Shown here: one piece after another, positions 1-64,000 of the stretch
How the letters are laid out: every line of letters begins with the position of its first letter
Numbering within the stretch: the first letter of the stretch is position 1
Assembly: GCA_023248955.1 (NCBI GenBank)
Contig: JAHFDP010000011.1
Coordinates: 6,056 to 70,055, forward strand
Length of the DNA: 64,000 nt
Direction: 5' to 3'
Source: Deltaproteobacteria bacterium
Lineage (GTDB): Bacteria > Myxococcota > Myxococcia > Myxococcales > JAHFDP01
The notes under the pieces: generated by a model
Databases searched by the model: none
Told to the model about the DNA's origin: nothing
Seen by the model: the letters and a program-made list of their open reading frames with translations, nothing else
Program-made: the position numbers and the translations under genes

Positions 1-1147
1 CAGGAGACGAAACCTTGTCGTTCATCAACGTGTCGCGGAGGAAGCCGCCCACGTTGAGGTGGTCGATGAACAGAATCTTGAACTGCTTGACGCCACGCGC
101 GCGGAGCTGGTCGATCCGCTCCTGCGTGATCTCGTCATTGCACTCCATCAGCACTTCGCCGGTGGCCTCATCAACCACGTCGACGGCGCAGACTTTGGTC
201 GCCAGCTCTTCGATATCAATCGGGAGCGTGAGGATCTTCGCCTGCTCTAGTTTCTTGAGTGCACCGCGGGTAAATTTGCGGTTCTTCTTGACGATCACTT
301 CACCCGTTTTCGGATTCTTGATGTCGCGGGTGGCGCGCTGGCCGGGGAGCAGGTCGAGTTCCACGCTCTTCTCGAACTGGTCCTTGCCCTCGACAAAGAT
401 CGTTTCGGTGGCATAGAAGTAGTTGAGAATTTCTTCGGGCGTGCCCTTGAAATCCATCGGGTTCTTCTTGGCCGAATCGGTGATGGCACCGAGCGCGCGC
501 AAGAGCACCGTGGCCGGCAGCTTTCGGCGGCGATCGATGCGGCAGTAGAGAATGTCCTTGTGGTCGAACTCGAAATCGAGCCACGAACCACGGTACGGAA
601 TGATGCGCGCGTTGTAGAGAAGCTTGCCCGACGAGTGGCTCTTGCCCTTGTCGTGATCGAAGAACGCGCCGGGCGAGCGGTGCAGCTGGCTGACCACCAC
701 GCGCTCGGTGCCGTTGATGATGAACGTGCCGTTTTCCGTCATCAGCGGAATTTCGCCGAAGTAGACTTCCTGCTCTTTCACGTCGCGAATCGATGTGGCG
801 CCGGTCTGCTCGTCCTTGTCCCAAACGACCAGGCGCACGACCACCTTCATCGGCGCCGAGTAGGTCATGCCACGCTGGTGGCACTCGTCGACATCGTACT
901 TGGGCTTCTCGAGGTGGTAGCTGACGAACTCGAGGCTGCTCGTCTCGTTGAAATCTTTGATCGGGAAGACGCTCTTGAACACGCCCTGGAGGCCGATGTC
1001 CTCACGGCGATCGGGGGCGAGGTCCGCTTGAAGGAAGCGGAGGTACGAGCGCTTTTGAATATCGATTAGATTGGGGATCTCGATTACTTTTTGAATCTTC
1101 GCGAAGTTCTTGCGGATGCGGAAGTTGTTCTGAATCGTGATCGCCAT
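1..1147 (-). CDS. rpoB: DNA-directed RNA polymerase beta subunit, 5-prime part (runs off window start)
   Basis: Minus-strand ATG at 1145-1147. Translation [42 protein letters not shown] is the conserved RpoB N-terminus. It lies downstream of rplL as in the canonical rplKAJL-rpoBC order. There is no stop before position 1, which is why it is absent from the ORF track. Confidence 0.9.
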
Positions 1148-1263
1148 GTCGGTGCCAAGCTCCCTTAAAAGGCGTATGCCCGAGATGCTCGCGGCGCCTC
1201 GGGCGAAGACAACTTCAAATGTTTTTTGTGACGTTCTAACCCACTAACGCCACACGTCAAGCA

Positions 1264-1298
1264 CCGGCGAGACGAGCCCAAAAAGCCCGCCTCGCCGG
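1264..1298 (-). terminator. GC-rich hairpin in the rplL-rpoB spacer (attenuator-type)
   Basis: CCGGCGAG..GGGC-TTTTT-GGGCTCGTCTCGCCGG imperfect inverted repeat on the coding strand, just after the rplL stop. A partial terminator at this position is classical. Confidence 0.4.
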
Positions 1299-1305
1299 CA
1301 CCCAA

Positions 1306-1686
1306 TTACTTGATTTCGACGGTGGCGCCCGCGGCCTTGAGAACTTCCGCGATCTTGTTCGCCTCGTCCTTGGAAACGCCCTCTTTGACGGTCTTGGGCG
1401 CACCTTCCACCAGGTCCTTGGCCTCTTTTAAGCCCAGGCCCGTGATGGCGCGAACTTCCTTGATGACGTTGATCTTCTTCTCGCCACCGCTCGCGAGAAC
1501 GACGGTGAACTCCGTCTTCTCGGCCACCGGGGCAGCCGCAGCCGCTCCGGCCGCAGGCGCAGCAGCCATCGCCACAGGCGCGGCGGCCGAAACGCCCCAC
1601 TTCTCTTCGAGCATCTTCACGAGGCTGGCCGCCTCCATCAACGAGAGGCCGGACAGCGATTCAACAACCTGATTTAGATCTGCCAT
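1306..1686 (-). CDS. rplL: 50S ribosomal protein L7/L12
   Basis: [37 protein letters not shown]...[41 protein letters not shown]. Typical L7/L12 with an Ala-rich hinge. Confidence 0.97.
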
Positions 1687-1688
1687 TG

Positions 1689-1730
1689 TATTATCTCCAA
1701 AATATTATCTTTAAAGTATTATCTCTAAAG
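1689..1730 (-). repeat. Three tandem 14-nt AT-rich units immediately upstream of the rplL start
   Basis: Coding strand reads CTTTAGAGATAATA CTTTAAAGATAATA TTTTGGAGATAATA CA-ATG. The last unit carries the GGAG Shine-Dalgarno. Confidence 0.85.
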
Positions 1731-1769
1731 TAACCGATTCAAAATAAACTCAACCCAGGTGACAAAACA

Positions 1770-2326
1770 TCAAGCGGCCTTCGGCTGCTGCTCCTCGAGC
1801 TGTTTCGCTCGAGCGGCAATAACCTGCGCAAGCTGGCTGCCTGGCGCATTGACGAGACGAACAAGTTTGCTCGCGGGCGCGGCCAACATTCCGGCCAACA
1901 TTCCACGAAGCTCCAAAAGGCCCGGCATCTTCGAAAGCGCCTCGACGCCCTTCGCGTCAATCGCGTTCCGTCGACCACCGCTCCCTTCACCGTCAGTTTT
2001 CCATCGAGCTCCTTGATGTCCTTCAGGAGCTGCTGGAGCAACTTCGCCGGGGACACCGGATCGGCGTACCCCATAATGACGGCGTTGGAACCGGTCAGGT
2101 GGCTTACGATCTTCTCCGCCTGGGTGCCCTTCGCAGCTAGTGTCGCCAACGTGTTCTTGACGACGCAGTAGTCGACCTTGCCACCACGCAATTGCTTGCG
2201 CAGAGCCACGGTCGTCTCCGCATCGATGCCCTTGTAACCGGCCACGATGCAAACTGCCGCCTTGCTCATCTTCTCGTGGAGCCCGCTAACGAGCTCCGCT
2301 TTCTCCGTGCGCTGCATTCGATCCAC
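1770..2326 (-). CDS. rplJ: 50S ribosomal protein L10, reading frame broken by an apparent 1-nt deletion near 1962-1972
   Basis: The N-terminal 118 aa (MDRMQRTEKAELVSGLHEKMSKAAVCIVAGYKGIDAETTVALRKQLR...TVKGAVVDG) are in the frame of ORF 1739..2326. The expected C-terminus (AIDAKGVEALSKMPGLLELRGMLAGMLAAPASKLVRLVNAPGSQLAQVIAARAKQLEEQQPKAA) is in the frame of ORF 1770..2252. The span is 557 nt (3n+2). Confidence 0.9.
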
Positions 2327-2484
2327 CTCCCTTCGAGCGCTGATTGGGACTTAGACCGAGCACAACGCTCGGAGAAAGCCCCCCTGGTACGACTGCAGGG
2401 GGACGAGTGTCACCCTGTCTCGGCGAGCTAAAACTTTTTAAAGACCTTGCGGTCTGCTCACTGTCTCCGACCAGGTAAATTTTC

Positions 2485-2531
2485 CGTCATGGCCGCCCCC
2501 GGGCTTGACCCGGGGGTTGACCCGTCATTCC
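2485..2531. repeat. Degenerate copy of REP family 1 (GTCATGGCCG..CCCGGGCTTGACCCGGG..) in the rplA-rplJ spacer
   Basis: CCGTCATGGCCGCCCCCGGGCTTGACCCGGGGGTTGACCCGTCATTCC shares the GTCATGGCC and GGGCTTGACCCGG blocks with the copies at 34.9, 50.1 and 60.5 kb. Confidence 0.6.
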
Positions 2532-3239
2532 TTATTCGTGTGCTGCCGTAATTGCCGATGTGTCGAGCTTGATTCCCGGCCCCATCGTCGTCGAGAGCGT
2601 GATGCCCTTGAGGTAGACACCCTTCGCCGTGGCGGGCTTGGCCTTCATGATGTTTTCCATGAGCGCCGTGAAGTTCTCTTCGAGCTTCTTGGCCTCGAAC
2701 GAAGCCTTGCCCACCGGCGCGTGAACGATGCCGGCCTTTTCGACGCGGAACTCGATCTTGCCGGCCTTAGCCTCGCGTACTGCGCGACCCACGTCGTTGG
2801 TGACCGTTCCCACCTTCGGGTTCGGCATCAATCCGCGCGGACCGAGCACCTTACCGAGCCGACCGACCAGGCCCATGAGATCCGGCGTGGCGATGCAAAC
2901 GTCGAAGTCCGTGAAGCCTTCGTTCACCTTGGCCATTAGGTCCTCGGCGCCGACGATGTCCGCTCCCGCGGCTTCGGCTTCCTTGGCCTTCTCGCCCTTA
3001 GCGAACACAGCGACTTTTTTCGCCTGCCCACCGAGGCCGTGCGGCAATACCACCGCGCCACGAACCATCTGATCGGCGTGCTTGGGGTCCACGCCCAGGT
3101 TGATCGCCACGTCGACGGTCTCGTCGAACTTCTTCTTGGCGGTCTGCTTGACCAGGCCGAACGCCTCGCCAATGGGATAGCGCTTGGTCCGATCGACCAG
3201 CTTCAATCCCGCTTCGTACTTCTTTCCGAGTTTACCCAT
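2532..3239 (-). CDS. rplA: 50S ribosomal protein L1
   Basis: [70 protein letters not shown]... Typical L1. Confidence 0.97.
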
Positions 3240-3242
3240 GGC

Positions 3243-3689
3243 TTAGCCCACCACATCGATGCCCATCGATCGGGCGGTGCCCTCGATGGTGCGAACGGCC
3301 GCGTCCAGCGTGGCCGCAGTCATGTCGGACATCTTCAACTTGGCGATCTCGGTGACTTTGGCGCGCGTGATCGTCCCGACCTTCTCCTTGCCAGGCTTGT
3401 GCGCGCCGGATCCCTTCTTCTTCTCCGTGTGCAGACCGGCGGCCTTCTTGATCAGAATGGCGGCGGGCGGCGTCTTGACGATGAAGGTAAAGCTGCGGTC
3501 CGAGTAAATCGTAATCAACACCGGAACGATCAGCGACTCTTTGGCCTGCGCCTGGGTCTGCGCGTTGAACTGCTTGCAGAACTCCATGATGTTGACGCCG
3601 TGCTGACCGAGCGCCGGACCAATTGGCGGAGACGGGTTCGCTTTGCCAGCTGCGATCTGCAGCTTGACCTGTCCTGTTATCTTTTTCAT
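3243..3689 (-). CDS. rplK: 50S ribosomal protein L11
   Basis: [46 protein letters not shown]... Typical L11. Confidence 0.97.
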
Positions 3690-3769
3690 TTTTTCCTCTC
3701 GCGGTCGGGTGGTTCAAGCGGGCTTTAAAGGCCCTCCCACACGTGCTGTTAGATCACGACAAAAAAGAC

Positions 3770-4318
3770 TTATGATTTTTCTACCTGCATAAAATCAAGC
3801 TCCACCGGCGTGGCTCGGCCGAAAATGCTCACTAGTACACGGAGCTTGCCCTTTTCGGATTCCACTTCGTCCACGGTGCCGTTGAAATTTGAAAAGGGCC
3901 CGTCGACCACGCGCACGGAATCCCCCTGCTCGAAGCTAACTTTCGGCTTCGGCTTGAGCGTACCTTCGGAGATTTGCGAGGTAAGCCGCGCCACCTCGGC
4001 CTGCGTGATAGACGGAATCTTCTCCGCCTCGCCGGTGAAGGTTGCGCCGCCAACAAAGCCGGTCACCTTGGGCGTGTTTTTGACCAAGCTCCAGGTGCGG
4101 TTGTTCATCTCCATTTCGACGATGACGTAGCCCGGGAAGAGCTTGCGCTTGCTGGTGCGCTTCTCGCCCTTCACCATCTCCACCACGTTTTCCATCGGAA
4201 GCAGAATCTGTCCAAACGAGTCGCCGAGGCCCTCTTTGGCAACGCGCTCCTCGAGCGACTTCTTGGCCTTGTTCTCAAAACCCGAGTAGGTGTGCACGAC
4301 GTACCACTTCTTCGCCAT
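3770..4318 (-). CDS. nusG: Transcription termination/antitermination factor NusG
   Basis: Internal ATG at 4318 of ORF 3770..4810 gives [26 protein letters not shown]...[57 protein letters not shown] (NGN plus KOW). Upstream ORF text is shadow sequence over secE. Confidence 0.95.
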
Positions 4319-4347
4319 GGTTCTCTCCGAGACGGCTGATGCGCCCA

Positions 4348-4734
4348 TCACAGGCCCGGCGTGTAAATGCGATTGGAAAAGGCCTGCCACATGGCATCGA
4401 ATAGGCCGAGGATGATGCCCGCGACGGACGTGGCGATGATAACGGCAATGGTCGACGCCCGCGTTTCCGGAAACGTCGGCCAGGTCACGCGGCGGAGCTC
4501 GGCAGCGATCTCCAACGACTGCTCGTAAAATTTCGGCGTGCGCCACGCGACGATTACCGCGGCGATGCCAATGACCGCTCCGATCGCATCCGACCAGAGC
4601 CAATCCTGTTGTCCAAGAATGGGCTGGTTCAACGCGGAAATGCCAAACGAGCCCACCAAGTGGCCGACGAATAGCGCGATCACCAAGCCGAACGCGGCGT
4701 AGGTGATTCCGACTAGGCGTTGATTCGTCATCAC
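4348..4734 (-). CDS. secE: Preprotein translocase subunit SecE (three-TM form)
   Basis: 128 aa, hydrophobic, contains [22 protein letters not shown], the conserved SecE motif. Sits between tRNA-Trp and nusG. Confidence 0.9.
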
Positions 4735-4777
4735 AAGTCTCCAGAGGGGAAAAGAGCGTCACGAGCGCTAGCGAAAG

Positions 4778-4854
4778 TGGCAGGGCAGGAGGGACTCGAA
4801 CCCCCAACAAGCGGTTTTGGAGACCGCCGCTCTACCAATTGGAGCTACTGCCCT
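4778..4854 (-). tRNA. trnW: tRNA-Trp (anticodon CCA), CCA end encoded
   Basis: Reverse complement AGGGCAGTAGCTCCAATTGGTAGAGCGGCGGTCTCCAAAACCGCTTGTTGGGGGTTCGAGTCCCTCCTGCCCTGCCA folds as a cloverleaf with a CT-CCA-AA anticodon loop. Canonical position between rpmG and secE. Confidence 0.95.
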
Positions 4855-4993
4855 ATGCTACGGCGAACGATCCTGGCCCATCTGCGTCGTTGGACCTTGC
4901 GGTCCGGTCCTCAGCGTACCTGATGTACGCCTCCGGTCCGGTCCTCGGCCCGCTTAGCAGCTGAGCCACGCTCGCTCGCCTCGCGATCATTTT

Positions 4994-5143
4994 TTATTTA
5001 CCTTCTTTGTGGCTCGTGTGCTTGCGGCACTTACGGCAGTATTTCGACAGTTCGAGTTTGTCGGTCATGGTGCGCTTGTTCTTCGTGGTGCCGTAGTTGC
5101 GCATCTTGCAGACCGAGCATTCGAGCGAAATGATTGTTCTCAT
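4994..5143 (-). CDS. rpmG: 50S ribosomal protein L33
   Basis: Not in the ORF track (49 aa). Minus strand reads [49 protein letters not shown]-stop. Zn-ribbon form of L33 in the canonical tuf-rpmG position. Confidence 0.93.
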
Positions 5144-5164
5144 AAAAACCTCGTTTCAACAATT

Positions 5165-5228
5165 CACCACGGAAAAAACGGAAACACGGAAAATGATTTT
5201 ACTTCCGTGCTTCCGTGTTTCCGTGGTG
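5165..5228. terminator. Long imperfect hairpin between tuf and rpmG
   Basis: CACCACGGAAAAAACGGAAACACGGAA ... TTCCGTGCTTCCGTGTTTCCGTGGTG. A T-run follows on the plus strand only, so it may act as an attenuator or processing site for the minus-strand operon, or as a terminator of antisense transcription. Confidence 0.4.
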
Positions 5229-5242
5229 CAATCTCTTTTTTG

Positions 5243-6448
<1,206 letters not shown>

Positions 6449-6514
6449 GTCTAATCTCCTGTGCGCTTGCAGTGAATGAAAAAGGCTCTTTACTAAACTT
6501 AGAAAAATTTTTGA

Positions 6515-6587
<73 letters not shown>

Positions 6588-6603
6588 GACGTCCTCGACA
6601 GCG

Positions 6604-6679
6604 TGGAGCGGGAGACGGGATTCGAACCCGCGACATTCAGCTTGGAAGGCTGAAGCTCTACCAGCTGAGCTACTCCCGC
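6604..6679 (-). tRNA. trnG: tRNA-Gly (anticodon UCC), CCA encoded
   Basis: Reverse complement GCGGGAGTAGCTCAGCTGGTAGAGCTTCAGCCTTCCAAGCTGAATGTCGCGGGTTCGAATCCCGTCTCCCGCTCCA. Anticodon loop CT-TCC-AA. Confidence 0.93.
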
Positions 6680-6690
6680 ATGGCCTTAAA

Positions 6691-6773
6691 TGGAGGGGGA
6701 AGGATTCGAACCTTCGAAGGCGTGAGCCGGCAGATTTACAGTCTGCTCCCTTTGGCCGCTTGGGTACCCCTCC
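6691..6773 (-). tRNA. trnY: tRNA-Tyr (anticodon GUA), long variable arm
   Basis: Reverse complement GGAGGGGTACCCAAGCGGCCAAAGGGAGCAGACTGTAAATCTGCCGGCTCACGCCTTCGAAGGTTCGAATCCTTCCCCCTCCA. Confidence 0.93.
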
Positions 6774-6834
6774 GGAGAATCCTCCGCGAGTTTGGTCACC
6801 TAAGGTCTTAAAATTCGTTAGCGCTCCTAGCTCA

Positions 6835-6907
6835 AGCTGGCGGTGGGACTCGAACCCGCGACCTGCTGATTACAAATCAGCTGCTCTACCAGCTGAGCTA
6901 CGCCAGC
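6835..6907 (-). tRNA. trnT: tRNA-Thr (anticodon UGU)
   Basis: Reverse complement GCTGGCGTAGCTCAGCTGGTAGAGCAGCTGATTTGTAATCAGCAGGTCGCGGGTTCGAGTCCCACCGCCAGCT. One C-A mismatch in the T stem. First gene of the Thr-Tyr-Gly-Thr-tuf array. Confidence 0.9.
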
Positions 6908-6929
6908 AGTTCCTCCCAAACCAGCAGAA

Positions 6930-6958
6930 TTATTAAAAAATTGTTTTGTCTACACCAA
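6930..6958 (-). promoter_or_regulatory. Candidate sigma70-type promoter of the tRNA-tuf operon
   Basis: On the minus strand, TTGGTG - 17 nt - TAATAA lies about 20 nt upstream of the tRNA-Thr(UGU) 5-prime end, in an AT-rich patch that stands out from the GC-rich surroundings. Motif match only. Confidence 0.3.
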
Positions 6959-7130
6959 CGGCGCAAAATCGGAACGGGAGAAAGTAGAGGAAACCATGCG
7001 GGATGTCAAGCGAAACTCGCGGCGAGTCCCTACTCCATTCACTCGGTCGCACGGCCCGCCGCTTCGCCTCGACCCTACGAGCGGGAAAGCCTAAGGTTAA
7101 CTATCGAGCAGTGTCTAGCAGTATATCCTT

Positions 7131-7862
7131 TTAGCTGCTTCGTTGCCGCGCCACTTCGTAAAACGCAATCGCCCCTGCCACGCTGGCGTTGAGCGATCCC
7201 ACGCGGCCGGCCATCGGAATGCGCGCGGCGCGATCGCAGGTTTTGCGCACCAGCGGCCGCACGCCTTTGCCTTCGCTGCCAATCACGATCGCGGAGGGCT
7301 CACGGAAATCGACCTGCGCCAACTCCGTTTCACCGTCGGCGGCCAGCGCACAGGTCCAGACGCCGGCTTCTTTCAGCTCGTCGATGGCGCGGGAGAGGTT
7401 CACCACGCGCGCCAAGGGGAGGTAGGAAACTGCACCGGCGCTGGCCTTTTCGGCGGAGGGAGTCACTTCGGCGGCGCGATCCTTTGGGATCACCATGCCG
7501 TGCGCGCCCAGAGCATGCGCGGAGCGGATCAGCGCGCCGAGGTTTTGTGGATCGACGATGGAGTCGAGCACCGCGATGAACGGCGGCTGGCCCGCGCGCT
7601 TGGCGGCGTCGAGCAGATCGGCAACCTCGACGTAAGCGATCGATTCGACCTCCGCGATCACGCCCTGGTGAACACCGCCCGTCGCGCGCCGCGTGAGCTC
7701 CTCGACACTGAGGCGAGACACCGCCACGTGCGCCTCTTTCGCGGCCAGCTCCACACGCGAGAGTGCTGGACTCTGCGCGCCGCTCGCCACCAGCACGCGG
7801 CCCACCCGCGAACCCGCGCGCAGCGCTTCCAGGACGGGATTGATCCCGTAAACGAGTCTCAC
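7131..7862 (-). CDS. rlmB: 23S rRNA 2-prime-O-methyltransferase, SpoU/TrmH family (RlmB-like)
   Basis: A GTG at 7862 (GTGA overlap with the upstream stop) gives VRLVYGINPVLEALRAG...LDSIVDPQNLGALIRSAHALGAHGMVIP...IVIGSEGKGVRPLVRKTCDRAARIPMAGRVGSLNASVAGAIAFYE. These are SpoU motifs. The upstream part of ORF 7131..8378 is shadow over the next gene. Confidence 0.85.
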   Translation of the reverse strand: MRLVYGINPVLEALRAGSRVGRVLVASGAQSPALSRVELAAKEAHVAVSRLSVEELTRRATGGVHQGVIAEVESIAYVEVADLLDAAKRAGQPPFIAVLDSIVDPQNLGALIRSAHALGAHGMVIPKDRAAEVTPSAEKASAGAVSYLPLARVVNLSRAIDELKEAGVWTCALAADGETELAQVDFREPSAIVIGSEGKGVRPLVRKTCDRAARIPMAGRVGSLNASVAGAIAFYEVARQRSS

Positions 7863-8278
7863 TTGACCAGCACGGCGGCGGTGATCTTTTTCTGCTGCCG
7901 CGCGCACCACTGCTCGGTGCAAACGAAGAAGTCGACGTCGCCGGAAATCTCTTGTGCGCCCGCGGTGACGGCTTCGAAAGCGATGGCCAACTCGGCTCCC
8001 TTGTCGGCGGTGGCCTTGGCGTCGGCGTGCACGAATTTCGCTTTCACCAGATGCAAACCCGCGCTGGCTTTCATTTTGGCCGAAAGCGGCGCGTGTTCGT
8101 CGACGTGCGCGGCGGCACCCGCCTTCGGGCGAATCTCGATTCGCAGCGCGGCCTTTTCGCCGCTCTTCACGGAGGCCGGTGGCGTGACCAGGAGATCGTA
8201 CGTTTTTTCGGCGTCCGCTTCGGGTGCGGCGAAGGACGACGAGGCGAGGAGCAGGATAACCAGCGGGTAGGCGCGCAT
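7859..8278 (-). CDS. Secreted protein, DsbD/DsbC N-terminal-like (thiol-disulfide family)
   Basis: Signal peptide MRAYPLVILLLASSSFAAPEA. C-terminal FFVCTEQWCARQ Cys pair resembles DsbD alpha-type domains. A TlpA-like thioredoxin lies nearby. Confidence 0.55.
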   Translation of the reverse strand: MRAYPLVILLLASSSFAAPEADAEKTYDLLVTPPASVKSGEKAALRIEIRPKAGAAAHVDEHAPLSAKMKASAGLHLVKAKFVHADAKATADKGAELAIAFEAVTAGAQEISGDVDFFVCTEQWCARQQKKITAAVLVK

Positions 8279-8343
8279 CCGTCGGTTTTACGCGCGATCG
8301 GCGCGGTGTCAATCGACCTCGGAAATTGGCCTCGACCTCTCCC

Positions 8344-9246
8344 TTACCCGTGCCGCCGCAACCGCGCTTTTCGCGCACCCAACTCGGCGGCCCGCGCCAT
8401 GATCAGCGTCGCCAAATCGCGATTCGTGGCCTGCTCGAGATCTTGCAATCCAGGGCTGGGGCTCACTTCGAAGACGCACGGGCCGGCCTTGGTCTCCAGC
8501 ATGTCCACCGCGGCTATCTCGAGTCCAACGACCGCGGCGGCGCGTTCGGCGAGGCGTGCATAGGCCGGCGGGCATGTAATCATTCCGACGTGGGCGCCGC
8601 GGGAAAGTGTCGTCGAGAGCCGCCCGGCCCGCGCGCGACGACGCACCGCTGCGACCACGCGCCCCCCGACCACCAGCGTCCGCACATCGCGCCACCGTTC
8701 CGCCGGCGTATACCGCTGCACGATCAGGTCGCGGCCGGTCGACAAGACTGCCTCCAGCGCGGCCTCTAGCGACTGCTCGCTCTCACACAAAATAATGCCC
8801 GCGCGATCGCTTGGCTGCACGAGCTTCACCAGCACGGGCGGCCCTCCGACATCGGCGACCATCCGACGAAGCGACTTCGCATCGCGCGCCATGACCGTCG
8901 GCGGAACGGGCACGCCCGCAGAGGCCAGCAGCTGCAAGCAGCGCATCTTATCGCGGCTCACGGCGATGGCGGCCGCTTCGTTCAGACTCGGAATGCCCGC
9001 TAGCTGGAGCTGATTGAGCACCGCCAACCCGAACGGCTGCACGCTGGCGGCAACGCGAGGAATCACCACGTCGGTGCGGGCCAGCATCCGCCCACGCTCG
9101 GCCGCCTGCGAGGCACCATCGGAGAGCTTCAGCTCGCAATGCGCCGGATCCACCACCCGCACGCGATGGCCCGCCGACCGCGCGGCTTCGACCAAGCGCT
9201 TGGTCGAATAGATGGAGGTGCCGCGAGAAAGAATCGTGAAGTGCAC
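8344..9246 (-). CDS. rimK: RimK-family alpha-L-glutamate ligase (ATP-grasp)
   Basis: A GTG at 9246 gives VHFTILSRGTSIYSTKRLVEAARSAGHRVRVVDP...SRDKMRCLQLLASAGVPVPPTV...GGPPVLVKLV...VVGLEIAAVDMLETKAGPCVFEVSPSPGLQDLE. Collinear with RimK. Confidence 0.85.
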   Translation of the reverse strand: MHFTILSRGTSIYSTKRLVEAARSAGHRVRVVDPAHCELKLSDGASQAAERGRMLARTDVVIPRVAASVQPFGLAVLNQLQLAGIPSLNEAAAIAVSRDKMRCLQLLASAGVPVPPTVMARDAKSLRRMVADVGGPPVLVKLVQPSDRAGIILCESEQSLEAALEAVLSTGRDLIVQRYTPAERWRDVRTLVVGGRVVAAVRRRARAGRLSTTLSRGAHVGMITCPPAYARLAERAAAVVGLEIAAVDMLETKAGPCVFEVSPSPGLQDLEQATNRDLATLIMARAAELGARKARLRRHG

Positions 9247-9308
9247 GGTGGCTGGACCATGCCCATCGACGGCGCCATGGTCAAGGTGCGCGCGGTTATA
9301 GTGGTTCG

Positions 9309-9803
9309 GTGCTCTCGTCCCTCGCTCTGGCTGCGGCGCTGACGGTCCGAATTCTTCCGGCCAACGCTGCCGCATCGATTGTTCGGGAGGCCGGCGCCAA
9401 TCGCGCGGTGGTCGTGCATTACTGGGCGCTCTGGTGCCCGGCCTGCGTGGAGGAGTGGCCCAAGCTCGCGCCGGAGCTCAAGCGATTTGCGGCAGCGGGC
9501 GCGCGGGTGGCCACCGTTTCGCTCGATCCCAAAGCGCGGGCGGCCAAGGACATTCCCGCAGCGCTCCAGCGTTTCGGCGCGGATCGGTTTCCTGCGTTTC
9601 TCCTCGATGCACCCGAGCCCGATCCGGTCGTTGAGGCCATCGACAAGACCTGGGATGGATCGCTTCCGGCGACCTTCGTCTACGACGCAGAGGGCAAGCG
9701 TCTGGCGTCGTTTTTTGGCGCGGCGGATCGGGGTGCATTGCGCGGCGCGGTTGCGCAGGCGATGCGACGCGGGCGTTTGACCCCACCCTCGGCTCCCCAC
9801 TAA
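9309..9803 (+). CDS. TlpA/ResA-like periplasmic thioredoxin
   Basis: Signal-like N-terminus followed by VVVHYWALWCPACVEEWPKL (WCPAC active site). Confidence 0.85.
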   Translation: MLSSLALAAALTVRILPANAAASIVREAGANRAVVVHYWALWCPACVEEWPKLAPELKRFAAAGARVATVSLDPKARAAKDIPAALQRFGADRFPAFLLDAPEPDPVVEAIDKTWDGSLPATFVYDAEGKRLASFFGAADRGALRGAVAQAMRRGRLTPPSAPH

Positions 9804-9848
9804 GCTAGGATGTCATTTTTTCGACGTTTGACATTTTTCGGAGGGGAC

Positions 9849-12071
9849 ATGCGATCGCATTTGGCCATCTTCTGCTCGCTCGTTGGCACGCTGGCGATCG
9901 CCGCCGTTCCCTCGCAAATCGATCAGCAGGGACGCATCCTCAAGAGCGACGGAACTCCCGAGACCGGCGCGCTGAGCGCAACCTTCGCGATCTACGACTC
10001 AGCCTCCGGAGGAGCGGCGCTCTGGACGGAGGCCCACGCGCTCCCACTCGACGGCGGTGGCTACTATTCGGTTTCCCTCGGCGCGGTGACACCCTTTCCG
10101 AACACGCTGTTCGATGGCCGCACGCTCTATCTCGGCATCAAACTCTCGAGCGAGCAGGAGATGACGCCGCGCGAGCCGATCCTCAGCGCGCCTTACGCCA
10201 TGGTGGCCGGGCAAGCGCACGACGTGATCGGCGACATCCATCCCGCGAGCATCACCGTCAATGGCAAGACCATCGTCGACAGCCAGGGCCGAATCGTGTT
10301 GGACGCCGGCTGCACCACCGGACAGATCCTCGCGTGGGACGGGAGCAATTTCGCCTGCGTGTCGCCGTCGGCCAGCTCGGGAGGAACGGTCACGAGCGTC
10401 ACGGCTGGCGCGGGACTGGCGGGCGGCACGTTCACCTCCGCTGGTACACTGAGTATCGCTACCGGCGGCGTCACCAACGCAATGCTGCAAAACAGCGGCG
10501 TCACCGTCACTCCCGGCGCGGGCCTCACCGGCGGCGGCGCGGTTTCGCTGGGCGGATCGACAAAGATTTCGCTGCGCACCGACTGTTCGGGCGGACAGCT
10601 CCTCGCTTGGAGCGGCACCGACTGGGCCTGCACCTCGCCTGCCGCGAGCTCGGGAGGAACGGTCACCAGCGTCATTGCTGGCGCAGGCCTCTCTGGCGGC
10701 ACCATTAACTCCACCGGTACACTGAGTATTGCATCCGGTGGCGTCACCAACGCCATGCTGCAAAACAGCAGCGTCACCGTCACGGCTGGGACCGGACTGT
10801 CCGGCGGCGGAACTGTTGCGTTGGGCGGAACCGTGACACTCGCGGCGACCGCGGTTGCTCCCTCAGGCACGGTGCTCGACCTGGAGTTCGAGGACAACAC
10901 CGGTTTGCCAGCGACGTTCCTCGACTCTTCGGGGCTGGGCAACACCGCTACCGGAACGAGCGGCTTTGCGCCGGGTTCGAGCGGGCACTCCGGCAAAGGC
11001 GTGAACTTTTCCGGAGGCGTCTTGACCATCGCCGGGCCCACGAAAATTCCGGACAGCGCGCAGGTCTCGGTGGAGGCCTGGATCAATCCGACGACGGTGA
11101 ACACCACGAAAACCATTTTTCAAAAGGGCACCACCGCGAGCGCCAACGCGCACTCGTACACCTTGCGTCTGATCAATCAGAATGCGTCGTTCACGGTTTC
11201 GGCAGGAATAGGCACCGGAACCGACTGCACGGCGACGGCCTCGGATTCGTCCGTTCCAGTGACAACTTGGTCGAATGTGTCGGGTTGGTACGACGGTCAA
11301 TATGCGGTCGTTGCGGTGAATGGAACGGTCCGCGCGACTGCGGCCTGCTCCAACGGTTCGGTGCTTGGACTCGGCCCGGTCCTGGCAACGCCGACGGGAG
11401 CCTTTAGCATCGGCGCGACCACGACGGGGACGCAGACCTTCGCGGGAACCATCGACGAAGTGCGCGTTCGAAATACCGCCGTTTCCGCGGTCCGCGTTCA
11501 ATCGGTCTATACTCAATGGGGCGTCGGAACTTGCACCAATGGCGCGCAGACGCTCAACAGCGGATTCGCCTTCGGTGCCCACTACACCCACAACCCAAGC
11601 GGAGAACCGAGTTGCCTCGCAGCAGGCGCGCCCGGACCGGTGAAGCCGAATCCGAGTTCTTATGGCGATATCAAATACGGGATGTCCGTGCAGGGAACTT
11701 CGCCGTCCACCGACATTCCCAGCTCCGTCGTCAATGGCGTGAGCACGGTCGTCATCGTCAAGAATACGCGCCTTAAATGTGCCAGCTGCGGCACACCAAA
11801 GAGCAGCTGTTTTCGAATCGACGGCACGCAAACTTGCCCTGCTGGATTCACGTCAGCCTATGCCGGGTTTCTCTTTGGCGGCTATTACGTCCCCAGCTCG
11901 AATCCAGGCCATAACGAGCCGGTATGCATCGACGGCTTTAATTATGATGGCAGCGCCGCCAACTTGACCGACAACGGCGCTTATGTCTATCCAACCTCCG
12001 TCGAAAGCGGGGGTGGAACTGGGGTAACCGCCGGAACCTTTCTTCAATGCGCTGTTTGTTGCGCCAATTAA
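9849..12071 (+). CDS. Large secreted protein: tail-fibre-like N-domain, two 90-aa repeats, LamG-like domain, Cys-rich twofold C-terminal domain
   Basis: ATG 9849 is preceded by GGAGGGG. Signal peptide MRSHLAIFCSLVGTLAIAA. The text QIDQQGRILKSDGTPETGALSATFAIYDSASGGAALWTEAH is typical of bacterial tail-fibre-like proteins. LamG-like text is LEFEDNTG...VSVEAWINPT...GTIDEVRVRN. The ORF track start at 9810 is also possible. Confidence 0.85.
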   Translation: MRSHLAIFCSLVGTLAIAAVPSQIDQQGRILKSDGTPETGALSATFAIYDSASGGAALWTEAHALPLDGGGYYSVSLGAVTPFPNTLFDGRTLYLGIKLSSEQEMTPREPILSAPYAMVAGQAHDVIGDIHPASITVNGKTIVDSQGRIVLDAGCTTGQILAWDGSNFACVSPSASSGGTVTSVTAGAGLAGGTFTSAGTLSIATGGVTNAMLQNSGVTVTPGAGLTGGGAVSLGGSTKISLRTDCSGGQLLAWSGTDWACTSPAASSGGTVTSVIAGAGLSGGTINSTGTLSIASGGVTNAMLQNSSVTVTAGTGLSGGGTVALGGTVTLAATAVAPSGTVLDLEFEDNTGLPATFLDSSGLGNTATGTSGFAPGSSGHSGKGVNFSGGVLTIAGPTKIPDSAQVSVEAWINPTTVNTTKTIFQKGTTASANAHSYTLRLINQNASFTVSAGIGTGTDCTATASDSSVPVTTWSNVSGWYDGQYAVVAVNGTVRATAACSNGSVLGLGPVLATPTGAFSIGATTTGTQTFAGTIDEVRVRNTAVSAVRVQSVYTQWGVGTCTNGAQTLNSGFAFGAHYTHNPSGEPSCLAAGAPGPVKPNPSSYGDIKYGMSVQGTSPSTDIPSSVVNGVSTVVIVKNTRLKCASCGTPKSSCFRIDGTQTCPAGFTSAYAGFLFGGYYVPSSNPGHNEPVCIDGFNYDGSAANLTDNGAYVYPTSVESGGGTGVTAGTFLQCAVCCAN
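10318..10857 (+). repeat. Two tandem 270-nt (90-aa) repeats inside the 9849..12071 CDS
   Basis: GQILAWDGSNFACVSPSASSGGTVTSVTAGAGLAGGTFTSAGTLSIATGGVTNAMLQNSGVTVTPGAGLTGGG... versus GQLLAWSGTDWACTSPAASSGGTVTSVIAGAGLSGGTINSTGTLSIASGGVTNAMLQNSSVTVTAGTGLSGGG... The DNA is also clearly similar. Confidence 0.9.
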
Positions 12072-12092
12072 CAACGGCTCGGTACTCCCATT

Positions 12093-12515
12093 TTAGCGTT
12101 GAAGCTCGATGCCCATCGCCTTTCCAAGCGAGGCGACCCGGTCATCGAAGGTGGCCAGCGTAAGCGGTCGTTGCACGATCGCTTGCAGCTGAAGGACCGC
12201 GCCGATGTGGACGGCATCGAGCGAGCGGCACTGCGCCATCCGCTCGTCCTGCCGCACGCGCGAGGCGATGCTCGAAAGCTCGTCGTAGAGCGAGAAACCA
12301 AGCAGGTCCGCGTCGAAGCGATCGAGCGCGGCGTTGAGAAGCTTGCGATTGCGGCGATCGCCGCCTAGCACGCGTCGCAGCACCACGGGAACTTCGATCG
12401 CCAAAAGCCAGGAGGAGAGCTTCGGTGTCTTGAGCCCAAGCCAGGCCTGTGCGTCCGCGTGTCGCGGCTGGTTTAGGTAGAGCTCCAACAAAACGCTGGA
12501 GTCGAAATAGATCAC
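12093..12515 (-). CDS. vapC: PIN-domain toxin (VapC-like)
   Basis: MIYFDSSVLLELYL...LLAIEVPVVL...CRSLDAVHIGAVL...LATFDDRV. The acidic PIN residues are in the expected order. 4-nt ATGA overlap with the upstream antitoxin. Confidence 0.85.
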   Translation of the reverse strand: MIYFDSSVLLELYLNQPRHADAQAWLGLKTPKLSSWLLAIEVPVVLRRVLGGDRRNRKLLNAALDRFDADLLGFSLYDELSSIASRVRQDERMAQCRSLDAVHIGAVLQLQAIVQRPLTLATFDDRVASLGKAMGIELQR

Positions 12516-12823
12516 GGCAAGTTCCGGTCCGCGCGGGTGGCACGAAGCGCGGCGGCCAGATCGATTTTCCCGTGGGGCTTGGGCAGCGGATCCGCCGTGG
12601 CGCTGCGCGGCTCGCCCTTGGCCATTCGCAATTTGCCCGTGCGGCCGAGCCGGGCGATCGCTTCTTCCTCTGATTCGCCGATGCGGCCAACGTGCTGCGG
12701 CGGTGCCGTGAGCTGCGCGACGACCGTGCCGTGGTCCGTAACCAGAACCGTTTCTCCGTCGAGGACCATTCGAAGATATTCGCTCAAACTGTTTTTGAGC
12801 TCTCGGACGCCGGTTGTTCGCAT
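12512..12823 (-). CDS. Antitoxin, Phd/YefM-like (VapB role)
   Basis: Internal ATG at 12823 gives MRTTGVRELKNSLSEYLRMVLDGETVLVTDHGTVVAQLTAPP... Typical Phd/YefM N-terminus. The longer ORF start at 13072 has no support. Confidence 0.8.
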   Translation of the reverse strand: MRTTGVRELKNSLSEYLRMVLDGETVLVTDHGTVVAQLTAPPQHVGRIGESEEEAIARLGRTGKLRMAKGEPRSATADPLPKPHGKIDLAAALRATRADRNLP

Positions 12824-13052
12824 GACGCTATTGTAGCTCCCGTGGCTACATTTTTGCAAACTCTGATCGTATCGCGGACTAAGGCACCCATCAGCCAGGC
12901 GGTGGCATACCCACGCTCCACCTGGAGTGAACACGCGCAGTCCACTGTTTCGTGGGCGACACCAAACCTCGATCCGCAGCCGCCGCGTGCACATAAATGC
13001 GATGCCGCTCACGTGACGACGTTCATGACCCGACGAATTTCTGGCCCAAACC

Positions 13053-14753
13053 TTGCTGCCCTCCGGGCCCATGTTCCCTCCGCATTTCGTCGCTTTTGTC
13101 CTCTGTCACACGCTCTTCGTCACCGCCGCTGAGCCACGGTCTCGTGAGAGCAGCAAGGCCAAGCCATCGGACGAGCGCAGCATCGAGGAGATCGCGCACG
13201 AGCAGCGCACGCATCCCGAAATTCCGCACGGCACGGCGCTCGATAACAAAAATCCGTTCGAGCTCAAGAAGGGTCCGCTCGCCAACAACTCGACCACCGA
13301 GATCGGCGCCGGCGAAAACAAAAACGATCCCCACGCCATATTGACGCCAGAGCAGCGCCAGCGCGCGATGGAGCTGAGCGAGCGCATCAGCACCGTGGCG
13401 CGGACGCTGGTGCGCGATGCCAGCATGGCCGTCACGCCCGGCGATTGGTGGGCCTACTGGTTCGCTGAAGGGTCTAACCGACACAAGATCACCTACCCCA
13501 TCCACGACATGCTGGGGCACAGCGACAAGTATGCGATGGGCGTGATCGGGCACGAGATCTCGCACGCGCTCCACTCGCGCATTCCCAGCAAGGTCGACAA
13601 CAACGCGTTCCATTTTCTCTGGAACGCCATTGAAGATATTCGCATCAACAAGATCATCAGCGAGCGTTTCGCGGGCATGCCAGCCATGTTGCGAGAAGCT
13701 TATTCTGAATGGATTCCGAAGCACGACAAAGTTAGCGCCGAGGGAAAGATGATCCGCTCGGAGCTGTTTGCGTACGGCTTCATTTACGAATGGGCCACGA
13801 AAGGAAAGACGCTTTCTGGCATCACCGACCCGGAGGTCATCGCTGCGATCGACGAGGCACGGCCCTACGTCCTAGAAACCACGCGGCTTCCGCCGGGCGT
13901 CGATTTGCGCTTCGACAGCATGAACAAAGAGGAGATCGATTTCGAAGCGCTGCGGTCGTTCGAAGTGATTCGCGATCAGATTTGGCCGATCTACCAGCGG
14001 CTGCTCGAGAAGGACATGAACGATCCTTCGACGAAGGACAAAGCGGATCAGCAGCAGCAGGGCGAAGGCGACGGAAAGCCGGGAGAAGGCAAGCCCGGTG
14101 AAGGCAAGCCTGGCGAAGGAAAACCCGGTAAGGGCGAAAAAGGTGGAAAGCCCGGAGAACCGAGCGAAGGCAACTTCGACGAGAGCGGCAATATCGCGAG
14201 CAATCAGGTTCCGCGCGATCCGTTGAAGGGCAAGACCGGCATTCCGTCACTCGACGAAACGCGCGAAGCGCTCGACAAGCTCTTCAAGAAAGCTGCGGAC
14301 GCTCTTGGCGGAAAAGTGCAGTCGGAAGCCGATAAGCAAGTGGAGGAGGCAGGCAAGACCGGCGCAAAGGCCCCGAGAAAAAAGGGCAGCAAAGGCGAGG
14401 GCGAAGACAACATTTCGACCAGCGGGAGCCAGGTGGAGCTCGATTACGCGGGCGATCCGAAATACGGCAAACTCGAGGACCAGGTCAAAGCGCTCGAGCA
14501 GAAGCTCCGCGATCAGCGCAATGCCACGCGGAGTGGATCGCCCTACCAGGCAATCTGCGACAAGCAGAAGAAACAAAAAGACGCGCTCGTCACGGAGATC
14601 GCCAACGCCATCGAGCGGGACGATCTCCCCGAGTTGGTCGGCCCGCTGCCGCGCTTTTCGCGAGTGCCGCCTTGCTCGTTTTCGGAGCAAGGAGCGACGC
14701 CGCACCCGTGGTGCCAACACCCTCGAAGAAGACGGCCGCCGCGCAAAAGCTAG
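13053..14753 (+). CDS. HExxH metallopeptidase-like domain protein with K/E/G-rich repeat linker; last ~35 codons look out of frame
   Basis: GVIGHEISHALHSRIPSKVDNNAFHFLWNAIEDIRINK resembles the putative metallopeptidase domain that accompanies VWA/MoxR systems (DUF2201_N type, from memory). It also has a hydrophobic N-terminus FVAFVLCHTLFVTAA, a GEGKP repeat and a coiled-coil-like K/E-rich stretch. The tail PLPRFSRVPPCSFSEQGATPHPWCQHPRRRRPPRKS looks non-native. Confidence 0.55.
   Translation: MLPSGPMFPPHFVAFVLCHTLFVTAAEPRSRESSKAKPSDERSIEEIAHEQRTHPEIPHGTALDNKNPFELKKGPLANNSTTEIGAGENKNDPHAILTPEQRQRAMELSERISTVARTLVRDASMAVTPGDWWAYWFAEGSNRHKITYPIHDMLGHSDKYAMGVIGHEISHALHSRIPSKVDNNAFHFLWNAIEDIRINKIISERFAGMPAMLREAYSEWIPKHDKVSAEGKMIRSELFAYGFIYEWATKGKTLSGITDPEVIAAIDEARPYVLETTRLPPGVDLRFDSMNKEEIDFEALRSFEVIRDQIWPIYQRLLEKDMNDPSTKDKADQQQQGEGDGKPGEGKPGEGKPGEGKPGKGEKGGKPGEPSEGNFDESGNIASNQVPRDPLKGKTGIPSLDETREALDKLFKKAADALGGKVQSEADKQVEEAGKTGAKAPRKKGSKGEGEDNISTSGSQVELDYAGDPKYGKLEDQVKALEQKLRDQRNATRSGSPYQAICDKQKKQKDALVTEIANAIERDDLPELVGPLPRFSRVPPCSFSEQGATPHPWCQHPRRRRPPRKS
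14061..14163 (+). repeat. 15-nt period tandem repeat encoding (GEGKP)n
   Basis: GEGDGKPGEGKPGEGKPGEGKPGKGEKGGKPGEP. The period is five residues, not a collagen G-X-Y triplet. Confidence 0.85.
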
Positions 14754-14992
14754 ACCACGCGAAGGAGACACTCGCGCTCTCGGTCATCGCTCGTATGATC
14801 GAGCTCGGCGGAACCTTCACGAAGGAACTCACCGTCGACTGGTTACGCAATTCGATAGCGCCCGCGTTTACCGGAGACGACTACATCCTGCCGATGGCCC
14901 GGATGGCGCGCGCGAGCGGCGTCGCGTTCGACACAATCCATTTGACGCTCGCGAATGGGACGACGATTCCGCTCAACACCAGAATGAAGTGA
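14672..14992 (+). pseudogene. Frame-2 segment of the disrupted AAA_5 locus (hydrophobic segment plus degenerate AAA module start)
   Basis: The frame is open from about 14582 and reads ...AAALFASAALLVFGARSDAAPVVPTPSKK...DDYILPMARMARASGVAFDTIHLTLANGTTIPL. There is no credible start for the hydrophobic segment. It joins naturally to frame 0 upstream and frame 1 downstream. Confidence 0.4.
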
Positions 14993-15771
14993 TCACGCCC
15001 GCGGCGAGTTTCCGTCTGCTGGCGACCGGAAACGGATCCGCTTACGCCGGTCGTGGAAAACTTTCCGCCGCGCAGCGATCGCGCTGGACCACGGTCTTCT
15101 GTCAGCCGCTCGGTGAAAAAGATCTCACCACGATCATGAAGAAAAAGTTCGGCGACACGATTCCCGATTCAGAGCTCGCGAAATTAATCACCACGCATCT
15201 TGCGCTGGTACAAGCGGCGGATGCGGGCGACGTCGGCAGGAGCCTCGGACGGCTGGCCTACTCGGTACGAAATCTTCTGCGCGTCGGACAACGATTCGTT
15301 CGGCACCAGGGCGGCGCTCTTTCCGACGACGCGTTGATGCGCCGCGAGATCGAGGAGATCTACCGAGGAGGACTCTTCGAGCCGGATGAAGTCAAAACGG
15401 TCGACGACATCCTCCAACTATCCGCGCCCTATGACGGTAGCGATTTCTACGAACATCTAGAATTCACGGAGACCGCCGACACCTTCACGCTGGGTGACGT
15501 CACGCTGCGCAAAGTCAACACCGGCCACGCGGAGATCCCCAACGACAAGGCGAAGCAAATCCTCACCAAGCGTACCAAGAAGGCGCTCTACCAACTCATG
15601 AAGGCGATCGAGAACGGCGAAAATCCCGCTCTGCTCGGCGAACGTGCGTCGGGAAAAACTTCGCTCGTAAAATTTCTCGCGCATCTCGCGGGTCAGCCTT
15701 ACTACCGACAGATGCTCGGTGAAGGCACCGACGCGATGGATCTGATCGGCGGCTACGACGATCAGGGTTAG
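14988..15771 (+). pseudogene. AAA_5 (MoxR/midasin-like) ATPase segment: end of module 1, linker, Walker A of module 2; ends at an in-frame TAG
   Basis: VITPAASFRLLATGNGSAYAGRGKLSAAQRSRW... then LGERASGKTSLVKFLAHLAGQPYYRQMLGEGTDAMDLIGGYDDQG-TAG. The GTG at 14988 overlaps the frame-2 stop (GTGA), so an independent start cannot be excluded. Confidence 0.5.
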
Positions 15772-15780
15772 TCCGACGGC

Positions 15781-16386
15781 ATGCTGCTTCGTGCGGCTCG
15801 TCCCGAGAACGCGCCGGGCATCGCGCTCTTCGACGAATACAACATGGCCAGCTCCGCCGTGCTCGAGCGTTTCAATCCGGTGCTCGACGATGAGCGCACA
15901 CTGGTACTCGTCGAAAAGGAAGGCGAGGCGATTCGGCTGCATCCCGACTTCGTACCCATCGTGGCCTTCAATCCACCGACCGCGCGTTATCCGGGTCGCC
16001 GCAAGCTTTCGCCCGCGTCTTACAATCGTCATACGTTGATATACATTCCGGATCTCTCGGCGATCGATGAGCAGAAGGAGATTCTCTCTGGGCGTGCCGC
16101 GGAAATGGGCGTGCCAACAGCCGTCGCCGAGGCGTTAGTGGATCTGCATCATTGGCTGATCGCCAAATATGCTGACGGCACGCTCGGCCAATCGCTGTCG
16201 GACGACGAGAAGCCGGATCTCTCGATTCGCCAACTCATGAAGTCGCTGGAGACCGTGCACGAATTTGGCGAAGAGGACGGCTACGGACTCGCGTTCCTGC
16301 ACGCGGTCGAATCGAAGTACGCGGGCACGCCCGACCTCGATGACAACGAAGCGATTCTGCAGCACGCGGACGAGATGTCTCGCTGA
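15781..16386 (+). pseudogene. AAA_5 ATPase segment: Walker B to lid of module 2 (in frame with 14988..15771 across the TAG)
   Basis: (TAG)SDGMLLRAARPENAPGIALFDEYNMASSAVLERFNPVLDDERTLVLVEKEGEAIRLHPDFVPIVAFNPPTARYPGRRKLSPASYNRH. This is a classical AAA_5 Walker B / sensor 1 / Arg region. Confidence 0.6.
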
Positions 16387-16391
16387 ATTCC

Positions 16392-16431
16392 CTCACCCAC
16401 CCTGACCCTCCCCCGTCAAGGGGGAGGGGAC
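16392..16431. repeat. REP family 2 hairpin (CACCCTGACCCTCCCCC-N-GGGGGAGGGG)
   Basis: CTCACCCACCCTGACCCTCCCCCGTCAAGGGGGAGGGGAC, near-identical to 45803..45845. It lies between convergent genes and supplies the last codons and the stop of the permease gene. Confidence 0.8.
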
Positions 16432-18436
16432 ATCTTGGGGCGACTACCGCGCAGAAGCCACAACCCGGCGGAGGCACACAGGAGCGCGGCGCCGATCACG
16501 CCCGGCAATTCGAGCGCCGCTTTAACGGCGGGCACGCGCTCGGCAATCACCGCGAGCCCGTTGTTCGCGAAGTGCGCGATGGCGCCGACGAGCAGACTTC
16601 CCGACTCCAGCGTCGCAAAACCAAGCGCCAGTCCGAGAATCGCCGTCGGTAAGATGTGGTAAGGCGAGAGGTGCAAGAGACCAAACGCCAGCGCACTTCC
16701 GCCGATTGCCAATGCACGTGAACCGGTTCCCGAAAGGCCGGACATCACCACGCCTCGGAAGCAGATCTCTTCGCACACCGCCGGCAAGCCGGCGATGAGC
16801 AACACCGCCACGGGCAATGGATAGGCCAATGCCGCGCCGCCGACGGTTTTGGTGAGCTCATCGAAAAAGGGCTGCGCACCGGGAAGGAACGTAGCCTCGG
16901 CGGAAGTGACGAGCGCGCCGATCGCAAAGATGCCGGACGCCAGCAGCAACGTGCCCGCAAGCGCACGACGCGTCGGCAATCGGAGCGAAAGCGTGGACGC
17001 AAATTCGGCGCCGGAAAATTTCACCCAGAGCAGCGCCGGCACGAGGAGCAGCGCCACCTGCACCGCCGCGGTGCCACCTGCAAAACCGAGCTTCGCGGGA
17101 TCGGCCCACAGCGATCCGTAATAGACGAGCACCAAGAGCACGGTGGTGAAGAGCACGGCGCTGCCCGGACGCAAGGTGGCGCTGCTCGTTGCGCGTCTAC
17201 TGAAAATATCGCGCCACGGACGCTCACCGCCGAGGAGAACCTGCTCGCTCTCGAACACGCGCGCCGCGAAGAGCACCGCCATCGCCGCATAGGCGCTGCT
17301 GGCGACGAGCACCGTCATGTACATCACAGTGGTCATTTCGCCGACAAGGAGATCGCGCACCAAGAGCGCCAAATTGAGAATGGGCACCAGCGCCAAAGCG
17401 GCGGTCAGCTTCACGCCGGGAAGCGTGGCGGCGAAACCGGGCACGAGCAGCACCAGCATGAGCGGCGTGATGTAGTTTTGCGCTTCGCGAAAGCTGCGCG
17501 CGAAGATCGACAACGCGAGAAGCAGCGCCGCCAGCAGAAAAGCCGCGGGAAGCAGCGCCGCGAAGATGGCCACAAACGCTTTGGGACCCAACGTGAACGC
17601 CATCATCTTGCCATCGACCGCGGCTATCTGCCGCGAGAGCGCCAGGCCCATGGCGACGAGGTTGGCCACCGCGCTGGTGATGGCCACCAGCACCACCGCC
17701 AGATATTTGCCGGCCACGATTTCGATCGGCTTCACCGGTGCGCAGAGCAGCGTCTGCAACGTGCCGCGTTCCTTCTCGCCGGCGGTGGTGTCGATGGCCG
17801 GATAGACCGCGCCAAGCATCACCATGAGCAGGAGAATCATTGGCAACACGCGCCCCGCAAAGTCGCCGCCCTTCTGCTCTTTGCTGGCGACGTCCTTGAT
17901 GGTGAGCGTCAGCGGGCGATCGAAATGCGCGGGCAATCCGTGGTGCATCAAACGCAGTTTCAGCGCCGCATCGGAAACTTCCTCGAGCACATCGGAGACG
18001 CGATGTCGCGCGGCCCCGGAGTGCTCGCTGCTCAAGAGGGGATTGTAATAGAGCTCGATCGCCGCGCTCCCCTCGCCCTCGAACGCCGCCGCCGCGCCCT
18101 CGGGGGCCGCGAGCACCACGTCCGCTGTTTCATGTTCGATGAGCGAGCGCGCTTCCGCCTCCGGACCGGCCGGGGGCGTGGAGCGCCGCTCAACAATCTT
18201 GGCTGAAAGTTTCTGCTCCAAGGCCTGCGTGACCGCGGTGGGGAGCGTTCCCCAGATGGCGATAGCCGGCTTGACATTTTGATTCTTGGCGTTGAGCGCA
18301 GCCGTCACCTGCCCGAAGCCGAGCATGAGGATGGGCTGCACCAACGCGGGCAAGGCGATCATCGCAAAGAGCGTGCGCTTATCGCGCAGCGTCTCGGTCA
18401 GCTCCTTGCGGAAGATGGCCCAAACCGCACGCGGCC

Positions 18437-18440
<4 letters not shown>
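16416..18440 (-). CDS. ABC-2 type (NatB-like) permease fused to a C-terminal CPBP (CAAX-type) intramembrane protease domain
   Basis: A GTG at 18440 (GTGA overlap with the ATPase stop) gives VRPRAVWAIFRKELTETLRDKRTLFAMIALP... with a large extracytoplasmic loop and multiple TMs. The C-terminal part has LPAVCEEICFRGVV...AFGLLHL...AIAHFANN, the CPBP motifs. Confidence 0.8.
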
Positions 18441-19168
<728 letters not shown>

Positions 19169-19254
19169 GGACGAGGACGGTAACCCGCGTCCGTCGCGCG
19201 AACAAGAAATGGGGCGCGAGTACGGCGCGACCGAGATCGTGCGGGCAAATTTGA

Positions 19255-20859
<1,605 letters not shown>

Positions 20860-21104
20860 TAAAAAATCAAGTCGGTAGTCAACGCGTGCCGAGCAGAAAA
20901 GCGAGAGTCCCGGGAACGCGGCGCGCCCAGGCGACTTCGTTGTGCCAAGGCGAGGGCTGCATTGGCCGCTGGCGAAGGTTCGGTTTGCGCGGATGGATCC
21001 GAGGAAACGATGCCGTACGCAGTTAGGAAAAAAACGGCGGCGGAGGAAACGCGCATGGACGTTTCGATAGCAAGCGGAGAAGTGGCGTCAAGCGGCCTTG
21101 CGTT

Positions 21105-21734
21105 TTGCACTCACGCCGTGGTCGTCTCACACCCGTGCGCGAACAACCTTTCGCTGGCCTCATCCTCATTGGCGGCGCAAGCACTCGCTTTGGCGCCGAC
21201 AAAGCGCACGCCCTCTTCCACGGAGAGCCACTTCTCACCCGCGCCGTCCGCCGCGCGCTTCTCCTCTGCCCCACCGTGGCCGTCGTGGCGCCCGATCCCG
21301 AACGTTACCGATCGCTCGTTCCCGCGGGCACGGTGCTCCTCTCCGATGAAGGAGTCACGCCAACGCCGCTCGCAGGATTGACCGCCGGGCTGGCCTGGTG
21401 CCCCACTGCCGCCGCGTTTCTCTGGGCCTGCGACATGCCATTTTCGCAAGATCACGCGCTCGCCGCTGGGCTCTCCAGCGCGCTCGGCGATGCCGATGCC
21501 GCCGCACCCTGGTGGCGCGGTCACCCCGAGCCACTCTGTGCGCTCTACAAGACGAGCTGCCTCACAGCGGCGCGAATCCTCGCCGCAAATGGCGCCGGCC
21601 CACGCGCCTTGTTGCAACACGTGCGAACACATTTTTTCGATTACGCCGCCGCCTTTCCGAACGACACCCAAGCGCGTCCGCTGCAGGACGCCGATACGCC
21701 CGAGGCGCTCCGCGCCTTCTCCGCGGTCGAGTAA
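21105..21734 (+). CDS. mobA: Molybdenum cofactor guanylyltransferase (MobA-like)
   Basis: FAGLILIGGASTRFGADKAHALFHGEPLL...WACDMPF. A TTG start at 21105 or a GTG at 21135 are both possible. Confidence 0.75.
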   Translation: MHSRRGRLTPVREQPFAGLILIGGASTRFGADKAHALFHGEPLLTRAVRRALLLCPTVAVVAPDPERYRSLVPAGTVLLSDEGVTPTPLAGLTAGLAWCPTAAAFLWACDMPFSQDHALAAGLSSALGDADAAAPWWRGHPEPLCALYKTSCLTAARILAANGAGPRALLQHVRTHFFDYAAAFPNDTQARPLQDADTPEALRAFSAVE

Positions 21735-21925
21735 CTGACTTTCCGCATTGCACGGTGCGGGATCAGCCCTACTTTCTGCGCGTCAAAGAGAACCGCATCA
21801 GGTTTTCCAATTGGTCAGTGCCGTCCTCACGTAGTTCAACGTAGGAGAGTTTCAGTAGTGCGCGCGACTTACTGCGTCATTTCCCCTCGATAGATTGCGC
21901 GCCCTTTCATTGGTTCGGAGCACGA

Positions 21926-22513
21926 ATGCAACGCCATCAAGGAACTATTCTCGTGGTCGACGACGAAGCAGGTATTCGCGGATCCGTTCGCCGCCTTCTC
22001 GAACGACACGGCTACACCGTCTTCATGGCCGAAGAGGCCGGGCACGGACTCGCTCTGTTGAGCGAGCGCGACATCGATCTCGTTCTTTGCGACTACGACA
22101 TGCCGCGCGTGGACGGCCCCACTTTTCTTAAGCAGGTGGCAACGCAGTTTCCTCACGCGTGCCGCATTCTGATGAGCGGCCGCAGCGGCCTACACGCGGT
22201 GGGCAACGCCGATGGCGAGATCGATTGCGCCGTCGAGAAACCGTGGGACGATGCGGCGTTCGTTTCGCTGATCGATTTCGCACTCGGCCGTCGCACGGCG
22301 GAGCAACGCGGCCATCGCGTGATGTCGATGCTCCGCAGTCAAACCAAATTTCTACGCGACTTGGAGCGAAAAATTCCCGGCGTTGCCGCTGCGGTGCGGG
22401 ACGCCGAAAACGCGGTGATCTTCAACGAGGATGAGCTGAAGCTCCTGGAGCGGCAGGCCCCAGCGCGAAAGCAGCGCGTTCTCCCGCTGGGCAACGCGGG
22501 GAGCGCAGCGTGA
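21926..22513 (+). CDS. Response regulator receiver protein with ~70-aa C-terminal extension
   Basis: TILVVDDEAGIRGSVRRLLERHGYTVFMAEE...DLVLCDYDMPRVDGPTFLKQV...ILMSG...KPW. Typical REC domain. Confidence 0.88.
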   Translation: MQRHQGTILVVDDEAGIRGSVRRLLERHGYTVFMAEEAGHGLALLSERDIDLVLCDYDMPRVDGPTFLKQVATQFPHACRILMSGRSGLHAVGNADGEIDCAVEKPWDDAAFVSLIDFALGRRTAEQRGHRVMSMLRSQTKFLRDLERKIPGVAAAVRDAENAVIFNEDELKLLERQAPARKQRVLPLGNAGSAA

Positions 22514-23160
22514 GCGTCCCGACCCAACTCCGCGCGGATCTCATTGCGCTGCTCACCCACGACCTGCGCCGCCCGCTCGAGCAAGTGGTCTCCTATTTGG
22601 ATCTGCAGGACGTCCCCGCCGCGCGGGCTTCCGCCGAAAAATTACGCGAGGTCCTCGACGAAGTCCTTTTCGTCTGCCTCCTCGAAGAGAAATCGTTTCC
22701 AGTGCGCCGAACAGCCGTGGCCATTGCCGGCCTGGTTTCGAGCGCCTTGGCAGACGCGGAACACATCGCCCTCAAAAAGCGCGTCGAGCTCGTCTCCACT
22801 GTCGTCGGTGACCCAGTTGCTTCCTTCGACGGTCGACTCTTGCGCCGCGCGTTGGAGATCCTAATCGCCAGCGCGATTCGCGCCACGCCGCCGGCCTCCG
22901 ATGTGGTCGTGGCGGTGGAGACCACGTCCGCCATGCTCCGTGCAGAAGTCGCCGATCGCGGACCGATCTCCGAACGCAACGCGCAGTGGGAGCAACGCGA
23001 AGGCGAAGTCGCTGGACGCGTTCACGGCGGTTTCGGAGGCGACCTCTATTTGGTGGCGCGGGTGGCCTCGGCGCATGGCGGCAGTGTCACGCTTCGAGAA
23101 CGCCTTGGCGGCGGAACCATCGTGCGGCTCTGCCTCCCCGGCGACGGAGCACGGACATGA
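22510..23160 (+). CDS. Soluble histidine kinase core (HisKA plus HATPase_c), no sensor or TM region
   Basis: GTG start overlaps the upstream stop (GTGA). H-box is LLTHDLRRPLEQV. G-boxes are DRGPI...GGFGGDLYLV...GGSV. The N-box position reads EILIASAIRAT, apparently Ser where Asn is expected. Confidence 0.8.
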   Translation: MSVPTQLRADLIALLTHDLRRPLEQVVSYLDLQDVPAARASAEKLREVLDEVLFVCLLEEKSFPVRRTAVAIAGLVSSALADAEHIALKKRVELVSTVVGDPVASFDGRLLRRALEILIASAIRATPPASDVVVAVETTSAMLRAEVADRGPISERNAQWEQREGEVAGRVHGGFGGDLYLVARVASAHGGSVTLRERLGGGTIVRLCLPGDGART

Positions 23161-23816
23161 CCTACACGCTCGCCGTCGTCGACGATCACCAACTTTTTCG
23201 CGACGGCCTGCGCGCGCGGCTTTCGGCGCATCCCGATCTGCGCGTCGTCTCCGAAGCGGAAGACGCCCGCAGCGCCTACGAAGCGGTTGCCGCGCAGAAT
23301 CCCGACATGGTGGTGCTCGACGTGCTGCTGCCCGGCTCCACCGGACTCTCCGTCGCGCGCGAGTTGATTCGCACGCACCCCAAACTCAAAATCTTGATGA
23401 TGTCGGGCGATATCAACGAGGACGCGGTCGCCGAAGCGCTGGCGCTCGGCGCGAAGGGGTACGCGAGCAAAACGCAGCCAGCCGGCGAGCTGATCACCGC
23501 CATCCGCGCGGTAGCCCAGGGCCACTCCTACTTGGCGCCGCGCATCTCCCGCTTTCTCGTCGATGACTACCTGCGCCTGCGCCGCGGCGGCCAAGAACGC
23601 ACCGGACCACTGGGTGCGCTCTCGCCACGCGAGCGAGAAACTTTTGATCTGCTGGTGCGCGGCCACGGCAACGACCAGATCGCGCAGCAATTTCGGATCA
23701 GCAAACGGACGGTGGAGACGCACCGATCGCGGATCTTGCAGAAGCTACATGTCCATTCCGTGGCTGAATTATTTCGGTTCGCTGCGCGGCATGGGCTTTT
23801 GCAGCATGATGATTGA
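23157..23816 (+). CDS. NarL/FixJ-family response regulator (REC plus LuxR HTH)
   Basis: ATGA overlap with the kinase stop. MTYTLAVVDDHQLFRDGLRARL...MVVLDVLLPGSTG...LSPRERETFDLLVRGHGNDQIAQQFRISKRTVETHRSRILQKL. Confidence 0.9.
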   Translation: MTYTLAVVDDHQLFRDGLRARLSAHPDLRVVSEAEDARSAYEAVAAQNPDMVVLDVLLPGSTGLSVARELIRTHPKLKILMMSGDINEDAVAEALALGAKGYASKTQPAGELITAIRAVAQGHSYLAPRISRFLVDDYLRLRRGGQERTGPLGALSPRERETFDLLVRGHGNDQIAQQFRISKRTVETHRSRILQKLHVHSVAELFRFAARHGLLQHDD

Positions 23817-24034
23817 GGGCGAGCCTGCGGCTCCGGGCTGGTCTGATTTGTCACTTGGCGTGGGCGGAAATACTTTTTGCCTGCAGCGGGCTGTGGCCGA
23901 CGGCCGCCGCCCAGGCAAATTTTTTCTAAGGAAGCTGGGCGCGCACCGCGCGAGTGTGCGCTCCGTCACATTGCCAACACCGTCGACTATCGTATAGTTT
24001 ATTGGCCTTAAAGCCGCTCACTAGGGAGAACACG

Positions 24035-24958
24035 ATGACTCGAAAGCTTGCCTCCGTCCTTCTCGCCCTCGCCGCCACCGCATGTGGTCAAACGCAGAAG
24101 GTTGCCGCCATCGCGCTCGTGCTCACTCCAGCAGTGGCCGACCCGCGCACCTCGCCGGCCAAGCACATTCCGCCCATCGTCTCCGCGGCCGTCGTCTTCG
24201 GCGACTTGAAGCTCGATGCCTCGAATCCGCAAGACTTCAGCAAGGGCAGCTTCAACGGATCCACTGGCGCCAAAGTCTCGGTGACGTTCACCAACGCCGA
24301 CGGACTGCAGACCGTTGCGCTCGCCGACCTCGGCGGTGGCAAGTACGGCGTGCTCAACTCAGGCGAGACGCCGGTTCCGCAACCGCAAGCCAATCCCAAG
24401 ATTCCCGAGGATCCCAAGCTCACCTTCACACCGGGCAGCCAGTACAAATTCACGATTACCGCTTCGGATGGGCAGCAATATTTCGGCAAAGTGACGCCGG
24501 CCGAGCCGACCAAAATCAAGGAGCTCGAGGCCAGCGCCTCGGGCGTGACGGCCGTTCAGGGGACCGAGGGGCCTGGCCAGATCAACCAGCTCGACTGGCA
24601 CGTGAATGCCGACTTCACGGTGACGCGCGATCCCGCGCCTGCCGCCGGTACGACGCCCGACCTAGGCTTTGTCGCCGTCAGCAAGGTGAAGCTCGACGAT
24701 CCGACCAACCCGAAAAATTTCACCTGGGTAAACCTCGACAAGGACAGCACCAAGGACCTGATCGATCTGGTCTCCGGGCAGGATTCCAAGTGGCGCACGA
24801 CTTCGGTGACGGTCAAGGGCGACAAGGCGTTTCCGGAAGCTGGGCCCTATGCGGTGGCCATCTCGGTGGTTCAGAAAGGCGCCGTTTCGCAAAACCTGTT
24901 CACCGGATCGGCCTGCATCGCGGCCACGGGAAACGGCGGCATTCTGAACGTGAAGTAA
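24035..24958 (+). CDS. Lipoprotein of unknown function
   Basis: ATG 24035 gives MTRKLASVLLALAATACGQTQKV (lipobox). The rest is beta-rich and Thr/Pro-rich text with no recognised motif. Confidence 0.7.
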   Translation: MTRKLASVLLALAATACGQTQKVAAIALVLTPAVADPRTSPAKHIPPIVSAAVVFGDLKLDASNPQDFSKGSFNGSTGAKVSVTFTNADGLQTVALADLGGGKYGVLNSGETPVPQPQANPKIPEDPKLTFTPGSQYKFTITASDGQQYFGKVTPAEPTKIKELEASASGVTAVQGTEGPGQINQLDWHVNADFTVTRDPAPAAGTTPDLGFVAVSKVKLDDPTNPKNFTWVNLDKDSTKDLIDLVSGQDSKWRTTSVTVKGDKAFPEAGPYAVAISVVQKGAVSQNLFTGSACIAATGNGGILNVK

Positions 24959-24990
24959 TCATTCAAAAAGAAATCCATTACAAACGCGGC

Positions 24991-26031
24991 GTGCGCGCCG
25001 TCTCGGTACTTCTCTTCGCCTTCACCGTGACGGCGTGCGCGCCGCGAGTGGCGCTTCCCGATCTTTCCGCGCACGATCTCTTGTCGACTGCGCAGGTCGA
25101 TTTCCACATCGCTTTCGCACAAGGCGATCGGGAGAGCGAAACCGACCTACGCACGGCACTTGCCGCTGCCGCACCCAAGGTCGCGCGCTGGGGACATTTC
25201 TCCGATCCGGTCACGGTGCTGGTCTATCCCGATCACGAAAGTTTGGAGGCGGCCGTCGGTCGCGCCGGCTATCCGTGGCTGCGCGCGTGGACGCGTTACC
25301 GCACCATCTTTTTGCAATCGCCACGCTCGTGGGGAGTTCTCGGCGGTAGCGTGGCGCAGCTGACCGAGCTCGCTACGCACGAACTCACGCACTGCCTGAT
25401 GTACCAATTGGCTGCCACGGAACGGACCTGGGCCGACAAGGAGATCCCGCTCTGGTTTCGCGAAGGCATGGCTTCGGTCACCGCCGATCAGGGTTACCGC
25501 CGCCCGACCGCCGCCGAGTTGGCCCGCTTTCTGGCTGACCATCCCGGAGAAAATCCCGTGGCCGACGCCGACGCGATCTACCAGCGTGAAAGTGAAATCG
25601 TTTACGGCGCAGCGCACCGCGCCTTTGGGTTTCTGCTCGATCGCTACGGCGCGCCGTGCGTGGAGCGGATCCTCGCGCGAATGAAATCGGGCGCCCTGTT
25701 CAGCGACGCATTCCTGGCGGAGTGCCGAATCCCAATGCTCGACTTCGAGCGAGATTTTCTCAACTACCTGCGCTGGGGCGGCTGGCGACCCGGTATTACG
25801 TTGCAATACTTTCGTGATCACCCATTAAACAGTCCACGCACCACGGCCGCAATGGCCAGCGGCGTTCCGACGCCACGATCGAGGTGCGGTTCCAACGCTT
25901 CGGCGAAGAGCTCCGCGGTACCAAAACGCGCAGCGGGATCGGGATGCAGCGCGGTCATCAGCGCATCGGCGATGGCATCGGGAACGTCGGGGCGCCCTTC
26001 GCGCACATCGGGCGGACCCGCCAGCGCTTGA
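24991..26031 (+). CDS. Lipoprotein with HExxH zinc-metallopeptidase motif (gluzincin-like)
   Basis: GTG 24991 gives VRAVSVLLFAFTVTACAPR (lipobox). It has LATHELTHCLMYQ ... WFREGMASV (HExxH plus a downstream Glu). There is no stop until 26031, giving a 214-nt overlap with the convergent kinase, so the 3-prime end is uncertain. Confidence 0.65.
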   Translation: MRAVSVLLFAFTVTACAPRVALPDLSAHDLLSTAQVDFHIAFAQGDRESETDLRTALAAAAPKVARWGHFSDPVTVLVYPDHESLEAAVGRAGYPWLRAWTRYRTIFLQSPRSWGVLGGSVAQLTELATHELTHCLMYQLAATERTWADKEIPLWFREGMASVTADQGYRRPTAAELARFLADHPGENPVADADAIYQRESEIVYGAAHRAFGFLLDRYGAPCVERILARMKSGALFSDAFLAECRIPMLDFERDFLNYLRWGGWRPGITLQYFRDHPLNSPRTTAAMASGVPTPRSRCGSNASAKSSAVPKRAAGSGCSAVISASAMASGTSGRPSRTSGGPASA

Positions 26032-26714
26032 CGCGCGATCGTGTTTTGATTCGGCCCATCGAACGGCAACCCATTCGTGTAGAGCTCGTACAGCGTTACC
26101 GCGGCGCCCCAGAGATCGGCCAGCGGCGAGGTCGGTTCACCAGCCAAAACTTCTGGAGGAAGGTAGGCCGCCTTTCCGTAACGCGCACCACCACCGCCGT
26201 CCGCACGCGCGCGGGCGATGCCGAAATCACCGAGTTTGAGATCGCCCAAACGCGAGACGAAAAGATTCGACGGCGAAACATCGCAGTGGACCAGGCGCAG
26301 GAGCTTGCCGTCCGGCGTGAAGAGGCAGTGCGCGAACGCCAGCGCCTCGAGCAAGACGGTGACGAGATAAGTTCCACAATCGATGGGCAACACCATGCCG
26401 TGCCGCCGGGAGGTCTCGAGAATGGTGTGCAGATCGCGACCGTCGACCAGCTCCATGGCCAGAAAAAAAGTGTTGTCCAACTCGCCCGACTCGAAGACGC
26501 GAACGATGTTGGGATGGTGCAACCACTGCCCGAGCGCAGCCTCTCCGACGAAGAGCCGCGCCTGTTCACCGTCTCCGAGCGCGTCGGGAAGCAGGCACTT
26601 CAGCGCCACCTCGTCGCCCGCGCCAACGCCTTCGAGAATGCGCACGCGATAAACTTCGGCCATTCCGTCGCGACCGATCAGCGAGAGAAGCTCGTAGCAA
26701 CCGAAGCGCGGCAC
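25818..26714 (-). CDS. Ser/Thr protein kinase (Hanks-type, non-RD catalytic loop HCD)
   Basis: GTG at 26714 gives VPRFGCYELLSLIGRDGMAEVYR...VALKCL...LVHCDVSPSNLFV...LGDFGIA...LPPEVL... A kinase domain only, about 298 aa. Confidence 0.8.
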   Translation of the reverse strand: MPRFGCYELLSLIGRDGMAEVYRVRILEGVGAGDEVALKCLLPDALGDGEQARLFVGEAALGQWLHHPNIVRVFESGELDNTFFLAMELVDGRDLHTILETSRRHGMVLPIDCGTYLVTVLLEALAFAHCLFTPDGKLLRLVHCDVSPSNLFVSRLGDLKLGDFGIARARADGGGGARYGKAAYLPPEVLAGEPTSPLADLWGAAVTLYELYTNGLPFDGPNQNTIARQALAGPPDVREGRPDVPDAIADALMTALHPDPAARFGTAELFAEALEPHLDRGVGTPLAIAAVVRGLFNG

Positions 26715-26730
26715 AAGCGAAATTTTAGCA

Positions 26731-28797
26731 TTACTCGAGCGCCGTCGCCGCGCGGAGCGCCGCGCTACGCACGCGCGCGATCGGATCGAACTGCGCCAGT
26801 GCATGCAGCGCCGGCAGTGCGGATTTGAGGTGCAACGTGACCACCACTTCGCAGGCGGCGATGCGCACCGCGGGTTGATCGTGAATCAGTGCGTCGTTGA
26901 GTGCGACGCGCGCCCTTTCACTCGGAAACACAGCCAGCGCCTGGGTTGCCGCAACGGCCACGGCGGCGCGCTGGGCGAAGATCGCATCAATCAGCGCCGG
27001 CAGCGCGGCTTCGAGTTTGGCGTTGGCAAGAGCGGCGGCGGCGAGGGGCGCGGCGGATTGGCCCTCTTCCAACAGTTCCGTCAACACAGGCGCGACCTCG
27101 GCGCCGCCGAGCTGTCCCAACACGACCGCGGCCTCTTCGCGCAAACGCGGCTCGTCGGATCGCGCGGCGCGTGCCGCCACCTCCAACGCTTTCGCACGCG
27201 GAAGCGAAAGCGCAACCGCCAGCGCTTCCACGCGCACCTCGGGCAAATCGGCGAGCGCCACCTCCGCCTGCGCGCGCGCCGCGGCCTCGGACGATCGCGC
27301 CAATCCCCAAGCAGCCGCCGCTCGCAGCGTTGGATTCCGATCGTGCATGAGTGCGCTAAGCGCCGGAACGACACCTGGCGCGCGTAATGCTGCAGCGGCG
27401 CGGGCCAGTGCTTCAATCAAGACACGCTGCCCTGGACGGGACTCCGCATCCGGTGCGCCGCCATTCGAGAGCAGCGCCGCCAGACGTTGTTTGCCCCGCA
27501 CGTCCTTGGCACCCACGCTCTCGGGCGTTCCCGCATCCGCGCGCGAACCTCTTTCGTCGAGCATCGCCCCGAGCGACGCCCACTGCTCGACTTCGGCCGG
27601 CGGCGCACTGGAGGACGCCGAATCTGGGGTTGATATTTTCGCAAGTGCCTTGGATCGGGCGTTGGTCTCCGTCTCTAATCGATTCAGAATCGACGCGGCC
27701 GACGATTCGATTCCCAGCGCCGACAGCGCCCGCGCCGCACCAGCCGCAGCGCGCGCATCCGCATCCGAGAGAAGCGCCACTAGCGGCTGCGCCAGAACCG
27801 CTGCGGGGCGCGCGGACGCCGCCAAAACAAGCGCGGCCTCGAATGCCGCATTTTTTTCATGAAGCCGCGCGGCGAGCGCCTGCGCATCGACAACAGCGCT
27901 AGCATCGACCACCTCCTTCGCCGCTTCGCTCGACACGATGCGCGCCGCGATGGCCTCGAGCGCGCGCTTTCCCTCTGCACTCGCCGCGAGCGCACGCACC
28001 GCCGCCGCCGCCTCTTCTCCAGCGCCAGTAGCCATTTCCGAAAGCGCGGCACTGGCCGAAGGCGCACCACCCAACGTCGAGAGCGCCTGCGCGGCGGCCG
28101 CACGCACTAGCGCATCGCGTACACCAAGAAGGTGTACAAGCATGGTCGCCGCGGCAGGTTCACCACTTTCGCCAAGCCCACGCACCGCCGCCAACGCCAG
28201 CGGACCCGAACCCATCGTAAGTGCAGACAGCCGCGCCAAGGCTCGCTCCCCACCGAGTTGTCCCAGCGCGAGAACGGCCCCTTCCCGTTCCGCCGCCGCA
28301 CCATGATCGACCGTACGATCAGCCCATTTGCGCCGCGCTTCACCTTCCGCCTTCAACGCGTCCGCCAGCGACGCACCGCAGGCGACCAACGTATTCATCA
28401 GCGCCAGGCGCGTTCGCGCACCACTTCGACCAAAGGCCCGCAGCAGATGCTCACGTGCCGCCACACTCGGGTGGTGCGCTAGAGCAGCCGCCGCGGCCAC
28501 GCGCACCGACTCGTCCATATCCGAAAGCATGGCGCCGAGCGTTTCCACGGGCGTGTCGGTCTCGCGCGCACCCAGCGCCTCTGCCACGGCAAGCCGCACC
28601 GGGGCAGCGGTGTCATGCGCAGCGAGCTCCAGCGCGGTTTCGGCTTGCGCATCGCCGAACGCGGACAACGCACGCACCGCCTCCGCGCGCGTCCTAGGCG
28701 ATCCGGAAGCCAATTTGGAAACCAGCTGATCCCGTTCGCGCCCACGCGCACATGCGACGATCAACAACGCCGCTAGCGCGGCTCCCACGCGGTTCAT
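26731..28797 (-). CDS. HEAT-repeat (PBS-lyase-like) Ala-rich lipoprotein
   Basis: MNRVGAALAALLIVACARG (lipobox), followed by many repeats of the type xxxVRxAAAxALGxLGxxxAxxxLxxLLxD. Confidence 0.75.
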   Translation of the reverse strand: MNRVGAALAALLIVACARGRERDQLVSKLASGSPRTRAEAVRALSAFGDAQAETALELAAHDTAAPVRLAVAEALGARETDTPVETLGAMLSDMDESVRVAAAAALAHHPSVAAREHLLRAFGRSGARTRLALMNTLVACGASLADALKAEGEARRKWADRTVDHGAAAEREGAVLALGQLGGERALARLSALTMGSGPLALAAVRGLGESGEPAAATMLVHLLGVRDALVRAAAAQALSTLGGAPSASAALSEMATGAGEEAAAAVRALAASAEGKRALEAIAARIVSSEAAKEVVDASAVVDAQALAARLHEKNAAFEAALVLAASARPAAVLAQPLVALLSDADARAAAGAARALSALGIESSAASILNRLETETNARSKALAKISTPDSASSSAPPAEVEQWASLGAMLDERGSRADAGTPESVGAKDVRGKQRLAALLSNGGAPDAESRPGQRVLIEALARAAAALRAPGVVPALSALMHDRNPTLRAAAAWGLARSSEAAARAQAEVALADLPEVRVEALAVALSLPRAKALEVAARAARSDEPRLREEAAVVLGQLGGAEVAPVLTELLEEGQSAAPLAAAALANAKLEAALPALIDAIFAQRAAVAVAATQALAVFPSERARVALNDALIHDQPAVRIAACEVVVTLHLKSALPALHALAQFDPIARVRSAALRAATALE

Positions 28798-28830
28798 CGC
28801 AAATTCCTTACAACCATTTTTTTTGCGGGT

Positions 28831-29703
28831 TCATGGACGTCGTCGCGGCGTTCTCGGTGCCGCACGCGAAGGACGCACGGTCAGTGCCGGGGCCGCCGTC
28901 GCGGGCTTACGTGCTGGACCGCCCCCAGGTGTCCTCCCATGCCGCCGCGCGGGCATCCGCACCGGCCCCGACCGCACTGCGCCCAAATCATCCTTCTTGA
29001 GCTGCGCCACTTCGCGCGTCTCCAGCCGCCGGATCTCGCCGGGCCGCATTCCGTCGACACCAACCCCCGCATAGTCCACGCGGAACAGTCGCTGCACCGG
29101 ATGGCCCACCGCTTCACACAGGTTTTTCACCATGTGTTTGCGGCCCTCGTTGACGACGATGCGCAGCCAGGTGTTCTTCGGCGTATGGCTGTGCACGGCG
29201 GCCTCGAGTGCCTTGGCGCGGCCATCGACGAGCCGCAGGCCGGACATCATCCGCGCCAGCGATTTCTCATCGGGCTCGCCCTTCACTTTGGCGAGATAGG
29301 TGCGCCGCGCGCCGTAGCGCGGGTGCATCAGCCGGTTGGCCAGCGCGCCGTCGTTGGTCAGAATCACCGCGCCCTCGGCGTCGAAGTCGAGACGGCCCAC
29401 GGGGAAGACGCGCTCTTCGATGTCACCCACGAGATCGTGAACGGTCTTTCGTCCCTCGGGATCGGACATGGTTGTTACGACACTCGGTGGCTTATATAAA
29501 ATATAATATACTTGATCTTCTGCATCCCCGATGAGCTTGCCATCCACCCGAATGAGATCGTGCTTCGGGTCGGCGCGCGCGCCCAACTCGCGCACCACCT
29601 TCGCGTTCACCTCCACGCGGCCCTCGGTGATGAAGGCCTCCGCTTTGCGGCGAGAGGCCAGGCCGGCCTGCGCGAGAATCTTCTGAATGCGAACTTGGGC
29701 CAT
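28831..29703 (-). CDS. rluB: Pseudouridine synthase, RsuA/RluB family, with basic C-terminal tail
   Basis: MAQVRIQKILAQAGLASRRKAEAFITEGRVEVNAKVV (S4 domain) ... YYILYKPPSVVTT...VFPVGRLDFDAEGAVILTNDGALANRLMHP... Confidence 0.9.
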   Translation of the reverse strand: MAQVRIQKILAQAGLASRRKAEAFITEGRVEVNAKVVRELGARADPKHDLIRVDGKLIGDAEDQVYYILYKPPSVVTTMSDPEGRKTVHDLVGDIEERVFPVGRLDFDAEGAVILTNDGALANRLMHPRYGARRTYLAKVKGEPDEKSLARMMSGLRLVDGRAKALEAAVHSHTPKNTWLRIVVNEGRKHMVKNLCEAVGHPVQRLFRVDYAGVGVDGMRPGEIRRLETREVAQLKKDDLGAVRSGPVRMPARRHGRTPGGGPARKPATAAPALTVRPSRAAPRTPRRRP

Positions 29704-29712
29704 TAGGCCTTC

Positions 29713-30627
29713 TTAAGGTTCAACGGGTGGAGGAGCAAGCGGATCGACTGGGGGCGGCGGCGGTGCCAAGGTTTCCGCAGCAGCCTTGGTGTTCACCTCG
29801 GCCTGATGCATGGCGGTTTCTAAGGCAGCCAACGCGGCGTCGGATTCCGCCGCCGTCTCGGCCAGTCGCTCGTCGAGCTTGGTGGCGTTGGCGAGACTCG
29901 CTAGCCCTTCCACACCTTCGGGCGGCGCTTCCTTCTCCACGATCTGCCGGCTCTCCTCGGTGAGCTCGTGGAATTCGCGCAGCGTCGGCAACGATGCCAA
30001 ATCTTTTAGGTGGAACAGCTCGAGAAATTCGCGCGACGTTCCGTAGAGCAGGGGCCGGCCGGGCTCGTCTTTTTTTCCGAGCACACGCAAGAGCCGCCGA
30101 TCCAGAAGCGCTTTGAGCACAGCGCCACAATCGACGCCGCGAATGTCCTCGACTTCGGGCCGCGTGACGGGTTGGCGGTAGGCCACGATGGACAAGGTCT
30201 CCAGCGCCGCGCGGGTGAGTCGCTGCGGACGAACTTGGAGCAGGCGCCGCACATCGTCGCCGTGCGCGGCCGCGGTGCGCAGTTGATACGCGCCACCGAT
30301 CTCCGCCAGCGTGAGCCCTTGCCCCGGCTCTGCGAATCGCGCGACGAGCGCACCAAGCGCGGCCTGCACTTCTTCCATTGGCGCCAACGCGGCAGCGGCG
30401 AGCTGTTCCGCGGTAACCGGCTTTTCCGCGGCGAAGATCAGCGCCTCCACCACGGCCTGCATCTCTTGCGTCGTGCGGACGCGCGGCACCGCTTCCACCG
30501 CGATCGTTTCTGCGACCGTCTCAGCAACAGCTTCGATCGGCGCTTCGGCAGCCGTTTCGGACGCCGCGTCCACCACCTGCGCCAGTGGCGCGGGCGGCAT
30601 CTCCTCGACCTGATCCGAGCCACGCAT
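29713..30627 (-). CDS. scpB: Segregation and condensation protein B
   Basis: ATG at 30627, one nt after the scpA stop. [19 protein letters not shown]...GGAYQLRT...[69 protein letters not shown]. Confidence 0.9.
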   Translation of the reverse strand: [304 protein letters not shown]

Positions 30628-30628
30628 T

Positions 30629-31456
30629 TCAGTTTCGATAGTCAAGGCCAGACTCCAGCGCCGCGGGCGCATTCAAGTTGTCGGTGCCACTCACGTAGAT
30701 TTCGCCGCGCTCGTCGGGCTGATGCACACGCACCAGCTTCAAGCGGCACATTTCCAAGAGCGCCAAGAACGTGGCCACCACCGCCTGTTTTCCCTCTGAA
30801 AAATGAAACAGCGCGGAGAAACGCAGCCGCGGCCCGGCGCGGAGGCGATCGACGATTTCGTGAATGCGATCGGTGATGTTGATGCGATCGACGAACACCT
30901 CGTGCGGGAGCTCGATGTGCGAGGCCTTCAGCATGCGATCGAACGCTTCCACCAGCTTGAAGACGCTGGTCTCCGCAACGACGATGGCATCATTTTCCGG
31001 AGGCGCTTCTTTGCCGCCGCGCACGAAAACGTCGCGTCCAAGTTGCGGCAGGGCACCGAGCTGTACGCCCGCGTCGCGGTACTTTTGGTACATCAAGAGC
31101 CGCCGCACCAACTCCTCGCGCGGGTCGGGCCCCTCTTCGCCGGGCGCGTCGGTCACCGCTTCGCGCGGCAAAAGCAGTTTCGATTTGAGGTGCGCCAGCG
31201 ACGCGGCCATCAGCAAAAATTCGCCGGCGATGTCCAAATTCATCGAGCGCATCAGCTCGAGATATTCAAGATATCGCGCGGTCACCACCGCAATGGGAAT
31301 GTCGAACAGATCGAGCTCGTGCTTCTCGATGAGATGCAAGAGCAGATCGAGCGGCCCTTCGAAAACCGGCAGCGCAATCTGAAAAGGCAGCTCACCTTCG
31401 GGCGTAAAAACGCTCGCCTTGGCCGCGGACTGATCGTTTGTATTGCTTTCGATCAT
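30629..31456 (-). CDS. scpA: Segregation and condensation protein A
   Basis: FEGPLDLLLHLIEKHELDLFDIPIAVVTARYLEYLELMRSMNLDIAGEFLLMAASLAHLKSKLLLP. Typical ScpA. Confidence 0.92.
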   Translation of the reverse strand: MIESNTNDQSAAKASVFTPEGELPFQIALPVFEGPLDLLLHLIEKHELDLFDIPIAVVTARYLEYLELMRSMNLDIAGEFLLMAASLAHLKSKLLLPREAVTDAPGEEGPDPREELVRRLLMYQKYRDAGVQLGALPQLGRDVFVRGGKEAPPENDAIVVAETSVFKLVEAFDRMLKASHIELPHEVFVDRINITDRIHEIVDRLRAGPRLRFSALFHFSEGKQAVVATFLALLEMCRLKLVRVHQPDERGEIYVSGTDNLNAPAALESGLDYRN

Positions 31457-32445
31457 TGCAGTTTCATCGCCTCGCGCACATGTTGGAGCGTCGTCTCGGC
31501 CACTTCGGCCGCGCGCTTGTTGCCCCGCTCGAGAGTGAGCTGCACCAGCTCCGGTTGCTTTTCCAAATCGGCGCGCGCCGCACGGTGTTTTTCAAGCGAC
31601 GGCAAGAGCCCCTCGAGCAGCCACTTTTTGCAATCGACGCAGCCGATGCCCGCGGTGCGGCATTCGCGATCCACCGTAGCCACGCGTTCCGCCGAGGAGT
31701 AGCCCTTGTGCAGATAATAAATGCCGCACACGTCGGGGTTGCCCGGATCCTGGCGTCGAACGCGCGCTGGATCGGTCACCATGCCCATGATTTTTTTTCG
31801 CGCGCTGTCTTCCGCTTCGCCAAGCTCGATGGCGTTGCCGTAGCTCTTGGACATCTTACGGCCGTCGGTGCCGAGCACTTTGGGCGTCGGTGTGACCAGC
31901 GGTTGTGGCTCCACCAAAACCGGTCCGTAGAAGGAGTTGAAGCGCCGTACCACTTCGCGTGCGAGCTCGAGATGGCTCACCTGATCTTGGCCGACCGGCA
32001 CGCGCTGCGCTCCGTAAGCAGCGATGTCCGCGGTTTGCAAAACGGGGTAGCCAAGAAATCCCAGCATGTTGAGATCGCGATCGGCCAACTGCTCTTTCTG
32101 CTCTTTGTAAGTCGGCACGCGCTCCAACCAGCCGAGCGGCGTCACCATTCCCAAGAGGAGAAACAGCTCCGCGTGCTGCTTCACCGCGCTCTGCTTGAAG
32201 AGCGTCACCTTGGCCGGATCGAGTCCCGCCGCGATCCAGTCGGCGATCATCTCGCGCTCGCTCTCGCGAACGATGGAGGCATCGCGGTAGTGCGTGGTCA
32301 GCGCGTGCCAATCGGCGGAGAAGAAAAAGCAGTCGTACGCATCCGAGAGCGCAATCCAATTCTTGAGCGCGCCCTGGTAGTGGCCGAGGTGCATGCGACC
32401 GGTTGGTCGCATACCCGAGACGATACGCGGCGTGGGGGTGGACAC
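31453..32445 (-). CDS. trpS: Tryptophan--tRNA ligase
   Basis: ...PRIVSGMRPTGRMHLGHYQGALKNW...GQDQVSHLELAREVVRRFN...KMSKSYGN. HIGH-like and KMSKS motifs are present. A GTG at 32445 is chosen as the start; a TTG at about 32480 is also possible. Confidence 0.9.
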   Translation of the reverse strand: MSTPTPRIVSGMRPTGRMHLGHYQGALKNWIALSDAYDCFFFSADWHALTTHYRDASIVRESEREMIADWIAAGLDPAKVTLFKQSAVKQHAELFLLLGMVTPLGWLERVPTYKEQKEQLADRDLNMLGFLGYPVLQTADIAAYGAQRVPVGQDQVSHLELAREVVRRFNSFYGPVLVEPQPLVTPTPKVLGTDGRKMSKSYGNAIELGEAEDSARKKIMGMVTDPARVRRQDPGNPDVCGIYYLHKGYSSAERVATVDRECRTAGIGCVDCKKWLLEGLLPSLEKHRAARADLEKQPELVQLTLERGNKRAAEVAETTLQHVREAMKLQ

Positions 32446-32477
32446 GACGGAAGGGGTAGCGGAGCTAGCGACCAGTG

Positions 32478-32945
32478 TCAAAAAGCCTCCGGGTGGTGCG
32501 ACAAACCGATGCGGTTGCCTTCGGGATCTTGCACGTAGAGCGTGAATGCCGAACGGTGCACGACGAGAACACCGTGCGCGACGAGGTGCGTTTCCCAGCG
32601 CGCGCGATCGTCGGGCGTGATGCGCAGCGCGAGAAGATGCAGGCCTGGCGCGGGCGAGCGAAACGGTGGTGACGGCGCGGTGCCGTCGCATCGCTCGAGC
32701 GCCAAAAACATAGTCGGCTCGCCACCGAGCGAGAGCCAGACGGAACGCGGCGCGCCCTGATCATCGTCCCATCTTTTCAAAATACTGAGACCCAAGACAT
32801 CACTGTAAAAGGCCTCAACGCGCGCCAGATCGGAAACCTGAATCGCCAGGTGATGTACGCCAGTGGACGGGCTCGGCACCAAGCGCAGGACTTTACCATC
32901 GCGACCTGTTTTGTGAGTGGCGAACGGCCGCGCCTTGCCTTGCAC
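32478..32945 (-). CDS. VOC/glyoxalase-family protein
   Basis: GVHHLAIQVSDLARVEAFYSDVLGLSILKRW...HLLALRITPDDRARWETHLVAHGV...LYVQDPEGNRIGLS. Start uncertain. Confidence 0.75.
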   Translation of the reverse strand: MQGKARPFATHKTGRDGKVLRLVPSPSTGVHHLAIQVSDLARVEAFYSDVLGLSILKRWDDDQGAPRSVWLSLGGEPTMFLALERCDGTAPSPPFRSPAPGLHLLALRITPDDRARWETHLVAHGVLVVHRSAFTLYVQDPEGNRIGLSHHPEAF

Positions 32946-32999
32946 CGAGGTAGGAAATCCCGTAAGGCCAGCGCTCTTTCGTCTCTCCCGGAGTTCCCC

Positions 33000-34913
33000 T
33001 TGCAGCTACGCGAACGCATTCGCAACATCGCCATCGTGGCCCACGTCGACCACGGGAAGACCACGCTCGTCGACCACCTGCTGCGCCAGTCCGGCGTCTA
33101 CCGCGCCAACGAAGCGATGGTGGAGCGCGTGATGGACTCCAACGATCTCGAGCGGGAAAAAGGCATCACCATCATGGCCAAGAACGCGGCCATCGTTTAC
33201 CGCGGCGTGAAGATCAACATCGTCGACACGCCTGGCCACTCCGACTTTGGCGGCGAAGTGGAACGCGGACTGCGCCTCGTCGACGGCGTGTTGCTCCTCG
33301 TGGATGCCGCGGAAGGACCGCTTCCGCAAACGCGTTTCGTGCTCGGCAAAGCGATGAAGCTCGGCCTGCCGAGCGTCGTTGTCGTCAACAAAGTCGATCG
33401 CAAAGACGCTCGCCCCGCCGAAGTTCTCGACGCCGTTTACTCGCTCTACATCGACCTTGGCGCCAACGAACATCAGATCGAATTTCCGGTCGTCTACGCC
33501 GTGGCCCGCGCAGGACGTGCGAGTTTGCACCTCGCCGATTTCGACGATCTGCCGGTTGGCCAAGAAGCCGCGCCGGGCGCCGCACCGCGCAAGGGCGAAG
33601 TTCCGGGATCGCGCGCCAAATCTCTTGAATGTCTTTTTGACGTCATCCTCGAGCGCATCCCACCGCCGCGCGAAGCCGTCAGCGGGCACGAGCATTTCCA
33701 AATGCTGGTCGGCAACCTCGACTACGACGACTACGTCGGCCGCTTGGCCATCGGTCGCATCACCGCCGGCACCGTGGCGCCGGGCAGCAACGTGGTGGTG
33801 TGCAAAGATCACGGCGCACTCATGAAGGGAAAAGTCGTCAAGGTCTTCGCCTTCGAGGGCGTCAAGCGCGTGGAAGTCGAATCGGCGGGACCGGGCGAAA
33901 TCGTCAGCCTCGCCGGCATCGAAGATCTCACCATCGGCGACACGCTCTGCGATCCGGAACATCCCGCGCCGCTCGAACGCATCCACGTCGACGAGCCGAC
34001 GATGTCGATGATCTTCCGCGTCAACGACGGCCCCTTCGCAGGACGTGAAGGCCAGTACGTCACCAGCCGTGTGTTGCGCGAACGGCTCTATAAAGAGAGC
34101 TACCGCAACGTTTCGATTCGCGTGGAAGACACCGACGTGCCCGATGCGTTTCGCGTAATCGGCCGCGGTGAATTGCAGTTGGCGGTCATCCTCGAAACGA
34201 TGCGCCGCGAAGGGTACGAGCTCACGGCCTCGAATCCGGTGCCGGTGACCAAGATGGTGGACGGCGAGGAGCACGAGCCGATGGAGCTCATGGTCTGCGA
34301 CGTGCCCGACAATACCGTTGGCGCAGTCACCGAAGCACTCGGACCGCGCAAAGGCCGCATGGTGCATATGGAGACAATCGGCTCGGGCCGCGCGCGCCTT
34401 AACTTCCGCGTGCCCGCGCGTGGGTTGATCGGATTTCGCAGCGAGTTCCTGACCTCGACGCGTGGCGAAGGCATCATGTCCACGCAGTTCGACGGTTACG
34501 CGGCCTGGACCGGTGCGATTCCCAAGCGCATCAACGGCGCGCTGATTTCGGATCGCGAAGGCGAGACCGTGGCCTACGGACTTTTCTCGTTGCAGGAACG
34601 CGGCGCGCTCTTCTTCGGCGCGGGCACTAAAGTGTACGAGGGGATGATCGTCGGCGAGCACAGCCACACCAACGATCTCGACGTCAACGCCACGCGCGCT
34701 CGCAAGCTCACCAACATCCGCTCCGCGGGACGCGATGAGAACGTGATCCTCACGCCGGCGCGCGTGCTGTCGCTCGAGCAAGCACTGGCGTGGATCAACG
34801 AAGATGAGCTCGTTGAGGTAACGCCGAAATCGATTCGGCTGCGCAAGAGGCAGCTGGCCGCGGGGCAGCGGTATCGCGATGGACGTGCGCAAAAGCGGGA
34901 TGCGATGAGCTGA
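33000..34913 (+). CDS. typA: Translational GTPase TypA/BipA
   Basis: A TTG at 33000 is preceded by [39 protein letters not shown]...[17 protein letters not shown]... Collinear with BipA. The ORF-track start at 32850 overlaps the divergent VOC gene. Confidence 0.92.
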
Positions 34914-35027
34914 GATTCATGTAGTCCGTCATGGCCGGGCTTGACCCGGCCATCCACGAAGATTTCGATGCACGTGGATGGCCGGCTCTTCGGCCGGCCA
35001 TGACGACTGGTCTGCCGGACTGAACGG
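34914..35027. repeat. REP/MITE-like element, family 1
   Basis: Contains the exact 32-mer CGTCATGGCCGGGCTTGACCCGGCCATCCACG, an internal inverted copy (GTGGATGGCCGG..CCGGCCATGACG) and the right end ACTGAACGG. Translates as MDGRVKPGHDG in one shadow ORF. Confidence 0.8.
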
Positions 35028-35053
35028 TTACAAATTCATCAGCGCGATATTCG

Positions 35054-35308
35054 CTACTTCAAAGTCAGCGCCACCTGCGTGGCCTGCACACCGGACGGCG
35101 CGGACCCCACGACGGTAAACGAGACCGAGCCGCGAACGCTCGGGTCGACAGTCAACGTGAGCGTTGAAGTCCTCGATGCGTTAACAATCGGCGGGTCAAA
35201 CGTTCCAACCAAGCCCGGCGGCAAGCCCAGCGCGTAAAGCGTGATCGGATCCGTCGTCTGGCTGTCCACGGCGACCGCGAAATTGAGCGTGTTGCCCGAC
35301 CCCGTCAC
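35054..35308 (-). pseudogene. Displaced third Ig-like module of the 35196..36812 lipoprotein (different frame)
   Basis: (ASSTLFSLSIPSQS)VTGSGNTLNFAVAVDSQTTDPITLYALGLPPGLVGTFDPPIVNASRTSTLTLTVDPSVRGSVSFTVVGSAPSGVQATQVALTLK has the same pattern as the two upstream modules. This frame is open back to about 35352. Confidence 0.7.
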
Positions 35309-36812
35309 GCTCTGCGACGGAATCGAGAGCGAGAAGAGCGTCGAGCTGGCTTTGGCCTTCCACAGTCAATGCGATCGACGTCTGGTAAGCCGCCACGCCG
35401 TTGTTCGCCACGATATTGAATACCGTACTCACCGACGGAAGAATGTTGGTCGACCGCAGCGTGAGCGTGAACGAGTCGCCCGCCTTGACGGTCGCCGGGA
35501 AAGTCGCCGTCACACCCGGCGGGAGTCCATCGACCGTGGGCGTGAGCGGTGACGTCGCGTCGGGCGGCACGCTTACGATCACATCGACAGAACTTCCGGA
35601 GCTCAGGTTCAGCGAGGTGACCGACGGCGTCAGTGAAGGTGCGCTCGGCGACGGGGGACCGCTTGGATCGGGCTGTCCGCCGCCGTTCGCGGGCGTCGCT
35701 CCGCTAATATTGAGTGTACTATTTTCTTTGTGCATCGCCGAAGGCGACGTCGCGACCAGCGTGAGCTTCGCGATCGCTGGCGCATCGGGCCCGAACGTCA
35801 GCGTCAACGTCGAGCTGCCACCCGTGGTGACCATCGTCGGCTGGAAAGCGGCGGTCATGCCATCCGGGAGGTCAGGAATACTAAGTGTAATACTCTCAAA
35901 ATAACCACGAGTGAGCACGGTGTCAATGGCAAACACGGCGCGCCCCGGCGACGACGGCGTATCGCTCAGCATGAGGGCGAAATCGTTGATCGCCTTCCCC
36001 GAGACGACACACGCGCCAACCTTGTTCGACCAGTTCGCTTGCACCGTGAAGGTTCCTTCGACACCGCTTATGAAGCCGCGCGTTCCGTTGCAGATGTCCC
36101 CGACCTCGCCATACGTGTCGTCGTTCCAAGCGAGATTCGGCACGTTCGCCGGATCAGTGACACCTTCGATTAGCTCGTGCGAGCTCACCGCGCAGATGTT
36201 CTCAAACGCCGTTCCCTCTCCGCAGAGCTTGTCGCAACCACTGCCGGGCGCGTAGTCCGGAATCAAGAGGCAGTAGACGGGATCTCCCTTCTTCGTCGCC
36301 GCCGCTCCGTGCAAGCCGCAAAACGACTGACACGACGTCAGCGGCCCGAAGCTCACGGTAACGCCGGGAGGCAAGAACACCGCGTAGAACGAGTTGGCGT
36401 TTGGTGCGGGTAGCGTCCCCGTCGCAATCTGCGCAACGACCTCCGCCCCGATGTCCCTCGTCACCAGCGCCGCGCCCTTGTTGGCCGGCGTTATCAAGCT
36501 CGCCCCGGTGAACTTTCCGCGACCGATGCTCTGCGTGGGCGTGTCGTATTCGCTGAGCCAATCAAACGGCGCCCCAGTGAGCGTCCGAAAAAAAGCGCCC
36601 ATCTGGGCGGTCACTGTCGTGTCAACCCGCCGGCCCCAGAAAACCGCGTGCACCTCGACGTTCGAAAGGACCGGGCCTCCGTTGTAGGCAACATCGCGCG
36701 GCGGCTTCACGAACGTCTCTCGCGACTTGATCTGGTCCGAATTCTGGTCCGTGCGTGTGCAGGCACCGATCGAGTTCAACACGACGAGAACGATCAGCGG
36801 CGAGTGGCGCAT
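35196..36812 (-). CDS. Secreted lipoprotein: Cys-rich N-domain with SHELIEGVTDP motif plus Ig-like modules; frameshifted near 35340-35355
   Basis: MRHSPLIVLVVLNSIGACTR (lipobox). YNGGPVLSNVEVHAVFWG...SCQSFCGLHG...AVSSHELIEGVTDPANVPNLAWNDD. Two modules end in ..STLTLTFGP.. and ..SFTLTLRS.. The text after IALTVEG becomes junk (QSQLDALLALDSVAERDGVGQHAQFRGRRGQ...). Confidence 0.75.
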   Translation of the reverse strand: MRHSPLIVLVVLNSIGACTRTDQNSDQIKSRETFVKPPRDVAYNGGPVLSNVEVHAVFWGRRVDTTVTAQMGAFFRTLTGAPFDWLSEYDTPTQSIGRGKFTGASLITPANKGAALVTRDIGAEVVAQIATGTLPAPNANSFYAVFLPPGVTVSFGPLTSCQSFCGLHGAAATKKGDPVYCLLIPDYAPGSGCDKLCGEGTAFENICAVSSHELIEGVTDPANVPNLAWNDDTYGEVGDICNGTRGFISGVEGTFTVQANWSNKVGACVVSGKAINDFALMLSDTPSSPGRAVFAIDTVLTRGYFESITLSIPDLPDGMTAAFQPTMVTTGGSSTLTLTFGPDAPAIAKLTLVATSPSAMHKENSTLNISGATPANGGGQPDPSGPPSPSAPSLTPSVTSLNLSSGSSVDVIVSVPPDATSPLTPTVDGLPPGVTATFPATVKAGDSFTLTLRSTNILPSVSTVFNIVANNGVAAYQTSIALTVEGQSQLDALLALDSVAERDGVGQHAQFRGRRGQPDDGSDHALRAGLAAGLGWNV

Positions 36813-36985
36813 GCAATCCCCCGCGGGCGAAACACCAGGGCGGAACTTTGCGCGCGAACGAAATACGGATTCAACGCGCGGCGCGCTGCAAACACCAGTC
36901 GGGTTTGATTTCCAACGGCGCGGCTGTTGTGCAGCGCAATTTCGAGCAGGTGATGTCGCGTGGTGAACGGCGGGAACGCGGCCGC

Positions 36986-37765
36986 CTAACGACCGATGTA
37001 CTTTGGCTTTCGCTTTTCTGCGAACGCCGCCAGGCCTTCGAGGCGATCGGCGGTGGCGAGCAAAGGTTCGTAAGCCACGTGCTCACGGTCGAGCGCCGTC
37101 TCGAGATCGCAGTCCCACCCTTCGCGCAAAGACGCCTTCGCTTCGGCTACGGCGACGGGCGCATTGGCGGCGATCTCTTCCGCCAGCGCCAACGCTTCCG
37201 CCAAACTTTCACGCGGCGGCGCGAGCCGATTGACCAAGCCCATCGCCAAAGCCTCCGCGGCGGAAACGCGCCGGCCAGTCAGAATCAGATCGCGCGCGCG
37301 GCCGAGACCGACCACGCGGGCAAGACGAACCGTCCCTCCCGCACCCGGCAAAATGCCAAGTTTCACTTCTGGAAGCCCGAGTTGCGCCGCTGGGTCCGCG
37401 ACGCGCAGATCACACGCCAACGCCAACTCGCAGCCACCGCCCATCGCCGCACCGTTGATGGCCGCGACGTACACCCTGCGCGATCGCTCGATGGCGAGGA
37501 ACACGCGTTTCAGATCGGCAAGCCACACGCGCACTTGCGCCACATCCATCGCCTGACGTTCGCGAAGATCCGCGCCTGCGCAAAACGCTATCGGGCCAGA
37601 ACCCGTGATGATCACCACGCGCACATCCGCGTCCGCTTCGAGTGCGCGCACGTGCGTTTCGAGCTCATCCAACATGGTGCGGCGAAGCGTGTTGAGCCGC
37701 GCTTCGCCGTTGATGCGCAGCACACGTACGTGCGAGCCCCTCGACTCGAGCAGAAATTCGGTCAT
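36986..37765 (-). CDS. Enoyl-CoA hydratase/isomerase family (methylglutaconyl-CoA hydratase-like by context)
   Basis: ATG 37765 (ATGA overlap). VRVVIITGSGPIAFCAGADLRER...AAINGAAMGGGCELALACDLRVA...LGLPEVKLGILPGAGGTVRLARVVG. Confidence 0.88.
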   Translation of the reverse strand: MTEFLLESRGSHVRVLRINGEARLNTLRRTMLDELETHVRALEADADVRVVIITGSGPIAFCAGADLRERQAMDVAQVRVWLADLKRVFLAIERSRRVYVAAINGAAMGGGCELALACDLRVADPAAQLGLPEVKLGILPGAGGTVRLARVVGLGRARDLILTGRRVSAAEALAMGLVNRLAPPRESLAEALALAEEIAANAPVAVAEAKASLREGWDCDLETALDREHVAYEPLLATADRLEGLAAFAEKRKPKYIGR

Positions 37766-38700
37766 GCCTTTTCCTTCGCGGCCAACGCGGCTTTCAGGTA
37801 GCGACCCGGTAGTGAGTGGCCAACCAAGGATTGCGCCAGCCGTCCCGCGTCCACGAGCTTGTCCAAATCGATGCCCGTCTCGATTCCCAGCCCGTGCAGG
37901 AGATAGACGAGATCTTCGGTGGCCAAATTTCCCGCTGCGCCCGGGGCGTAAGGACAACCGCCGAGACCGCCGACCGAGGCATCGAACGTGGTGATGCCGA
38001 ATTGCAGACCGACCAGGGCGTTGGAGAGCGCGGTACCGCGCGTGTCGTGCAGATGCAGCGCCAACGCTTCCGGCGCGAAATGCGGCAAGAACATTTCGAG
38101 GATGCGCGCGGTTTGCAACGGCGTACCGACACCGATCGTATCGCCGAGCGAAATCTGTTCGGCGCCACGCCCAGCAAGCTCGCGCGCGATCGCGAGCACA
38201 TGCTGCGGATCGACTTTTCCCTCGTACGGACAACCCCACACCGTGCTGATATAGGCGCGCACGCTGATCCCCGCTTGGCGCGCCGCGGGGATTAGCGTGC
38301 GAAACTCGGCGAGCGATTCAGCGACGCTACGGTTGATATTTTTCTTGTTGTGCGTTTCCGACGCCGAGAGCACCACCGCGACTTCAGCAAGTTTCGCCGC
38401 CTGCGCGCGCAGAAGTCCGTGCTGATTCGGAATGAGCGCCACGAATCGCGTTCCCGCTCGAGGAGAAATTTGTGCGGCGAGCACATCGGCATCCGCCAAC
38501 GGTGCGATGCGATCGGGTCGCATGAACGAAGTAATTTCGATTCGAGAAAGTCCCGCCGCGGCCAGCGCCTCGATCAGCGCCACCTTTCCCGCCGTCGGCA
38601 CCACGGTCGATTCGTTTTGCAATCCATCGCGCGGACCGACTTCGTAAACGGTCACCCGCTTGGGCAAGCGCCCAAAGTTCGCCGGAACCGCCGGAGTCAT
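37762..38700 (-). CDS. Hydroxymethylglutaryl-CoA lyase
   Basis: [16 protein letters not shown]...EITSF...[58 protein letters not shown]. Typical HMGL. Confidence 0.92.
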
Positions 38701-39098
38701 CTGCGCGGCTGCACGTGTTCGTGAACCCAGCGCACGATCTCCTGCGTGCTCGCGCCGGGCGTAAAAATTTGAGCCACCCCGCGCTTCTTCAGCTCGGTGA
38801 TGTCTTCGTCGGGAATGATGCCGCCTCCGAAAATGGTGACGTTGTCAGCGCCGAGCCGTTTGAGCTCGTTCAGCACATCGGGAAAGAGTGTCATGTGCGC
38901 GCCGCTCATGATGGAGAGGCCCACGCCGTCAACGTCTTCCTGCACGGCGGCGTTGGCGATCATTTCCGGCGTCTGGTGAAGTCCCGTGTAGATGACCTCG
39001 AAGCCGCCGTCGCGCAGTGCGCGCGCAATGATCTTCGCGCCGCGATCGTGCCCATCGAGACCAGGCTTGGCCACGAGAATTCGGATTTTGCGTTCCAT
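38697..39098 (-). CDS. Acyl-CoA mutase small subunit (B12-binding domain)
   Basis: ATG 39098 gives [68 protein letters not shown]. It has the DxHxxG cobalamin motif. Confidence 0.9.
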
Positions 39099-39099
39099 G

Positions 39100-40785
39100 T
39101 TAGTAGGACCCCGCTTCGCGGAACTGCCCCCACACCGCGCGAAACACATCGCAGATTTCGCCGAGCGTGCAGTAGGCTTTCACCGCGTCGATCACGCTCG
39201 GCATCACGTTCTTTCCGTCTCGTGAGGCGCGTTCCACCGCGGCGAGCCGCTCCTTCACCGCGGCGGCGTTGCGCGAACGCTTCACCGAAGCCAACCGCTC
39301 GAGCTGCGCGCGCGTCACCACTTCCTCGATTTTCAGAATTGGGATCGCAGCGCCCTGCGCCGTTTTGAATTTGTTCACGCCGACGATCACGCGCTCGCCA
39401 CTTTCCACTTCGCGCTGATGCCGATACGCCGAGTCGCCAATTTCCCGCTGCGGAAAGCCCTCTTCCACCGCGCGAATGATGCCGCCCATGGCCCGAATCT
39501 TTTCAATATAAGCACGTGCGCGCTTCTCGGTTTCGTCGGTGAGGTACTCGATGAAGTAGCTACCCGCGAGCGGATCGACCACGCGATCGACGCCCGATTC
39601 GTAAGCGATGACTTGTTGCGTACGCAGCGCCAGCGTCACCGACTCTTCCGTCGGCAACGCGTAGGTCTCGTCGAGCGAGTTGGTATGCAGGCTCTGCGTG
39701 CCGCCAAGCACCGCGGCCAGCGCTTGCAATGACGTGCGTATCACATTGTTATACGGCTGCTGCGCGGTCAGACTCACGCCCGCCGTCTGCGCGTGCGTCT
39801 TGAGCATCATCGACCGCGGATCCTTCGCGCCGTAGCGATCCTTCATCTCCCGCGCCCAGATGCGCCGCGCCGCGCGGAACTTGGCGATCTCCTCGAAGAA
39901 GTCGTTGTGCACGTCCCAGAAAAACGAAAGGCCGGGCGCAAAATCATCGACCGCCATTCCACGCGCGATGGACTCTTCCACGTAGCCAAATCCGTCCGCC
40001 AGCGTGAACGCCAGCTCCTGCACCGCCGTCGCTCCCGCTTCACGAATGTGATAGCCGCTGATGGAAACCGGATGCCACTTGGGCATCTCGCGTGTGCAGA
40101 ACTCGATCATGTCGATGACCAGCCGCACCGCGGGCCGCGGCGGAACGATCCACTCCTTCTGCGCGATGTATTCCTTGAGAATGTCCGCCTGAATCGTTCC
40201 ACCGAGCGCCGCGCGCGGCGTGCCGTGCTCCTCGGCCACGGCGATGTACATGGCAAGCGCCACGACCGCGCTGGCGTTGATGGTCATCGACGTGGTGACT
40301 TGGTCGAGCGGAATGCCGTCGAAAAGCACTTCGAAATCGCGCAACGTCGAAACCGCCACGCCCTCTTTTCCTACTTCGCCGCGCGAGAGCGGATGGTCCG
40401 CGTCGTAGCCCATGAGCGCGGGCATATCGAACGCCGTCGAGAGCCCGGTCATGCCGTGCTCGAGCAGATATTTGAAACGCTTGTTGGTGTCCTCGGGCGT
40501 TCCGAATCCGGCAAACTGCCGCATCGTCCAGTGGCGACCGCGGTACATCGTGGCCTGCGGCCCGCGCGTGTAGGGGAACTGTCCCGGAAGCCCAATGTCG
40601 GCGAGATAATTTTCGCCGGCGCGATCGGCGGGCGTCAGCAGATCGGGAATCGGAATTCCAGAATCGGTAGCGAACTGCGCGCGGCGATGCGGAAGTTTTT
40701 TGAGCGAGCCCGCCAAAGCACCCGCGCGCCAGCTCTGTTGCGCTTGGGCGATCGCTTCCAACCCCGACATTTTCGAGTCACTCAT
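39100..40785 (-). CDS. Acyl-CoA mutase large (substrate-binding) subunit, isobutyryl-CoA-mutase-like signature
   Basis: ATG 40785 gives [12 protein letters not shown]...[27 protein letters not shown]...[21 protein letters not shown]... It has Phe in RQFAGF and Gln in IAQKE where methylmalonyl-CoA mutase has RQYAGF and VRNT. Confidence 0.85.
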
Positions 40786-40916
40786 CGGGACCAAGTTTTG
40801 GACTATCGCTGCTCCAAATGCAACGCGCGGGCATGCTCCAGTCAGAGTGGCCACTGCTAAAAGGCGAACAAATTCGTGCGCGGAGATTTGGCTGCGTTCT
40901 TGCTTTGTTAGCCAGC

Positions 40917-41174
40917 ATGCGAATGCCGCCCGCATCTCTGGCGATTCTCGTGCTTGGCTGCGCGTCGCAACCGGCGCCGAAGTTGAGCACCGCCGTGGCG
41001 CCGGAAACCGCGGCGTGCGCGCCCGAAGTCCAGCGTGCCGTCACCGCGCTTTCGACTTTCATCTCGGTTTCACTCACGCGCGCGCAAGACGACGACATCA
41101 CGCAGACGGCCAAAGAAGCTGGCTGGCATCGACATCGCGCTGCTCGTAAACTTCAACGTCGCCCATCTGCGTGA
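40917..41174 (+). CDS. Possible small lipoprotein
   Basis: [22 protein letters not shown] (lipobox), but the C-terminus is Arg-rich and unconvincing. Confidence 0.3.
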
Positions 41175-41273
41175 CGGAATTCGGAGATTTACGTCCCGCC
41201 CCAAAACACCCGGAACCAATCCAAAACCTCACATCCCTTCCCTCCTTCCATCCTCATTGTGAGCTTTTGCTTT

Positions 41274-42419
41274 TCATCCCGCCAAAATCGAGCGCGCGAT
41301 CACGATCCGCTGAATCTCACTCGTGCCCTCATAAATCGTGGTCACGCGCGCATCGCGGAAATACCGCTCCACCGGAAACTCATCGATGTAGCCGTAACCG
41401 CCGTGAATCTGTGCCGCCTTCGACACCACGCGGTTGACCGCTTCACTGGCGAATACTTTCGCCATCGATCCTTCGCGCGTAAAACGGCGCCCCGCTTCTT
41501 TGAGCGACGCCGCACGCAACGCGAGCAACTCCGCAGCGTCCAACTCGGTAGCCATGTCCGCGATCTGAAATTTGATGGCCTGAAAATCCGCAATAGGATG
41601 GCCGAACGCTTGCCGCTCATTGGCGTAGCGCACGCTCGCGGCCAGCGCGGCGCGGCCGATACCCACGGACTGCGACGCGATTCCGATGCGCCCGCCATCG
41701 AGCGCGGCCATTGCGATGCGAAAACCTTCGCCCTCTTTTCCGAGCAGCGCGCTCGCGGGAATGCGGCAATCGGAAAAGGCGAGGCTTACCGTGGTCGAGG
41801 CGTGCAGGCCCATCTTCTCTTCGTGTTTGCCGATCGAAAGGCCGCGCGTTCCGCCTTCGACCAAAAACGCGCTGATGCCGTCGGCGCCTGCTTTTCCCGA
41901 TCGCGCCCACACCACCATCACACCCGCGTGATCGCCGCTGGTGATCCACTGCTTCTCGCCATTGAGTATCCAATACTTACAATCTCGTCGCGCATTGGTG
42001 CGCATGGCCGCGGGATCCGATCCGCATTGCGGTTCCGAGAGCGCGAACGACGCCGCTTCGAAACGCCCGCTGGTCAGCTCGGGCACGTAACGCTTTTTCT
42101 GTTCGTCGCTGCCAAAGCGGCAGATCGTCTCTGCGACCATGTTGGTCACGCCCATCGCCACCGACGTGGACGCGCAAGCTCCGGAGATTTCCATCATCGC
42201 CAGCGCATACGCCACTGCGCCAGCCTCTGCGCCGCCGAGCGCCTCGGGCACGTTGACGCCCATCAATCCGAGGCCGGCCATCTCTTTCAAAAACACCGCG
42301 GGAAATTTCCCTTCGCGATCCGCCTGCCGCGCCGCAGGCGCCAAGCGACGCTGCGCAAACTGGCGCGCCACCTCGCGCACTGCGATCTGCACGTCCGTCA
42401 ATTCGAAGTCATACATCAC
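41274..42419 (-). CDS. Acyl-CoA dehydrogenase (short/branched-chain type)
   Basis: 381 aa. ...SEPQCGSDPAAMRTNARRD...WITSG...IHGGYGYIDEFPVERYFRDARVTTIYEGTSEIQRIVIAR. Confidence 0.92.
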   Translation of the reverse strand: MMYDFELTDVQIAVREVARQFAQRRLAPAARQADREGKFPAVFLKEMAGLGLMGVNVPEALGGAEAGAVAYALAMMEISGACASTSVAMGVTNMVAETICRFGSDEQKKRYVPELTSGRFEAASFALSEPQCGSDPAAMRTNARRDCKYWILNGEKQWITSGDHAGVMVVWARSGKAGADGISAFLVEGGTRGLSIGKHEEKMGLHASTTVSLAFSDCRIPASALLGKEGEGFRIAMAALDGGRIGIASQSVGIGRAALAASVRYANERQAFGHPIADFQAIKFQIADMATELDAAELLALRAASLKEAGRRFTREGSMAKVFASEAVNRVVSKAAQIHGGYGYIDEFPVERYFRDARVTTIYEGTSEIQRIVIARSILAG

Positions 42420-43561
42420 GAACCTTTGAGCACCGCGCTCGAGATCACCAGCCGTTGAATCTCGCTCGTGCCCTCGTAGATCTCGGTGATTTTGGCATCG
42501 CGATAGTGGCGCTCGGCGTCGAACTCTTTGGTGTAGCCGTACCCGCCGTGAATCTGCAGGCCCTTGTTAGCGCAGCGCGTGCTCATTTCGCTGGCAAACA
42601 ATTTCGCCATCGCCGATTCGCGCGAGTGACGCACGCCACGATCTTTCAAGCTGGCGGCGCGGTGCACGAGCAAACGCGCGGCGTCGATCTCGGTGGCCAT
42701 GTCGGCCAACATGAATTGAATCGCTTGCAGCTGCGCGATCGGTTGTCCGAAGGCCTTGCGCTCTTTCGAGTAGTGCAGCGCCTCTTCGTACGCCGCGCGC
42801 GCGATGCCAAGCGCTTGCGATGCGATGCCGATGCGTCCGCCGTCGAGCGTGGACATGGCGATCTTGAAACCGTCGCCCTCGGCGCCCAGCCGGTTCTTCA
42901 GCGGCACCACGCACTCCTCGAAAAAGAGCGAACAGGATCCGCTGGCGCAAATACCGAGCTTTCGATCTTTGTGACCGCGCACCACGCCCGGCGAATGGAG
43001 ATCGACCACGAACGCACTGATGCCTTTGTTGCCCGCGGCGCGGTTGGTCATGGCGAAGAGCACCACCGCGTCGGCTTGCGGGCCGTTGGTGATGAAATTT
43101 TTCGAGCCGCGAATAACGTACGCGTCGCCCTTTTTTTCCGCGGTGGTTTTTTGCGCGGCGGCGTCGGAACCAGCTTCCGGCTCGGTGAGCGCGAAGCAGC
43201 CGAGCTTTTCGCCGGACGCGAATGGAGCCAACCAGGCGCGCTTCTGCTCGTCGTTGCCGTACTTGAGGAGGGGATCGCAGTAGAGCGAATTGTTGACGGA
43301 CATGATCACGCCCGTCGACGCGCAGCCGCGCGAGATCTCTTCCATGGCCACGGCGTAGCCCACGTTGTCCATGCCCGCGCCGTTCCATTCCATCGGCACG
43401 GCGATGCCGAGGAGGCCAAGCTCGGCGAGCTTTGTCACGGCCTCGGCGGGAAAATGCTTTTCCTCGTCCCATTGGCGCGCGTGCGGCAAAAGTTCCGCGG
43501 CTGCAAAATCGCGACAGGTGGTTTGCAGAAGACGTTGCTCGTCGGTCAAATCGATTCGCAT
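42416..43561 (-). CDS. Acyl-CoA dehydrogenase (short/branched-chain type)
   Basis: 381 aa. ...TEPEAGSDAAAQKTTAEKKGD...FITNG...IHGGYGYTKEFDAERHYRDAKITEIYEGTSEIQRLVIS. ATGA-type overlap with the downstream ACAD. Confidence 0.92.
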   Translation of the reverse strand: MRIDLTDEQRLLQTTCRDFAAAELLPHARQWDEEKHFPAEAVTKLAELGLLGIAVPMEWNGAGMDNVGYAVAMEEISRGCASTGVIMSVNNSLYCDPLLKYGNDEQKRAWLAPFASGEKLGCFALTEPEAGSDAAAQKTTAEKKGDAYVIRGSKNFITNGPQADAVVLFAMTNRAAGNKGISAFVVDLHSPGVVRGHKDRKLGICASGSCSLFFEECVVPLKNRLGAEGDGFKIAMSTLDGGRIGIASQALGIARAAYEEALHYSKERKAFGQPIAQLQAIQFMLADMATEIDAARLLVHRAASLKDRGVRHSRESAMAKLFASEMSTRCANKGLQIHGGYGYTKEFDAERHYRDAKITEIYEGTSEIQRLVISSAVLKGS

Positions 43562-45634
<2,073 letters not shown>

Positions 45635-45746
45635 TGGCGGAAAACTAGGAGACGCCCGCGACGAAGGCAAACGCCCCGTATCAACAGACGTTGACGTGAG
45701 CGTTGACGCGCGGCGACGTTGACGGCGACGTGGCCGAGCAGGGGTT

Positions 45747-45933
45747 CCCTCCCCCCTTGCGGGGGAGGGCTAGGGTGGGGGGGCCGGAAGCCGAACGTGA
45801 CGCCACCCCCACCCTGACCCTCCCCCATCAAAGGGGGAGGGGAAATGCGACGGCAACCCCCGGGGTGCGATCATTCGCACGCGGCAGATCACGTCCATCA
45901 AACGGGGAGGGGAAATGCGGCGGCAACCCCTCC
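45747..45933. repeat. Cluster of REP family 2 hairpins and a 70-nt-period partial duplication
   Basis: The hairpin CCCTCCCCCCTTGCGGGGGAGGG is at 45747-45769. CACCCCCACCCTGACCCTCCCCCATCAAAGGGGGAGGGGAAATGCGACGGCAACCCC is at 45803-45860. CATCAAACGGGGAGGGGAAATGCGGCGGCAACCCC is at 45895-45930. Confidence 0.8.
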
Positions 45934-45955
45934 GTAGGCACTAGGATGCCGTACG

Positions 45956-47278
45956 GTGACCGATACTCCCGCACGTTCCGCAGCCGACTTCGGCGCACCG
46001 CTGCTCATCGCTTGGCTGCTCGGCATCTGCGTCACCTTCAATGGTGGCGCGTACCAAAACGACGCACTCTTCTTTTTGGTCCTGGCGCTCGCCGTCGCGG
46101 CATGGCGCTTTGGCGCGCTGCTCGTCGACGCGCACGCCGAACCAACCTCGCCGCGATCAGTCTTGCCGCTCGTTTGGATCGCTCTCTTCGGCGCTGTCTT
46201 TTTTCAGTTCAACGATCCCGTTCCACTGCAACACGCGCACGGTCCGTGGCGTCTCGGCCCCGTGACACAGGTTGGCGCGCTGCTGCTTCTCCTCTCCTAT
46301 TTGCCGTTTCTCGATGGAAGACGCGCCGACTCGACGGCCATGCGCACGTTCCGCTTCTTCGGATTCGCCGCGCTGCTCGTGATCGGCGGAGTTGACATTA
46401 TTCGAACTTCGCCAAATCCGCTGATCGACGTGTGGACCGTGCAAAACGACGGCGCGCGTGCGCTGCTCCACGGGCAGAATCCCTACGTTGTCGTCTCGTC
46501 TGCATGGACTGGCCCACCTCCTGCGCTGCCCTGCCCCTTCGTCTACACACCGCTGCAGCTTTTCGTCAGCACCGCGAGTTACGCGATTCTTGGCGATGTT
46601 CGCTATGCGCTGCTGGCCGCGGTGTTCGTAGCCGGCGTTGCGTTTCGCTCTCTCGCGAAGCCTTCGAATCGAGGCGCGCTGGAGGTGGACGCGCCCGCGC
46701 TAATGCTCTGGCTCTGGCCGAAGCTGCCGATGATTCTCGAAAAGGCCTGGACCGATCCGGTGCCGCTCGCGCTCGTGGCGCTAGCCGTGGTGGCGCGCGC
46801 GCGAGCGCGTTCGCTGCTCTACGCAACGCTGCTCGGCCTCGCCGTGACCTCGAAGCCGACTACGGTATTTCTCATCCCGCTGGCCGCGTTTCTCTTGCCG
46901 CTGCGTCGCCGCGATTGGATTTTTTTCGGCACCGCCGCTGCGCTCCCTCTTCTTCCTTTTGCACTCTGGAATTTCCCCGCTCTCTTCTACGCAACGATCA
47001 CGTTCCAAACGCAGCTTCCGCCACGCGACGACGGCCTCACGCTCGTCACCTGGATGAACCGCACCTTCGAGGCCGGCTGGACTGGTAACGCCGCGTTCTT
47101 GCTCGTCGCGCTGGTGATTGGGGCCGCGCTCATTCGTCTGCGGCGCACGACTTCGTCCTTCGCTTTCGCGCTGAGTGCCACCGCGGCTTACTTGATCTTT
47201 TTCGCGTTCAACAAATGGGCCTTCGCCAACTACTACTTTTTCGTCGCCGGACTGTCGGCGCTGGCGGCGGCCGTATGA
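45956..47278 (+). CDS. Polytopic membrane protein, GT-C-fold glycosyltransferase-like (GT87/DUF2029 or PIG-M-like), paralog 1
   Basis: GTG start, 440 aa, about 10 or more hydrophobic segments. The loop motif is NPLIDVWTVQNDGARALLHGQNPY...FVYTPLQLF. The C-terminal motif is FFAFNKWAFANYYFFVAGL. Confidence 0.75.
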   Translation: MTDTPARSAADFGAPLLIAWLLGICVTFNGGAYQNDALFFLVLALAVAAWRFGALLVDAHAEPTSPRSVLPLVWIALFGAVFFQFNDPVPLQHAHGPWRLGPVTQVGALLLLLSYLPFLDGRRADSTAMRTFRFFGFAALLVIGGVDIIRTSPNPLIDVWTVQNDGARALLHGQNPYVVVSSAWTGPPPALPCPFVYTPLQLFVSTASYAILGDVRYALLAAVFVAGVAFRSLAKPSNRGALEVDAPALMLWLWPKLPMILEKAWTDPVPLALVALAVVARARARSLLYATLLGLAVTSKPTTVFLIPLAAFLLPLRRRDWIFFGTAAALPLLPFALWNFPALFYATITFQTQLPPRDDGLTLVTWMNRTFEAGWTGNAAFLLVALVIGAALIRLRRTTSSFAFALSATAAYLIFFAFNKWAFANYYFFVAGLSALAAAV

Positions 47279-48633
47279 TCGGACCGATCACGATTGTATT
47301 GCGCGCGTTTTCCGTCGCCTGCTTGGCCACGGCGTGCCTCTCCAACTACGGCATGTGGAGCGCAAATGCAGTACCCGCCTACGTTGCCGCGATCGTCGCT
47401 TGGTTCGCCGGCGAGTTCGCGCTGCACAAAAGAATCGCCTTCAGCCCACGGGCGGCCGCCATCTCCTGCGCGGTAATCTTCGCGCTCTTGCAGCTCATCG
47501 CCCTTTTCTCCTCGAAGAATCCCATCGTCTATCCGGTCACTTCGAGCATCAGTCCTTGGTGGTTCCTCGAAGGCGTGGCGTTCGTCGGCGGCGTCCTCCT
47601 CGCCCTTCTGGCCGCGCGATCATCGACGGACAACGCCGGGCGCGACGCATTGGTACCCGCCCTTCTCGCGCTTGGCGTCGCCGTGCGCGTACTCGCGGTC
47701 GCCGCATCGCCGCATCCCACCATCGACGTCTGGAGCGCGCATCAGACCGCCACGCAAATGCTGCTCTCCGGCATCAACCCGTTCACGCACGACATGCCCG
47801 ACATCTACGAGGGCAAAGCACCCGCCGCGCTCGGCTACGCGCTCAAGGCCTACGACTATCCGCCGAGCAATCTCTTTCTCTTCGCACCGTTTGTCGCCGG
47901 GCTCGGCGATTCGCGTTACGCGCTGATCGTCGTCGAGATCGCCGGCCTCGCCATTTTGTGGTGGCGCGTGATTCGCCGCCATCCCGCGCGGGGCGCGCTC
48001 GAGCCGCTGCTCCTCATTTTCTATTTGCAGCCGCTGGCCAGCTTCGCCATCGAACAGGCGTGGACCGAACCGCTCGGTGTCGGATGTGCCGCGCTGCTTC
48101 TCGCGTTCGGCTCCTCGGGCGCCTCCAATGCAGTGCTGGCACCGCTGCTCGGTGCACTGCTTTCGCTCAAACAGTACTTCATCCTCCTCGGAAACCTTGC
48201 GCTCCTCGCGCCGCGCAAATTGGCCGCGCTTGCCGTTGCGGTGGCACTCGCCGCGCTGACGCTCTTGCCATTTCTCGCCAGCGATCCGCGCGCCCTTCTC
48301 GAAGCGCTGTCGCAACCGTCGCGCATTCCCTACCGCGCGTTCAACTTGAGTCTCAACAGCCTGCTCGATCACACCTTCAAGGTCCATCTGCCGATCACAC
48401 CGATCGTCATCGCCGCAACGGCGATCGGCCTTCTCTTTCCGCTTTGGCGATCACGCGTGGGCCGCCCGCTGGGTGAGCGAATCTGGGCCTGGAACACGTC
48501 GGTCTACTTGACGCTCTTCGCGCTGACCTTCGGCTTTTTCAACTACCACTATCTGGTCGGCGCGATGATGGTGCTGGCCTCAGTTTCCGAGGGCGCGAGC
48601 ACGATTTCCAGAGCAGGAACAGCGCGTGCGTAA
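47275..48633 (+). CDS. GT-C-like polytopic membrane protein, paralog 2 (most divergent)
   Basis: ATG 47275 (ATGA overlap with paralog 1). HPTIDVWSAHQTATQMLLSGINPF...YDYPPSNLFLFAPF. The C-terminal motif is degenerate (FGFFNYHYLVGAM). Confidence 0.72.
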   Translation: MIGPITIVLRAFSVACLATACLSNYGMWSANAVPAYVAAIVAWFAGEFALHKRIAFSPRAAAISCAVIFALLQLIALFSSKNPIVYPVTSSISPWWFLEGVAFVGGVLLALLAARSSTDNAGRDALVPALLALGVAVRVLAVAASPHPTIDVWSAHQTATQMLLSGINPFTHDMPDIYEGKAPAALGYALKAYDYPPSNLFLFAPFVAGLGDSRYALIVVEIAGLAILWWRVIRRHPARGALEPLLLIFYLQPLASFAIEQAWTEPLGVGCAALLLAFGSSGASNAVLAPLLGALLSLKQYFILLGNLALLAPRKLAALAVAVALAALTLLPFLASDPRALLEALSQPSRIPYRAFNLSLNSLLDHTFKVHLPITPIVIAATAIGLLFPLWRSRVGRPLGERIWAWNTSVYLTLFALTFGFFNYHYLVGAMMVLASVSEGASTISRAGTARA

Positions 48634-49976
48634 AAGCTCGTCGACGCCGCCAACGCGGCAAGACCGAGCACGAAAAAGTAGTAGTTGGCGAATGCCCATT
48701 TATTGAAAGCGAAGAAAAAAAGATAAATCGTCGCGGACGCGATCCCGAGGCCGAACACACCACGCCGTCGGAGCGCCCAAGTTCCCACACCCGTCAAGAC
48801 CGCCGCCAGCACGGTCCCCACGGCTCCCGGTATCGCAATGTGAGCCACGTTAGCCGCCCAGGCATTAATGGTTAGCGCGTCTGCGCGCGGCGGCAGCGAA
48901 AGTTCGAAATCGATCACCGCATGACGAAGTGCGGCGAAATCCCATAGCGCAAATGGAATGGCCGCAGCAGCGCCGGCCACGACTGCGCCGATCCATTGCC
49001 GCGCGCGAAATTCGAGCAGCACCGCCCCAAGCGGAATGAGCCAAAGCATGCTCTGCTTGGAGGAGACGGTCAGCCCCAACAGCGCCGCCGTGAGCAGTGG
49101 CCGTCGCGCAAGATGCGCGCGAATCGTCATTGCGAAAAGCGCAAGTTGAATCGGATCGACCCAGGCCTGCTCGAGGATGAAAAAGAGCTTCGGCGAAAGC
49201 CAGAGGTAGAGGGTGGGTGCGTCCTCGACGAACGAAAGCAGCGGCCAACCGGCGCGCCGCGCGATGCTGCGAAGACAAAAGCCCGCGATGAGCATCGCGA
49301 TCAACAGGGTGAAGCGCACGTCGCCACCAAGAAGATGGCCCGCCAACGACAAGAGCGCTTGCGTGGGCGGATAGACGAAAGGAACGAGAAACGTGCCGCG
49401 ATCGGTGTCGTGCGTGGCAACGTGCGTGTAGGGATTCTGGCCGTGCTCGAGTGCGATTGCGCTCTGCGTCTGAAGCGTCCATACGTCGATGCGCGGCGCG
49501 GGCGAAGCGTAGATCGCATCGACGCCCGCGAGGAGCGTGGCCACGGCGAACGCTGCAAATCGCGCGGTCCGCAGCCGCGAAGACACCGTTCGCCAACCCG
49601 TAATCTCGGGGATGTAGCTCGCAAGAAGCAGGAGCGAAGCAACTTGCGCGGTCCGTCCCAACCGCCACGGACGAATCGCGTACATGAGGACATCATCGTG
49701 AAGCGCGATCCCCGCGAACACCAGCAACCCTAGAAAAGCCGCGATGAGCATCGCGCGTGGCCACGGTGCAGTTTGCCGACGCGGCCAGAGCGCAGCGGAA
49801 AATTGCCAACCCAAAATGGCGAGCGTGGCGGCCACGAAAAAAACAGCGAGCGGATGATACGAGCCGGACGCGACGCTTATCGAAACGCTTGCGCACAGGC
49901 TGGCCATGAGCGCGGGAACAAAGCCTTGCGGCAGTTCCAGCGGCCGAGCGCTCGACGCGGCGGGCGTGGCGTTCAT
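48549..49976 (-). CDS. GT-C-like polytopic membrane protein, paralog 3 (inverted orientation)
   Basis: ATG 49976 gives MNATPAASSARPLELPQGF... APRIDVWTLQTQSAIALEHGQNPY...FVYPPTQALLSLAG...FFAFNKWAFANYYFFVLGL. By eye it is about two-thirds identical to paralog 4. Confidence 0.75.
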   Translation of the reverse strand: MNATPAASSARPLELPQGFVPALMASLCASVSISVASGSYHPLAVFFVAATLAILGWQFSAALWPRRQTAPWPRAMLIAAFLGLLVFAGIALHDDVLMYAIRPWRLGRTAQVASLLLLASYIPEITGWRTVSSRLRTARFAAFAVATLLAGVDAIYASPAPRIDVWTLQTQSAIALEHGQNPYTHVATHDTDRGTFLVPFVYPPTQALLSLAGHLLGGDVRFTLLIAMLIAGFCLRSIARRAGWPLLSFVEDAPTLYLWLSPKLFFILEQAWVDPIQLALFAMTIRAHLARRPLLTAALLGLTVSSKQSMLWLIPLGAVLLEFRARQWIGAVVAGAAAAIPFALWDFAALRHAVIDFELSLPPRADALTINAWAANVAHIAIPGAVGTVLAAVLTGVGTWALRRRGVFGLGIASATIYLFFFAFNKWAFANYYFFVLGLAALAASTSFYARAVPALEIVLAPSETEASTIIAPTR

Positions 49977-50061
49977 GTCGGCGTTGTGGCACGGGGTGCG
50001 GAGGCTGTGCAACAACAGCCAAGCGCCTCCCTGTCAAGTGTTCGGGGAAATAGGGTAGTAA

Positions 50062-50187
50062 CCGTTCAGTTCGTCATGGCCGGGCTTGACCCGGCCATCC
50101 ACGGGGATTCCGATGCACGCGGATGGCCTCCCCGGGCTTGACCCGGGGATCGGCGGCCGGCCATGACGGGTGTGCCAGACTGAACGG
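50062..50187. repeat. Complete REP/MITE-like element, family 1, with 9-nt terminal inverted repeats
   Basis: CCGTTCAGT TCGTCATGGCCGGGCTTGACCCGGCCATCCACG ... CCCCGGGCTTGACCCGGGG ... CCGGCCATGACG GGTGTGCCAG ACTGAACGG. It lies in the spacer between divergent paralogs 3 and 4. Confidence 0.85.
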
Positions 50188-50219
50188 ATACATAGCGTAT
50201 TCTTCCCCCGAGCCCACTC

Positions 50220-51638
50220 TTGCCATCGTCGACCACTCCTCCAACGGTGTTGCTTCCACCCGCGCTCTTGCCGGCGCTCGTCGGCGGTTTCGTGGTGACC
50301 TTCGCGGTCCTTCCCGCTTCGCGCGAAACGTTTCCTTACGCCGCCGCGGTCGTCGCACTGGTCACCGCGCTCGCAATCCCGCTCCTGCTCTGGGCCAGCG
50401 GCAGCGTCTTGTGGTCGCGCGCGCCGATGCGAATGCCGCGCCTTCTGCTCGCCATTCCGTGGGGCGGTCTCGTTCTCTTCGTTTTACGTGCGTTCAACGA
50501 CCGCAGTCTTCTGACCAGCGCCACGACCGATTGGCGCCTGGGCCGCTCTGCCGAAGTTGGCGCGTTGCTGCTGCTCTGCACGTATCTACCAGCGATCGTC
50601 TGGGGCCGCGATGAATCGCCGCGTTTTTCTCGCACGCGGTTCGCCGCCTTCGCGCTGCTCACACTCATCGCCGGTATTGAAACGATTCGCATCGCTCCGC
50701 TTCCCACCATCGATGTGTGGACGATTCAAAACGCGGGCGCCACCGCGCTGGAACATTTTCAAAATCCCTACACGACCGTCACGCAGGCGGACACCGGCAA
50801 CCTCGGCGATCTCACCGTGCCTTATGTCTATCCGCCCACGCACGCCATCCTGTCCCTCTTGGGCGACCTGCTCGGCGGCGACGTGCGTTTCACCATGCTG
50901 CTCGCCATCCTGATCGCTGGACTCTGTCTGCGCGACATCACGCGGCGATCGGGCTGGCCTCTGCCTTCCTTCGTGCTCGACGCACCCGTACTTCTCTTTT
51001 GGCTCACGCCCAAACTTTTTTTCATTCTCGAGCAGGGCTGGATCGATCCGATCCAGCTGGCGCTCTTCGCTCTTTCCATCAACGCGCATCTCGCACGCCG
51101 CCCCATGCTCACCGCTGCGCTGTTGGGTCTCACCGTCTCCTCGAAGCAGAGCATGATCTGGCTCATCCCCATGGGCGCGGTGATGCTGCAATTTGGCGCG
51201 CGGCAATGGCTCGTCGCGGCAGCCACCGGAGCGGCCGCCGCGATTCCCTTCGCGCTTTTGGATTTCACGGCGCTGCGCCATGCGGTGATCGATTTCGAAT
51301 TGTCGCTTCCGCCGCGCCCGGATGCCATCACCGTCAACGTCTGGGCCGCGCGCGCGTATCACATTGCAATACCGGGTGCGGTGGGCACGGGACTCGCCGC
51401 GCTGGTGACCGTCCTCTCGAGCTGGTTCCTGCGCCGTCGCGGTGTGGCCGGGCTCGGCATCGCGGCGGCTGCCACCTACCTTGTTTTTTTCGCGTTCAAC
51501 AAATGGGCCTTCGCCAACTACTATTTTCTGGTGGTCGGACTTTGCGCGACCGCCGCGGCAACCGCGTTCCATGCCATGCCGGCGCGCGCGAGCGTGCAGA
51601 GCGCACCCGAAGATAAAATTCGAGCGAGCGGGACTTGA
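50220..51638 (+). CDS. GT-C-like polytopic membrane protein, paralog 4
   Basis: TTG start in the ORF track; the exact start is uncertain. LPTIDVWTIQNAGATALEHFQNPY...YVYPPTHAILSLLG...FFAFNKWAFANYYFLVVGL. Confidence 0.75.
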   Translation: MPSSTTPPTVLLPPALLPALVGGFVVTFAVLPASRETFPYAAAVVALVTALAIPLLLWASGSVLWSRAPMRMPRLLLAIPWGGLVLFVLRAFNDRSLLTSATTDWRLGRSAEVGALLLLCTYLPAIVWGRDESPRFSRTRFAAFALLTLIAGIETIRIAPLPTIDVWTIQNAGATALEHFQNPYTTVTQADTGNLGDLTVPYVYPPTHAILSLLGDLLGGDVRFTMLLAILIAGLCLRDITRRSGWPLPSFVLDAPVLLFWLTPKLFFILEQGWIDPIQLALFALSINAHLARRPMLTAALLGLTVSSKQSMIWLIPMGAVMLQFGARQWLVAAATGAAAAIPFALLDFTALRHAVIDFELSLPPRPDAITVNVWAARAYHIAIPGAVGTGLAALVTVLSSWFLRRRGVAGLGIAAAATYLVFFAFNKWAFANYYFLVVGLCATAAATAFHAMPARASVQSAPEDKIRASGT

Positions 51639-51639
51639 G

Positions 51640-52551
51640 ATGACACCAACCAACTGCACCATCTGCGGCACCGCCATCGAACCACGCTTTTCCGACGTGC
51701 GCGATCCGCAATCGGGAGAAGCCTTCGCCATTGAAGCCTGCGCCTCGTGCGGATTGGGTCACACTTCACCGGTGCCTGAAAACCTCGGTCGCTACTATGG
51801 CGCCGCCTACTACGGTGGGCGGCACGGATTCACCGCGCGTTACTGCGCGCAGCGCCGCTGCGGATTTCTCGAACGCGCGGCCGGAAAAAGTGGACGGCTC
51901 CTCGACATCGGTTGCGGCGACGGAACTTTTCTCGCGGCCGCCAAAGAAAGAAACTGGACCGTGGCCGGCACGGAGCTTGGCCCCAACGCCGATCGCGCGC
52001 GCGCCCAGGGCCTAGACGTGCGCGAGTCGCTCACCGATTTCGAGCCGCCCTTCAACGCCGTCACCATGTGGCACACGTTGGAGCACTTCACCCAGCCACT
52101 TGACATTTTGAGTCAAGCGCATCGGCTGCTCGATTCCAACGGCGCCTTGATCGCGGCGGTTCCCGACGCAGGCGGCTTGCAAGCCGCGATGTTCGGCGCG
52201 CGCTGGTTTCATCTCGACGTCCCGCGCCACCTGCACCATTTTGATCGCCATTCACTGGAAGAGTTGCTCAAGCGCGCCGGTTTTGCGGTCGAACGTTGGC
52301 ACCACCAAGAGTTCGAATACGATCTCTTCGGGTGGTTGCAGAGCGCGCTCAACACCATGATGCCGGCGCCCAACGTGCTCTTCAACAAGCTCACGGGAAA
52401 ACCTTCCCGCGCCGGAGCTGCGCAAGTGGCCACGAGTTTTCTCCTCGGTGGATTACTCGGTCCCTTGGCACTTGGCGCGACAGCCGCGGGGACGCTCGCT
52501 GCGCGCGGAGGAACGCTGATCGCTGTCGCGCGAAAGAGGAGCGAAGCATGA
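51640..52551 (+). CDS. Class I SAM-dependent methyltransferase with N-terminal CxxC...CxxC zinc ribbon
   Basis: ATG 51640, 1 nt after the paralog 4 stop. MTPTNCTICGTAIE...ACASCGLGHT...RLLDIGCGDGTFLAAAKERNW...MWHTLEHFTQP. Confidence 0.85.
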   Translation: MTPTNCTICGTAIEPRFSDVRDPQSGEAFAIEACASCGLGHTSPVPENLGRYYGAAYYGGRHGFTARYCAQRRCGFLERAAGKSGRLLDIGCGDGTFLAAAKERNWTVAGTELGPNADRARAQGLDVRESLTDFEPPFNAVTMWHTLEHFTQPLDILSQAHRLLDSNGALIAAVPDAGGLQAAMFGARWFHLDVPRHLHHFDRHSLEELLKRAGFAVERWHHQEFEYDLFGWLQSALNTMMPAPNVLFNKLTGKPSRAGAAQVATSFLLGGLLGPLALGATAAGTLAARGGTLIAVARKRSEA

Positions 52552-53780
52552 CCGATCTCGTTTGTCGTGGAATCGTAATCATCGTCCTTGCGGTCGGGTG
52601 TGGCCCCGGCCCAACGCCGTACAACGGAAGCGCGGGCACGCCGAGGTCAATCATTCCGGACGCGGGAACCAACGGCACAACGGATGGAGGCCCCGCCGAC
52701 GCCGGAATTTCCAGCGATGACATTTTTCGAATCGCCCCGCACTCGCCCTTCCCAGCGCTAACGTTTCACAAAGGACTGGTTCTCTCCTCGGTGAAGCTCG
52801 TCACCATCACCTTTGCAAACTACGAATACGCGTCCGATGTGGAAGCGCTCGGCGACTTCCTGGTCGGTTCGGACTGGATGACGGCGGCGGGAAAGGACTA
52901 CGGCGTCGGATTCGGAACGCACTTGGCAAAAGTGCGCCTCGACGAACCGGCACCGACCACGATTTCCGACGTGCAGCTCCAAAAAAAGATCGTCGACTGG
53001 ATCGCCGCGGGCACGGTTCCACCGCCGGAGGCCAACGCCAATCAGGTGCTCTATCTGGTCTATTTTCCGAGCACGACCACCGTTCTCGACGAAGCGAGCG
53101 ACCCGCTCTGCACCGGCCCGCTCGACGGCTACCATTCCACTGTCAAAGCCAACCACGACGGTACTAAATATACGATACCCTATGGCGTTATCGCCCACTG
53201 CCCACAAGAGACCTCGACAAATGCGCAAGTCACGGTCCTCGCTTCGCACGAATTTATCGAAGCCTGCACTGACCCGACCGTCACCCCAACGTCGGGAACC
53301 GGCTGGTTTCTCGACACACCGGACACCGATTCGTGGCCCACCAATCTCGAGGACGCGGATCTCTGCGAACGCGACCATCTGCGCCTTGGCGGCTTCGAGC
53401 TGACGCGCGCTTTCTCCAATTCAGCGGCCGCGCAAGGCATCAGCCCCTGCGTTCCCGCAGTGCCGGGCGAAATTTATTTCAACGTCACCGCTGACCCGAC
53501 AACGAAGTTGCAGCTCGCGCCAGGCGCGACCGCGCAGGTCACGCTGACTGGTTGGTCAACGGGTCCGCGTAATGCTTGGGACCTCTCCACCGAGATCGTG
53601 GGTCAGTTCGAACTACAGGCGAGCCTCTCCGCGAGCAAAATAAAAAACGCGACGACAGTGACGCTGACGTTGACCGTGCCTCAGAGCGCGATGAGCGGCG
53701 CCGAGGCGGTAGCGAAAGTTTGGAGCGGCCCGGTGGATTTTCCAACGCGCTATTGGCCGGTGGGTGTCAGGGTGAAGTAG
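52548..53780 (+). CDS. Lipoprotein with Cys-rich SHEFIEACTDP domain (paralogous to the N-domain of 35196..36812)
   Basis: ATG 52548 (ATGA overlap). MTDLVCRGIVIIVLAVGCGPG (lipobox). VLYLVYFPSTT...CTGPLDGYHSTV...VIAHC...LASHEFIEACTDPTVTPTSGTGWFLD. C-terminal beta-rich module. Confidence 0.75.
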   Translation: MTDLVCRGIVIIVLAVGCGPGPTPYNGSAGTPRSIIPDAGTNGTTDGGPADAGISSDDIFRIAPHSPFPALTFHKGLVLSSVKLVTITFANYEYASDVEALGDFLVGSDWMTAAGKDYGVGFGTHLAKVRLDEPAPTTISDVQLQKKIVDWIAAGTVPPPEANANQVLYLVYFPSTTTVLDEASDPLCTGPLDGYHSTVKANHDGTKYTIPYGVIAHCPQETSTNAQVTVLASHEFIEACTDPTVTPTSGTGWFLDTPDTDSWPTNLEDADLCERDHLRLGGFELTRAFSNSAAAQGISPCVPAVPGEIYFNVTADPTTKLQLAPGATAQVTLTGWSTGPRNAWDLSTEIVGQFELQASLSASKIKNATTVTLTLTVPQSAMSGAEAVAKVWSGPVDFPTRYWPVGVRVK

Positions 53781-53811
53781 GCGCTCCTTTCTCCCCCGCA
53801 ATGGGAGGGGA

Positions 53812-54561
53812 CTACCTCGCCGAGCCGTACGGCTTCTTCTTCCACGGCGGCCGCTTGAACGCCGCACCCACCGTGCGCGCCGTGTACGCAAACAGTCCCG
53901 GCACGTTCACCGACGAGCTCTGCCCCTCGTAACGCACCGGCACCGGCACTTCCGCAACGCGAAAACCAAACATCACGCAGTCCATCAAAATGTCACTCGC
54001 GAAGGCGTGCGTGTCCGGATACGTCTCCAGCGGCAACGCCTCCAGCACGCGGCGGTGGTAGGCGCGCATCCCGCTGTGCCACTCACCAAACGTCACGCCG
54101 AACCACATGTTCTCGAAGAGTGTCAACGCACGATTGCCGAGATAACGGTAGAGCGGCATCCCGCCCGCCAGCGACTCATCGCGGCTGCGAATGCGGTTGC
54201 CCTGAATCACGTCGAAGTGATCGCGCGCGATGTATTCGACGAGCACATCGGCGAGCGACGGCTCGTACTGATAGTCGGGATGCACCTCGACGACGACGTC
54301 GGCGCCCTGCCGCAACGCTTCGCGGTAGAGGCGCTTTAAGTTTCCGCCATAGCCAAGATTCTTTTCGTGCGTGATGACCTGCAAGCCAAGCTCCTCCGCG
54401 AGCCGCGCCGTGTCGTCTTCGCTCACATTGTTGCCGAGCAAAATATTTTTTCGCAATTCTTGCGGCACCGCCGCCACCGTCTTCGCGAGCGTCTTGGAGA
54501 CGTTGTAGGCCGGCATGGCCACGATGACTTTCAAAGGACTTTTTGAATTCATGGTGCGCAC
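53812..54561 (-). CDS. Family 2 glycosyltransferase, polyprenyl-phosphate sugar synthase-like (DPM1/GtrB-like, soluble)
   Basis: KVIVAMPAYNVSKTL...ILLGNNVSEDDT...NLGYGGNLK...VVVEVHPDYQYEP...GNRIRS...SGMRAYHRRVLE. Collinear with GT2, but with NN for the usual DD and HPD for DAD. Confidence 0.8.
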   Translation of the reverse strand: MRTMNSKSPLKVIVAMPAYNVSKTLAKTVAAVPQELRKNILLGNNVSEDDTARLAEELGLQVITHEKNLGYGGNLKRLYREALRQGADVVVEVHPDYQYEPSLADVLVEYIARDHFDVIQGNRIRSRDESLAGGMPLYRYLGNRALTLFENMWFGVTFGEWHSGMRAYHRRVLEALPLETYPDTHAFASDILMDCVMFGFRVAEVPVPVRYEGQSSSVNVPGLFAYTARTVGAAFKRPPWKKKPYGSAR

Positions 54562-54564
54562 ACT

Positions 54565-55812
54565 CTACGCCACATCCAGCGGCGCCGACGCGACGCGTGG
54601 CTCCGGCAAGGGCACGAGAAATTTTCCGCCCGCACGAAGGTACGGCGCCTGTTGCCGCGCGATCTCGTCGAAGAAATTCCAGGCCAACATGAAGAGATAG
54701 TCGGGCTGATGTTTGGTCACCTCGTCCGGCGACACCACGGGAAGATGAATGCCCGGCATCTTCTTGCCCTGTTTATACGGACTGCGATCAGCCACGAAAT
54801 CGAGCAGCTCACTACCGACGCCGCAGTAGTTGAGCAGCACCACACCCTTGGCCGCCGCGCCGTATCCCGCGAGGCGATGGCCGCGGCGTTTCAGATCACC
54901 GAGAAAATTCGGAATGCGTTCCTTCAAGTGCCGCGTTCCTTCCGCGAAGCGCAAGAGCGGCTCGATTCCGCGGTAGCCCGCCACCTGCTCCGATCCCAGG
55001 TATCGGCCCACCGCGGGCCGCGCGAGCGCACCAGGCTTGCGCGCGCGCGCGATGAGCGAACCGCCGTGCAGACGAATGTCCTCCACGTCCCACAGCACCA
55101 GGCCCGCCTGAGCGAACAAACGCTCGAGCATGGTGACCGAAAAATAGGAGAGGTGCTCGTGATAAATCGTGTCGAACTCTAAGTTCTCGACCATCTCTTT
55201 GAGATAGGGAACCTCGACGTGCAGGATGCCGTCATCCGCAAGCCAGCGACCCGCCGCGCGCACGAAATCGATCGCTTCCGGCACGTGCGCGAGCACATTG
55301 CGCGCAAGGATCAACCGCGCTGGACCGTATTCTGCGCGCAATGCGTCGCCCGATTTCGAATCGAAAAATTCAGCGATCGTTGGCACGCCCACGCCGTTGG
55401 CGACTTCGGCGATGTTCTTCGCCGGCTCGACCCCGAGCACACGGCAGTGCTCTTGAAAGGGCCGCAAGATGCAGCCATCGTTGCTCGCCAACTCCACGAC
55501 CAGGTCGTTTTTCTTGAGGCCAAATTCGCTCGCGTAGCGCGCGGCCAGCGACTCGCCGTAGCGCACGATCGTCTCCGACATCGAGGAGAAATAGATGTAG
55601 TCGGTGAAGACGTCGCGCGGGTCGAGCATGTGTGTCAGCTGCACATGCGTGCATGCGCTGCAAAACGCCACCGCCAGCGGATGGCCCTGCTCGGCGGCGA
55701 TCTCCTGCGGCGTGGAGAGAAAACTGTTCACCGGCGGCATGTCGCCGAGCGAGAGAAATTCTTCCAGCTTCGACGAGCCGCACAGGCGGCAGAGCGAGAC
55801 TCGGGTGGCCAT
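54565..55812 (-). CDS. NDP-hexose C-methyltransferase family (TylC3-like: zinc ribbon, SAM MTase, C-methyltransferase C-terminal domain)
   Basis: ATG 55812 gives MATRVSLCRLCGSSKLEEFLSLGDMPPVNSF...FCSACTHVQL...VVELASNDG...GYGAAAKGVVLLNYCGV...DRSPYKQGKKMPGIHLPVVSPDE...DYLFMLAWNFFDEI. Confidence 0.82.
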   Translation of the reverse strand: MATRVSLCRLCGSSKLEEFLSLGDMPPVNSFLSTPQEIAAEQGHPLAVAFCSACTHVQLTHMLDPRDVFTDYIYFSSMSETIVRYGESLAARYASEFGLKKNDLVVELASNDGCILRPFQEHCRVLGVEPAKNIAEVANGVGVPTIAEFFDSKSGDALRAEYGPARLILARNVLAHVPEAIDFVRAAGRWLADDGILHVEVPYLKEMVENLEFDTIYHEHLSYFSVTMLERLFAQAGLVLWDVEDIRLHGGSLIARARKPGALARPAVGRYLGSEQVAGYRGIEPLLRFAEGTRHLKERIPNFLGDLKRRGHRLAGYGAAAKGVVLLNYCGVGSELLDFVADRSPYKQGKKMPGIHLPVVSPDEVTKHQPDYLFMLAWNFFDEIARQQAPYLRAGGKFLVPLPEPRVASAPLDVA

Positions 55813-55822
55813 GGGATCCTTT

Positions 55823-56680
55823 TTACGACAGAAACGTCGCGCGCTCACCAGCCAGAATATCGGAGAGCGGCGGTTGATGCAGCGCGTGGCGCTCGCTGCG
55901 TAAGACGACCTGCTCGGGACGCGGCGCAACCTGCCCCGCTTCGCGCTCGGAAACCTCCTCGATGCGCAGCGGTGGAAGCACGAGGCTCTTCGCGATGAGT
56001 CGCGCCCATTCTGCTTTCGTAAGCGGCTCGTCGCCGGTGAGGTGCACGATGCCCGTCATTTTTTCGTCGAGCAGCGTGAGCACGGACGCGGTGAGCCATC
56101 CTGTCCATGTCGGACAACCTGCTTGCGCCCGCGGCAACTTCAGCGATTCGCCTGCGCGGGCCGCGGCGATCACGCGGTAAGCGAAATTTTTCTTGGCGAG
56201 CTCGGCACCGAAGACCCACGCGGTGCGAACCACGAGCGCATTCCCTCGCGCGAGCAGAAGTTCTTCCGCCGCGCGTTTGTGGCATGCATAGATACTCAGT
56301 GGATGGACCGCATCGCGCTCGACAAAAAAGGGCTTCGTTCCATCGAAAACATGATCGGTGGAAAAAAAGAGCGCCGTGATTTTCGAACCCGCGAGCACTT
56401 GCACCACGTTGCGAATCGTCGCCACGTTTTCACGTTCACTTCGCGCGGGATCGACTTCGCAACCATCGACGTGGGCATACGCCGCACAGAGCGCCACGTG
56501 CGTCGGCTGCACCGCGTCAACGACACGTTCGAGATCAGCGCGCGACGAAAGATCCAGAGCGGCCGTCGCCTCGCCACGCAAACGTCGCGCAACGCCGATC
56601 GCGTCGACTCCCTGCGCACGCGCACGGCGGCAGAGCTCTCCACCAACCAGGCCGGAGGCGCCGACGACCAGCAACTTCAT
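55823..56680 (-). CDS. NAD(P)-dependent sugar reductase, dTDP-4-dehydrorhamnose reductase (RmlD)-like
   Basis: ATG 56680 (ATGA overlap). MKLLVVGASGLVGGEL...FFSTDHVFDG...IYACHKRAAEE (YxxxK). Confidence 0.8.
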   Translation of the reverse strand: MKLLVVGASGLVGGELCRRARAQGVDAIGVARRLRGEATAALDLSSRADLERVVDAVQPTHVALCAAYAHVDGCEVDPARSERENVATIRNVVQVLAGSKITALFFSTDHVFDGTKPFFVERDAVHPLSIYACHKRAAEELLLARGNALVVRTAWVFGAELAKKNFAYRVIAAARAGESLKLPRAQAGCPTWTGWLTASVLTLLDEKMTGIVHLTGDEPLTKAEWARLIAKSLVLPPLRIEEVSEREAGQVAPRPEQVVLRSERHALHQPPLSDILAGERATFLS

Positions 56681-57126
56681 CGATGCTTCAAACTCCAGTC
56701 GTACGGAATGTGATTCTTGAACGGATCGAGACGCACGATCTCGCTGGGATCGTGGGGAATCGTGGCGCAGTTGGCCACCAGCGCGGGAGCGACGCCACAT
56801 CCCTTGAAGCCGTTCCACACTTCGATCGGAACTTGCACCAGCGCGTAATTTCCATCGCCCACGAAAATTTCCTGCACTTCGCCTTTGGTCTTAGAGGTTG
56901 GGCGATCGTCGAACAGCACGAGCTTGATCTGTCCCATCGGCACTGCGTAGTTGATCACCATCTCGTGATGCAGGTGCCAACCCTTCACCACGCCGGGGTT
57001 GACCGTCGAGAAATAGATTTCGCCGAAGCGCGCGAACTCGGCGTCCGTGGCTTTCATCATGTGCATCACTTTGCCGCGTTCGTCGGGGATGACGCGAAGC
57101 GGTTTGATCACGACGCCGTCGATCAT
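56677..57126 (-). CDS. RmlC-like cupin, dTDP-4-dehydrorhamnose 3,5-epimerase family (short form)
   Basis: VIPDERGKVMHMM...IYFSTVNPGVVKGWHLHHEMVINYAVPMGQIKLVLFDDRPTSKTKGEVQEIFVG...VQVPIEVWNGF. Confidence 0.78.
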   Translation of the reverse strand: MIDGVVIKPLRVIPDERGKVMHMMKATDAEFARFGEIYFSTVNPGVVKGWHLHHEMVINYAVPMGQIKLVLFDDRPTSKTKGEVQEIFVGDGNYALVQVPIEVWNGFKGCGVAPALVANCATIPHDPSEIVRLDPFKNHIPYDWSLKHR

Positions 57127-57143
57127 GCGAGCTCCTTAAGCGA

Positions 57144-57494
57144 TCAATTCTTCACGTACTTCTTTGGATCAGCAAGAAACGGCTCGTGGCACTCGGCGCA
57201 GCAGAAGGCGTAGATGCGACCGTTGTAGGTTGCAGTCTCTGTGTTTGCGGCCACGGTGAATTTCTCGCCGGTCACGGGGCAGACCGTGTGATCGCCCACG
57301 CGAGGCGGTGCGTTCGTCGCGAATGAAGTCGCCGGCGGCGGCTCGGAAACCACAGCGGCAGTCGCGGACGGGGCCATCACCACACGCTCCGGCATGTGCA
57401 CCGGAATTGGCGGGACGCCTTCGGGCGATGCCGAGGATTTGACGCAAGCAACGACACCGAGGAGGAAAATCGTCTGTATTACTTTGTTGATCAT
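57144..57494 (-). CDS. YHS-domain lipoprotein
   Basis: ATG 57494 gives MINKVIQTIFLLGVVACVKS (lipobox). C-terminal VCPVTGEKFTVAANTETATYNGRIYAFCCAECHEPFLADPKKYV is a YHS/TRASH-type motif. Confidence 0.75.
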   Translation of the reverse strand: MINKVIQTIFLLGVVACVKSSASPEGVPPIPVHMPERVVMAPSATAAVVSEPPPATSFATNAPPRVGDHTVCPVTGEKFTVAANTETATYNGRIYAFCCAECHEPFLADPKKYVKN

Positions 57495-57544
57495 ATTGAT
57501 CGCTCCGTTTCCCCACACCCGAGGGGGAGGTCTGGTGATTGGAT

Positions 57545-58690
57545 TTACGCCAAAAGATTCCGCGCAATCACCATCCGCTGAATCTGGCTGGTCCCCTCGT
57601 AAATCTGCAAAAGCTTGGCATCGCGCATCAGCTTTTCGACCGGATATTCCGTGGTGTACCCATACCCGCCGAAGATCTGCACCGCATCGGTGGTCACCTG
57701 CATCGCGCTGTCCGCACCGAACGCCTTGGCATACGACGAGATCACTGAATCGATCTTCCCCTCCCCGATCATCCAAGCCGCTTTCTGCATCAAGAGCCGC
57801 GTGGCCTCGTACTTCATGGCCATCTCCGCGAGCATGAACTGCACCGCTTGGAACGTGGCGATCGGCTGACCGAAGGCTTTGCGCTCCTTGGCGTAAGCCT
57901 TGCTCTCGTCGAGCGCGCGCCGCATCACGCCGCACGCCGCCGCCGCAATCCACGGCCGCGAACGATCGAACGTCATCATGGCAATCTTGAATCCCTGCCC
58001 CTCTTCGCCGACCAGATTTTCTTGGGTCAACTTCACCTCGTCGAAGAGCACGTCGGTGGTCAGGCTGGCGCGCTGGCCCATCTTGTCTTCTTTGCGGCCC
58101 ACCGAAACACCCGGCAAGTCGCGCGGCACCACGAACATGCTGATGCCCTTGTGGCGATCCTTCACGTCGCCGAGCCGCGCGAGCACGGTGTACCAGCTGG
58201 CCTTGCCGCCATTGGTGATCCAGCGTTTTTGGCCGGTGAGCGTGTAGCCGTCCGCCGTCTTGCGCGCGGTGGTGCGCAGGCCCGCCACGTCGCTGCCCGC
58301 ATCGGGCTCGCTGCAGCAGTAGGCTGCGTAGATCGGCGATTCGGTGAGCGCGCCGAGGTAGCGCTGCTTCTGCGCGTGGCTGCCGGCGATGATCAGCGGC
58401 AACGCGGCCAGATTGCTCGCGGCGAGCGTCGTACCGATTCCGGTACAGCCGTAGTTGATCTCTTCGAGGAGAAGACAGTGATCGAACGTGGAGAGTCCGA
58501 GGCCGCCATACTCGCTCGGAACTTCCGCGTTCATGAGGCCGAGGTTCCAACCGGCTTTGCAAATCTCGTCGGGGAAGGTGCCGTGCTTGTCGAGCTCGGC
58601 GGCCACCGGAATTATTTTTTCACGCGTGAATTTGCGCGCGGTCTCGACGAGTTTTTCTTGTTCTTCGGAGAGCGAGAGGTCGAAGGGCAT
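57545..58690 (-). CDS. Acyl-CoA dehydrogenase (medium-chain-like)
   Basis: 381 aa. ...[24 protein letters not shown]...WITNGG...[39 protein letters not shown]. Confidence 0.92.
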
Positions 58691-58722
58691 GGCCGTCGAT
58701 TAGCACCTGCCCGCGGCGCGGT

Positions 58723-59685
58723 TCAAGAGCGACGATCGCGCAGCCGCGCAAGAAACCAGCCGAGTGCAATACCGAAAGCACCTGCTGGGAAGACCCACCA
58801 TTCCCGCCTATCGGGTGGGCGCATCAAAATTCCGGCGAGCATCACCGCGAAGTAAATCGAGGCACCCGCCAGAAGAGGCAGCGGACCCTTCGCTGGCCAC
58901 TCAGTCGTCTCATCGGCGGGCTCCAGCACCGCCTCCAACCCGGCCGCGCTCAATCGATACAACCGCGGCGACAACGGACTCTGCCCACCCTCGTAGACTT
59001 CCGCGATCAACCGTCTAAGCTGATCCTCCGCCTCCGGCGATTCGCGCAGCGCCACCACCGTGTCGCGCGCCGGCATACCCACCAGCACGGTGCCGCCTCC
59101 GGCTTCGCGTAACGCGTTCTGCACCGACGGCAACAGCAGCCGCGCCGCCGCGTAAAAGTCATCCGGCTCGATGGTGATGAGTCCGCCGCGTTTGTAATCC
59201 GTCTGAACGCCGGCATGCGCGGCAGCCGCATCGGAAGCGAGATTTTCCATCGCACGCCGCAGCGCATCTTCCGGGACCACGCCCATCCGCTCGAGATCAC
59301 CACCGCCGAGAAAACTCACCGAATCTCCTTCGTCGGTGACCAACACGATCTCCAGATCCGCCGCAAACGGATAGCGCACGAATCCTTCGTCGGACCGATT
59401 CGGCGCCGCCTCGATAATCAATGGACGCAGCCGCGCCAGCGACGCCGGGCCGCCCTCGGCCGAGCGCATGTCCAGCATGCGGCGCAGAAAGCTGTCGATG
59501 GCCGCCGCTTCCACTTCACCGGCCGCGGCGGTGGCGTAAAAATTGTCGAGCGGAATGTCGATCGGCTCGGCGTTTTCGGTCGGCACCATGCGCAGATGAA
59601 GTTGCGCTACTGCCTCCACTTCCGCGTGAGGCCACAACGTCTGCGCCCGCTCCAACGCAAGCATCGTAAACGTATCTGCGTCCAT
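58723..59685 (-). CDS. Hypothetical protein with two C-terminal TM segments (DUF1444/YtpQ-like impression only)
   Basis: A 320-aa acidic soluble domain followed by LPLLAGASIYFAVMLAGILM and WWVFPAGAFGIALGWFLA. Coding-like composition with no diagnostic motif. Confidence 0.6.
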   Translation of the reverse strand: MDADTFTMLALERAQTLWPHAEVEAVAQLHLRMVPTENAEPIDIPLDNFYATAAAGEVEAAAIDSFLRRMLDMRSAEGGPASLARLRPLIIEAAPNRSDEGFVRYPFAADLEIVLVTDEGDSVSFLGGGDLERMGVVPEDALRRAMENLASDAAAAHAGVQTDYKRGGLITIEPDDFYAAARLLLPSVQNALREAGGGTVLVGMPARDTVVALRESPEAEDQLRRLIAEVYEGGQSPLSPRLYRLSAAGLEAVLEPADETTEWPAKGPLPLLAGASIYFAVMLAGILMRPPDRREWWVFPAGAFGIALGWFLARLRDRRS

Positions 59686-59697
59686 CGATCGCGAAGA

Positions 59698-60480
59698 CTA
59701 CCGCCCTTCGAACTTGGGCGGGCGCTTTTCCACGAAGGCCTTCATGCCCTCTTTTTGATCCGCGGTATCGAACAGCAATCCGAAGCTCGCCGCCTCGCGC
59801 GCGTTGGCCGACGAGAGCGGCTCATCGTACCCGTGTTCGACGAGGTGCTTCGCCTCGGCAACGGCGAGCGGACCCTTGGCAGCGATCTTGGCCGCGATGG
59901 CCTTGACGTTGGCGAGCAATTCCGCGCGCGGAAAAATTTCCAAGCAGAGCCCGATGGTCTTGGCCTTCTCGGCGGGAATCAGATCACCGGTGAAGAGAAT
60001 TTCCTTCGCGCGCTGCTTGCCGACCAGCCGCGTGAGCCGCTGCGTTCCGCCAAATCCGGGAGCCACGCCGAGGTTCACCTCGGGCTGACCAAATCGCGCA
60101 TTGTCGCTGGCGTAGACGAGATCGCAGGAGATGGCGAGCTCGCACCCACCGCCGAGCGCGTAGCCGCCGACCGCCGCGATGGTCGGGCAATCGAGATCCT
60201 CCAAGTGCGCAAACACGCTGTGCCCCAGCCGCGAAAATTTCCGCGCCTCGCTGGCCGTCATGTCCTTCATCTCGGCGATGTCCGCGCCAGCCACGAAGGC
60301 CTTCTCGCCCGCGCCAGTGATGATGAGACAGCGCGTGTCCTTGGGTGCATGAAGTTGCCACAGCGCGGTCTGCAACTCGCGCAGCACCAGTGACGTGAGC
60401 GCGTTGAGCGCCGCGGGACGGTTGATGGTGATCGTGGTGACCGGACCATCTTGAGCAACAATCAGCGTTTCGTAGGCCAT
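59698..60480 (-). CDS. Enoyl-CoA hydratase (crotonase)
   Basis: LIITGAGEKAFVAGADIAEM...AAVGGYALGGGCELAISCDLVYA...FGQPEVNLGVAPGFGGTQRLTRLVG...EGMKAFVEKRPPKFEGR. Ends at TAG. Confidence 0.93.
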   Translation of the reverse strand: MAYETLIVAQDGPVTTITINRPAALNALTSLVLRELQTALWQLHAPKDTRCLIITGAGEKAFVAGADIAEMKDMTASEARKFSRLGHSVFAHLEDLDCPTIAAVGGYALGGGCELAISCDLVYASDNARFGQPEVNLGVAPGFGGTQRLTRLVGKQRAKEILFTGDLIPAEKAKTIGLCLEIFPRAELLANVKAIAAKIAAKGPLAVAEAKHLVEHGYDEPLSSANAREAASFGLLFDTADQKEGMKAFVEKRPPKFEGR

Positions 60481-60491
60481 GAAATCCTATC

Positions 60492-60506
60492 TTGATAAAA
60501 TATCAA
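60492..60506. promoter_or_regulatory. AT-rich perfect palindrome TTGATA-AAA-TATCAA just upstream of the crotonase start
   Basis: It lies 12-26 nt upstream of the ATG at 60480 (minus strand), in the hbd-crotonase spacer. Possible operator or RNA element. Confidence 0.3.
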
Positions 60507-60510
60507 AATC

Positions 60511-60541
60511 GTGGATGGCCGGGTCAAGCCCGGCCATGACG
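60511..60541. repeat. Half copy of REP family 1 core, inverted orientation
   Basis: GTGGATGGCCGGGTCAAGCCCGGCCATGACG is the exact reverse complement of the 31-mer core at 34928 and 50072. Confidence 0.85.
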
Positions 60542-60560
60542 CCTAGGCGGTCACAAAACA

Positions 60561-61406
60561 TCAATACGTGTAAAATCCACGCCCGCTCTTTTTTCCGTAC
60601 CAGCCCGCGTCGACGTACTGCCGCAACAGCGGCGCCGGGCGGTACTTGTCCTCGCCGAGACCCTTGTGCAGCACCTCAGCGATGAAGAGGCATGTGTCGA
60701 GCCCCACGAAATCGGCCAGCTCCAGCGGACCCATCGGATGGTTGCAACCAAGTTTCATCGCAGTGTCGATGTCCTTCGCCGACCCGAGCCCCTCGGCCAT
60801 CGCGAAGCAGGCTTCGTTGAGCATCGGGATGAGCAGGCGATTCACGATGAAACCTGGCATATCCTTCGAGGTGACGGTGGTCTTACCAAGCCGAGTCGCC
60901 AGCGCCAGCGTGGCGTCGTAAGTCGCGTCGCTGGTCTGGATGCCGCGAATCACCTCGACGAGCGCCATCAACGGCACGGGATTCATGAAGTGCATGCCGA
61001 TCACCTGCGCCGGCCGGCGCGTGGCCGCGGCAAGCCGCGTGATCGGGATCGACGAAGTGTTGCTGGCCAAGATCGCATGCGGCGGCAAAACTTCATCGAG
61101 CTTCTTGAACGCGTCGAGCTTGGTCGGTTCATTCTCGGTGATCGCCTCAACGACAAAATCGCAATCGGCCAAATCACCAAACGCCGCTTTGCGAACGCGC
61201 GCCAACGTTGCGTCGCGCGTCACCGCATCGAGCTTGCTCTTCTGCACCGCGCGCTCGAGAAGCTTGGCGATGTTCCCCAGGCCGCGCTCCACCGCGCCGG
61301 GCACCGCGTCGACTAGCGCAACCTCGATGCCAGCTTGCGCGGCGACTTGCGCGATACCGCTGCCCATCTGGCCCGCACCTAAAACTGCGACTTTGCGAAT
61401 CTGCAT
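60561..61406 (-). CDS. hbd: 3-hydroxybutyryl-CoA dehydrogenase
   Basis: ATG 61406 gives MQIRKVAVLGAGQMGSGIAQVAAQAGIEVALVD...SNTSSIPITRLA...IGMHFMNPVPLMALVEVIRG...PGFIVNRLLIPMLNEA...MGPLELADFVGLD. Confidence 0.93.
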   Translation of the reverse strand: MQIRKVAVLGAGQMGSGIAQVAAQAGIEVALVDAVPGAVERGLGNIAKLLERAVQKSKLDAVTRDATLARVRKAAFGDLADCDFVVEAITENEPTKLDAFKKLDEVLPPHAILASNTSSIPITRLAAATRRPAQVIGMHFMNPVPLMALVEVIRGIQTSDATYDATLALATRLGKTTVTSKDMPGFIVNRLLIPMLNEACFAMAEGLGSAKDIDTAMKLGCNHPMGPLELADFVGLDTCLFIAEVLHKGLGEDKYRPAPLLRQYVDAGWYGKKSGRGFYTY

Positions 61407-61434
61407 TTTCGCCTCCTTTATCGAGGATGGTCTA

Positions 61435-61797
61435 TCAAAAAAAGTTGACGCTCGTCTCGCCGCCGAAGTGCGAAACGTGGACCGCGCCGCGCAACTCGGC
61501 GACCGGGCGCGCACCGCCGTAATCGAGCAGAACGTCGACCTCACCGTCTCCGGGCGCGATCCGAATCGGAAATTCCACCAGCGAAGGCGCGCCGTTTTTG
61601 AGCGACAACTCCGCGCGACGCACCAGGTGCGCCTGCTGTTTCACCGTAATTGTGAGTCGGCGAACGTCGAGCGCGTGATGCGATTCCAAATCGAGCTGCA
61701 ACACGGTTTCTTTGGGCGAGCGCACGTAGAGCCACGCGGCGCCAAGCACCAGCGCGCCCACCAAAAGAAAGCGCGCACGGCGCGACGAACCGGTCAC
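61435..61797 (-). CDS. Hypothetical membrane-anchored protein
   Basis: GTG start with GTGA overlap. RRARFLLVGALVLGAAWLYV anchor followed by a beta-rich 90 aa. Confidence 0.55.
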   Translation of the reverse strand: MTGSSRRARFLLVGALVLGAAWLYVRSPKETVLQLDLESHHALDVRRLTITVKQQAHLVRRAELSLKNGAPSLVEFPIRIAPGDGEVDVLLDYGGARPVAELRGAVHVSHFGGETSVNFF

Positions 61798-62222
61798 GGT
61801 TTTTTGTGATCAGCCATGCGATGCGGCGGCGCGGCGGGAGTGCGTGGCGCCAAGTTCACGCGCGGGCGAACTTGCACTTGCGGCTGGCCGTCCGGCGTCA
61901 TGCGAATCGTGGTGTGGACGTCGATCGTCATCCCGGCCAACAATTTCAACGCCTCTTTCCGCAGCGATTCCGATTCGAAAAAACGCTGCAGCTCGCGCGC
62001 GGCGACCCGCGCCATCTCGGCCCGCGTCTTGTCGGCCTGATCGCGTAGATACCCGAGCGCATCCTTGGGCAGCTTGAGATCGCCGACCATGCCGCGCAGC
62101 CCTTCCTCGGTCATGAACACCGCGCCCACGCCGGCCACCACGGCGCGCCGCACGATGTCGGGCACCAGGCTCTCCAGCCGGCCGCGCGGCTCTTCGGGTG
62201 GCTCGTCCAACTTGTCGGCCAT
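61794..62222 (-). CDS. Hypothetical protein
   Basis: 142 aa with coding-like composition. MADKLDEPPEEPRGRLESLVPDIVRRAVVAGVGAVFMTEEGLRGMV... No recognised motif. Confidence 0.55.
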   Translation of the reverse strand: MADKLDEPPEEPRGRLESLVPDIVRRAVVAGVGAVFMTEEGLRGMVGDLKLPKDALGYLRDQADKTRAEMARVAARELQRFFESESLRKEALKLLAGMTIDVHTTIRMTPDGQPQVQVRPRVNLAPRTPAAPPHRMADHKKP

Positions 62223-62232
62223 CGGAGCTCCG

Positions 62233-62664
62233 TTAGATCGAGATGGAGAACGTCAATTTGGAGGTGTTGGAATCTTTGCCCGACGCGTCCGTCGCCGTGG
62301 CGGACACAGCAAAGGTCTGCTCCGCTTGGATCGTTTGCAACACCACGTCCGCGGAAAATTGCAGCGTTCCGCTGGTGGCGCCAGGTTGTAGCCCCGCCGC
62401 TTTGAAGAGATCCGCAATCGGCAACTTGGTGGCCGTCGACTGCTCGTCCACCTTCAGTGTCAGTTGGCCCTGCGAGAGATTGCCGTCGGAATCGGTGAAA
62501 TCCACCGCCAGCAGCAACCGAAATGGATCCTCGACAGTCTGGCAATTCGACTGACAGCGCAACCCGGAAAGCTTGGGCTTGCCGCAAGCGGACGCGAGGA
62601 CCACGAGAACGGCGATGCCAAGAGGGCGCACGTGGAAATCGTACCACGGCAGCCGCGATTTCAA
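62233..62664 (-). CDS. Lipoprotein of unknown function
   Basis: LGIAVLVVLASACGKPK (lipobox) followed by a beta-rich domain. Confidence 0.6.
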   Translation of the reverse strand: MKSRLPWYDFHVRPLGIAVLVVLASACGKPKLSGLRCQSNCQTVEDPFRLLLAVDFTDSDGNLSQGQLTLKVDEQSTATKLPIADLFKAAGLQPGATSGTLQFSADVVLQTIQAEQTFAVSATATDASGKDSNTSKLTFSISI

Positions 62665-62695
62665 GAGTCGGCGATGTGCACGACTACCGCTACGG

Positions 62696-63799
62696 TCAAC
62701 GCCCCGCTACCGCCGCGATCGGCAGGTGGTAGGCCTCTCCAGCCTGCTTCCCTTGCATGTTGGTCACGCTAATGCGGTCCGCCACCACGCCCGCAATGCG
62801 CATGAACTGTCTGGCCTCGGTGCTCTCGGGATGCGAGACGACGATGGGCACGCCAGCATCGCCGCCCACGCGCACGTCGACGTGAATCGGCACTTCTCCC
62901 AGATAGGGCACACACAACTTTTCCGCGGCCTTCGCGGCACCCCCGCGCGAAAAAATTTCGGTCGAGGTGTGGCAATGCGGGCACTCGAAGTAGCTCATGT
63001 TCTCGACGATGCCGAGTACCGGAATGTCGACCTTGTCGAACATCGCTTTGGCCTTGATGGCATCCGCCAGCGCCACGTCTTGCGGTGTAGTCACAATGAC
63101 TGCACCCGCGCATTTCACCTGCTGCGAAATGGTCAGCTGAATGTCGCCCGTGCCCGGCGGAAGATCGAGCACCAGATAGTCGAGCGCGCCCCAGCGCACG
63201 TCGCGCAAGAGCTGAACCAGCGCGCCATGCAGCATCGGCCCGCGCCAAATCATAGCCTGTTGCGGATCGACGAAGAAGCCGATCGACATCACGCTCACGC
63301 CGTGCGCCATCAACGGATCGATAATTTTTCCGTCGGGCGAGGCCGGGCGCTTGCCGTAGAGGCCCATCATCAGCGGCATGGACGGACCGTAGATGTCCGC
63401 ATCGAGAAGCCCCGTCTTGGCGCCGAGCTTGGCGAGCGCCACGGCGAGGTTCGCAGCCACCGTGGATTTCCCAACACCACCTTTTCCGCTACCGACCAAA
63501 ATGACATTTTTCACTTCCGGCAACAGCACGGACTGCGCCCCCGGCGGTGCCCGCACCTGCGCGCCCCAGGTAATTTCCGAGAGCGCCACACCGCTCGCCG
63601 CCAGCGCTTCGCGCAGCGACTTCTCGATCGGCTCCTTCAGCGGACAGGCCGGCGTGGTCAGCTCAACTTTGATGCTCACTTCGCGCGGCGAGTGCACCAC
63701 GACATCCTTGATCATGCCCAACTCAACCATCGAGCGGTTCAGCTCGGGATCTTTGACCGGCCGCAGAATTTCGAGCACGCGCGCTTGAGTGAGTTCCAT
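62696..63799 (-). CDS. apbC: Mrp/NBP35-family Fe-S cluster carrier ATPase (ApbC)
   Basis: N-terminal MIP18-like domain (VLEILRPVKDPELNRSMVELGMIKDV), deviant Walker A GSGKGGVGKST, and CxxC (FECPHCH). Confidence 0.92.
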   Translation of the reverse strand: MELTQARVLEILRPVKDPELNRSMVELGMIKDVVVHSPREVSIKVELTTPACPLKEPIEKSLREALAASGVALSEITWGAQVRAPPGAQSVLLPEVKNVILVGSGKGGVGKSTVAANLAVALAKLGAKTGLLDADIYGPSMPLMMGLYGKRPASPDGKIIDPLMAHGVSVMSIGFFVDPQQAMIWRGPMLHGALVQLLRDVRWGALDYLVLDLPPGTGDIQLTISQQVKCAGAVIVTTPQDVALADAIKAKAMFDKVDIPVLGIVENMSYFECPHCHTSTEIFSRGGAAKAAEKLCVPYLGEVPIHVDVRVGGDAGVPIVVSHPESTEARQFMRIAGVVADRISVTNMQGKQAGEAYHLPIAAVAGR

Positions 63800-63892
63800 T
63801 TGTTCTCCAGGGGAAACGGGCGGCAGGTTGTAAGCGCAGCGACTGAGGAGTCAAGCGGCGCTTGCGCGCTCAGAACGGGGTTCTCATTGTTG

Positions 63893-64000
63893 ATGGACGA
63901 GGATGCCATGGCTCAAGCGCTGCTCCGCCACCGTTTTGTGCAGGAAGAAGCGACTGGACTGCTCGCCATCGGCTTCATTGCCACCCTGGCTTCGCTCTTG
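63893..64000 (+). CDS. Start of an unidentified membrane protein (runs off window end)
   Basis: ATG 63893 gives MDEDAMAQALLRHRFVQEEATGLLAIGFIATLASLL. Only 36 codons are visible. Confidence 0.3.
   Translation, partial: MDEDAMAQALLRHRFVQEEATGLLAIGFIATLASLL

Follow-up and report, generated by a model that had tools for sequence, protein, structure and literature searches.

A probable inactivated copy of a two-gene HExxH-VWA and midasin-type ATPase module in a myxococcal genome

Introduction

What was once encoded between positions 13053 and 16386 of the window (the whole stretch of 64,000 nucleotides analyzed here, from a Myxococcota genome), and does any of it still function? Sensible protein text runs across this segment in three plus-strand reading frames. 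A sequence-only reading had described it as an HExxH domain, a low-complexity linker, and two AAA_5 ATPase modules of an apparently decaying locus, and had speculated that these were once a single membrane-spanning protein. The open reading frames and their translations bear out the succession of frames 0, 2, and 1:

13053-14753, plus strand: frame 0 text
~14645-14992, plus strand: frame 2 text
~14977-16386, plus strand: frame 1 text

Two neighboring genes, already recognized as a toxin-antitoxin pair, lie outside the module. Their frames overlap at 12512-12515 with the antitoxin upstream, as in type II toxin-antitoxin systems:

12093-12515, minus strand: PIN toxin (PF01850, E 5.5e-8)
12512-12823, minus strand: Phd/YefM-type antitoxin (PF02604, E 1.7e-6; 28.1 bits, just below the cut-off of 29.8)

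Results

An intact, diverged paralog was found on contig C106 of the same genome, with a DNA identity to the window copy of ~70 to 73%. Its gene A encodes a 756-aa protein with an HExxH domain, a charged linker, and a VWA domain with a DKSGS MIDAS motif (VWA_2, E 2.7e-8; MIDAS parts VIDKSGSM, GNTND, and FLTDGG). Gene B encodes a 1680-aa protein of ~1050 aa of helical repeats of no known family followed by two midasin-type AAA_5 modules (PF07728, 115 bits) that are joined by a putative midasin-type lid. The paralog open frames measure 778 and 1796 aa, and the boundary between A and B is marked exactly by a stop codon and a GTG start. The window is mapped by tblastn onto only A residues 1-547, B residues 625-691, and B residues 1203-1680, and each change of reading frame coincides with a gap in this map. 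We consider it highly probable that 13053-16386 represents a copy, inactivated recently, of a two-gene module in the MoxR/midasin AAA+ plus VWA class. The suspicion of a decaying locus was thereby borne out, as three deletions and one nonsense codon separate it from the intact paralog:

~14640-14650, plus strand: deletion joint 1; loss of the 3' end of A (VWA) together with the first codons of B, with a frame change from 0 to 2
14972-14980, plus strand: deletion joint 3; ~500 codons lost (B ~692-1209), and the frame changes from 2 to 1
15769-15771, plus strand: in-frame TAG in AAA-2 between Walker A and Walker B (alignment to the paralog)

Deletion 2 is internal and in frame, and takes most of the N-terminal region of B; deletion 3 takes both Walker motifs (A and B) of AAA-1. 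The TAG replaces a Trp that is conserved in the paralog and in Myxococcota homologues (GWSDG/GWKDG) and is also W in one midasin module, and no other stop interrupts the frame over the 470 C-terminal B codons that survive. Outside the deletion joints, the sequence is free of isolated small indels. A single MAG assembly is the source for both the joints and the TAG. Because the two copies are just ~70 to 73% identical in DNA, the length that the window copy originally had is inferred from the paralog and more distant homologues. A search of 5.8 billion protein clusters and of 40 genomes from this order found no close intact ortholog of the window copy. Owing to the three deletions and the nonsense codon, neither an ATPase nor a MIDAS adaptor can come from the window copy, which could at most still produce a signal-peptide-bearing HExxH-linker protein.

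The decay looks recent, since the surviving segments show no excess of substitutions: changes unique to one copy at outgroup-invariant sites number 6 in the window versus 9 in the paralog for A and 15 versus 25 for B. A bias toward A/T-ending codons, previously noted by eye, disappeared upon computation, as GC3 of the pieces in their correct frames (0.70-0.78) matches that of the flanking genes (0.73-0.80; median of long open frames genome-wide, 0.71). The slightly lower total GC is due to a linker rich in Lys, Glu, and Gly.

The first gene remnant, A', is homologous to residues 1-547 of paralog A, up to ~14654 (49% identity, E 5e-155, tblastn with paralog A as query against the window), and its frame is unbroken for 566 codons, of which the last ~33 run out of frame through what used to be gene B sequence. 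Its features are as follows:

13053-14753, plus strand: A', truncated gene for an HExxH (zincin-like) domain and linker (open reading frame; tblastn against paralog A)
13083-13130, plus strand: hydrophobic, signal-peptide-like N-terminus (HFVAFVLCHTLFVTAA; Kyte-Doolittle mean 2.13)
13308-14012, plus strand: HExxH domain (homologue alignment, profile, and AF2 model)
13551-13565, plus strand: HEISH motif, within GVIGHEISHALH
13620-13652, plus strand: WNAIEDIRINK helix
14013-14594, plus strand: charged low-complexity linker rich in K/E/G/D (translation, repeat analysis)
14076-14133, plus strand: (GEGKP)n in the linker, a 15-nt tandem repeat of 3.9 copies
14595-14650, plus strand: conserved pre-VWA helix EIANAIERDDLPEL, then deletion joint 1 (homologue alignment)

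The hydrophobic N-terminus, the HEISH and WNAIEDIRINK motifs, and the K/E/G-rich linker with its (GEGKP)n repeat had all been recognized beforehand, and the two motifs mark the most highly conserved positions in a genuine domain family. The paralog shares the conserved N-terminus (MPPFLACLVFCCTLLLGAA), which homologues in other Myxococcota lack; the linker differs greatly in both length and composition from one homologue to the next. In all homologues a VWA domain follows, and this domain is missing from A'. The reported lack of a VWA/MIDAS partner also held: none of the frames of 13000-16500 contains a VWA domain or a DxSxS motif. The absence is explained, as the VWA domain formed the C-terminal part of the HExxH protein itself and has been deleted.

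The second gene remnant, B', survives in three pieces:

14645-14992, plus strand: B' piece 1, frame 2, ending in a TGA stop at 14990-14992 (tblastn, local alignments)
14774-14977, plus strand: single GDDYILPMARMAR repeat domain in piece 1, matching B 625-691
14977-15768, plus strand: B' piece 2, frame 1; AAA-1 stub, lid, and N-terminal half of AAA-2
15049-15087, plus strand: GRGKLSAAQRSRW, within the C-terminal stub of AAA-1
~15121-15378, plus strand: putative midasin-type lid
15637-15663, plus strand: Walker A of AAA-2, GERASGKTS
15772-16386, plus strand: B' piece 3; C-terminal half of AAA-2 and C-terminal helical domain, with the natural stop at 16384-16386
15820-15849, plus strand: Walker B of AAA-2, IALFDEYNMA
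15949-16032, plus strand: sensor/Arg region of AAA-2

Piece 1 carries the gene B N-terminus, AAALFASAALLVFGA, which matches paralog B residues 11-50 and is joined to the repeat domain by deletion 2; this stretch had been taken for an internal membrane span, an interpretation that the alignment overturns. What had been called a first, degenerate AAA_5 module is a C-terminal stub of AAA-1 only (beginning at HQNEVITP, 14977), preceded, in a different frame, by an unrelated ~70-aa repeat domain of the 'GDDYILPxARxAR' type from the N-terminal region of gene B. AAA-1 has neither Walker A nor Walker B, leaving a single P-loop in the locus. The second module was read correctly: all its motifs are present, yet the TAG splits Walker A from Walker B. 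The frame 1 text is 71% identical to paralog B residues 1203-1680 (tblastn), PF07728 (AAA_5) matches 15772-16383 (E 3.4e-6, 27.6 bits versus a cut-off of 22), and the remnant matches midasin with an E value of 1.1e-72, in agreement with the dynein/midasin/MoxR-type identity assigned earlier. The Pfam AAA_5 and AAA_lid_7 matches of piece 2 are weak. The midasin-type lid model PF17867 stays under its 22.7-bit cut-off in both the window (E 0.015) and the paralog (E 0.0099), and the fusion protein P0021, from the wider family, scores just above it (23.7 bits).

The HExxH domain, for which there is no Pfam model, defines 583 protein clusters at an E value of ≤1e-3, and the sampled members end in a CobT_C-type VWA domain. 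A VWA-type C-terminus was found in 20 of 20 full-length relatives scanned (19 representative-library proteins and paralog A; weak in P0134), the shorter entries P0003 and P0006 being fragments. More than 60 columns are invariant among 6 HExxH homologues, and HExxH and N..ED.R..N are kept in 80-96% of 151 representatives; for the zincin motif the figure is 86-95%. In at least one protein, P0021, a single chain fuses two AAA_5 modules, the HExxH domain, and a VWA domain, with the ATPase ahead of the HExxH domain. AF2 models of the domain (pLDDT 78 and 72) place a backing helix, three strands, the HExxH helix, and a Glu/Asp helix in a zincin-like order. Zincins hold 11 of the 12 top Foldseek ranks for the core model, the best being minigluzincins, BlaR1, ArdC, and SPRTN, all weak (E ≥0.08, TM ~0.4), and the model of the full domain returned no Foldseek matches; PF01435 (M48) matches the region faintly (E 0.15). 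The core is predicted to fold like minimal zincins, with a weak fold match (best E 0.08).

Seven further loci with a full-length HExxH-VWA gene were identified, all metagenomic and six of them labelled Myxococcota; close relatives come from Myxococcota MAGs only. Gene B is present in all seven, complete in L004, L005, L008, L010, and L011 and truncated where the contig ends in L006 and L007. Counting the C106 paralog, two separate proteins are encoded by nine related loci, of which eight have both genes on the contig (C106, L004-L008, L010, and L011). The gene order in the other Myxococcota loci is B, a small gene, and A; the small gene encodes a 117- to 123-aa protein that matched no family. 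Breaks were observed in L004 (A split in three inside the repeat-rich linker) and L008 (a frame change in one B copy). Judging from these sequences, the two-gene full form is the norm.

Four other explanations were weighed against an inactivated copy. The membrane-spanning protein of the sequence-only reading, which would have its HExxH domain outside the cytoplasm and its AAA_5 motor inside, agrees with two hydrophobic stretches in the expected order and with the existence of single-chain AAA_5/HExxH/VWA fusions in other phyla (P0021). It is extremely unlikely: the paralog has its stop and GTG start between the two parts, the second stretch corresponds to the first 20 residues of B, an internal hydrophobic span occurs in none of the five full-length homologues scanned, and the known fusion has its ATPase before, not after, the HExxH domain. 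In the other Myxococcota loci the gene order makes such a fusion impossible. Still harder to credit, and close to negligible, is programmed recoding, in which TAG read-through and two ribosomal frameshifts would give a functional protein. The coding signal (GC3 and conservation) does run on both sides of each break, but the frame changes fall at large deletions and not at slippery sites, and the read-through product would still be without the VWA domain and the AAA-1 Walker A and B motifs that are present in every intact homologue.

An assembly or sequencing artefact, with an intact second copy in the real genome, is quite improbable, though less so. The genome is a 116-contig MAG, the surviving segments look fully conserved as in an intact gene, and breaks also occur in the homologues of two other MAGs (L004 and L008). 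However, an artefact would have to account for three separate kilobase-scale gaps and a point nonsense change within 3.3 kb, at joints without long repeats that could make an assembler skip and with no small indels elsewhere; the paralog, ~70% identical, is too diverged for a collapse of both copies. The most serious alternative, which we regard as possible but not likely, is that only B' is a pseudogene and A' is alive, either as a stand-alone and possibly exported HExxH protein or working with the gene B product of C106. Its uninterrupted frame, its retained hydrophobic N-terminus, its unique substitutions (no more than those of the paralog), and its keeping of every column invariant among homologues, including HExxH and ED.R.N, all favor this. 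A very recent inactivation predicts the same pattern, however, and the frame ends in the out-of-frame codons described above, and every full-length relative scanned ends in a VWA-type domain; as the shorter entries are fragments, none attests a viable form without VWA. An inactivated copy of the whole module remains our preferred explanation.

The architecture had been said to fit no described system, and searches of Pfam, NCBIfam, PADLOC, and the literature returned nothing specific to the module; PADLOC found nothing for A and just weak P-loop matches for B. The parent family is undescribed. By far the closest solved match of the AAA pair is midasin (Rea1/Mdn1/MDN1), a eukaryotic pre-60S ribosome remodeller, with an E value of 4.8e-84 for the paralog, where CbbQ/NorQ reach 1e-9, and of 1.1e-72 for the window remnant. 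Both have AAA_5-type modules, with putative midasin-type lids here, and the same list of parts: AAA modules in tandem, a long linker that is charged and of low complexity, and a MIDAS/VWA domain. Midasin carries six AAA modules on one chain, whereas the intact homologues here carry two per chain; its linker and MIDAS are on the ATPase chain and here on the separate protein A; and its linker is D/E-rich rather than K/E/G-rich. Further differences are the zincin-like HExxH domain ahead of the linker and the bacterial setting without a ribosome-assembly context. The VWA domain is not specifically midasin-like, with a BatA-like VWA as best PDB match (E 1e-4) and midasin not among the matches listed.

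NorQ/NorD, CbbQ/CbbO, CoxD/CoxE, and RavA/ViaA likewise consist of an AAA_5/MoxR-clade ATPase adjoining a VWA-MIDAS partner (DxSxS...T...D), which is lost in the window locus and present in the paralog. The general logic of MoxR-VWA pairs is ATP-driven remodelling or metal insertion (PMC13036017, PMC7159879). The ATPases of these pairs are, however, single-module proteins of ~270-500 aa that match here with just E 1e-9 to 1e-7, their VWA partners have no HExxH domain, and no client enzyme gene (nor, cbb, or cox) lies nearby. CobT has the same layout of N-domain, charged linker, and VWA, and VWA domains of the wider family match CobT_C (PF11775; E values as low as 5e-19 among the members scanned). 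PF06213 (CobT) matches the HExxH region weakly in three of six members (best E 0.011), and one fusion protein has a weak CobS match. The CobT scores are far under the cut-offs (TIGR01651, 25-37 bits versus 759; PF06213, 15.8 versus 26.1), PF06213 had no match in the genome search and NCBIfam none, no CobN or other cobalamin context and no cob genes were seen among the neighbors, and the ATPase here is two-module and very large, unlike CobS.

An earlier comparison of the HExxH domain with DUF2201_N was right about its kind, N-terminal to VWA and partnering MoxR-class ATPases, an idea that DUF2201 proteins share, and wrong about the family: PF13203 had no match in the window protein (E ≤1), six family members (E ≤10), or the six-frame genome search. 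Minigluzincins and M48/M56 zincins (selecase, projannalysin, and BlaR1) share the HExxH motif and a conserved Glu/Asp ~22 residues on, in the next helix; the extra ~120-aa helical C-terminal half of the domain has no counterpart in them. The vWA-MoxR-VMAP ternary conflict systems have a third VMAP component, effector domains, and a bpMoxR-type ATPase (Kaur et al. 2020, PMC7159879); here, the bpMoxR match of the paralog (E 3.6e-4) is under the cut-off and the third gene belongs to no family.

Discussion

The remnant itself is ordinary, as an intact diverged copy exists elsewhere in the same genome; its uncharacterized parent family is moderately interesting. A working scheme for the intact machine can be drawn entirely from related families. 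Three B chains would probably assemble into a six-module AAA ring, comparable to the hexamers of MoxR and the ring that midasin builds from a single chain. Protein A would probably use its VWA/MIDAS domain to grip an acidic residue of a client or to dock on the ring, the flexible linker would probably transmit ATP-driven ring movements as a pull on the client, and the zincin-like domain would probably cut the client or handle a metal ion for it.

It is a speculative and rather unlikely proposal that the parent module is a split bacterial counterpart of midasin, in which a six-module ring of three B chains pulls via a tethered MIDAS domain on a client that the zincin domain then processes. On this reading, the signal-peptide-like N-termini that both subunits have gained in the present genome, and the N-terminal repeat that B has in common with several secreted tandem-repeat proteins, would fit a machine that may be tethered to the membrane or exported from the cytoplasm. 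The parent family could also be the prokaryotic stock nearest to the AAA modules of midasin.

A recently wrecked two-gene module at 13053-16386

Protein-like text on the plus strand between positions 13053 and 16386 is spread over three reading frames.

Features of the locus and its neighbors
13053-14753 (+): frame 0 ORF of 566 codons, with a hydrophobic N-terminus, an HExxH domain, and a K/E/G-rich linker
~14645-14992 (+): frame 2 text, AAALFASAALLVFGA...GDDYILPMARMAR...
~14977-16386 (+): frame 1 AAA+ text, with Walker A GERASGKTS (15637-15663) and Walker B IALFDEYNMA (15820-15849)
Neighboring the locus (-): PIN toxin and Phd/YefM-type antitoxin

The frame 0 ORF carries a domain with GVIGHEISHALH...WNAIEDIRINK, and the (GEGKP)n tract of its linker is encoded by a 15-nt repeat at 14076-14133. 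An in-frame TAG (15769-15771) lies between Walker A and Walker B of the frame 1 text. Pfam analysis assigned AAA_5 to the C-terminal half of the AAA text (27.6 bits versus a cutoff of 22), weak AAA_5 and midasin-lid signals to its N-terminal half, and a faint CobT match alone to the HExxH ORF, while NCBIfam returned no useful match on the window pieces. The whole locus holds one P-loop, and no DxSxS motif is found in any frame.

When the assembly that contains the window was searched in all six frames, a second copy was identified on another contig, C106. It consists of two genes without interruptions, and between them lie a stop codon and two bases before a GTG start. Gene A (756 aa) combines a hydrophobic N-terminus, the same HExxH domain as in the window, a charged linker, and a VWA domain (VWA_2 E value, 2.7e-8) with a complete MIDAS (VWA metal site) signature, VIDKSGSM...GNTND...FLTDGG. 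Gene B (1680 aa) starts with a short, moderately hydrophobic N-terminus, followed by ~1050 aa without a Pfam match, which include two 'GDDY[IV]LP[IL]ARLAR' repeat domains, and by two AAA_5 modules with a midasin-type lid between them (AAA_5 E value, 3.5e-33). The window text was mapped onto these two genes.

Window segments mapped onto the intact paralog
13074-14654 (+), frame 0: A residues 1-547, identity 49%
14660-14770 (+), frame 2: B residues ~11-50, no identity given
14774-14977 (+), frame 2: B residues 625-691, identity 46%
14959-16383 (+), frame 1: B residues 1203-1680, identity 71%

The rest of A or B was found neither in the window nor anywhere else in this genome. Because the mapped segments cover nothing else, each of the two frame changes coincides with a large gap in the alignment to the paralog and is not an isolated indel. 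Joint 1 (~14640-14650) has cost the locus the VWA domain and the beginning of B; an in-frame gap (~14770), most of the B N-terminal region; and joint 3 (~14972-14980), ~500 codons, among them those for Walker A and Walker B of the first AAA_5 module. The TAG stands opposite the Trp of GWSDG in the paralog, a residue that is also Trp in other Myxococcota homologues (GWKDG) and in one midasin module.

Several claims of the sequence-only reading are borne out: the locus is decaying, as the deletion joints and the TAG indicate; its AAA_5 text scores above the Pfam cutoff and matches midasin; it lacks a VWA/MIDAS domain, which joint 1 removed; and it adjoins a toxin-antitoxin pair. The architecture proposed there has to be redrawn. 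What looked like a degenerate first AAA_5 module consists of no more than that module's C-terminal stub, together with a repeat domain that is unrelated to it and read in a different frame, and the hydrophobic segment taken to be internal is the N-terminus of the gene B protein. The paralog being two genes, the single membrane-spanning protein is rejected; that model is also opposed by the homologues scanned, since neither a hydrophobic N-terminus nor an internal hydrophobic span was found in A at three related loci (L004, L005, and L006) or in B at two (L004 and L005).

We conclude that the locus, in a single MAG assembly, is a copy, broken not long ago, of an uncharacterized module composed of a di-AAA_5 protein and a zincin-linker-VWA protein, in the rare version that Myxococcota carry. 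As predicted from its coding text, the window copy yields at most an HExxH-linker protein, with no ring, MIDAS, or client function of the kind proposed for the intact machine.

Genomic surroundings of the two copies

A 753-aa secreted protein with Laminin_G_3 (E value, 6e-18) is encoded at 9810-12071, directly upstream of the toxin-antitoxin pair. A tRNA cluster (Thr-Tyr-Gly-Thr), EF-Tu (5246-6448, -), and tRNA-Trp occupy 4778-6907, a layout that we take to be typical of the conserved tuf-secE-nusG region, which places core genes within 6 kb of the accessory stretch. ARAGORN identified a tRNA-Thr(CGU) at 19291-19366.

Secreted proteins are encoded on both sides of the intact paralog (C106:4288-9248 and 17037-20687): a 1118-aa RCC1-repeat protein, two lipoprotein-like ORFs, and a 1158-aa Cys-rich protein that has no Pfam match and carries its own HExxH motif (VPHEIAHSIF). 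Four signal-peptide-bearing proteins of 460-848 aa on two further contigs of the genome (C14:7891-11820, -, and C32:60032-63690, +) consist of tandem copies of a ~130-aa helical repeat (...LALLRxxARAAELG...WPxTxEAAxVLRRVAKAYxLDExKIxFAG...), which also occurs in the N-terminal region of intact gene B (residues ~115-372). The one scanned, the 848-aa protein of C14, matches no Pfam family.

Composition and age of the decay

The four coding pieces of the locus have GC3 values of 0.70-0.78, compared with 0.73-0.80 in flanking genes, 0.74-0.75 in the paralog, and a genome-wide median of 0.71 for long ORFs. The bias toward A/T-ending codons perceived by eye is absent. Total GC dips to ~0.59-0.61 at the locus, which is attributed to the Lys-, Glu-, and Gly-rich linker.

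The two copies are ~70-73% identical in DNA. In a relative-rate count of private substitutions at outgroup-invariant sites, with other Myxococcota homologues as outgroups, the window copy had 6 and the intact paralog 9 in the HExxH domain, and the corresponding counts in the C-terminal 470 aa of B were 15 and 25. Apart from the TAG, those 470 codons of B contain no in-frame stop. The lower number of private substitutions and the single stop suggest that inactivation is young compared with the split between the two copies. These data would also fit continued use of the window remnant of gene A, which we regard as rather unlikely; recent inactivation of the window copy is our preferred reading.

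Rare relatives share separate A and B genes

No homologue was found in 40 genomes of the same order, so there is no syntenic intact ortholog to compare. The intact single-ORF ortholog sought after the sequence-only reading was likewise not recovered from these genomes, and related loci carry A and B as separate genes. Only six close proteins were present among 5.8 billion protein clusters, two of them the genome's own. The contigs of the close proteins and a scan of species-representative genomes provided seven further loci, six labeled as Myxococcales, Myxococcaceae, Archangiaceae, or 'Deltaproteobacteria' and one from an unlabeled sequencing run. The order at these loci is B (1585-1724 aa), a small gene without any family (117-123 aa), and A; the small gene is absent from L011 and, in an HMM search, from the genome studied here. 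A Myxococcaceae MAG (L008, 3172-14583) has the order B, small gene, A, B, with a frame change in the first B near 4800, and the A-then-B adjacency of our genome corresponds to the second half of this arrangement.

In an Archangiaceae MAG (L004:10001-12493), three ORFs take the place of a single HExxH-VWA gene, and the breaks fall inside the linker, which is composed of about six 18-aa tandem repeats (GAGGAGETGESEETDGAQ). This split reflects either a slippage-prone repeat or an assembly error.

A widespread, probably gluzincin-type HExxH domain

A profile of the HExxH domain retrieved 583 clusters (E<=1e-3) from 1.84 billion representative proteins. All 19 sampled members (580-2229 aa) have a VWA or CobT_C-type VWA domain downstream, weak in one of them (P0134; CobT_C E value, 0.026), and no Pfam model covers the HExxH domain in any of the 19. 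One relative (P0021) is a single-chain fusion of two AAA_5 modules and a midasin lid with the HExxH domain and VWA. Longer profile matches of 3,000-7,500 aa are also present, including a 4379-aa protein (P0086) called a HEAT-repeat protein by its source; names on the relatives are 'hypothetical', 'MoxR-like ATPase', or 'HEAT repeat'. The pairing of the HExxH domain with VWA is constant, and AAA_5 ATPases are its partners at the nine close loci that were examined and, within a single chain, in one fusion protein.

Conservation over 151 representatives is highest at H-E-x-x-H (86%, 95%, and 87%) and at N..ED.R..N on the next helix (80-96%). The profile matched no PDB sequence. In AlphaFold models (pLDDT of 78 for the full domain and 72 for the core), a backing helix and three strands precede the HExxH helix, which is followed by a second helix with Glu/Asp. 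Foldseek returned no meaningful match for the full 235-aa domain model; for the 134-aa core, zincins (selecase, abylysin, jannalysin, and BlaR1) filled 11 of the 12 top ranks, followed by ArdC, SPRTN, MMP-11, M1, and M48, with a best E value of 0.08 and a TM score of ~0.4. Judged by motif and predicted topology, with weak fold evidence, the domain is zincin-like and probably of the gluzincin type.

The DUF2201_N type named in the sequence-only reading is ruled out, as that profile matched neither the protein nor six family members nor the genome. Three of the six family members matched the CobT N-domain (best E value, 0.011), which may point to a remote link; six-frame searches of the genome for CobT and DUF2201_N found nothing.

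A midasin-like ATPase and a proposed mechanism

For the AAA pair of the paralog, the midasin match has an E value of 4.8e-84, with both modules and the lid as the best stretch, compared with 1e-9 to 1e-8 for CbbQ and NorQ; the window remnant, with X at the stop, reaches 1.1e-72. No characterized bacterial MoxR protein comes nearly as close to the module ATPase as eukaryotic midasin does. No midasin-specific similarity was found in the VWA domain of A. The parent module is a MoxR/midasin-class ATPase-VWA pair. The first AAA_5 module of intact gene B reads GPTGSAKT (residue ~1073), with Ala for the usual Gly before Lys, and GPTSAGKT in the L004 homologue; this module may be a weak or regulatory site.

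By analogy with MoxR-VWA pairs and midasin (PMC7159879, PMC13036017), three chains of B would form a six-module AAA ring. The MIDAS site of A would bind an acidic residue of a client or dock on this ring, the flexible linker would pass on ATP-driven movement, and the zincin-like domain would cleave the client or handle a metal ion for it.

PADLOC defense models gave no match to A and weak P-loop matches to B. When the literature was searched for a midasin-like ATPase of bacteria or for an HExxH-VWA-MoxR system, only general MoxR-VWA reviews came up, dynein 'AAA5' papers having crowded out part of the results. The parent family is undescribed in Pfam, NCBIfam, PADLOC, PDB, and the literature that could be searched.

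The window locus itself matters little, being a pseudogene remnant. It teaches that apparent "frameshifts" can be joints of deletion between two former genes, and a genome with one intact and one freshly broken copy offers a natural comparison of what the cell needs and what it can spare. The adaptor of the module carries a conserved HExxH domain without a Pfam, NCBIfam, or PDB counterpart, which spans bacteria in ~580 protein clusters and is at times fused into giant proteins.

Follow-up and report, generated by a model that had tools for sequence, protein, structure and literature searches.

The window, a 64,000-nucleotide stretch of a myxobacterium-like metagenome contig, carries a run of four adjacent genes for polytopic membrane proteins of 440-475 aa, here called A to D. 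An ORF check found all four reading frames intact at the coordinates proposed earlier (Table 1), and their mutual identity of 23-64% bore out the description of the products as paralogs. Identity is 59-64% between C and D and 41-44% between A and these two, and B, the divergent copy, shares 23-30% with the other three (B against A by tblastn: E 1e-14). The four are thus true paralogs, and no fifth copy was found in the window. The start of B and the stop of A share 4 nt, and A and B are translationally coupled. B and C converge, with 3' ends overlapping by 85 nt. A longer reading frame starting at 47215 is possible for B, and the ORF of C reaches to 50015.

Table 1. Coordinates of the four paralogs, their conserved sites and the neighbouring genes in the window
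Feature	Position	Strand	Description
Paralog A	45956-47278	+	440 aa, GT-C-fold membrane protein
Paralog A sites			IDVW 46424-46435 (Asp158); universal Lys300 46853-46855; FFAFNKWAFANYYF 47198-47239
Paralog B	47275-48633	+	452 aa, divergent copy
Paralog B sites			IDVW 47722-47733 (Asp151); Lys299 48169-48171; C-terminal motif degenerate
Paralog C	48549-49976	-	475 aa
Paralog C sites			IDVW 49479-49490 (Asp164); Lys307 49056-49058; C-terminal motif 48675-48716
Paralog D	50220-51638	+	472 aa, copy used for AlphaFold model
Paralog D sites			IDVW 50709-50720 (Asp165); Lys309 51144-51146; C-terminal motif 51486-51527
SAM-dependent methyltransferase (Methyltransf_23)	51640-52551	+	N-terminal Cys-rich ribbon, hydrophobic C-terminal tail
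Predicted lipoprotein	52548-53780	+	lipobox LAVGC, weak Ig-like match
Soluble GT2 glycosyltransferase	53812-54561	-	249 aa, TM-less
NDP-sugar 3-C-methyltransferase	54565-55812	-	Methyltransf_13, Methyltransf_23 and Methyltransf_14 domains
RmlD-like NDP-4-keto-sugar reductase	55823-56680	-	TIGR01214 165 bits, under cutoff 224

A motif in the first loop and a C-terminal motif in three of the four proteins had been proposed from the sequence. The core of the former, IDVW, was exact in all four paralogs, but the flanking positions were less uniform: the 'WxxQ' and 'ALL' positions are lost in B, C and D read ALE, and A has YTP in place of the (F/Y)(V/D)YPP element. The C-terminal motif FFAFNKWAFANYYF was exact in A, C and D as claimed and degenerate in B (LFALT-FGFFNYHY), where the otherwise near-invariant FNK Lys is gone, along with several further residues typical of the family. 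The motifs are conserved in 100-159 homologues of other organisms, indicating that they are more than chance. Six residues (D165, Y204, P206, R223, K309 and P343 in D numbering) were invariant in 136-159 homologues, and all six are present in A, B, C and D. The first periplasmic loop is the most variable region of the conserved core among the four; that of B resembles the wider family. A, C and D cluster in a small clade, specific to the lineage, that includes few outside sequences.

The paralogs belong to a large bacterial family, unnamed and unstudied, of about 2,300 unannotated clusters (50% identity, E<=1e-30) from Myxococcota, Planctomycetota, Chloroflexota, Acidobacteriota and some Actinomycetota. 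Kinship with GT87, PIG-M and PIG-U had been suggested, and curated profiles did not accept it as membership: Pfam GT87 scored 18.8 bits against D (curated cutoff 25) and did not match A, B or C, and PIG-M (PF05007) matched none of the four. NCBIfam and PDB sequence and profile searches found nothing, and HMMER profiles of the family recovered no solved GT-C protein, PimE included. Among relatives, GT87 matched 12 of 100 weakly (best E 1.6e-7), ALG3 matched two weakly, and PIG-U (PF06728) matched one of 21 (E 0.021). These weak links lead to GT-C families only, GT87 being the sole recurrent Pfam family. A to D resemble GT87 and PIG-M, which is not the same as belonging to either.

The structural comparison upheld the suggested kinship with GT-C enzymes, the lipid-linked-sugar glycosyltransferases that include the builders of mycobacterial cell-wall glycolipids and of eukaryotic GPI anchors. 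The AlphaFold model of D (pLDDT 91.4, pTM 0.92) has ~16 mostly hydrophobic helices, in line with the ten or more hydrophobic segments noted before. In a Foldseek search of the PDB, all of the 17 best matches were GT-C-fold proteins, led by yeast Gpi14/PIG-M (GT50; 9wno_A, E 1.3e-4, TM 0.49/0.56), with PIG-U chains in second to fourth place (E about 5e-4); PimE (GT87; 9dm5, E 1.4e-3, TM 0.53) was among them, and ArnT, STT3, ALG12, ALG3, ALG9 and ALG6 ranked lower. All matches with E < 0.4 were GT-C proteins, and the significant ones included neither transporters nor structures of the Wzy, WaaL or RodA type. Residues 1-133 of D form four extra N-terminal transmembrane helices ahead of the GT-C core, a feature of the family, and searching with this module alone gave no match (best E 1.8).

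Owing to these extra helices, the candidate catalytic loop comes after the fifth helix. The acidic residue had been assigned to the first extracytoplasmic loop of the protein; the Asp is indeed predicted to be periplasmic, but its loop is the one that follows helix five. The transmembrane helix before the IDVW Asp has 2-4 Arg at its predicted cytoplasmic start and is preceded by a loop rich in Arg, and the Asp opens a loop of ~40 residues with only 0-2 Lys/Arg, a position that agrees with the catalytic Asp of PimE (PMC12041525). The first juxtamembrane helix of the model (165-178) begins with D165. In PimE, the role of catalytic base falls to D58 at the JM1 tip, Y92 is indispensable, and the phosphate is bound by K195 (PMC12041525). 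The spacings D165-Y204 and Y204-K309 are 39 and 105 residues in D, against 34 and 103 for the corresponding PimE residues (PMC12041525). Judged by spacing and predicted secondary structure, D165 and K309 would be the positional counterparts of D58 and K195.

The sugar-modifying neighbours mentioned in the earlier note are real. The SAM-dependent methyltransferase gene is coupled to D, and the predicted lipoprotein gene ends the D operon. Since adjacency of the latter to the GT-C family is not conserved in other loci, it is uncertain whether this gene belongs to the system; the product could serve as an acceptor or in an accessory role. On the minus strand lies an operon in the order RmlD-like reductase, C-methyltransferase and GT2, with gaps of 10 and 3 nt. 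In NCBIfam, the GT2 comes closest to polyprenyl/dolichyl-phosphate sugar synthases (PpgS, AglJ, Dol-P-hexose transferase and ArnC), with every score far under the equivalog cutoff. PpgS, the top match, scored 65 bits against a cutoff of 370 (E 4.8e-18), and the GT2 is therefore not a PpgS orthologue. The 3-C-methyltransferase matches KijD1 and TcaB9 as well as MtmC (PDB 4rv9, E 1.9e-88). RmlA, RmlB or another 4,6-dehydratase is absent from the window, so the sugar precursor must come from elsewhere. No flippase gene (GtrA, MATE or SMR) was found in or near the locus, and none is conserved in related loci.

A survey of related loci, which the earlier note had proposed, showed that part of this neighbourhood is conserved. 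Of 79 loci, 42, drawn from several phyla, have a homologue of the window GT2 no more than 6 kb from the GT-C gene, and a GtrB/PgfS/ArnC-type GT2 adjoins that gene in three more (45/79 in total). The GT2 near the GT-C gene is usually fused to a methyltransferase; about 28 loci encode GT2 and Methyltransf_23 as one ORF. In the closest relatives, a Methyltransf_23 homologue comes after the GT-C gene. One locus (L002) has RmlB, RmlA, an RmlD-like protein, the C-methyltransferase, a GtrB-like protein and the GT-C protein in one row. The pair of C-methyltransferase and RmlD is missing from most loci of the wider family, and the C-methyl sugar may thus feed another step. Most related loci have one GT-C gene and a few have two, and tandem-fused double GT-C proteins also exist.

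The earlier note had matched the locus to no described pathway, and searches of Pfam, NCBIfam, the PDB, plasmids and the literature turned up no characterised identical locus. One close parallel is PimE, with the other mycobacterial GT87 mannosyltransferases and the GT2 Ppm1 (polyprenyl-phosphomannose synthase), which shares the GT-C fold, the invariant Asp opening the first juxtamembrane helix, a Tyr and a Lys at similar spacings and the supply, here proposed for A to D, of several paralogous GT-C enzymes with one GT2-made lipid-linked sugar (PMC3485146, PMC12041525). It differs in lacking the four additional helices, in its actinobacterial cell-wall context, as against Myxococcota here, and in its GT2, which here is PpgS/AglJ-like and linked to methyltransferases; the donor here is probably not plain mannose. 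PIG-M and PIG-U are the nearest structural neighbours, but A to D come from bacteria and have no evident Pbn1/PIG-X-like partner, and their loop has a single Asp (I-D-V) where PIG-M has a reported DXD. PpgS (Rv3631) acts with the GT-C protein Rv3779 in adding galactosamine to mycobacterial arabinogalactan; like PpgS, the window GT2 is a TM-less protein of about 250 aa paired with a GT-C, which here is of another family. Linkage of GT2 and GT-C genes also recalls GtrA/GtrB/Gtr-type systems and the Citrobacter GT136 pentofuranose system. Such three-component systems combine a cytoplasmic polyprenyl-phosphate sugar synthase with a GT-C transferase that works outside the membrane (PMC11127046). 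Unlike them, our locus has no flippase gene, four GT-C genes rather than one, C-methyl deoxy-sugar genes attached and an integral, elsewhere often GT2-fused, methyltransferase.

Could A to D be transporters, flippases or polymerase/ligase-type proteins that do not transfer sugar from polyprenyl phosphate? They are polytopic, have no curated family assignment and sit in a locus without a recognisable flippase. Placement outside the glycosyltransferases, for example among transporters, had been named as the outcome that would contradict the original proposal; the Foldseek matches of D are GT-C proteins instead and largely rule this reading out, the unmatched N-terminal module gives it no footing, and we regard it as very improbable. 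Slightly less improbable, but still very unlikely, is that the four, or some of them, have the GT-C fold without catalysis and bind a lipid-linked glycan or scaffold a complex, as PIG-U does in the GPI transamidase. PIG-U, which is not an enzyme, ranks high among the structural matches, and B has lost the FNK Lys. Against this, the six universal residues, loop Asp and Lys included, are kept in all four, and a GT2 resembling polyprenyl-phosphate-sugar synthases is tightly linked to the family across phyla, which is the signature of active GT-C enzymes.

A more serious competitor, in our view still unlikely, accepts A to D as real GT-C transferases and has them work in parallel, adding the same lipid-linked sugar to different acceptors such as separate glycans or proteins, or sees them as partly redundant recent duplicates. 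The A/C/D clade and the identity of C and D suggest recent duplication, the copy numbers in related loci fit, and in PimE it is the first periplasmic loop, the variable one here, that borders the acceptor (PMC12041525). On the other hand, the coupling of A with B and the position of all four beside one donor-making gene set fit a single pathway, and the mycobacterial precedent for several GT-C enzymes with one donor is sequential (PMC3485146): MptA/B/C and PimE use Ppm1-made polyprenyl-phosphomannose one after another.

We therefore favour, with a probability of about 0.7, periplasmic glycosylation of the Gtr/Ppm1-PimE type, in which four GT-C transferases use a GT2-made lipid-linked donor of a methylated deoxy-sugar. 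The sugar would probably derive from an NDP-4-keto-6-deoxyhexose. Two enzymes from the GT2 operon would act on it, the 3-C-methyltransferase adding a C-methyl group and the RmlD-like enzyme carrying out the reduction, and the Methyltransf_23 enzyme would possibly O-methylate it. The soluble GT2 would make the lipid-linked donor on the cytoplasmic face, and a putative flippase would carry it across the membrane. In the inner membrane, each of A to D would take the sugar from the polyprenyl-phosphate-sugar at the periplasmic face and transfer it onto a growing envelope glycoconjugate, with the invariant IDVW Asp as candidate catalytic base and the donor phosphate presumably held by the invariant Lys (SSKQ) and the C-terminal FNK(W/Q)AFxNYY region. 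Most likely, the four transferases would differ in acceptor or linkage and would build up or decorate a single glycan step by step.

Paralogs A to D, four polytopic membrane proteins, are encoded in a row of nine genes that fully takes up positions 45956-56680. An earlier note, made without database searches, had described four tandem GT-C-like paralogs here, and each of the four open reading frames was found where it had been placed. Their paralogy was upheld by pairwise identities and tblastn: C and D are 59-64% identical, A shares 41-44% identity with C and D, and B, at only 23-30% identity to the other three, still matches A significantly (tblastn E 1e-14). No fifth copy was found within the window. 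A neighbour-joining tree groups A, C and D with four or five further proteins as a small subclade and places B on a long branch. The A and B genes overlap by 4 nt. B and C are convergent genes that share 85 nt at their 3' ends (48549-48633), in tails that the family does not conserve. A 243-nt spacer separates the divergent C and D. The minus-strand operon of RmlD-like reductase, 3-C-methyltransferase and GT2 genes (gaps of 10 and 3 nt) converges on the Methyltransf_23 and lipoprotein genes.

Genes of the four-paralog locus (positions in the window)
Feature	Coordinates	Strand	Remarks
Paralog A	45956-47278	+	440-aa ORF
Paralog B	47275-48633	+	452-aa ORF
Paralog C	48549-49976	-	475-aa ORF
Paralog D	50220-51638	+	472-aa ORF
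SAM methyltransferase, Methyltransf_23	51640-52551		directly after D
Predicted lipoprotein	52548-53780	+	lipobox LAVGC; last gene of the D operon; no family assignment
GT2, soluble, 249 aa	53812-54561	-	best NCBIfam matches are polyprenyl/dolichyl-phosphate sugar synthases
Sugar 3-C-methyltransferase	54565-55812	-	PDB match MtmC, E 1.9e-88; also KijD1 and TcaB9
RmlD-like reductase	55823-56680	-	same operon as 3-C-methyltransferase and GT2

The G+C content across the locus and its flanks is uniform (0.62-0.64) and thus gives no sign of a recent transfer of the locus. The glycosylation island, ~10.7 kb long and of uniform G+C, shows no compositional sign of insertion; both flanks (36986-45670 and 57545-61544) carry acyl-CoA dehydrogenase, enoyl-CoA hydratase, HMG-CoA lyase and methylmalonyl-CoA-mutase-type genes. 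Scanning the locus for promoters and terminators was uninformative, with counts at shuffle level. A REP-like hairpin, CCGGGCTTGACCCGG, occurs in the window five times exactly and twice with two mismatches (chance expectation 0.38). It is found at 50074-50168, 2499-2513, 34935-34949 and 60519-60533 (minus strand), with the two-mismatch copies at 19340 and 19493. The divergent spacer between C and D holds two copies, within the larger palindrome GTCATGGCCGG...CCGGCCATGAC.

We modelled D with AlphaFold2 on a 21-sequence alignment (mean pLDDT 91.4, pTM 0.92) and searched the PDB with Foldseek. The best match was 9wno_A, the Candida glabrata GPI mannosyltransferase I (Gpi14/PIG-M; E 1.3e-4, TM 0.49/0.56, 348 columns, 13% identity), which indicates a structural likeness to GT50 at the level of the model. 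Next came three PIG-U chains of GPI transamidase (E 5e-4 to 1.2e-3), then PimE 9dm5 (E 1.4e-3) and later ArnT, STT3, ALG12, ALG3, ALG9, EmbB and ALG6. Everything below E 0.4 had a GT-C fold, with probabilities of 0.98-1.00 for the best matches; non-GT-C matches (cytochrome oxidases) began at E 0.6 with probabilities <0.1. Since the top matches are all GT-C, the fold assignment is borne out, together with the three nearest families named in the earlier note. PIG-M, PIG-U and PimE/GT87 were indeed the closest in structure, but A to D fall short of the Pfam models GT87 and PF05007.

Pfam GT87 (PF09594), the family of PimE, MptA and MptC, matched D at E 0.0015 with 18.8 bits, below the cutoff of 25, and did not match A, B or C. 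PF05007 (PIG-M/GT50) gave no match to A to D at E<=10 and none among 100 relatives at E<=0.01. GT87 was matched at E<=0.01 by 12/100 relatives (best E 1.6e-7), and two relatives exceeded its cutoff (P0018, 31 bits; P0022, 34 bits). ALG3 was matched by two relatives and PIG-U by one of 21, the relatives' weak Pfam matches being confined to GT-C families. NCBIfam scans of A to D and relatives returned no meaningful match and no family. In the PDB sequences, no GT-C chain turned up with HMMER profiles built on 4, 21 or 136 members of the family, nor did P0018 and the N-terminal half of P0022, both GT87-positive, match any entry; the only profile match there (21-member profile, E 1.3) was a chance match to a 3'-5' exonuclease. 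A tblastn search of D against a plasmid collection gave no match. PIG-M carries a DXD motif in its first lumenal loop, whereas the loop P-x-I-D-V-W of A to D has a single acidic residue. By model thresholds, A to D are placed outside curated GT87 and GT50.

The motifs proposed for the four proteins held with small deviations: IDVW is exact in A, B, C and D, and the C-terminal motif FFAFNKWAFANYYF is exact in A, C and D, but YPP is replaced by YTP in A and FFAFNKWAFANYYF is degenerate in B. In alignments of 136 and 159 family members, D165, Y204, P206, R223, K309 and P343 (numbering of D) are invariant, and all of them are kept in A to D; near-invariant residues include Q310, W274, R366, F431, N433 and Y434. 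In the model, D165 opens the first juxtamembrane helix (165-178) straight after a transmembrane helix. It thus corresponds to the conserved acidic residue expected of GT-C enzymes in the predicted extracytoplasmic loop behind the first core transmembrane helix, where a juxtamembrane helix begins. The loop entering the helix before IDVW contains 2-4 Arg in ~13 residues in each paralog, and the 40-residue stretch from IDVW to YPP contains 0-2 Lys/Arg, with concordant counts family-wide. Applying the positive-inside rule and the homology of the fold, the topology check suggested in the earlier note predicts that the IDVW Asp faces the periplasm.

PimE uses D58, located at the JM1 tip, as catalytic base and cannot do without Y92; its K195 forms a salt bridge to the polyprenyl phosphate, and W319, H321 and H322 complete the donor site (PMC12041525). 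The spacings D58-Y92-K195 in PimE are 34 and 103 residues and those of D165-Y204-K309 in the family 39 and 105, a likeness of position only. FNKWAFANYY, ~120 residues C-terminal of the Lys, would by position sit where PimE has W319-H322. D165, Y204 and K309 may therefore mirror D58, Y92 and K195 by position; profile searches gave no alignment of the family to PimE.

Four extra helices (16-34, 41-65, 74-93 and 106-128 in the model of D) precede the helix leading to the IDVW loop. This extension (residues 16-128) is common to all family members aligned, in alignments of 21 to 159 sequences, and is missing from the N-terminal half of the fused protein P0022. The catalytic loop of PimE comes after TM1 (PMC12041525). 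Given its four preceding helices, the family does not match the 12-TM layout of GT87, in which the catalytic loop lies between TM1 and TM2. The idea that the module is a fused GtrA-like flippase was not supported, with neither a Pfam GtrA signal nor a structural match. Isolated, the module modelled moderately (pLDDT 72, pTM 0.46), and Foldseek gave a best E of 1.8, no DPMS or GtrA match, and EmrE only at E 6-7.5.

The neighbouring sugar-modifying genes claimed from the sequence were identified as those for GT2, 3-C-methyltransferase, RmlD-like reductase and Methyltransf_23. In NCBIfam the GT2 comes closest to PpgS, AglJ, Dol-P-hexose transferase and ArnC, in each case far under the equivalog cutoff. 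A homologue of this GT2 occurs within 6 kb of the GT-C gene in 42/79 related loci, and a GtrB/PgfS/ArnC-type GT2 adjoins the GT-C gene in three further loci. As in Gtr-type systems, a putative polyprenyl-phosphate sugar synthase is thus encoded with the GT-C enzyme in conserved synteny, an indirect sign that the family may take a polyprenyl-phosphate-linked sugar donor. In ~28 of the 79 loci the GT2 and the Methyltransf_23 domain form a single ORF, and in the closest relatives a Methyltransf_23 gene immediately follows the GT-C gene. Cultured relatives with a GT2-methyltransferase next to the GT-C include Archangium gephyra and Cystobacter fuscus (loci L068, L069 and L077). The pair of C-methyltransferase and RmlD-like genes was seen again in six Myxococcota loci, and one locus, L002, has RmlB, RmlA, RmlD-like, C-methyltransferase, GtrB-like and GT-C genes in one row; RmlA and RmlB are absent from the window. 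The window locus contains no flippase gene of the GtrA, MATE or SMR type, none is conserved across the 79 related loci, and these do not share a conserved small membrane-protein cluster either.

The lipoprotein encoded at 52548-53780 was dropped as a conserved partner, as it is missing from all 79 related loci. A second predicted lipoprotein (35196-36812, minus strand; lipobox IGAC, no family assignment) is 28% identical to it over ~150 aa and has a Ser/Pro-rich linker resembling an O-glycosylation region. L002, the Polyangiaceae locus closest to the window, has further genes around its row of sugar and GT-C genes (2038-4152, 14318-15466 and neighbours): one for a PIG-V-like mannosyltransferase (PF04188, 26 bits; cutoff 22.4), several of the CDP-glucose pathway, and one for a membrane protein of 704 aa that shows a TMTC/PMT-like 'DE' loop but matches nothing in Pfam. 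In Myxococcaceae and Archangiaceae loci, the gene directly downstream of the GT-C gene (L021:1139-3379, homologues in 17 loci) encodes a second uncharacterised polytopic membrane protein, possibly also GT-C-like, which matches nothing in Pfam and carries a 'DSD' motif in an early loop. On the contig of a close relative (P0003), a 123-aa ORF lies between NTP-transferase and epimerase/dehydratase genes on one side and the GT-C gene immediately downstream, and might encode a small membrane partner.

Only 20 relatives came up in a word-indexed search; one was labelled GT87 and the others 'hypothetical'. An exhaustive profile search returned 4,960 cluster representatives at E<=1e-3 and 2,286 at E<=1e-30; the family size of ~2,300 refers to 50%-identity clusters. 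Among GTDB species genomes, 340 stretches encode a relative. These relatives occur in Myxococcota (Archangium, Cystobacter, Myxococcus, Corallococcus, Polyangiaceae), in Planctomycetota, Tepidisphaeraceae among them, in Chloroflexota and Acidobacteriota, and in Pseudonocardia and further taxa. D finds its best matches, at only 45-47% identity, in MAGs of Polyangiaceae and Myxococcales; the window itself stems from an ENA metagenome assembly. Among the cluster representatives, proteins of ~950 aa (P0021, P0022, P0059 and P0103) consist of two tandem copies of the GT-C module, indicating that gene duplication is recurrent in the family. The first half of P0022 passes the Pfam GT87 threshold at 33.9 bits and may bridge the family and classical GT87. 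We found no description of the family or the locus in the literature.

The most likely reading is an extracytoplasmic glycosylation system of the Gtr/Ppm1-PimE type. The analysis demonstrates paralogy, fold, conservation and synteny; catalysis, donor identity, topology, order of action and acceptor we infer as follows. The GT2 would attach a sugar to polyprenyl phosphate at the cytoplasmic face. For the window's branch, a 3-C-methyl-6-deoxyhexose is the probable sugar; the C-methyltransferase and the RmlD-like reductase would produce it from an NDP-4-keto-6-deoxyhexose supplied from elsewhere. The Methyltransf_23 enzyme may methylate the sugar further; since SAM is found in the cytoplasm and many relatives have this enzyme fused to the GT2, it should act before flipping. 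After flipping of the donor across the membrane, A to D would transfer the sugar to periplasmic acceptors, with the IDVW Asp as putative base. The presence of four copies suggests different linkages or acceptors. Mycobacterial lipomannan assembly, with several GT-C enzymes fed by Ppm1, offers a precedent (PMC3485146). The proposed mode of action is also like that of the three-component Gtr-type system (PMC11127046), but the locus has no flippase component. Likewise, A to D are proposed to work like GT87 and GT50 enzymes but fail the curated membership tests.

Other roles for A to D can be weighed against this reading. Transporter-type function is essentially excluded, as Foldseek places GT-C folds on top for the model of D. 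Non-catalytic, PIG-U-like roles are unlikely because the universal residues are all retained in A to D. The results fit action of the four proteins in parallel as well as in sequence. A more detailed version of the glycosylation system places the family as a widespread and hitherto overlooked bacterial GT-C at the junction of GT87, PIG-M and PIG-U that uses a methylated lipid-linked donor, here polyprenyl-phospho-3-C-methyl-6-deoxyhexose. In it, the four-helix module would stand in either for the missing flippase or for the TM-less GT2's membrane partner, and A to D would build a new periplasmic oligomer or lipoglycan stepwise. Its anchor might be of the phosphatidylinositol type, as in the substrates used by the three closest structural relatives. 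Taken as a whole, we regard this version as rather improbable. To our knowledge, no GT-C enzyme has been shown to use polyprenyl-phospho-3-C-methyl-6-deoxyhexose.

GT-C enzymes build mycobacterial lipoglycans, O-antigen decorations, protein glycans and the eukaryotic GPI and N-glycan precursors. What is new here is a GT-C family that is widespread yet has no name, carries four extra helices at its N-terminus and keeps a fixed GT2-methyltransferase partner, and, in the window, a locus where this family has grown to four copies and is coupled to the synthesis of a branched deoxy-sugar. The ~2,300 50%-identity clusters span at least five phyla, are unnamed in current annotation resources and have a confident GT-C fold. 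The picture of family and donor is a well-supported prediction rather than demonstrated new chemistry, and its interest would grow with demonstration of a methylated lipid-linked donor or a new lipoglycan. If confirmed, it would add a new CAZy-type family, a new class of lipid-linked donor carrying a methylated and/or branched deoxy-sugar, and an undescribed envelope glycoconjugate of myxobacteria and other soil phyla. As bacterial relatives of PIG-M and PIG-U that are open to genetics, these proteins also bear on the origin of the eukaryotic GPI machinery.
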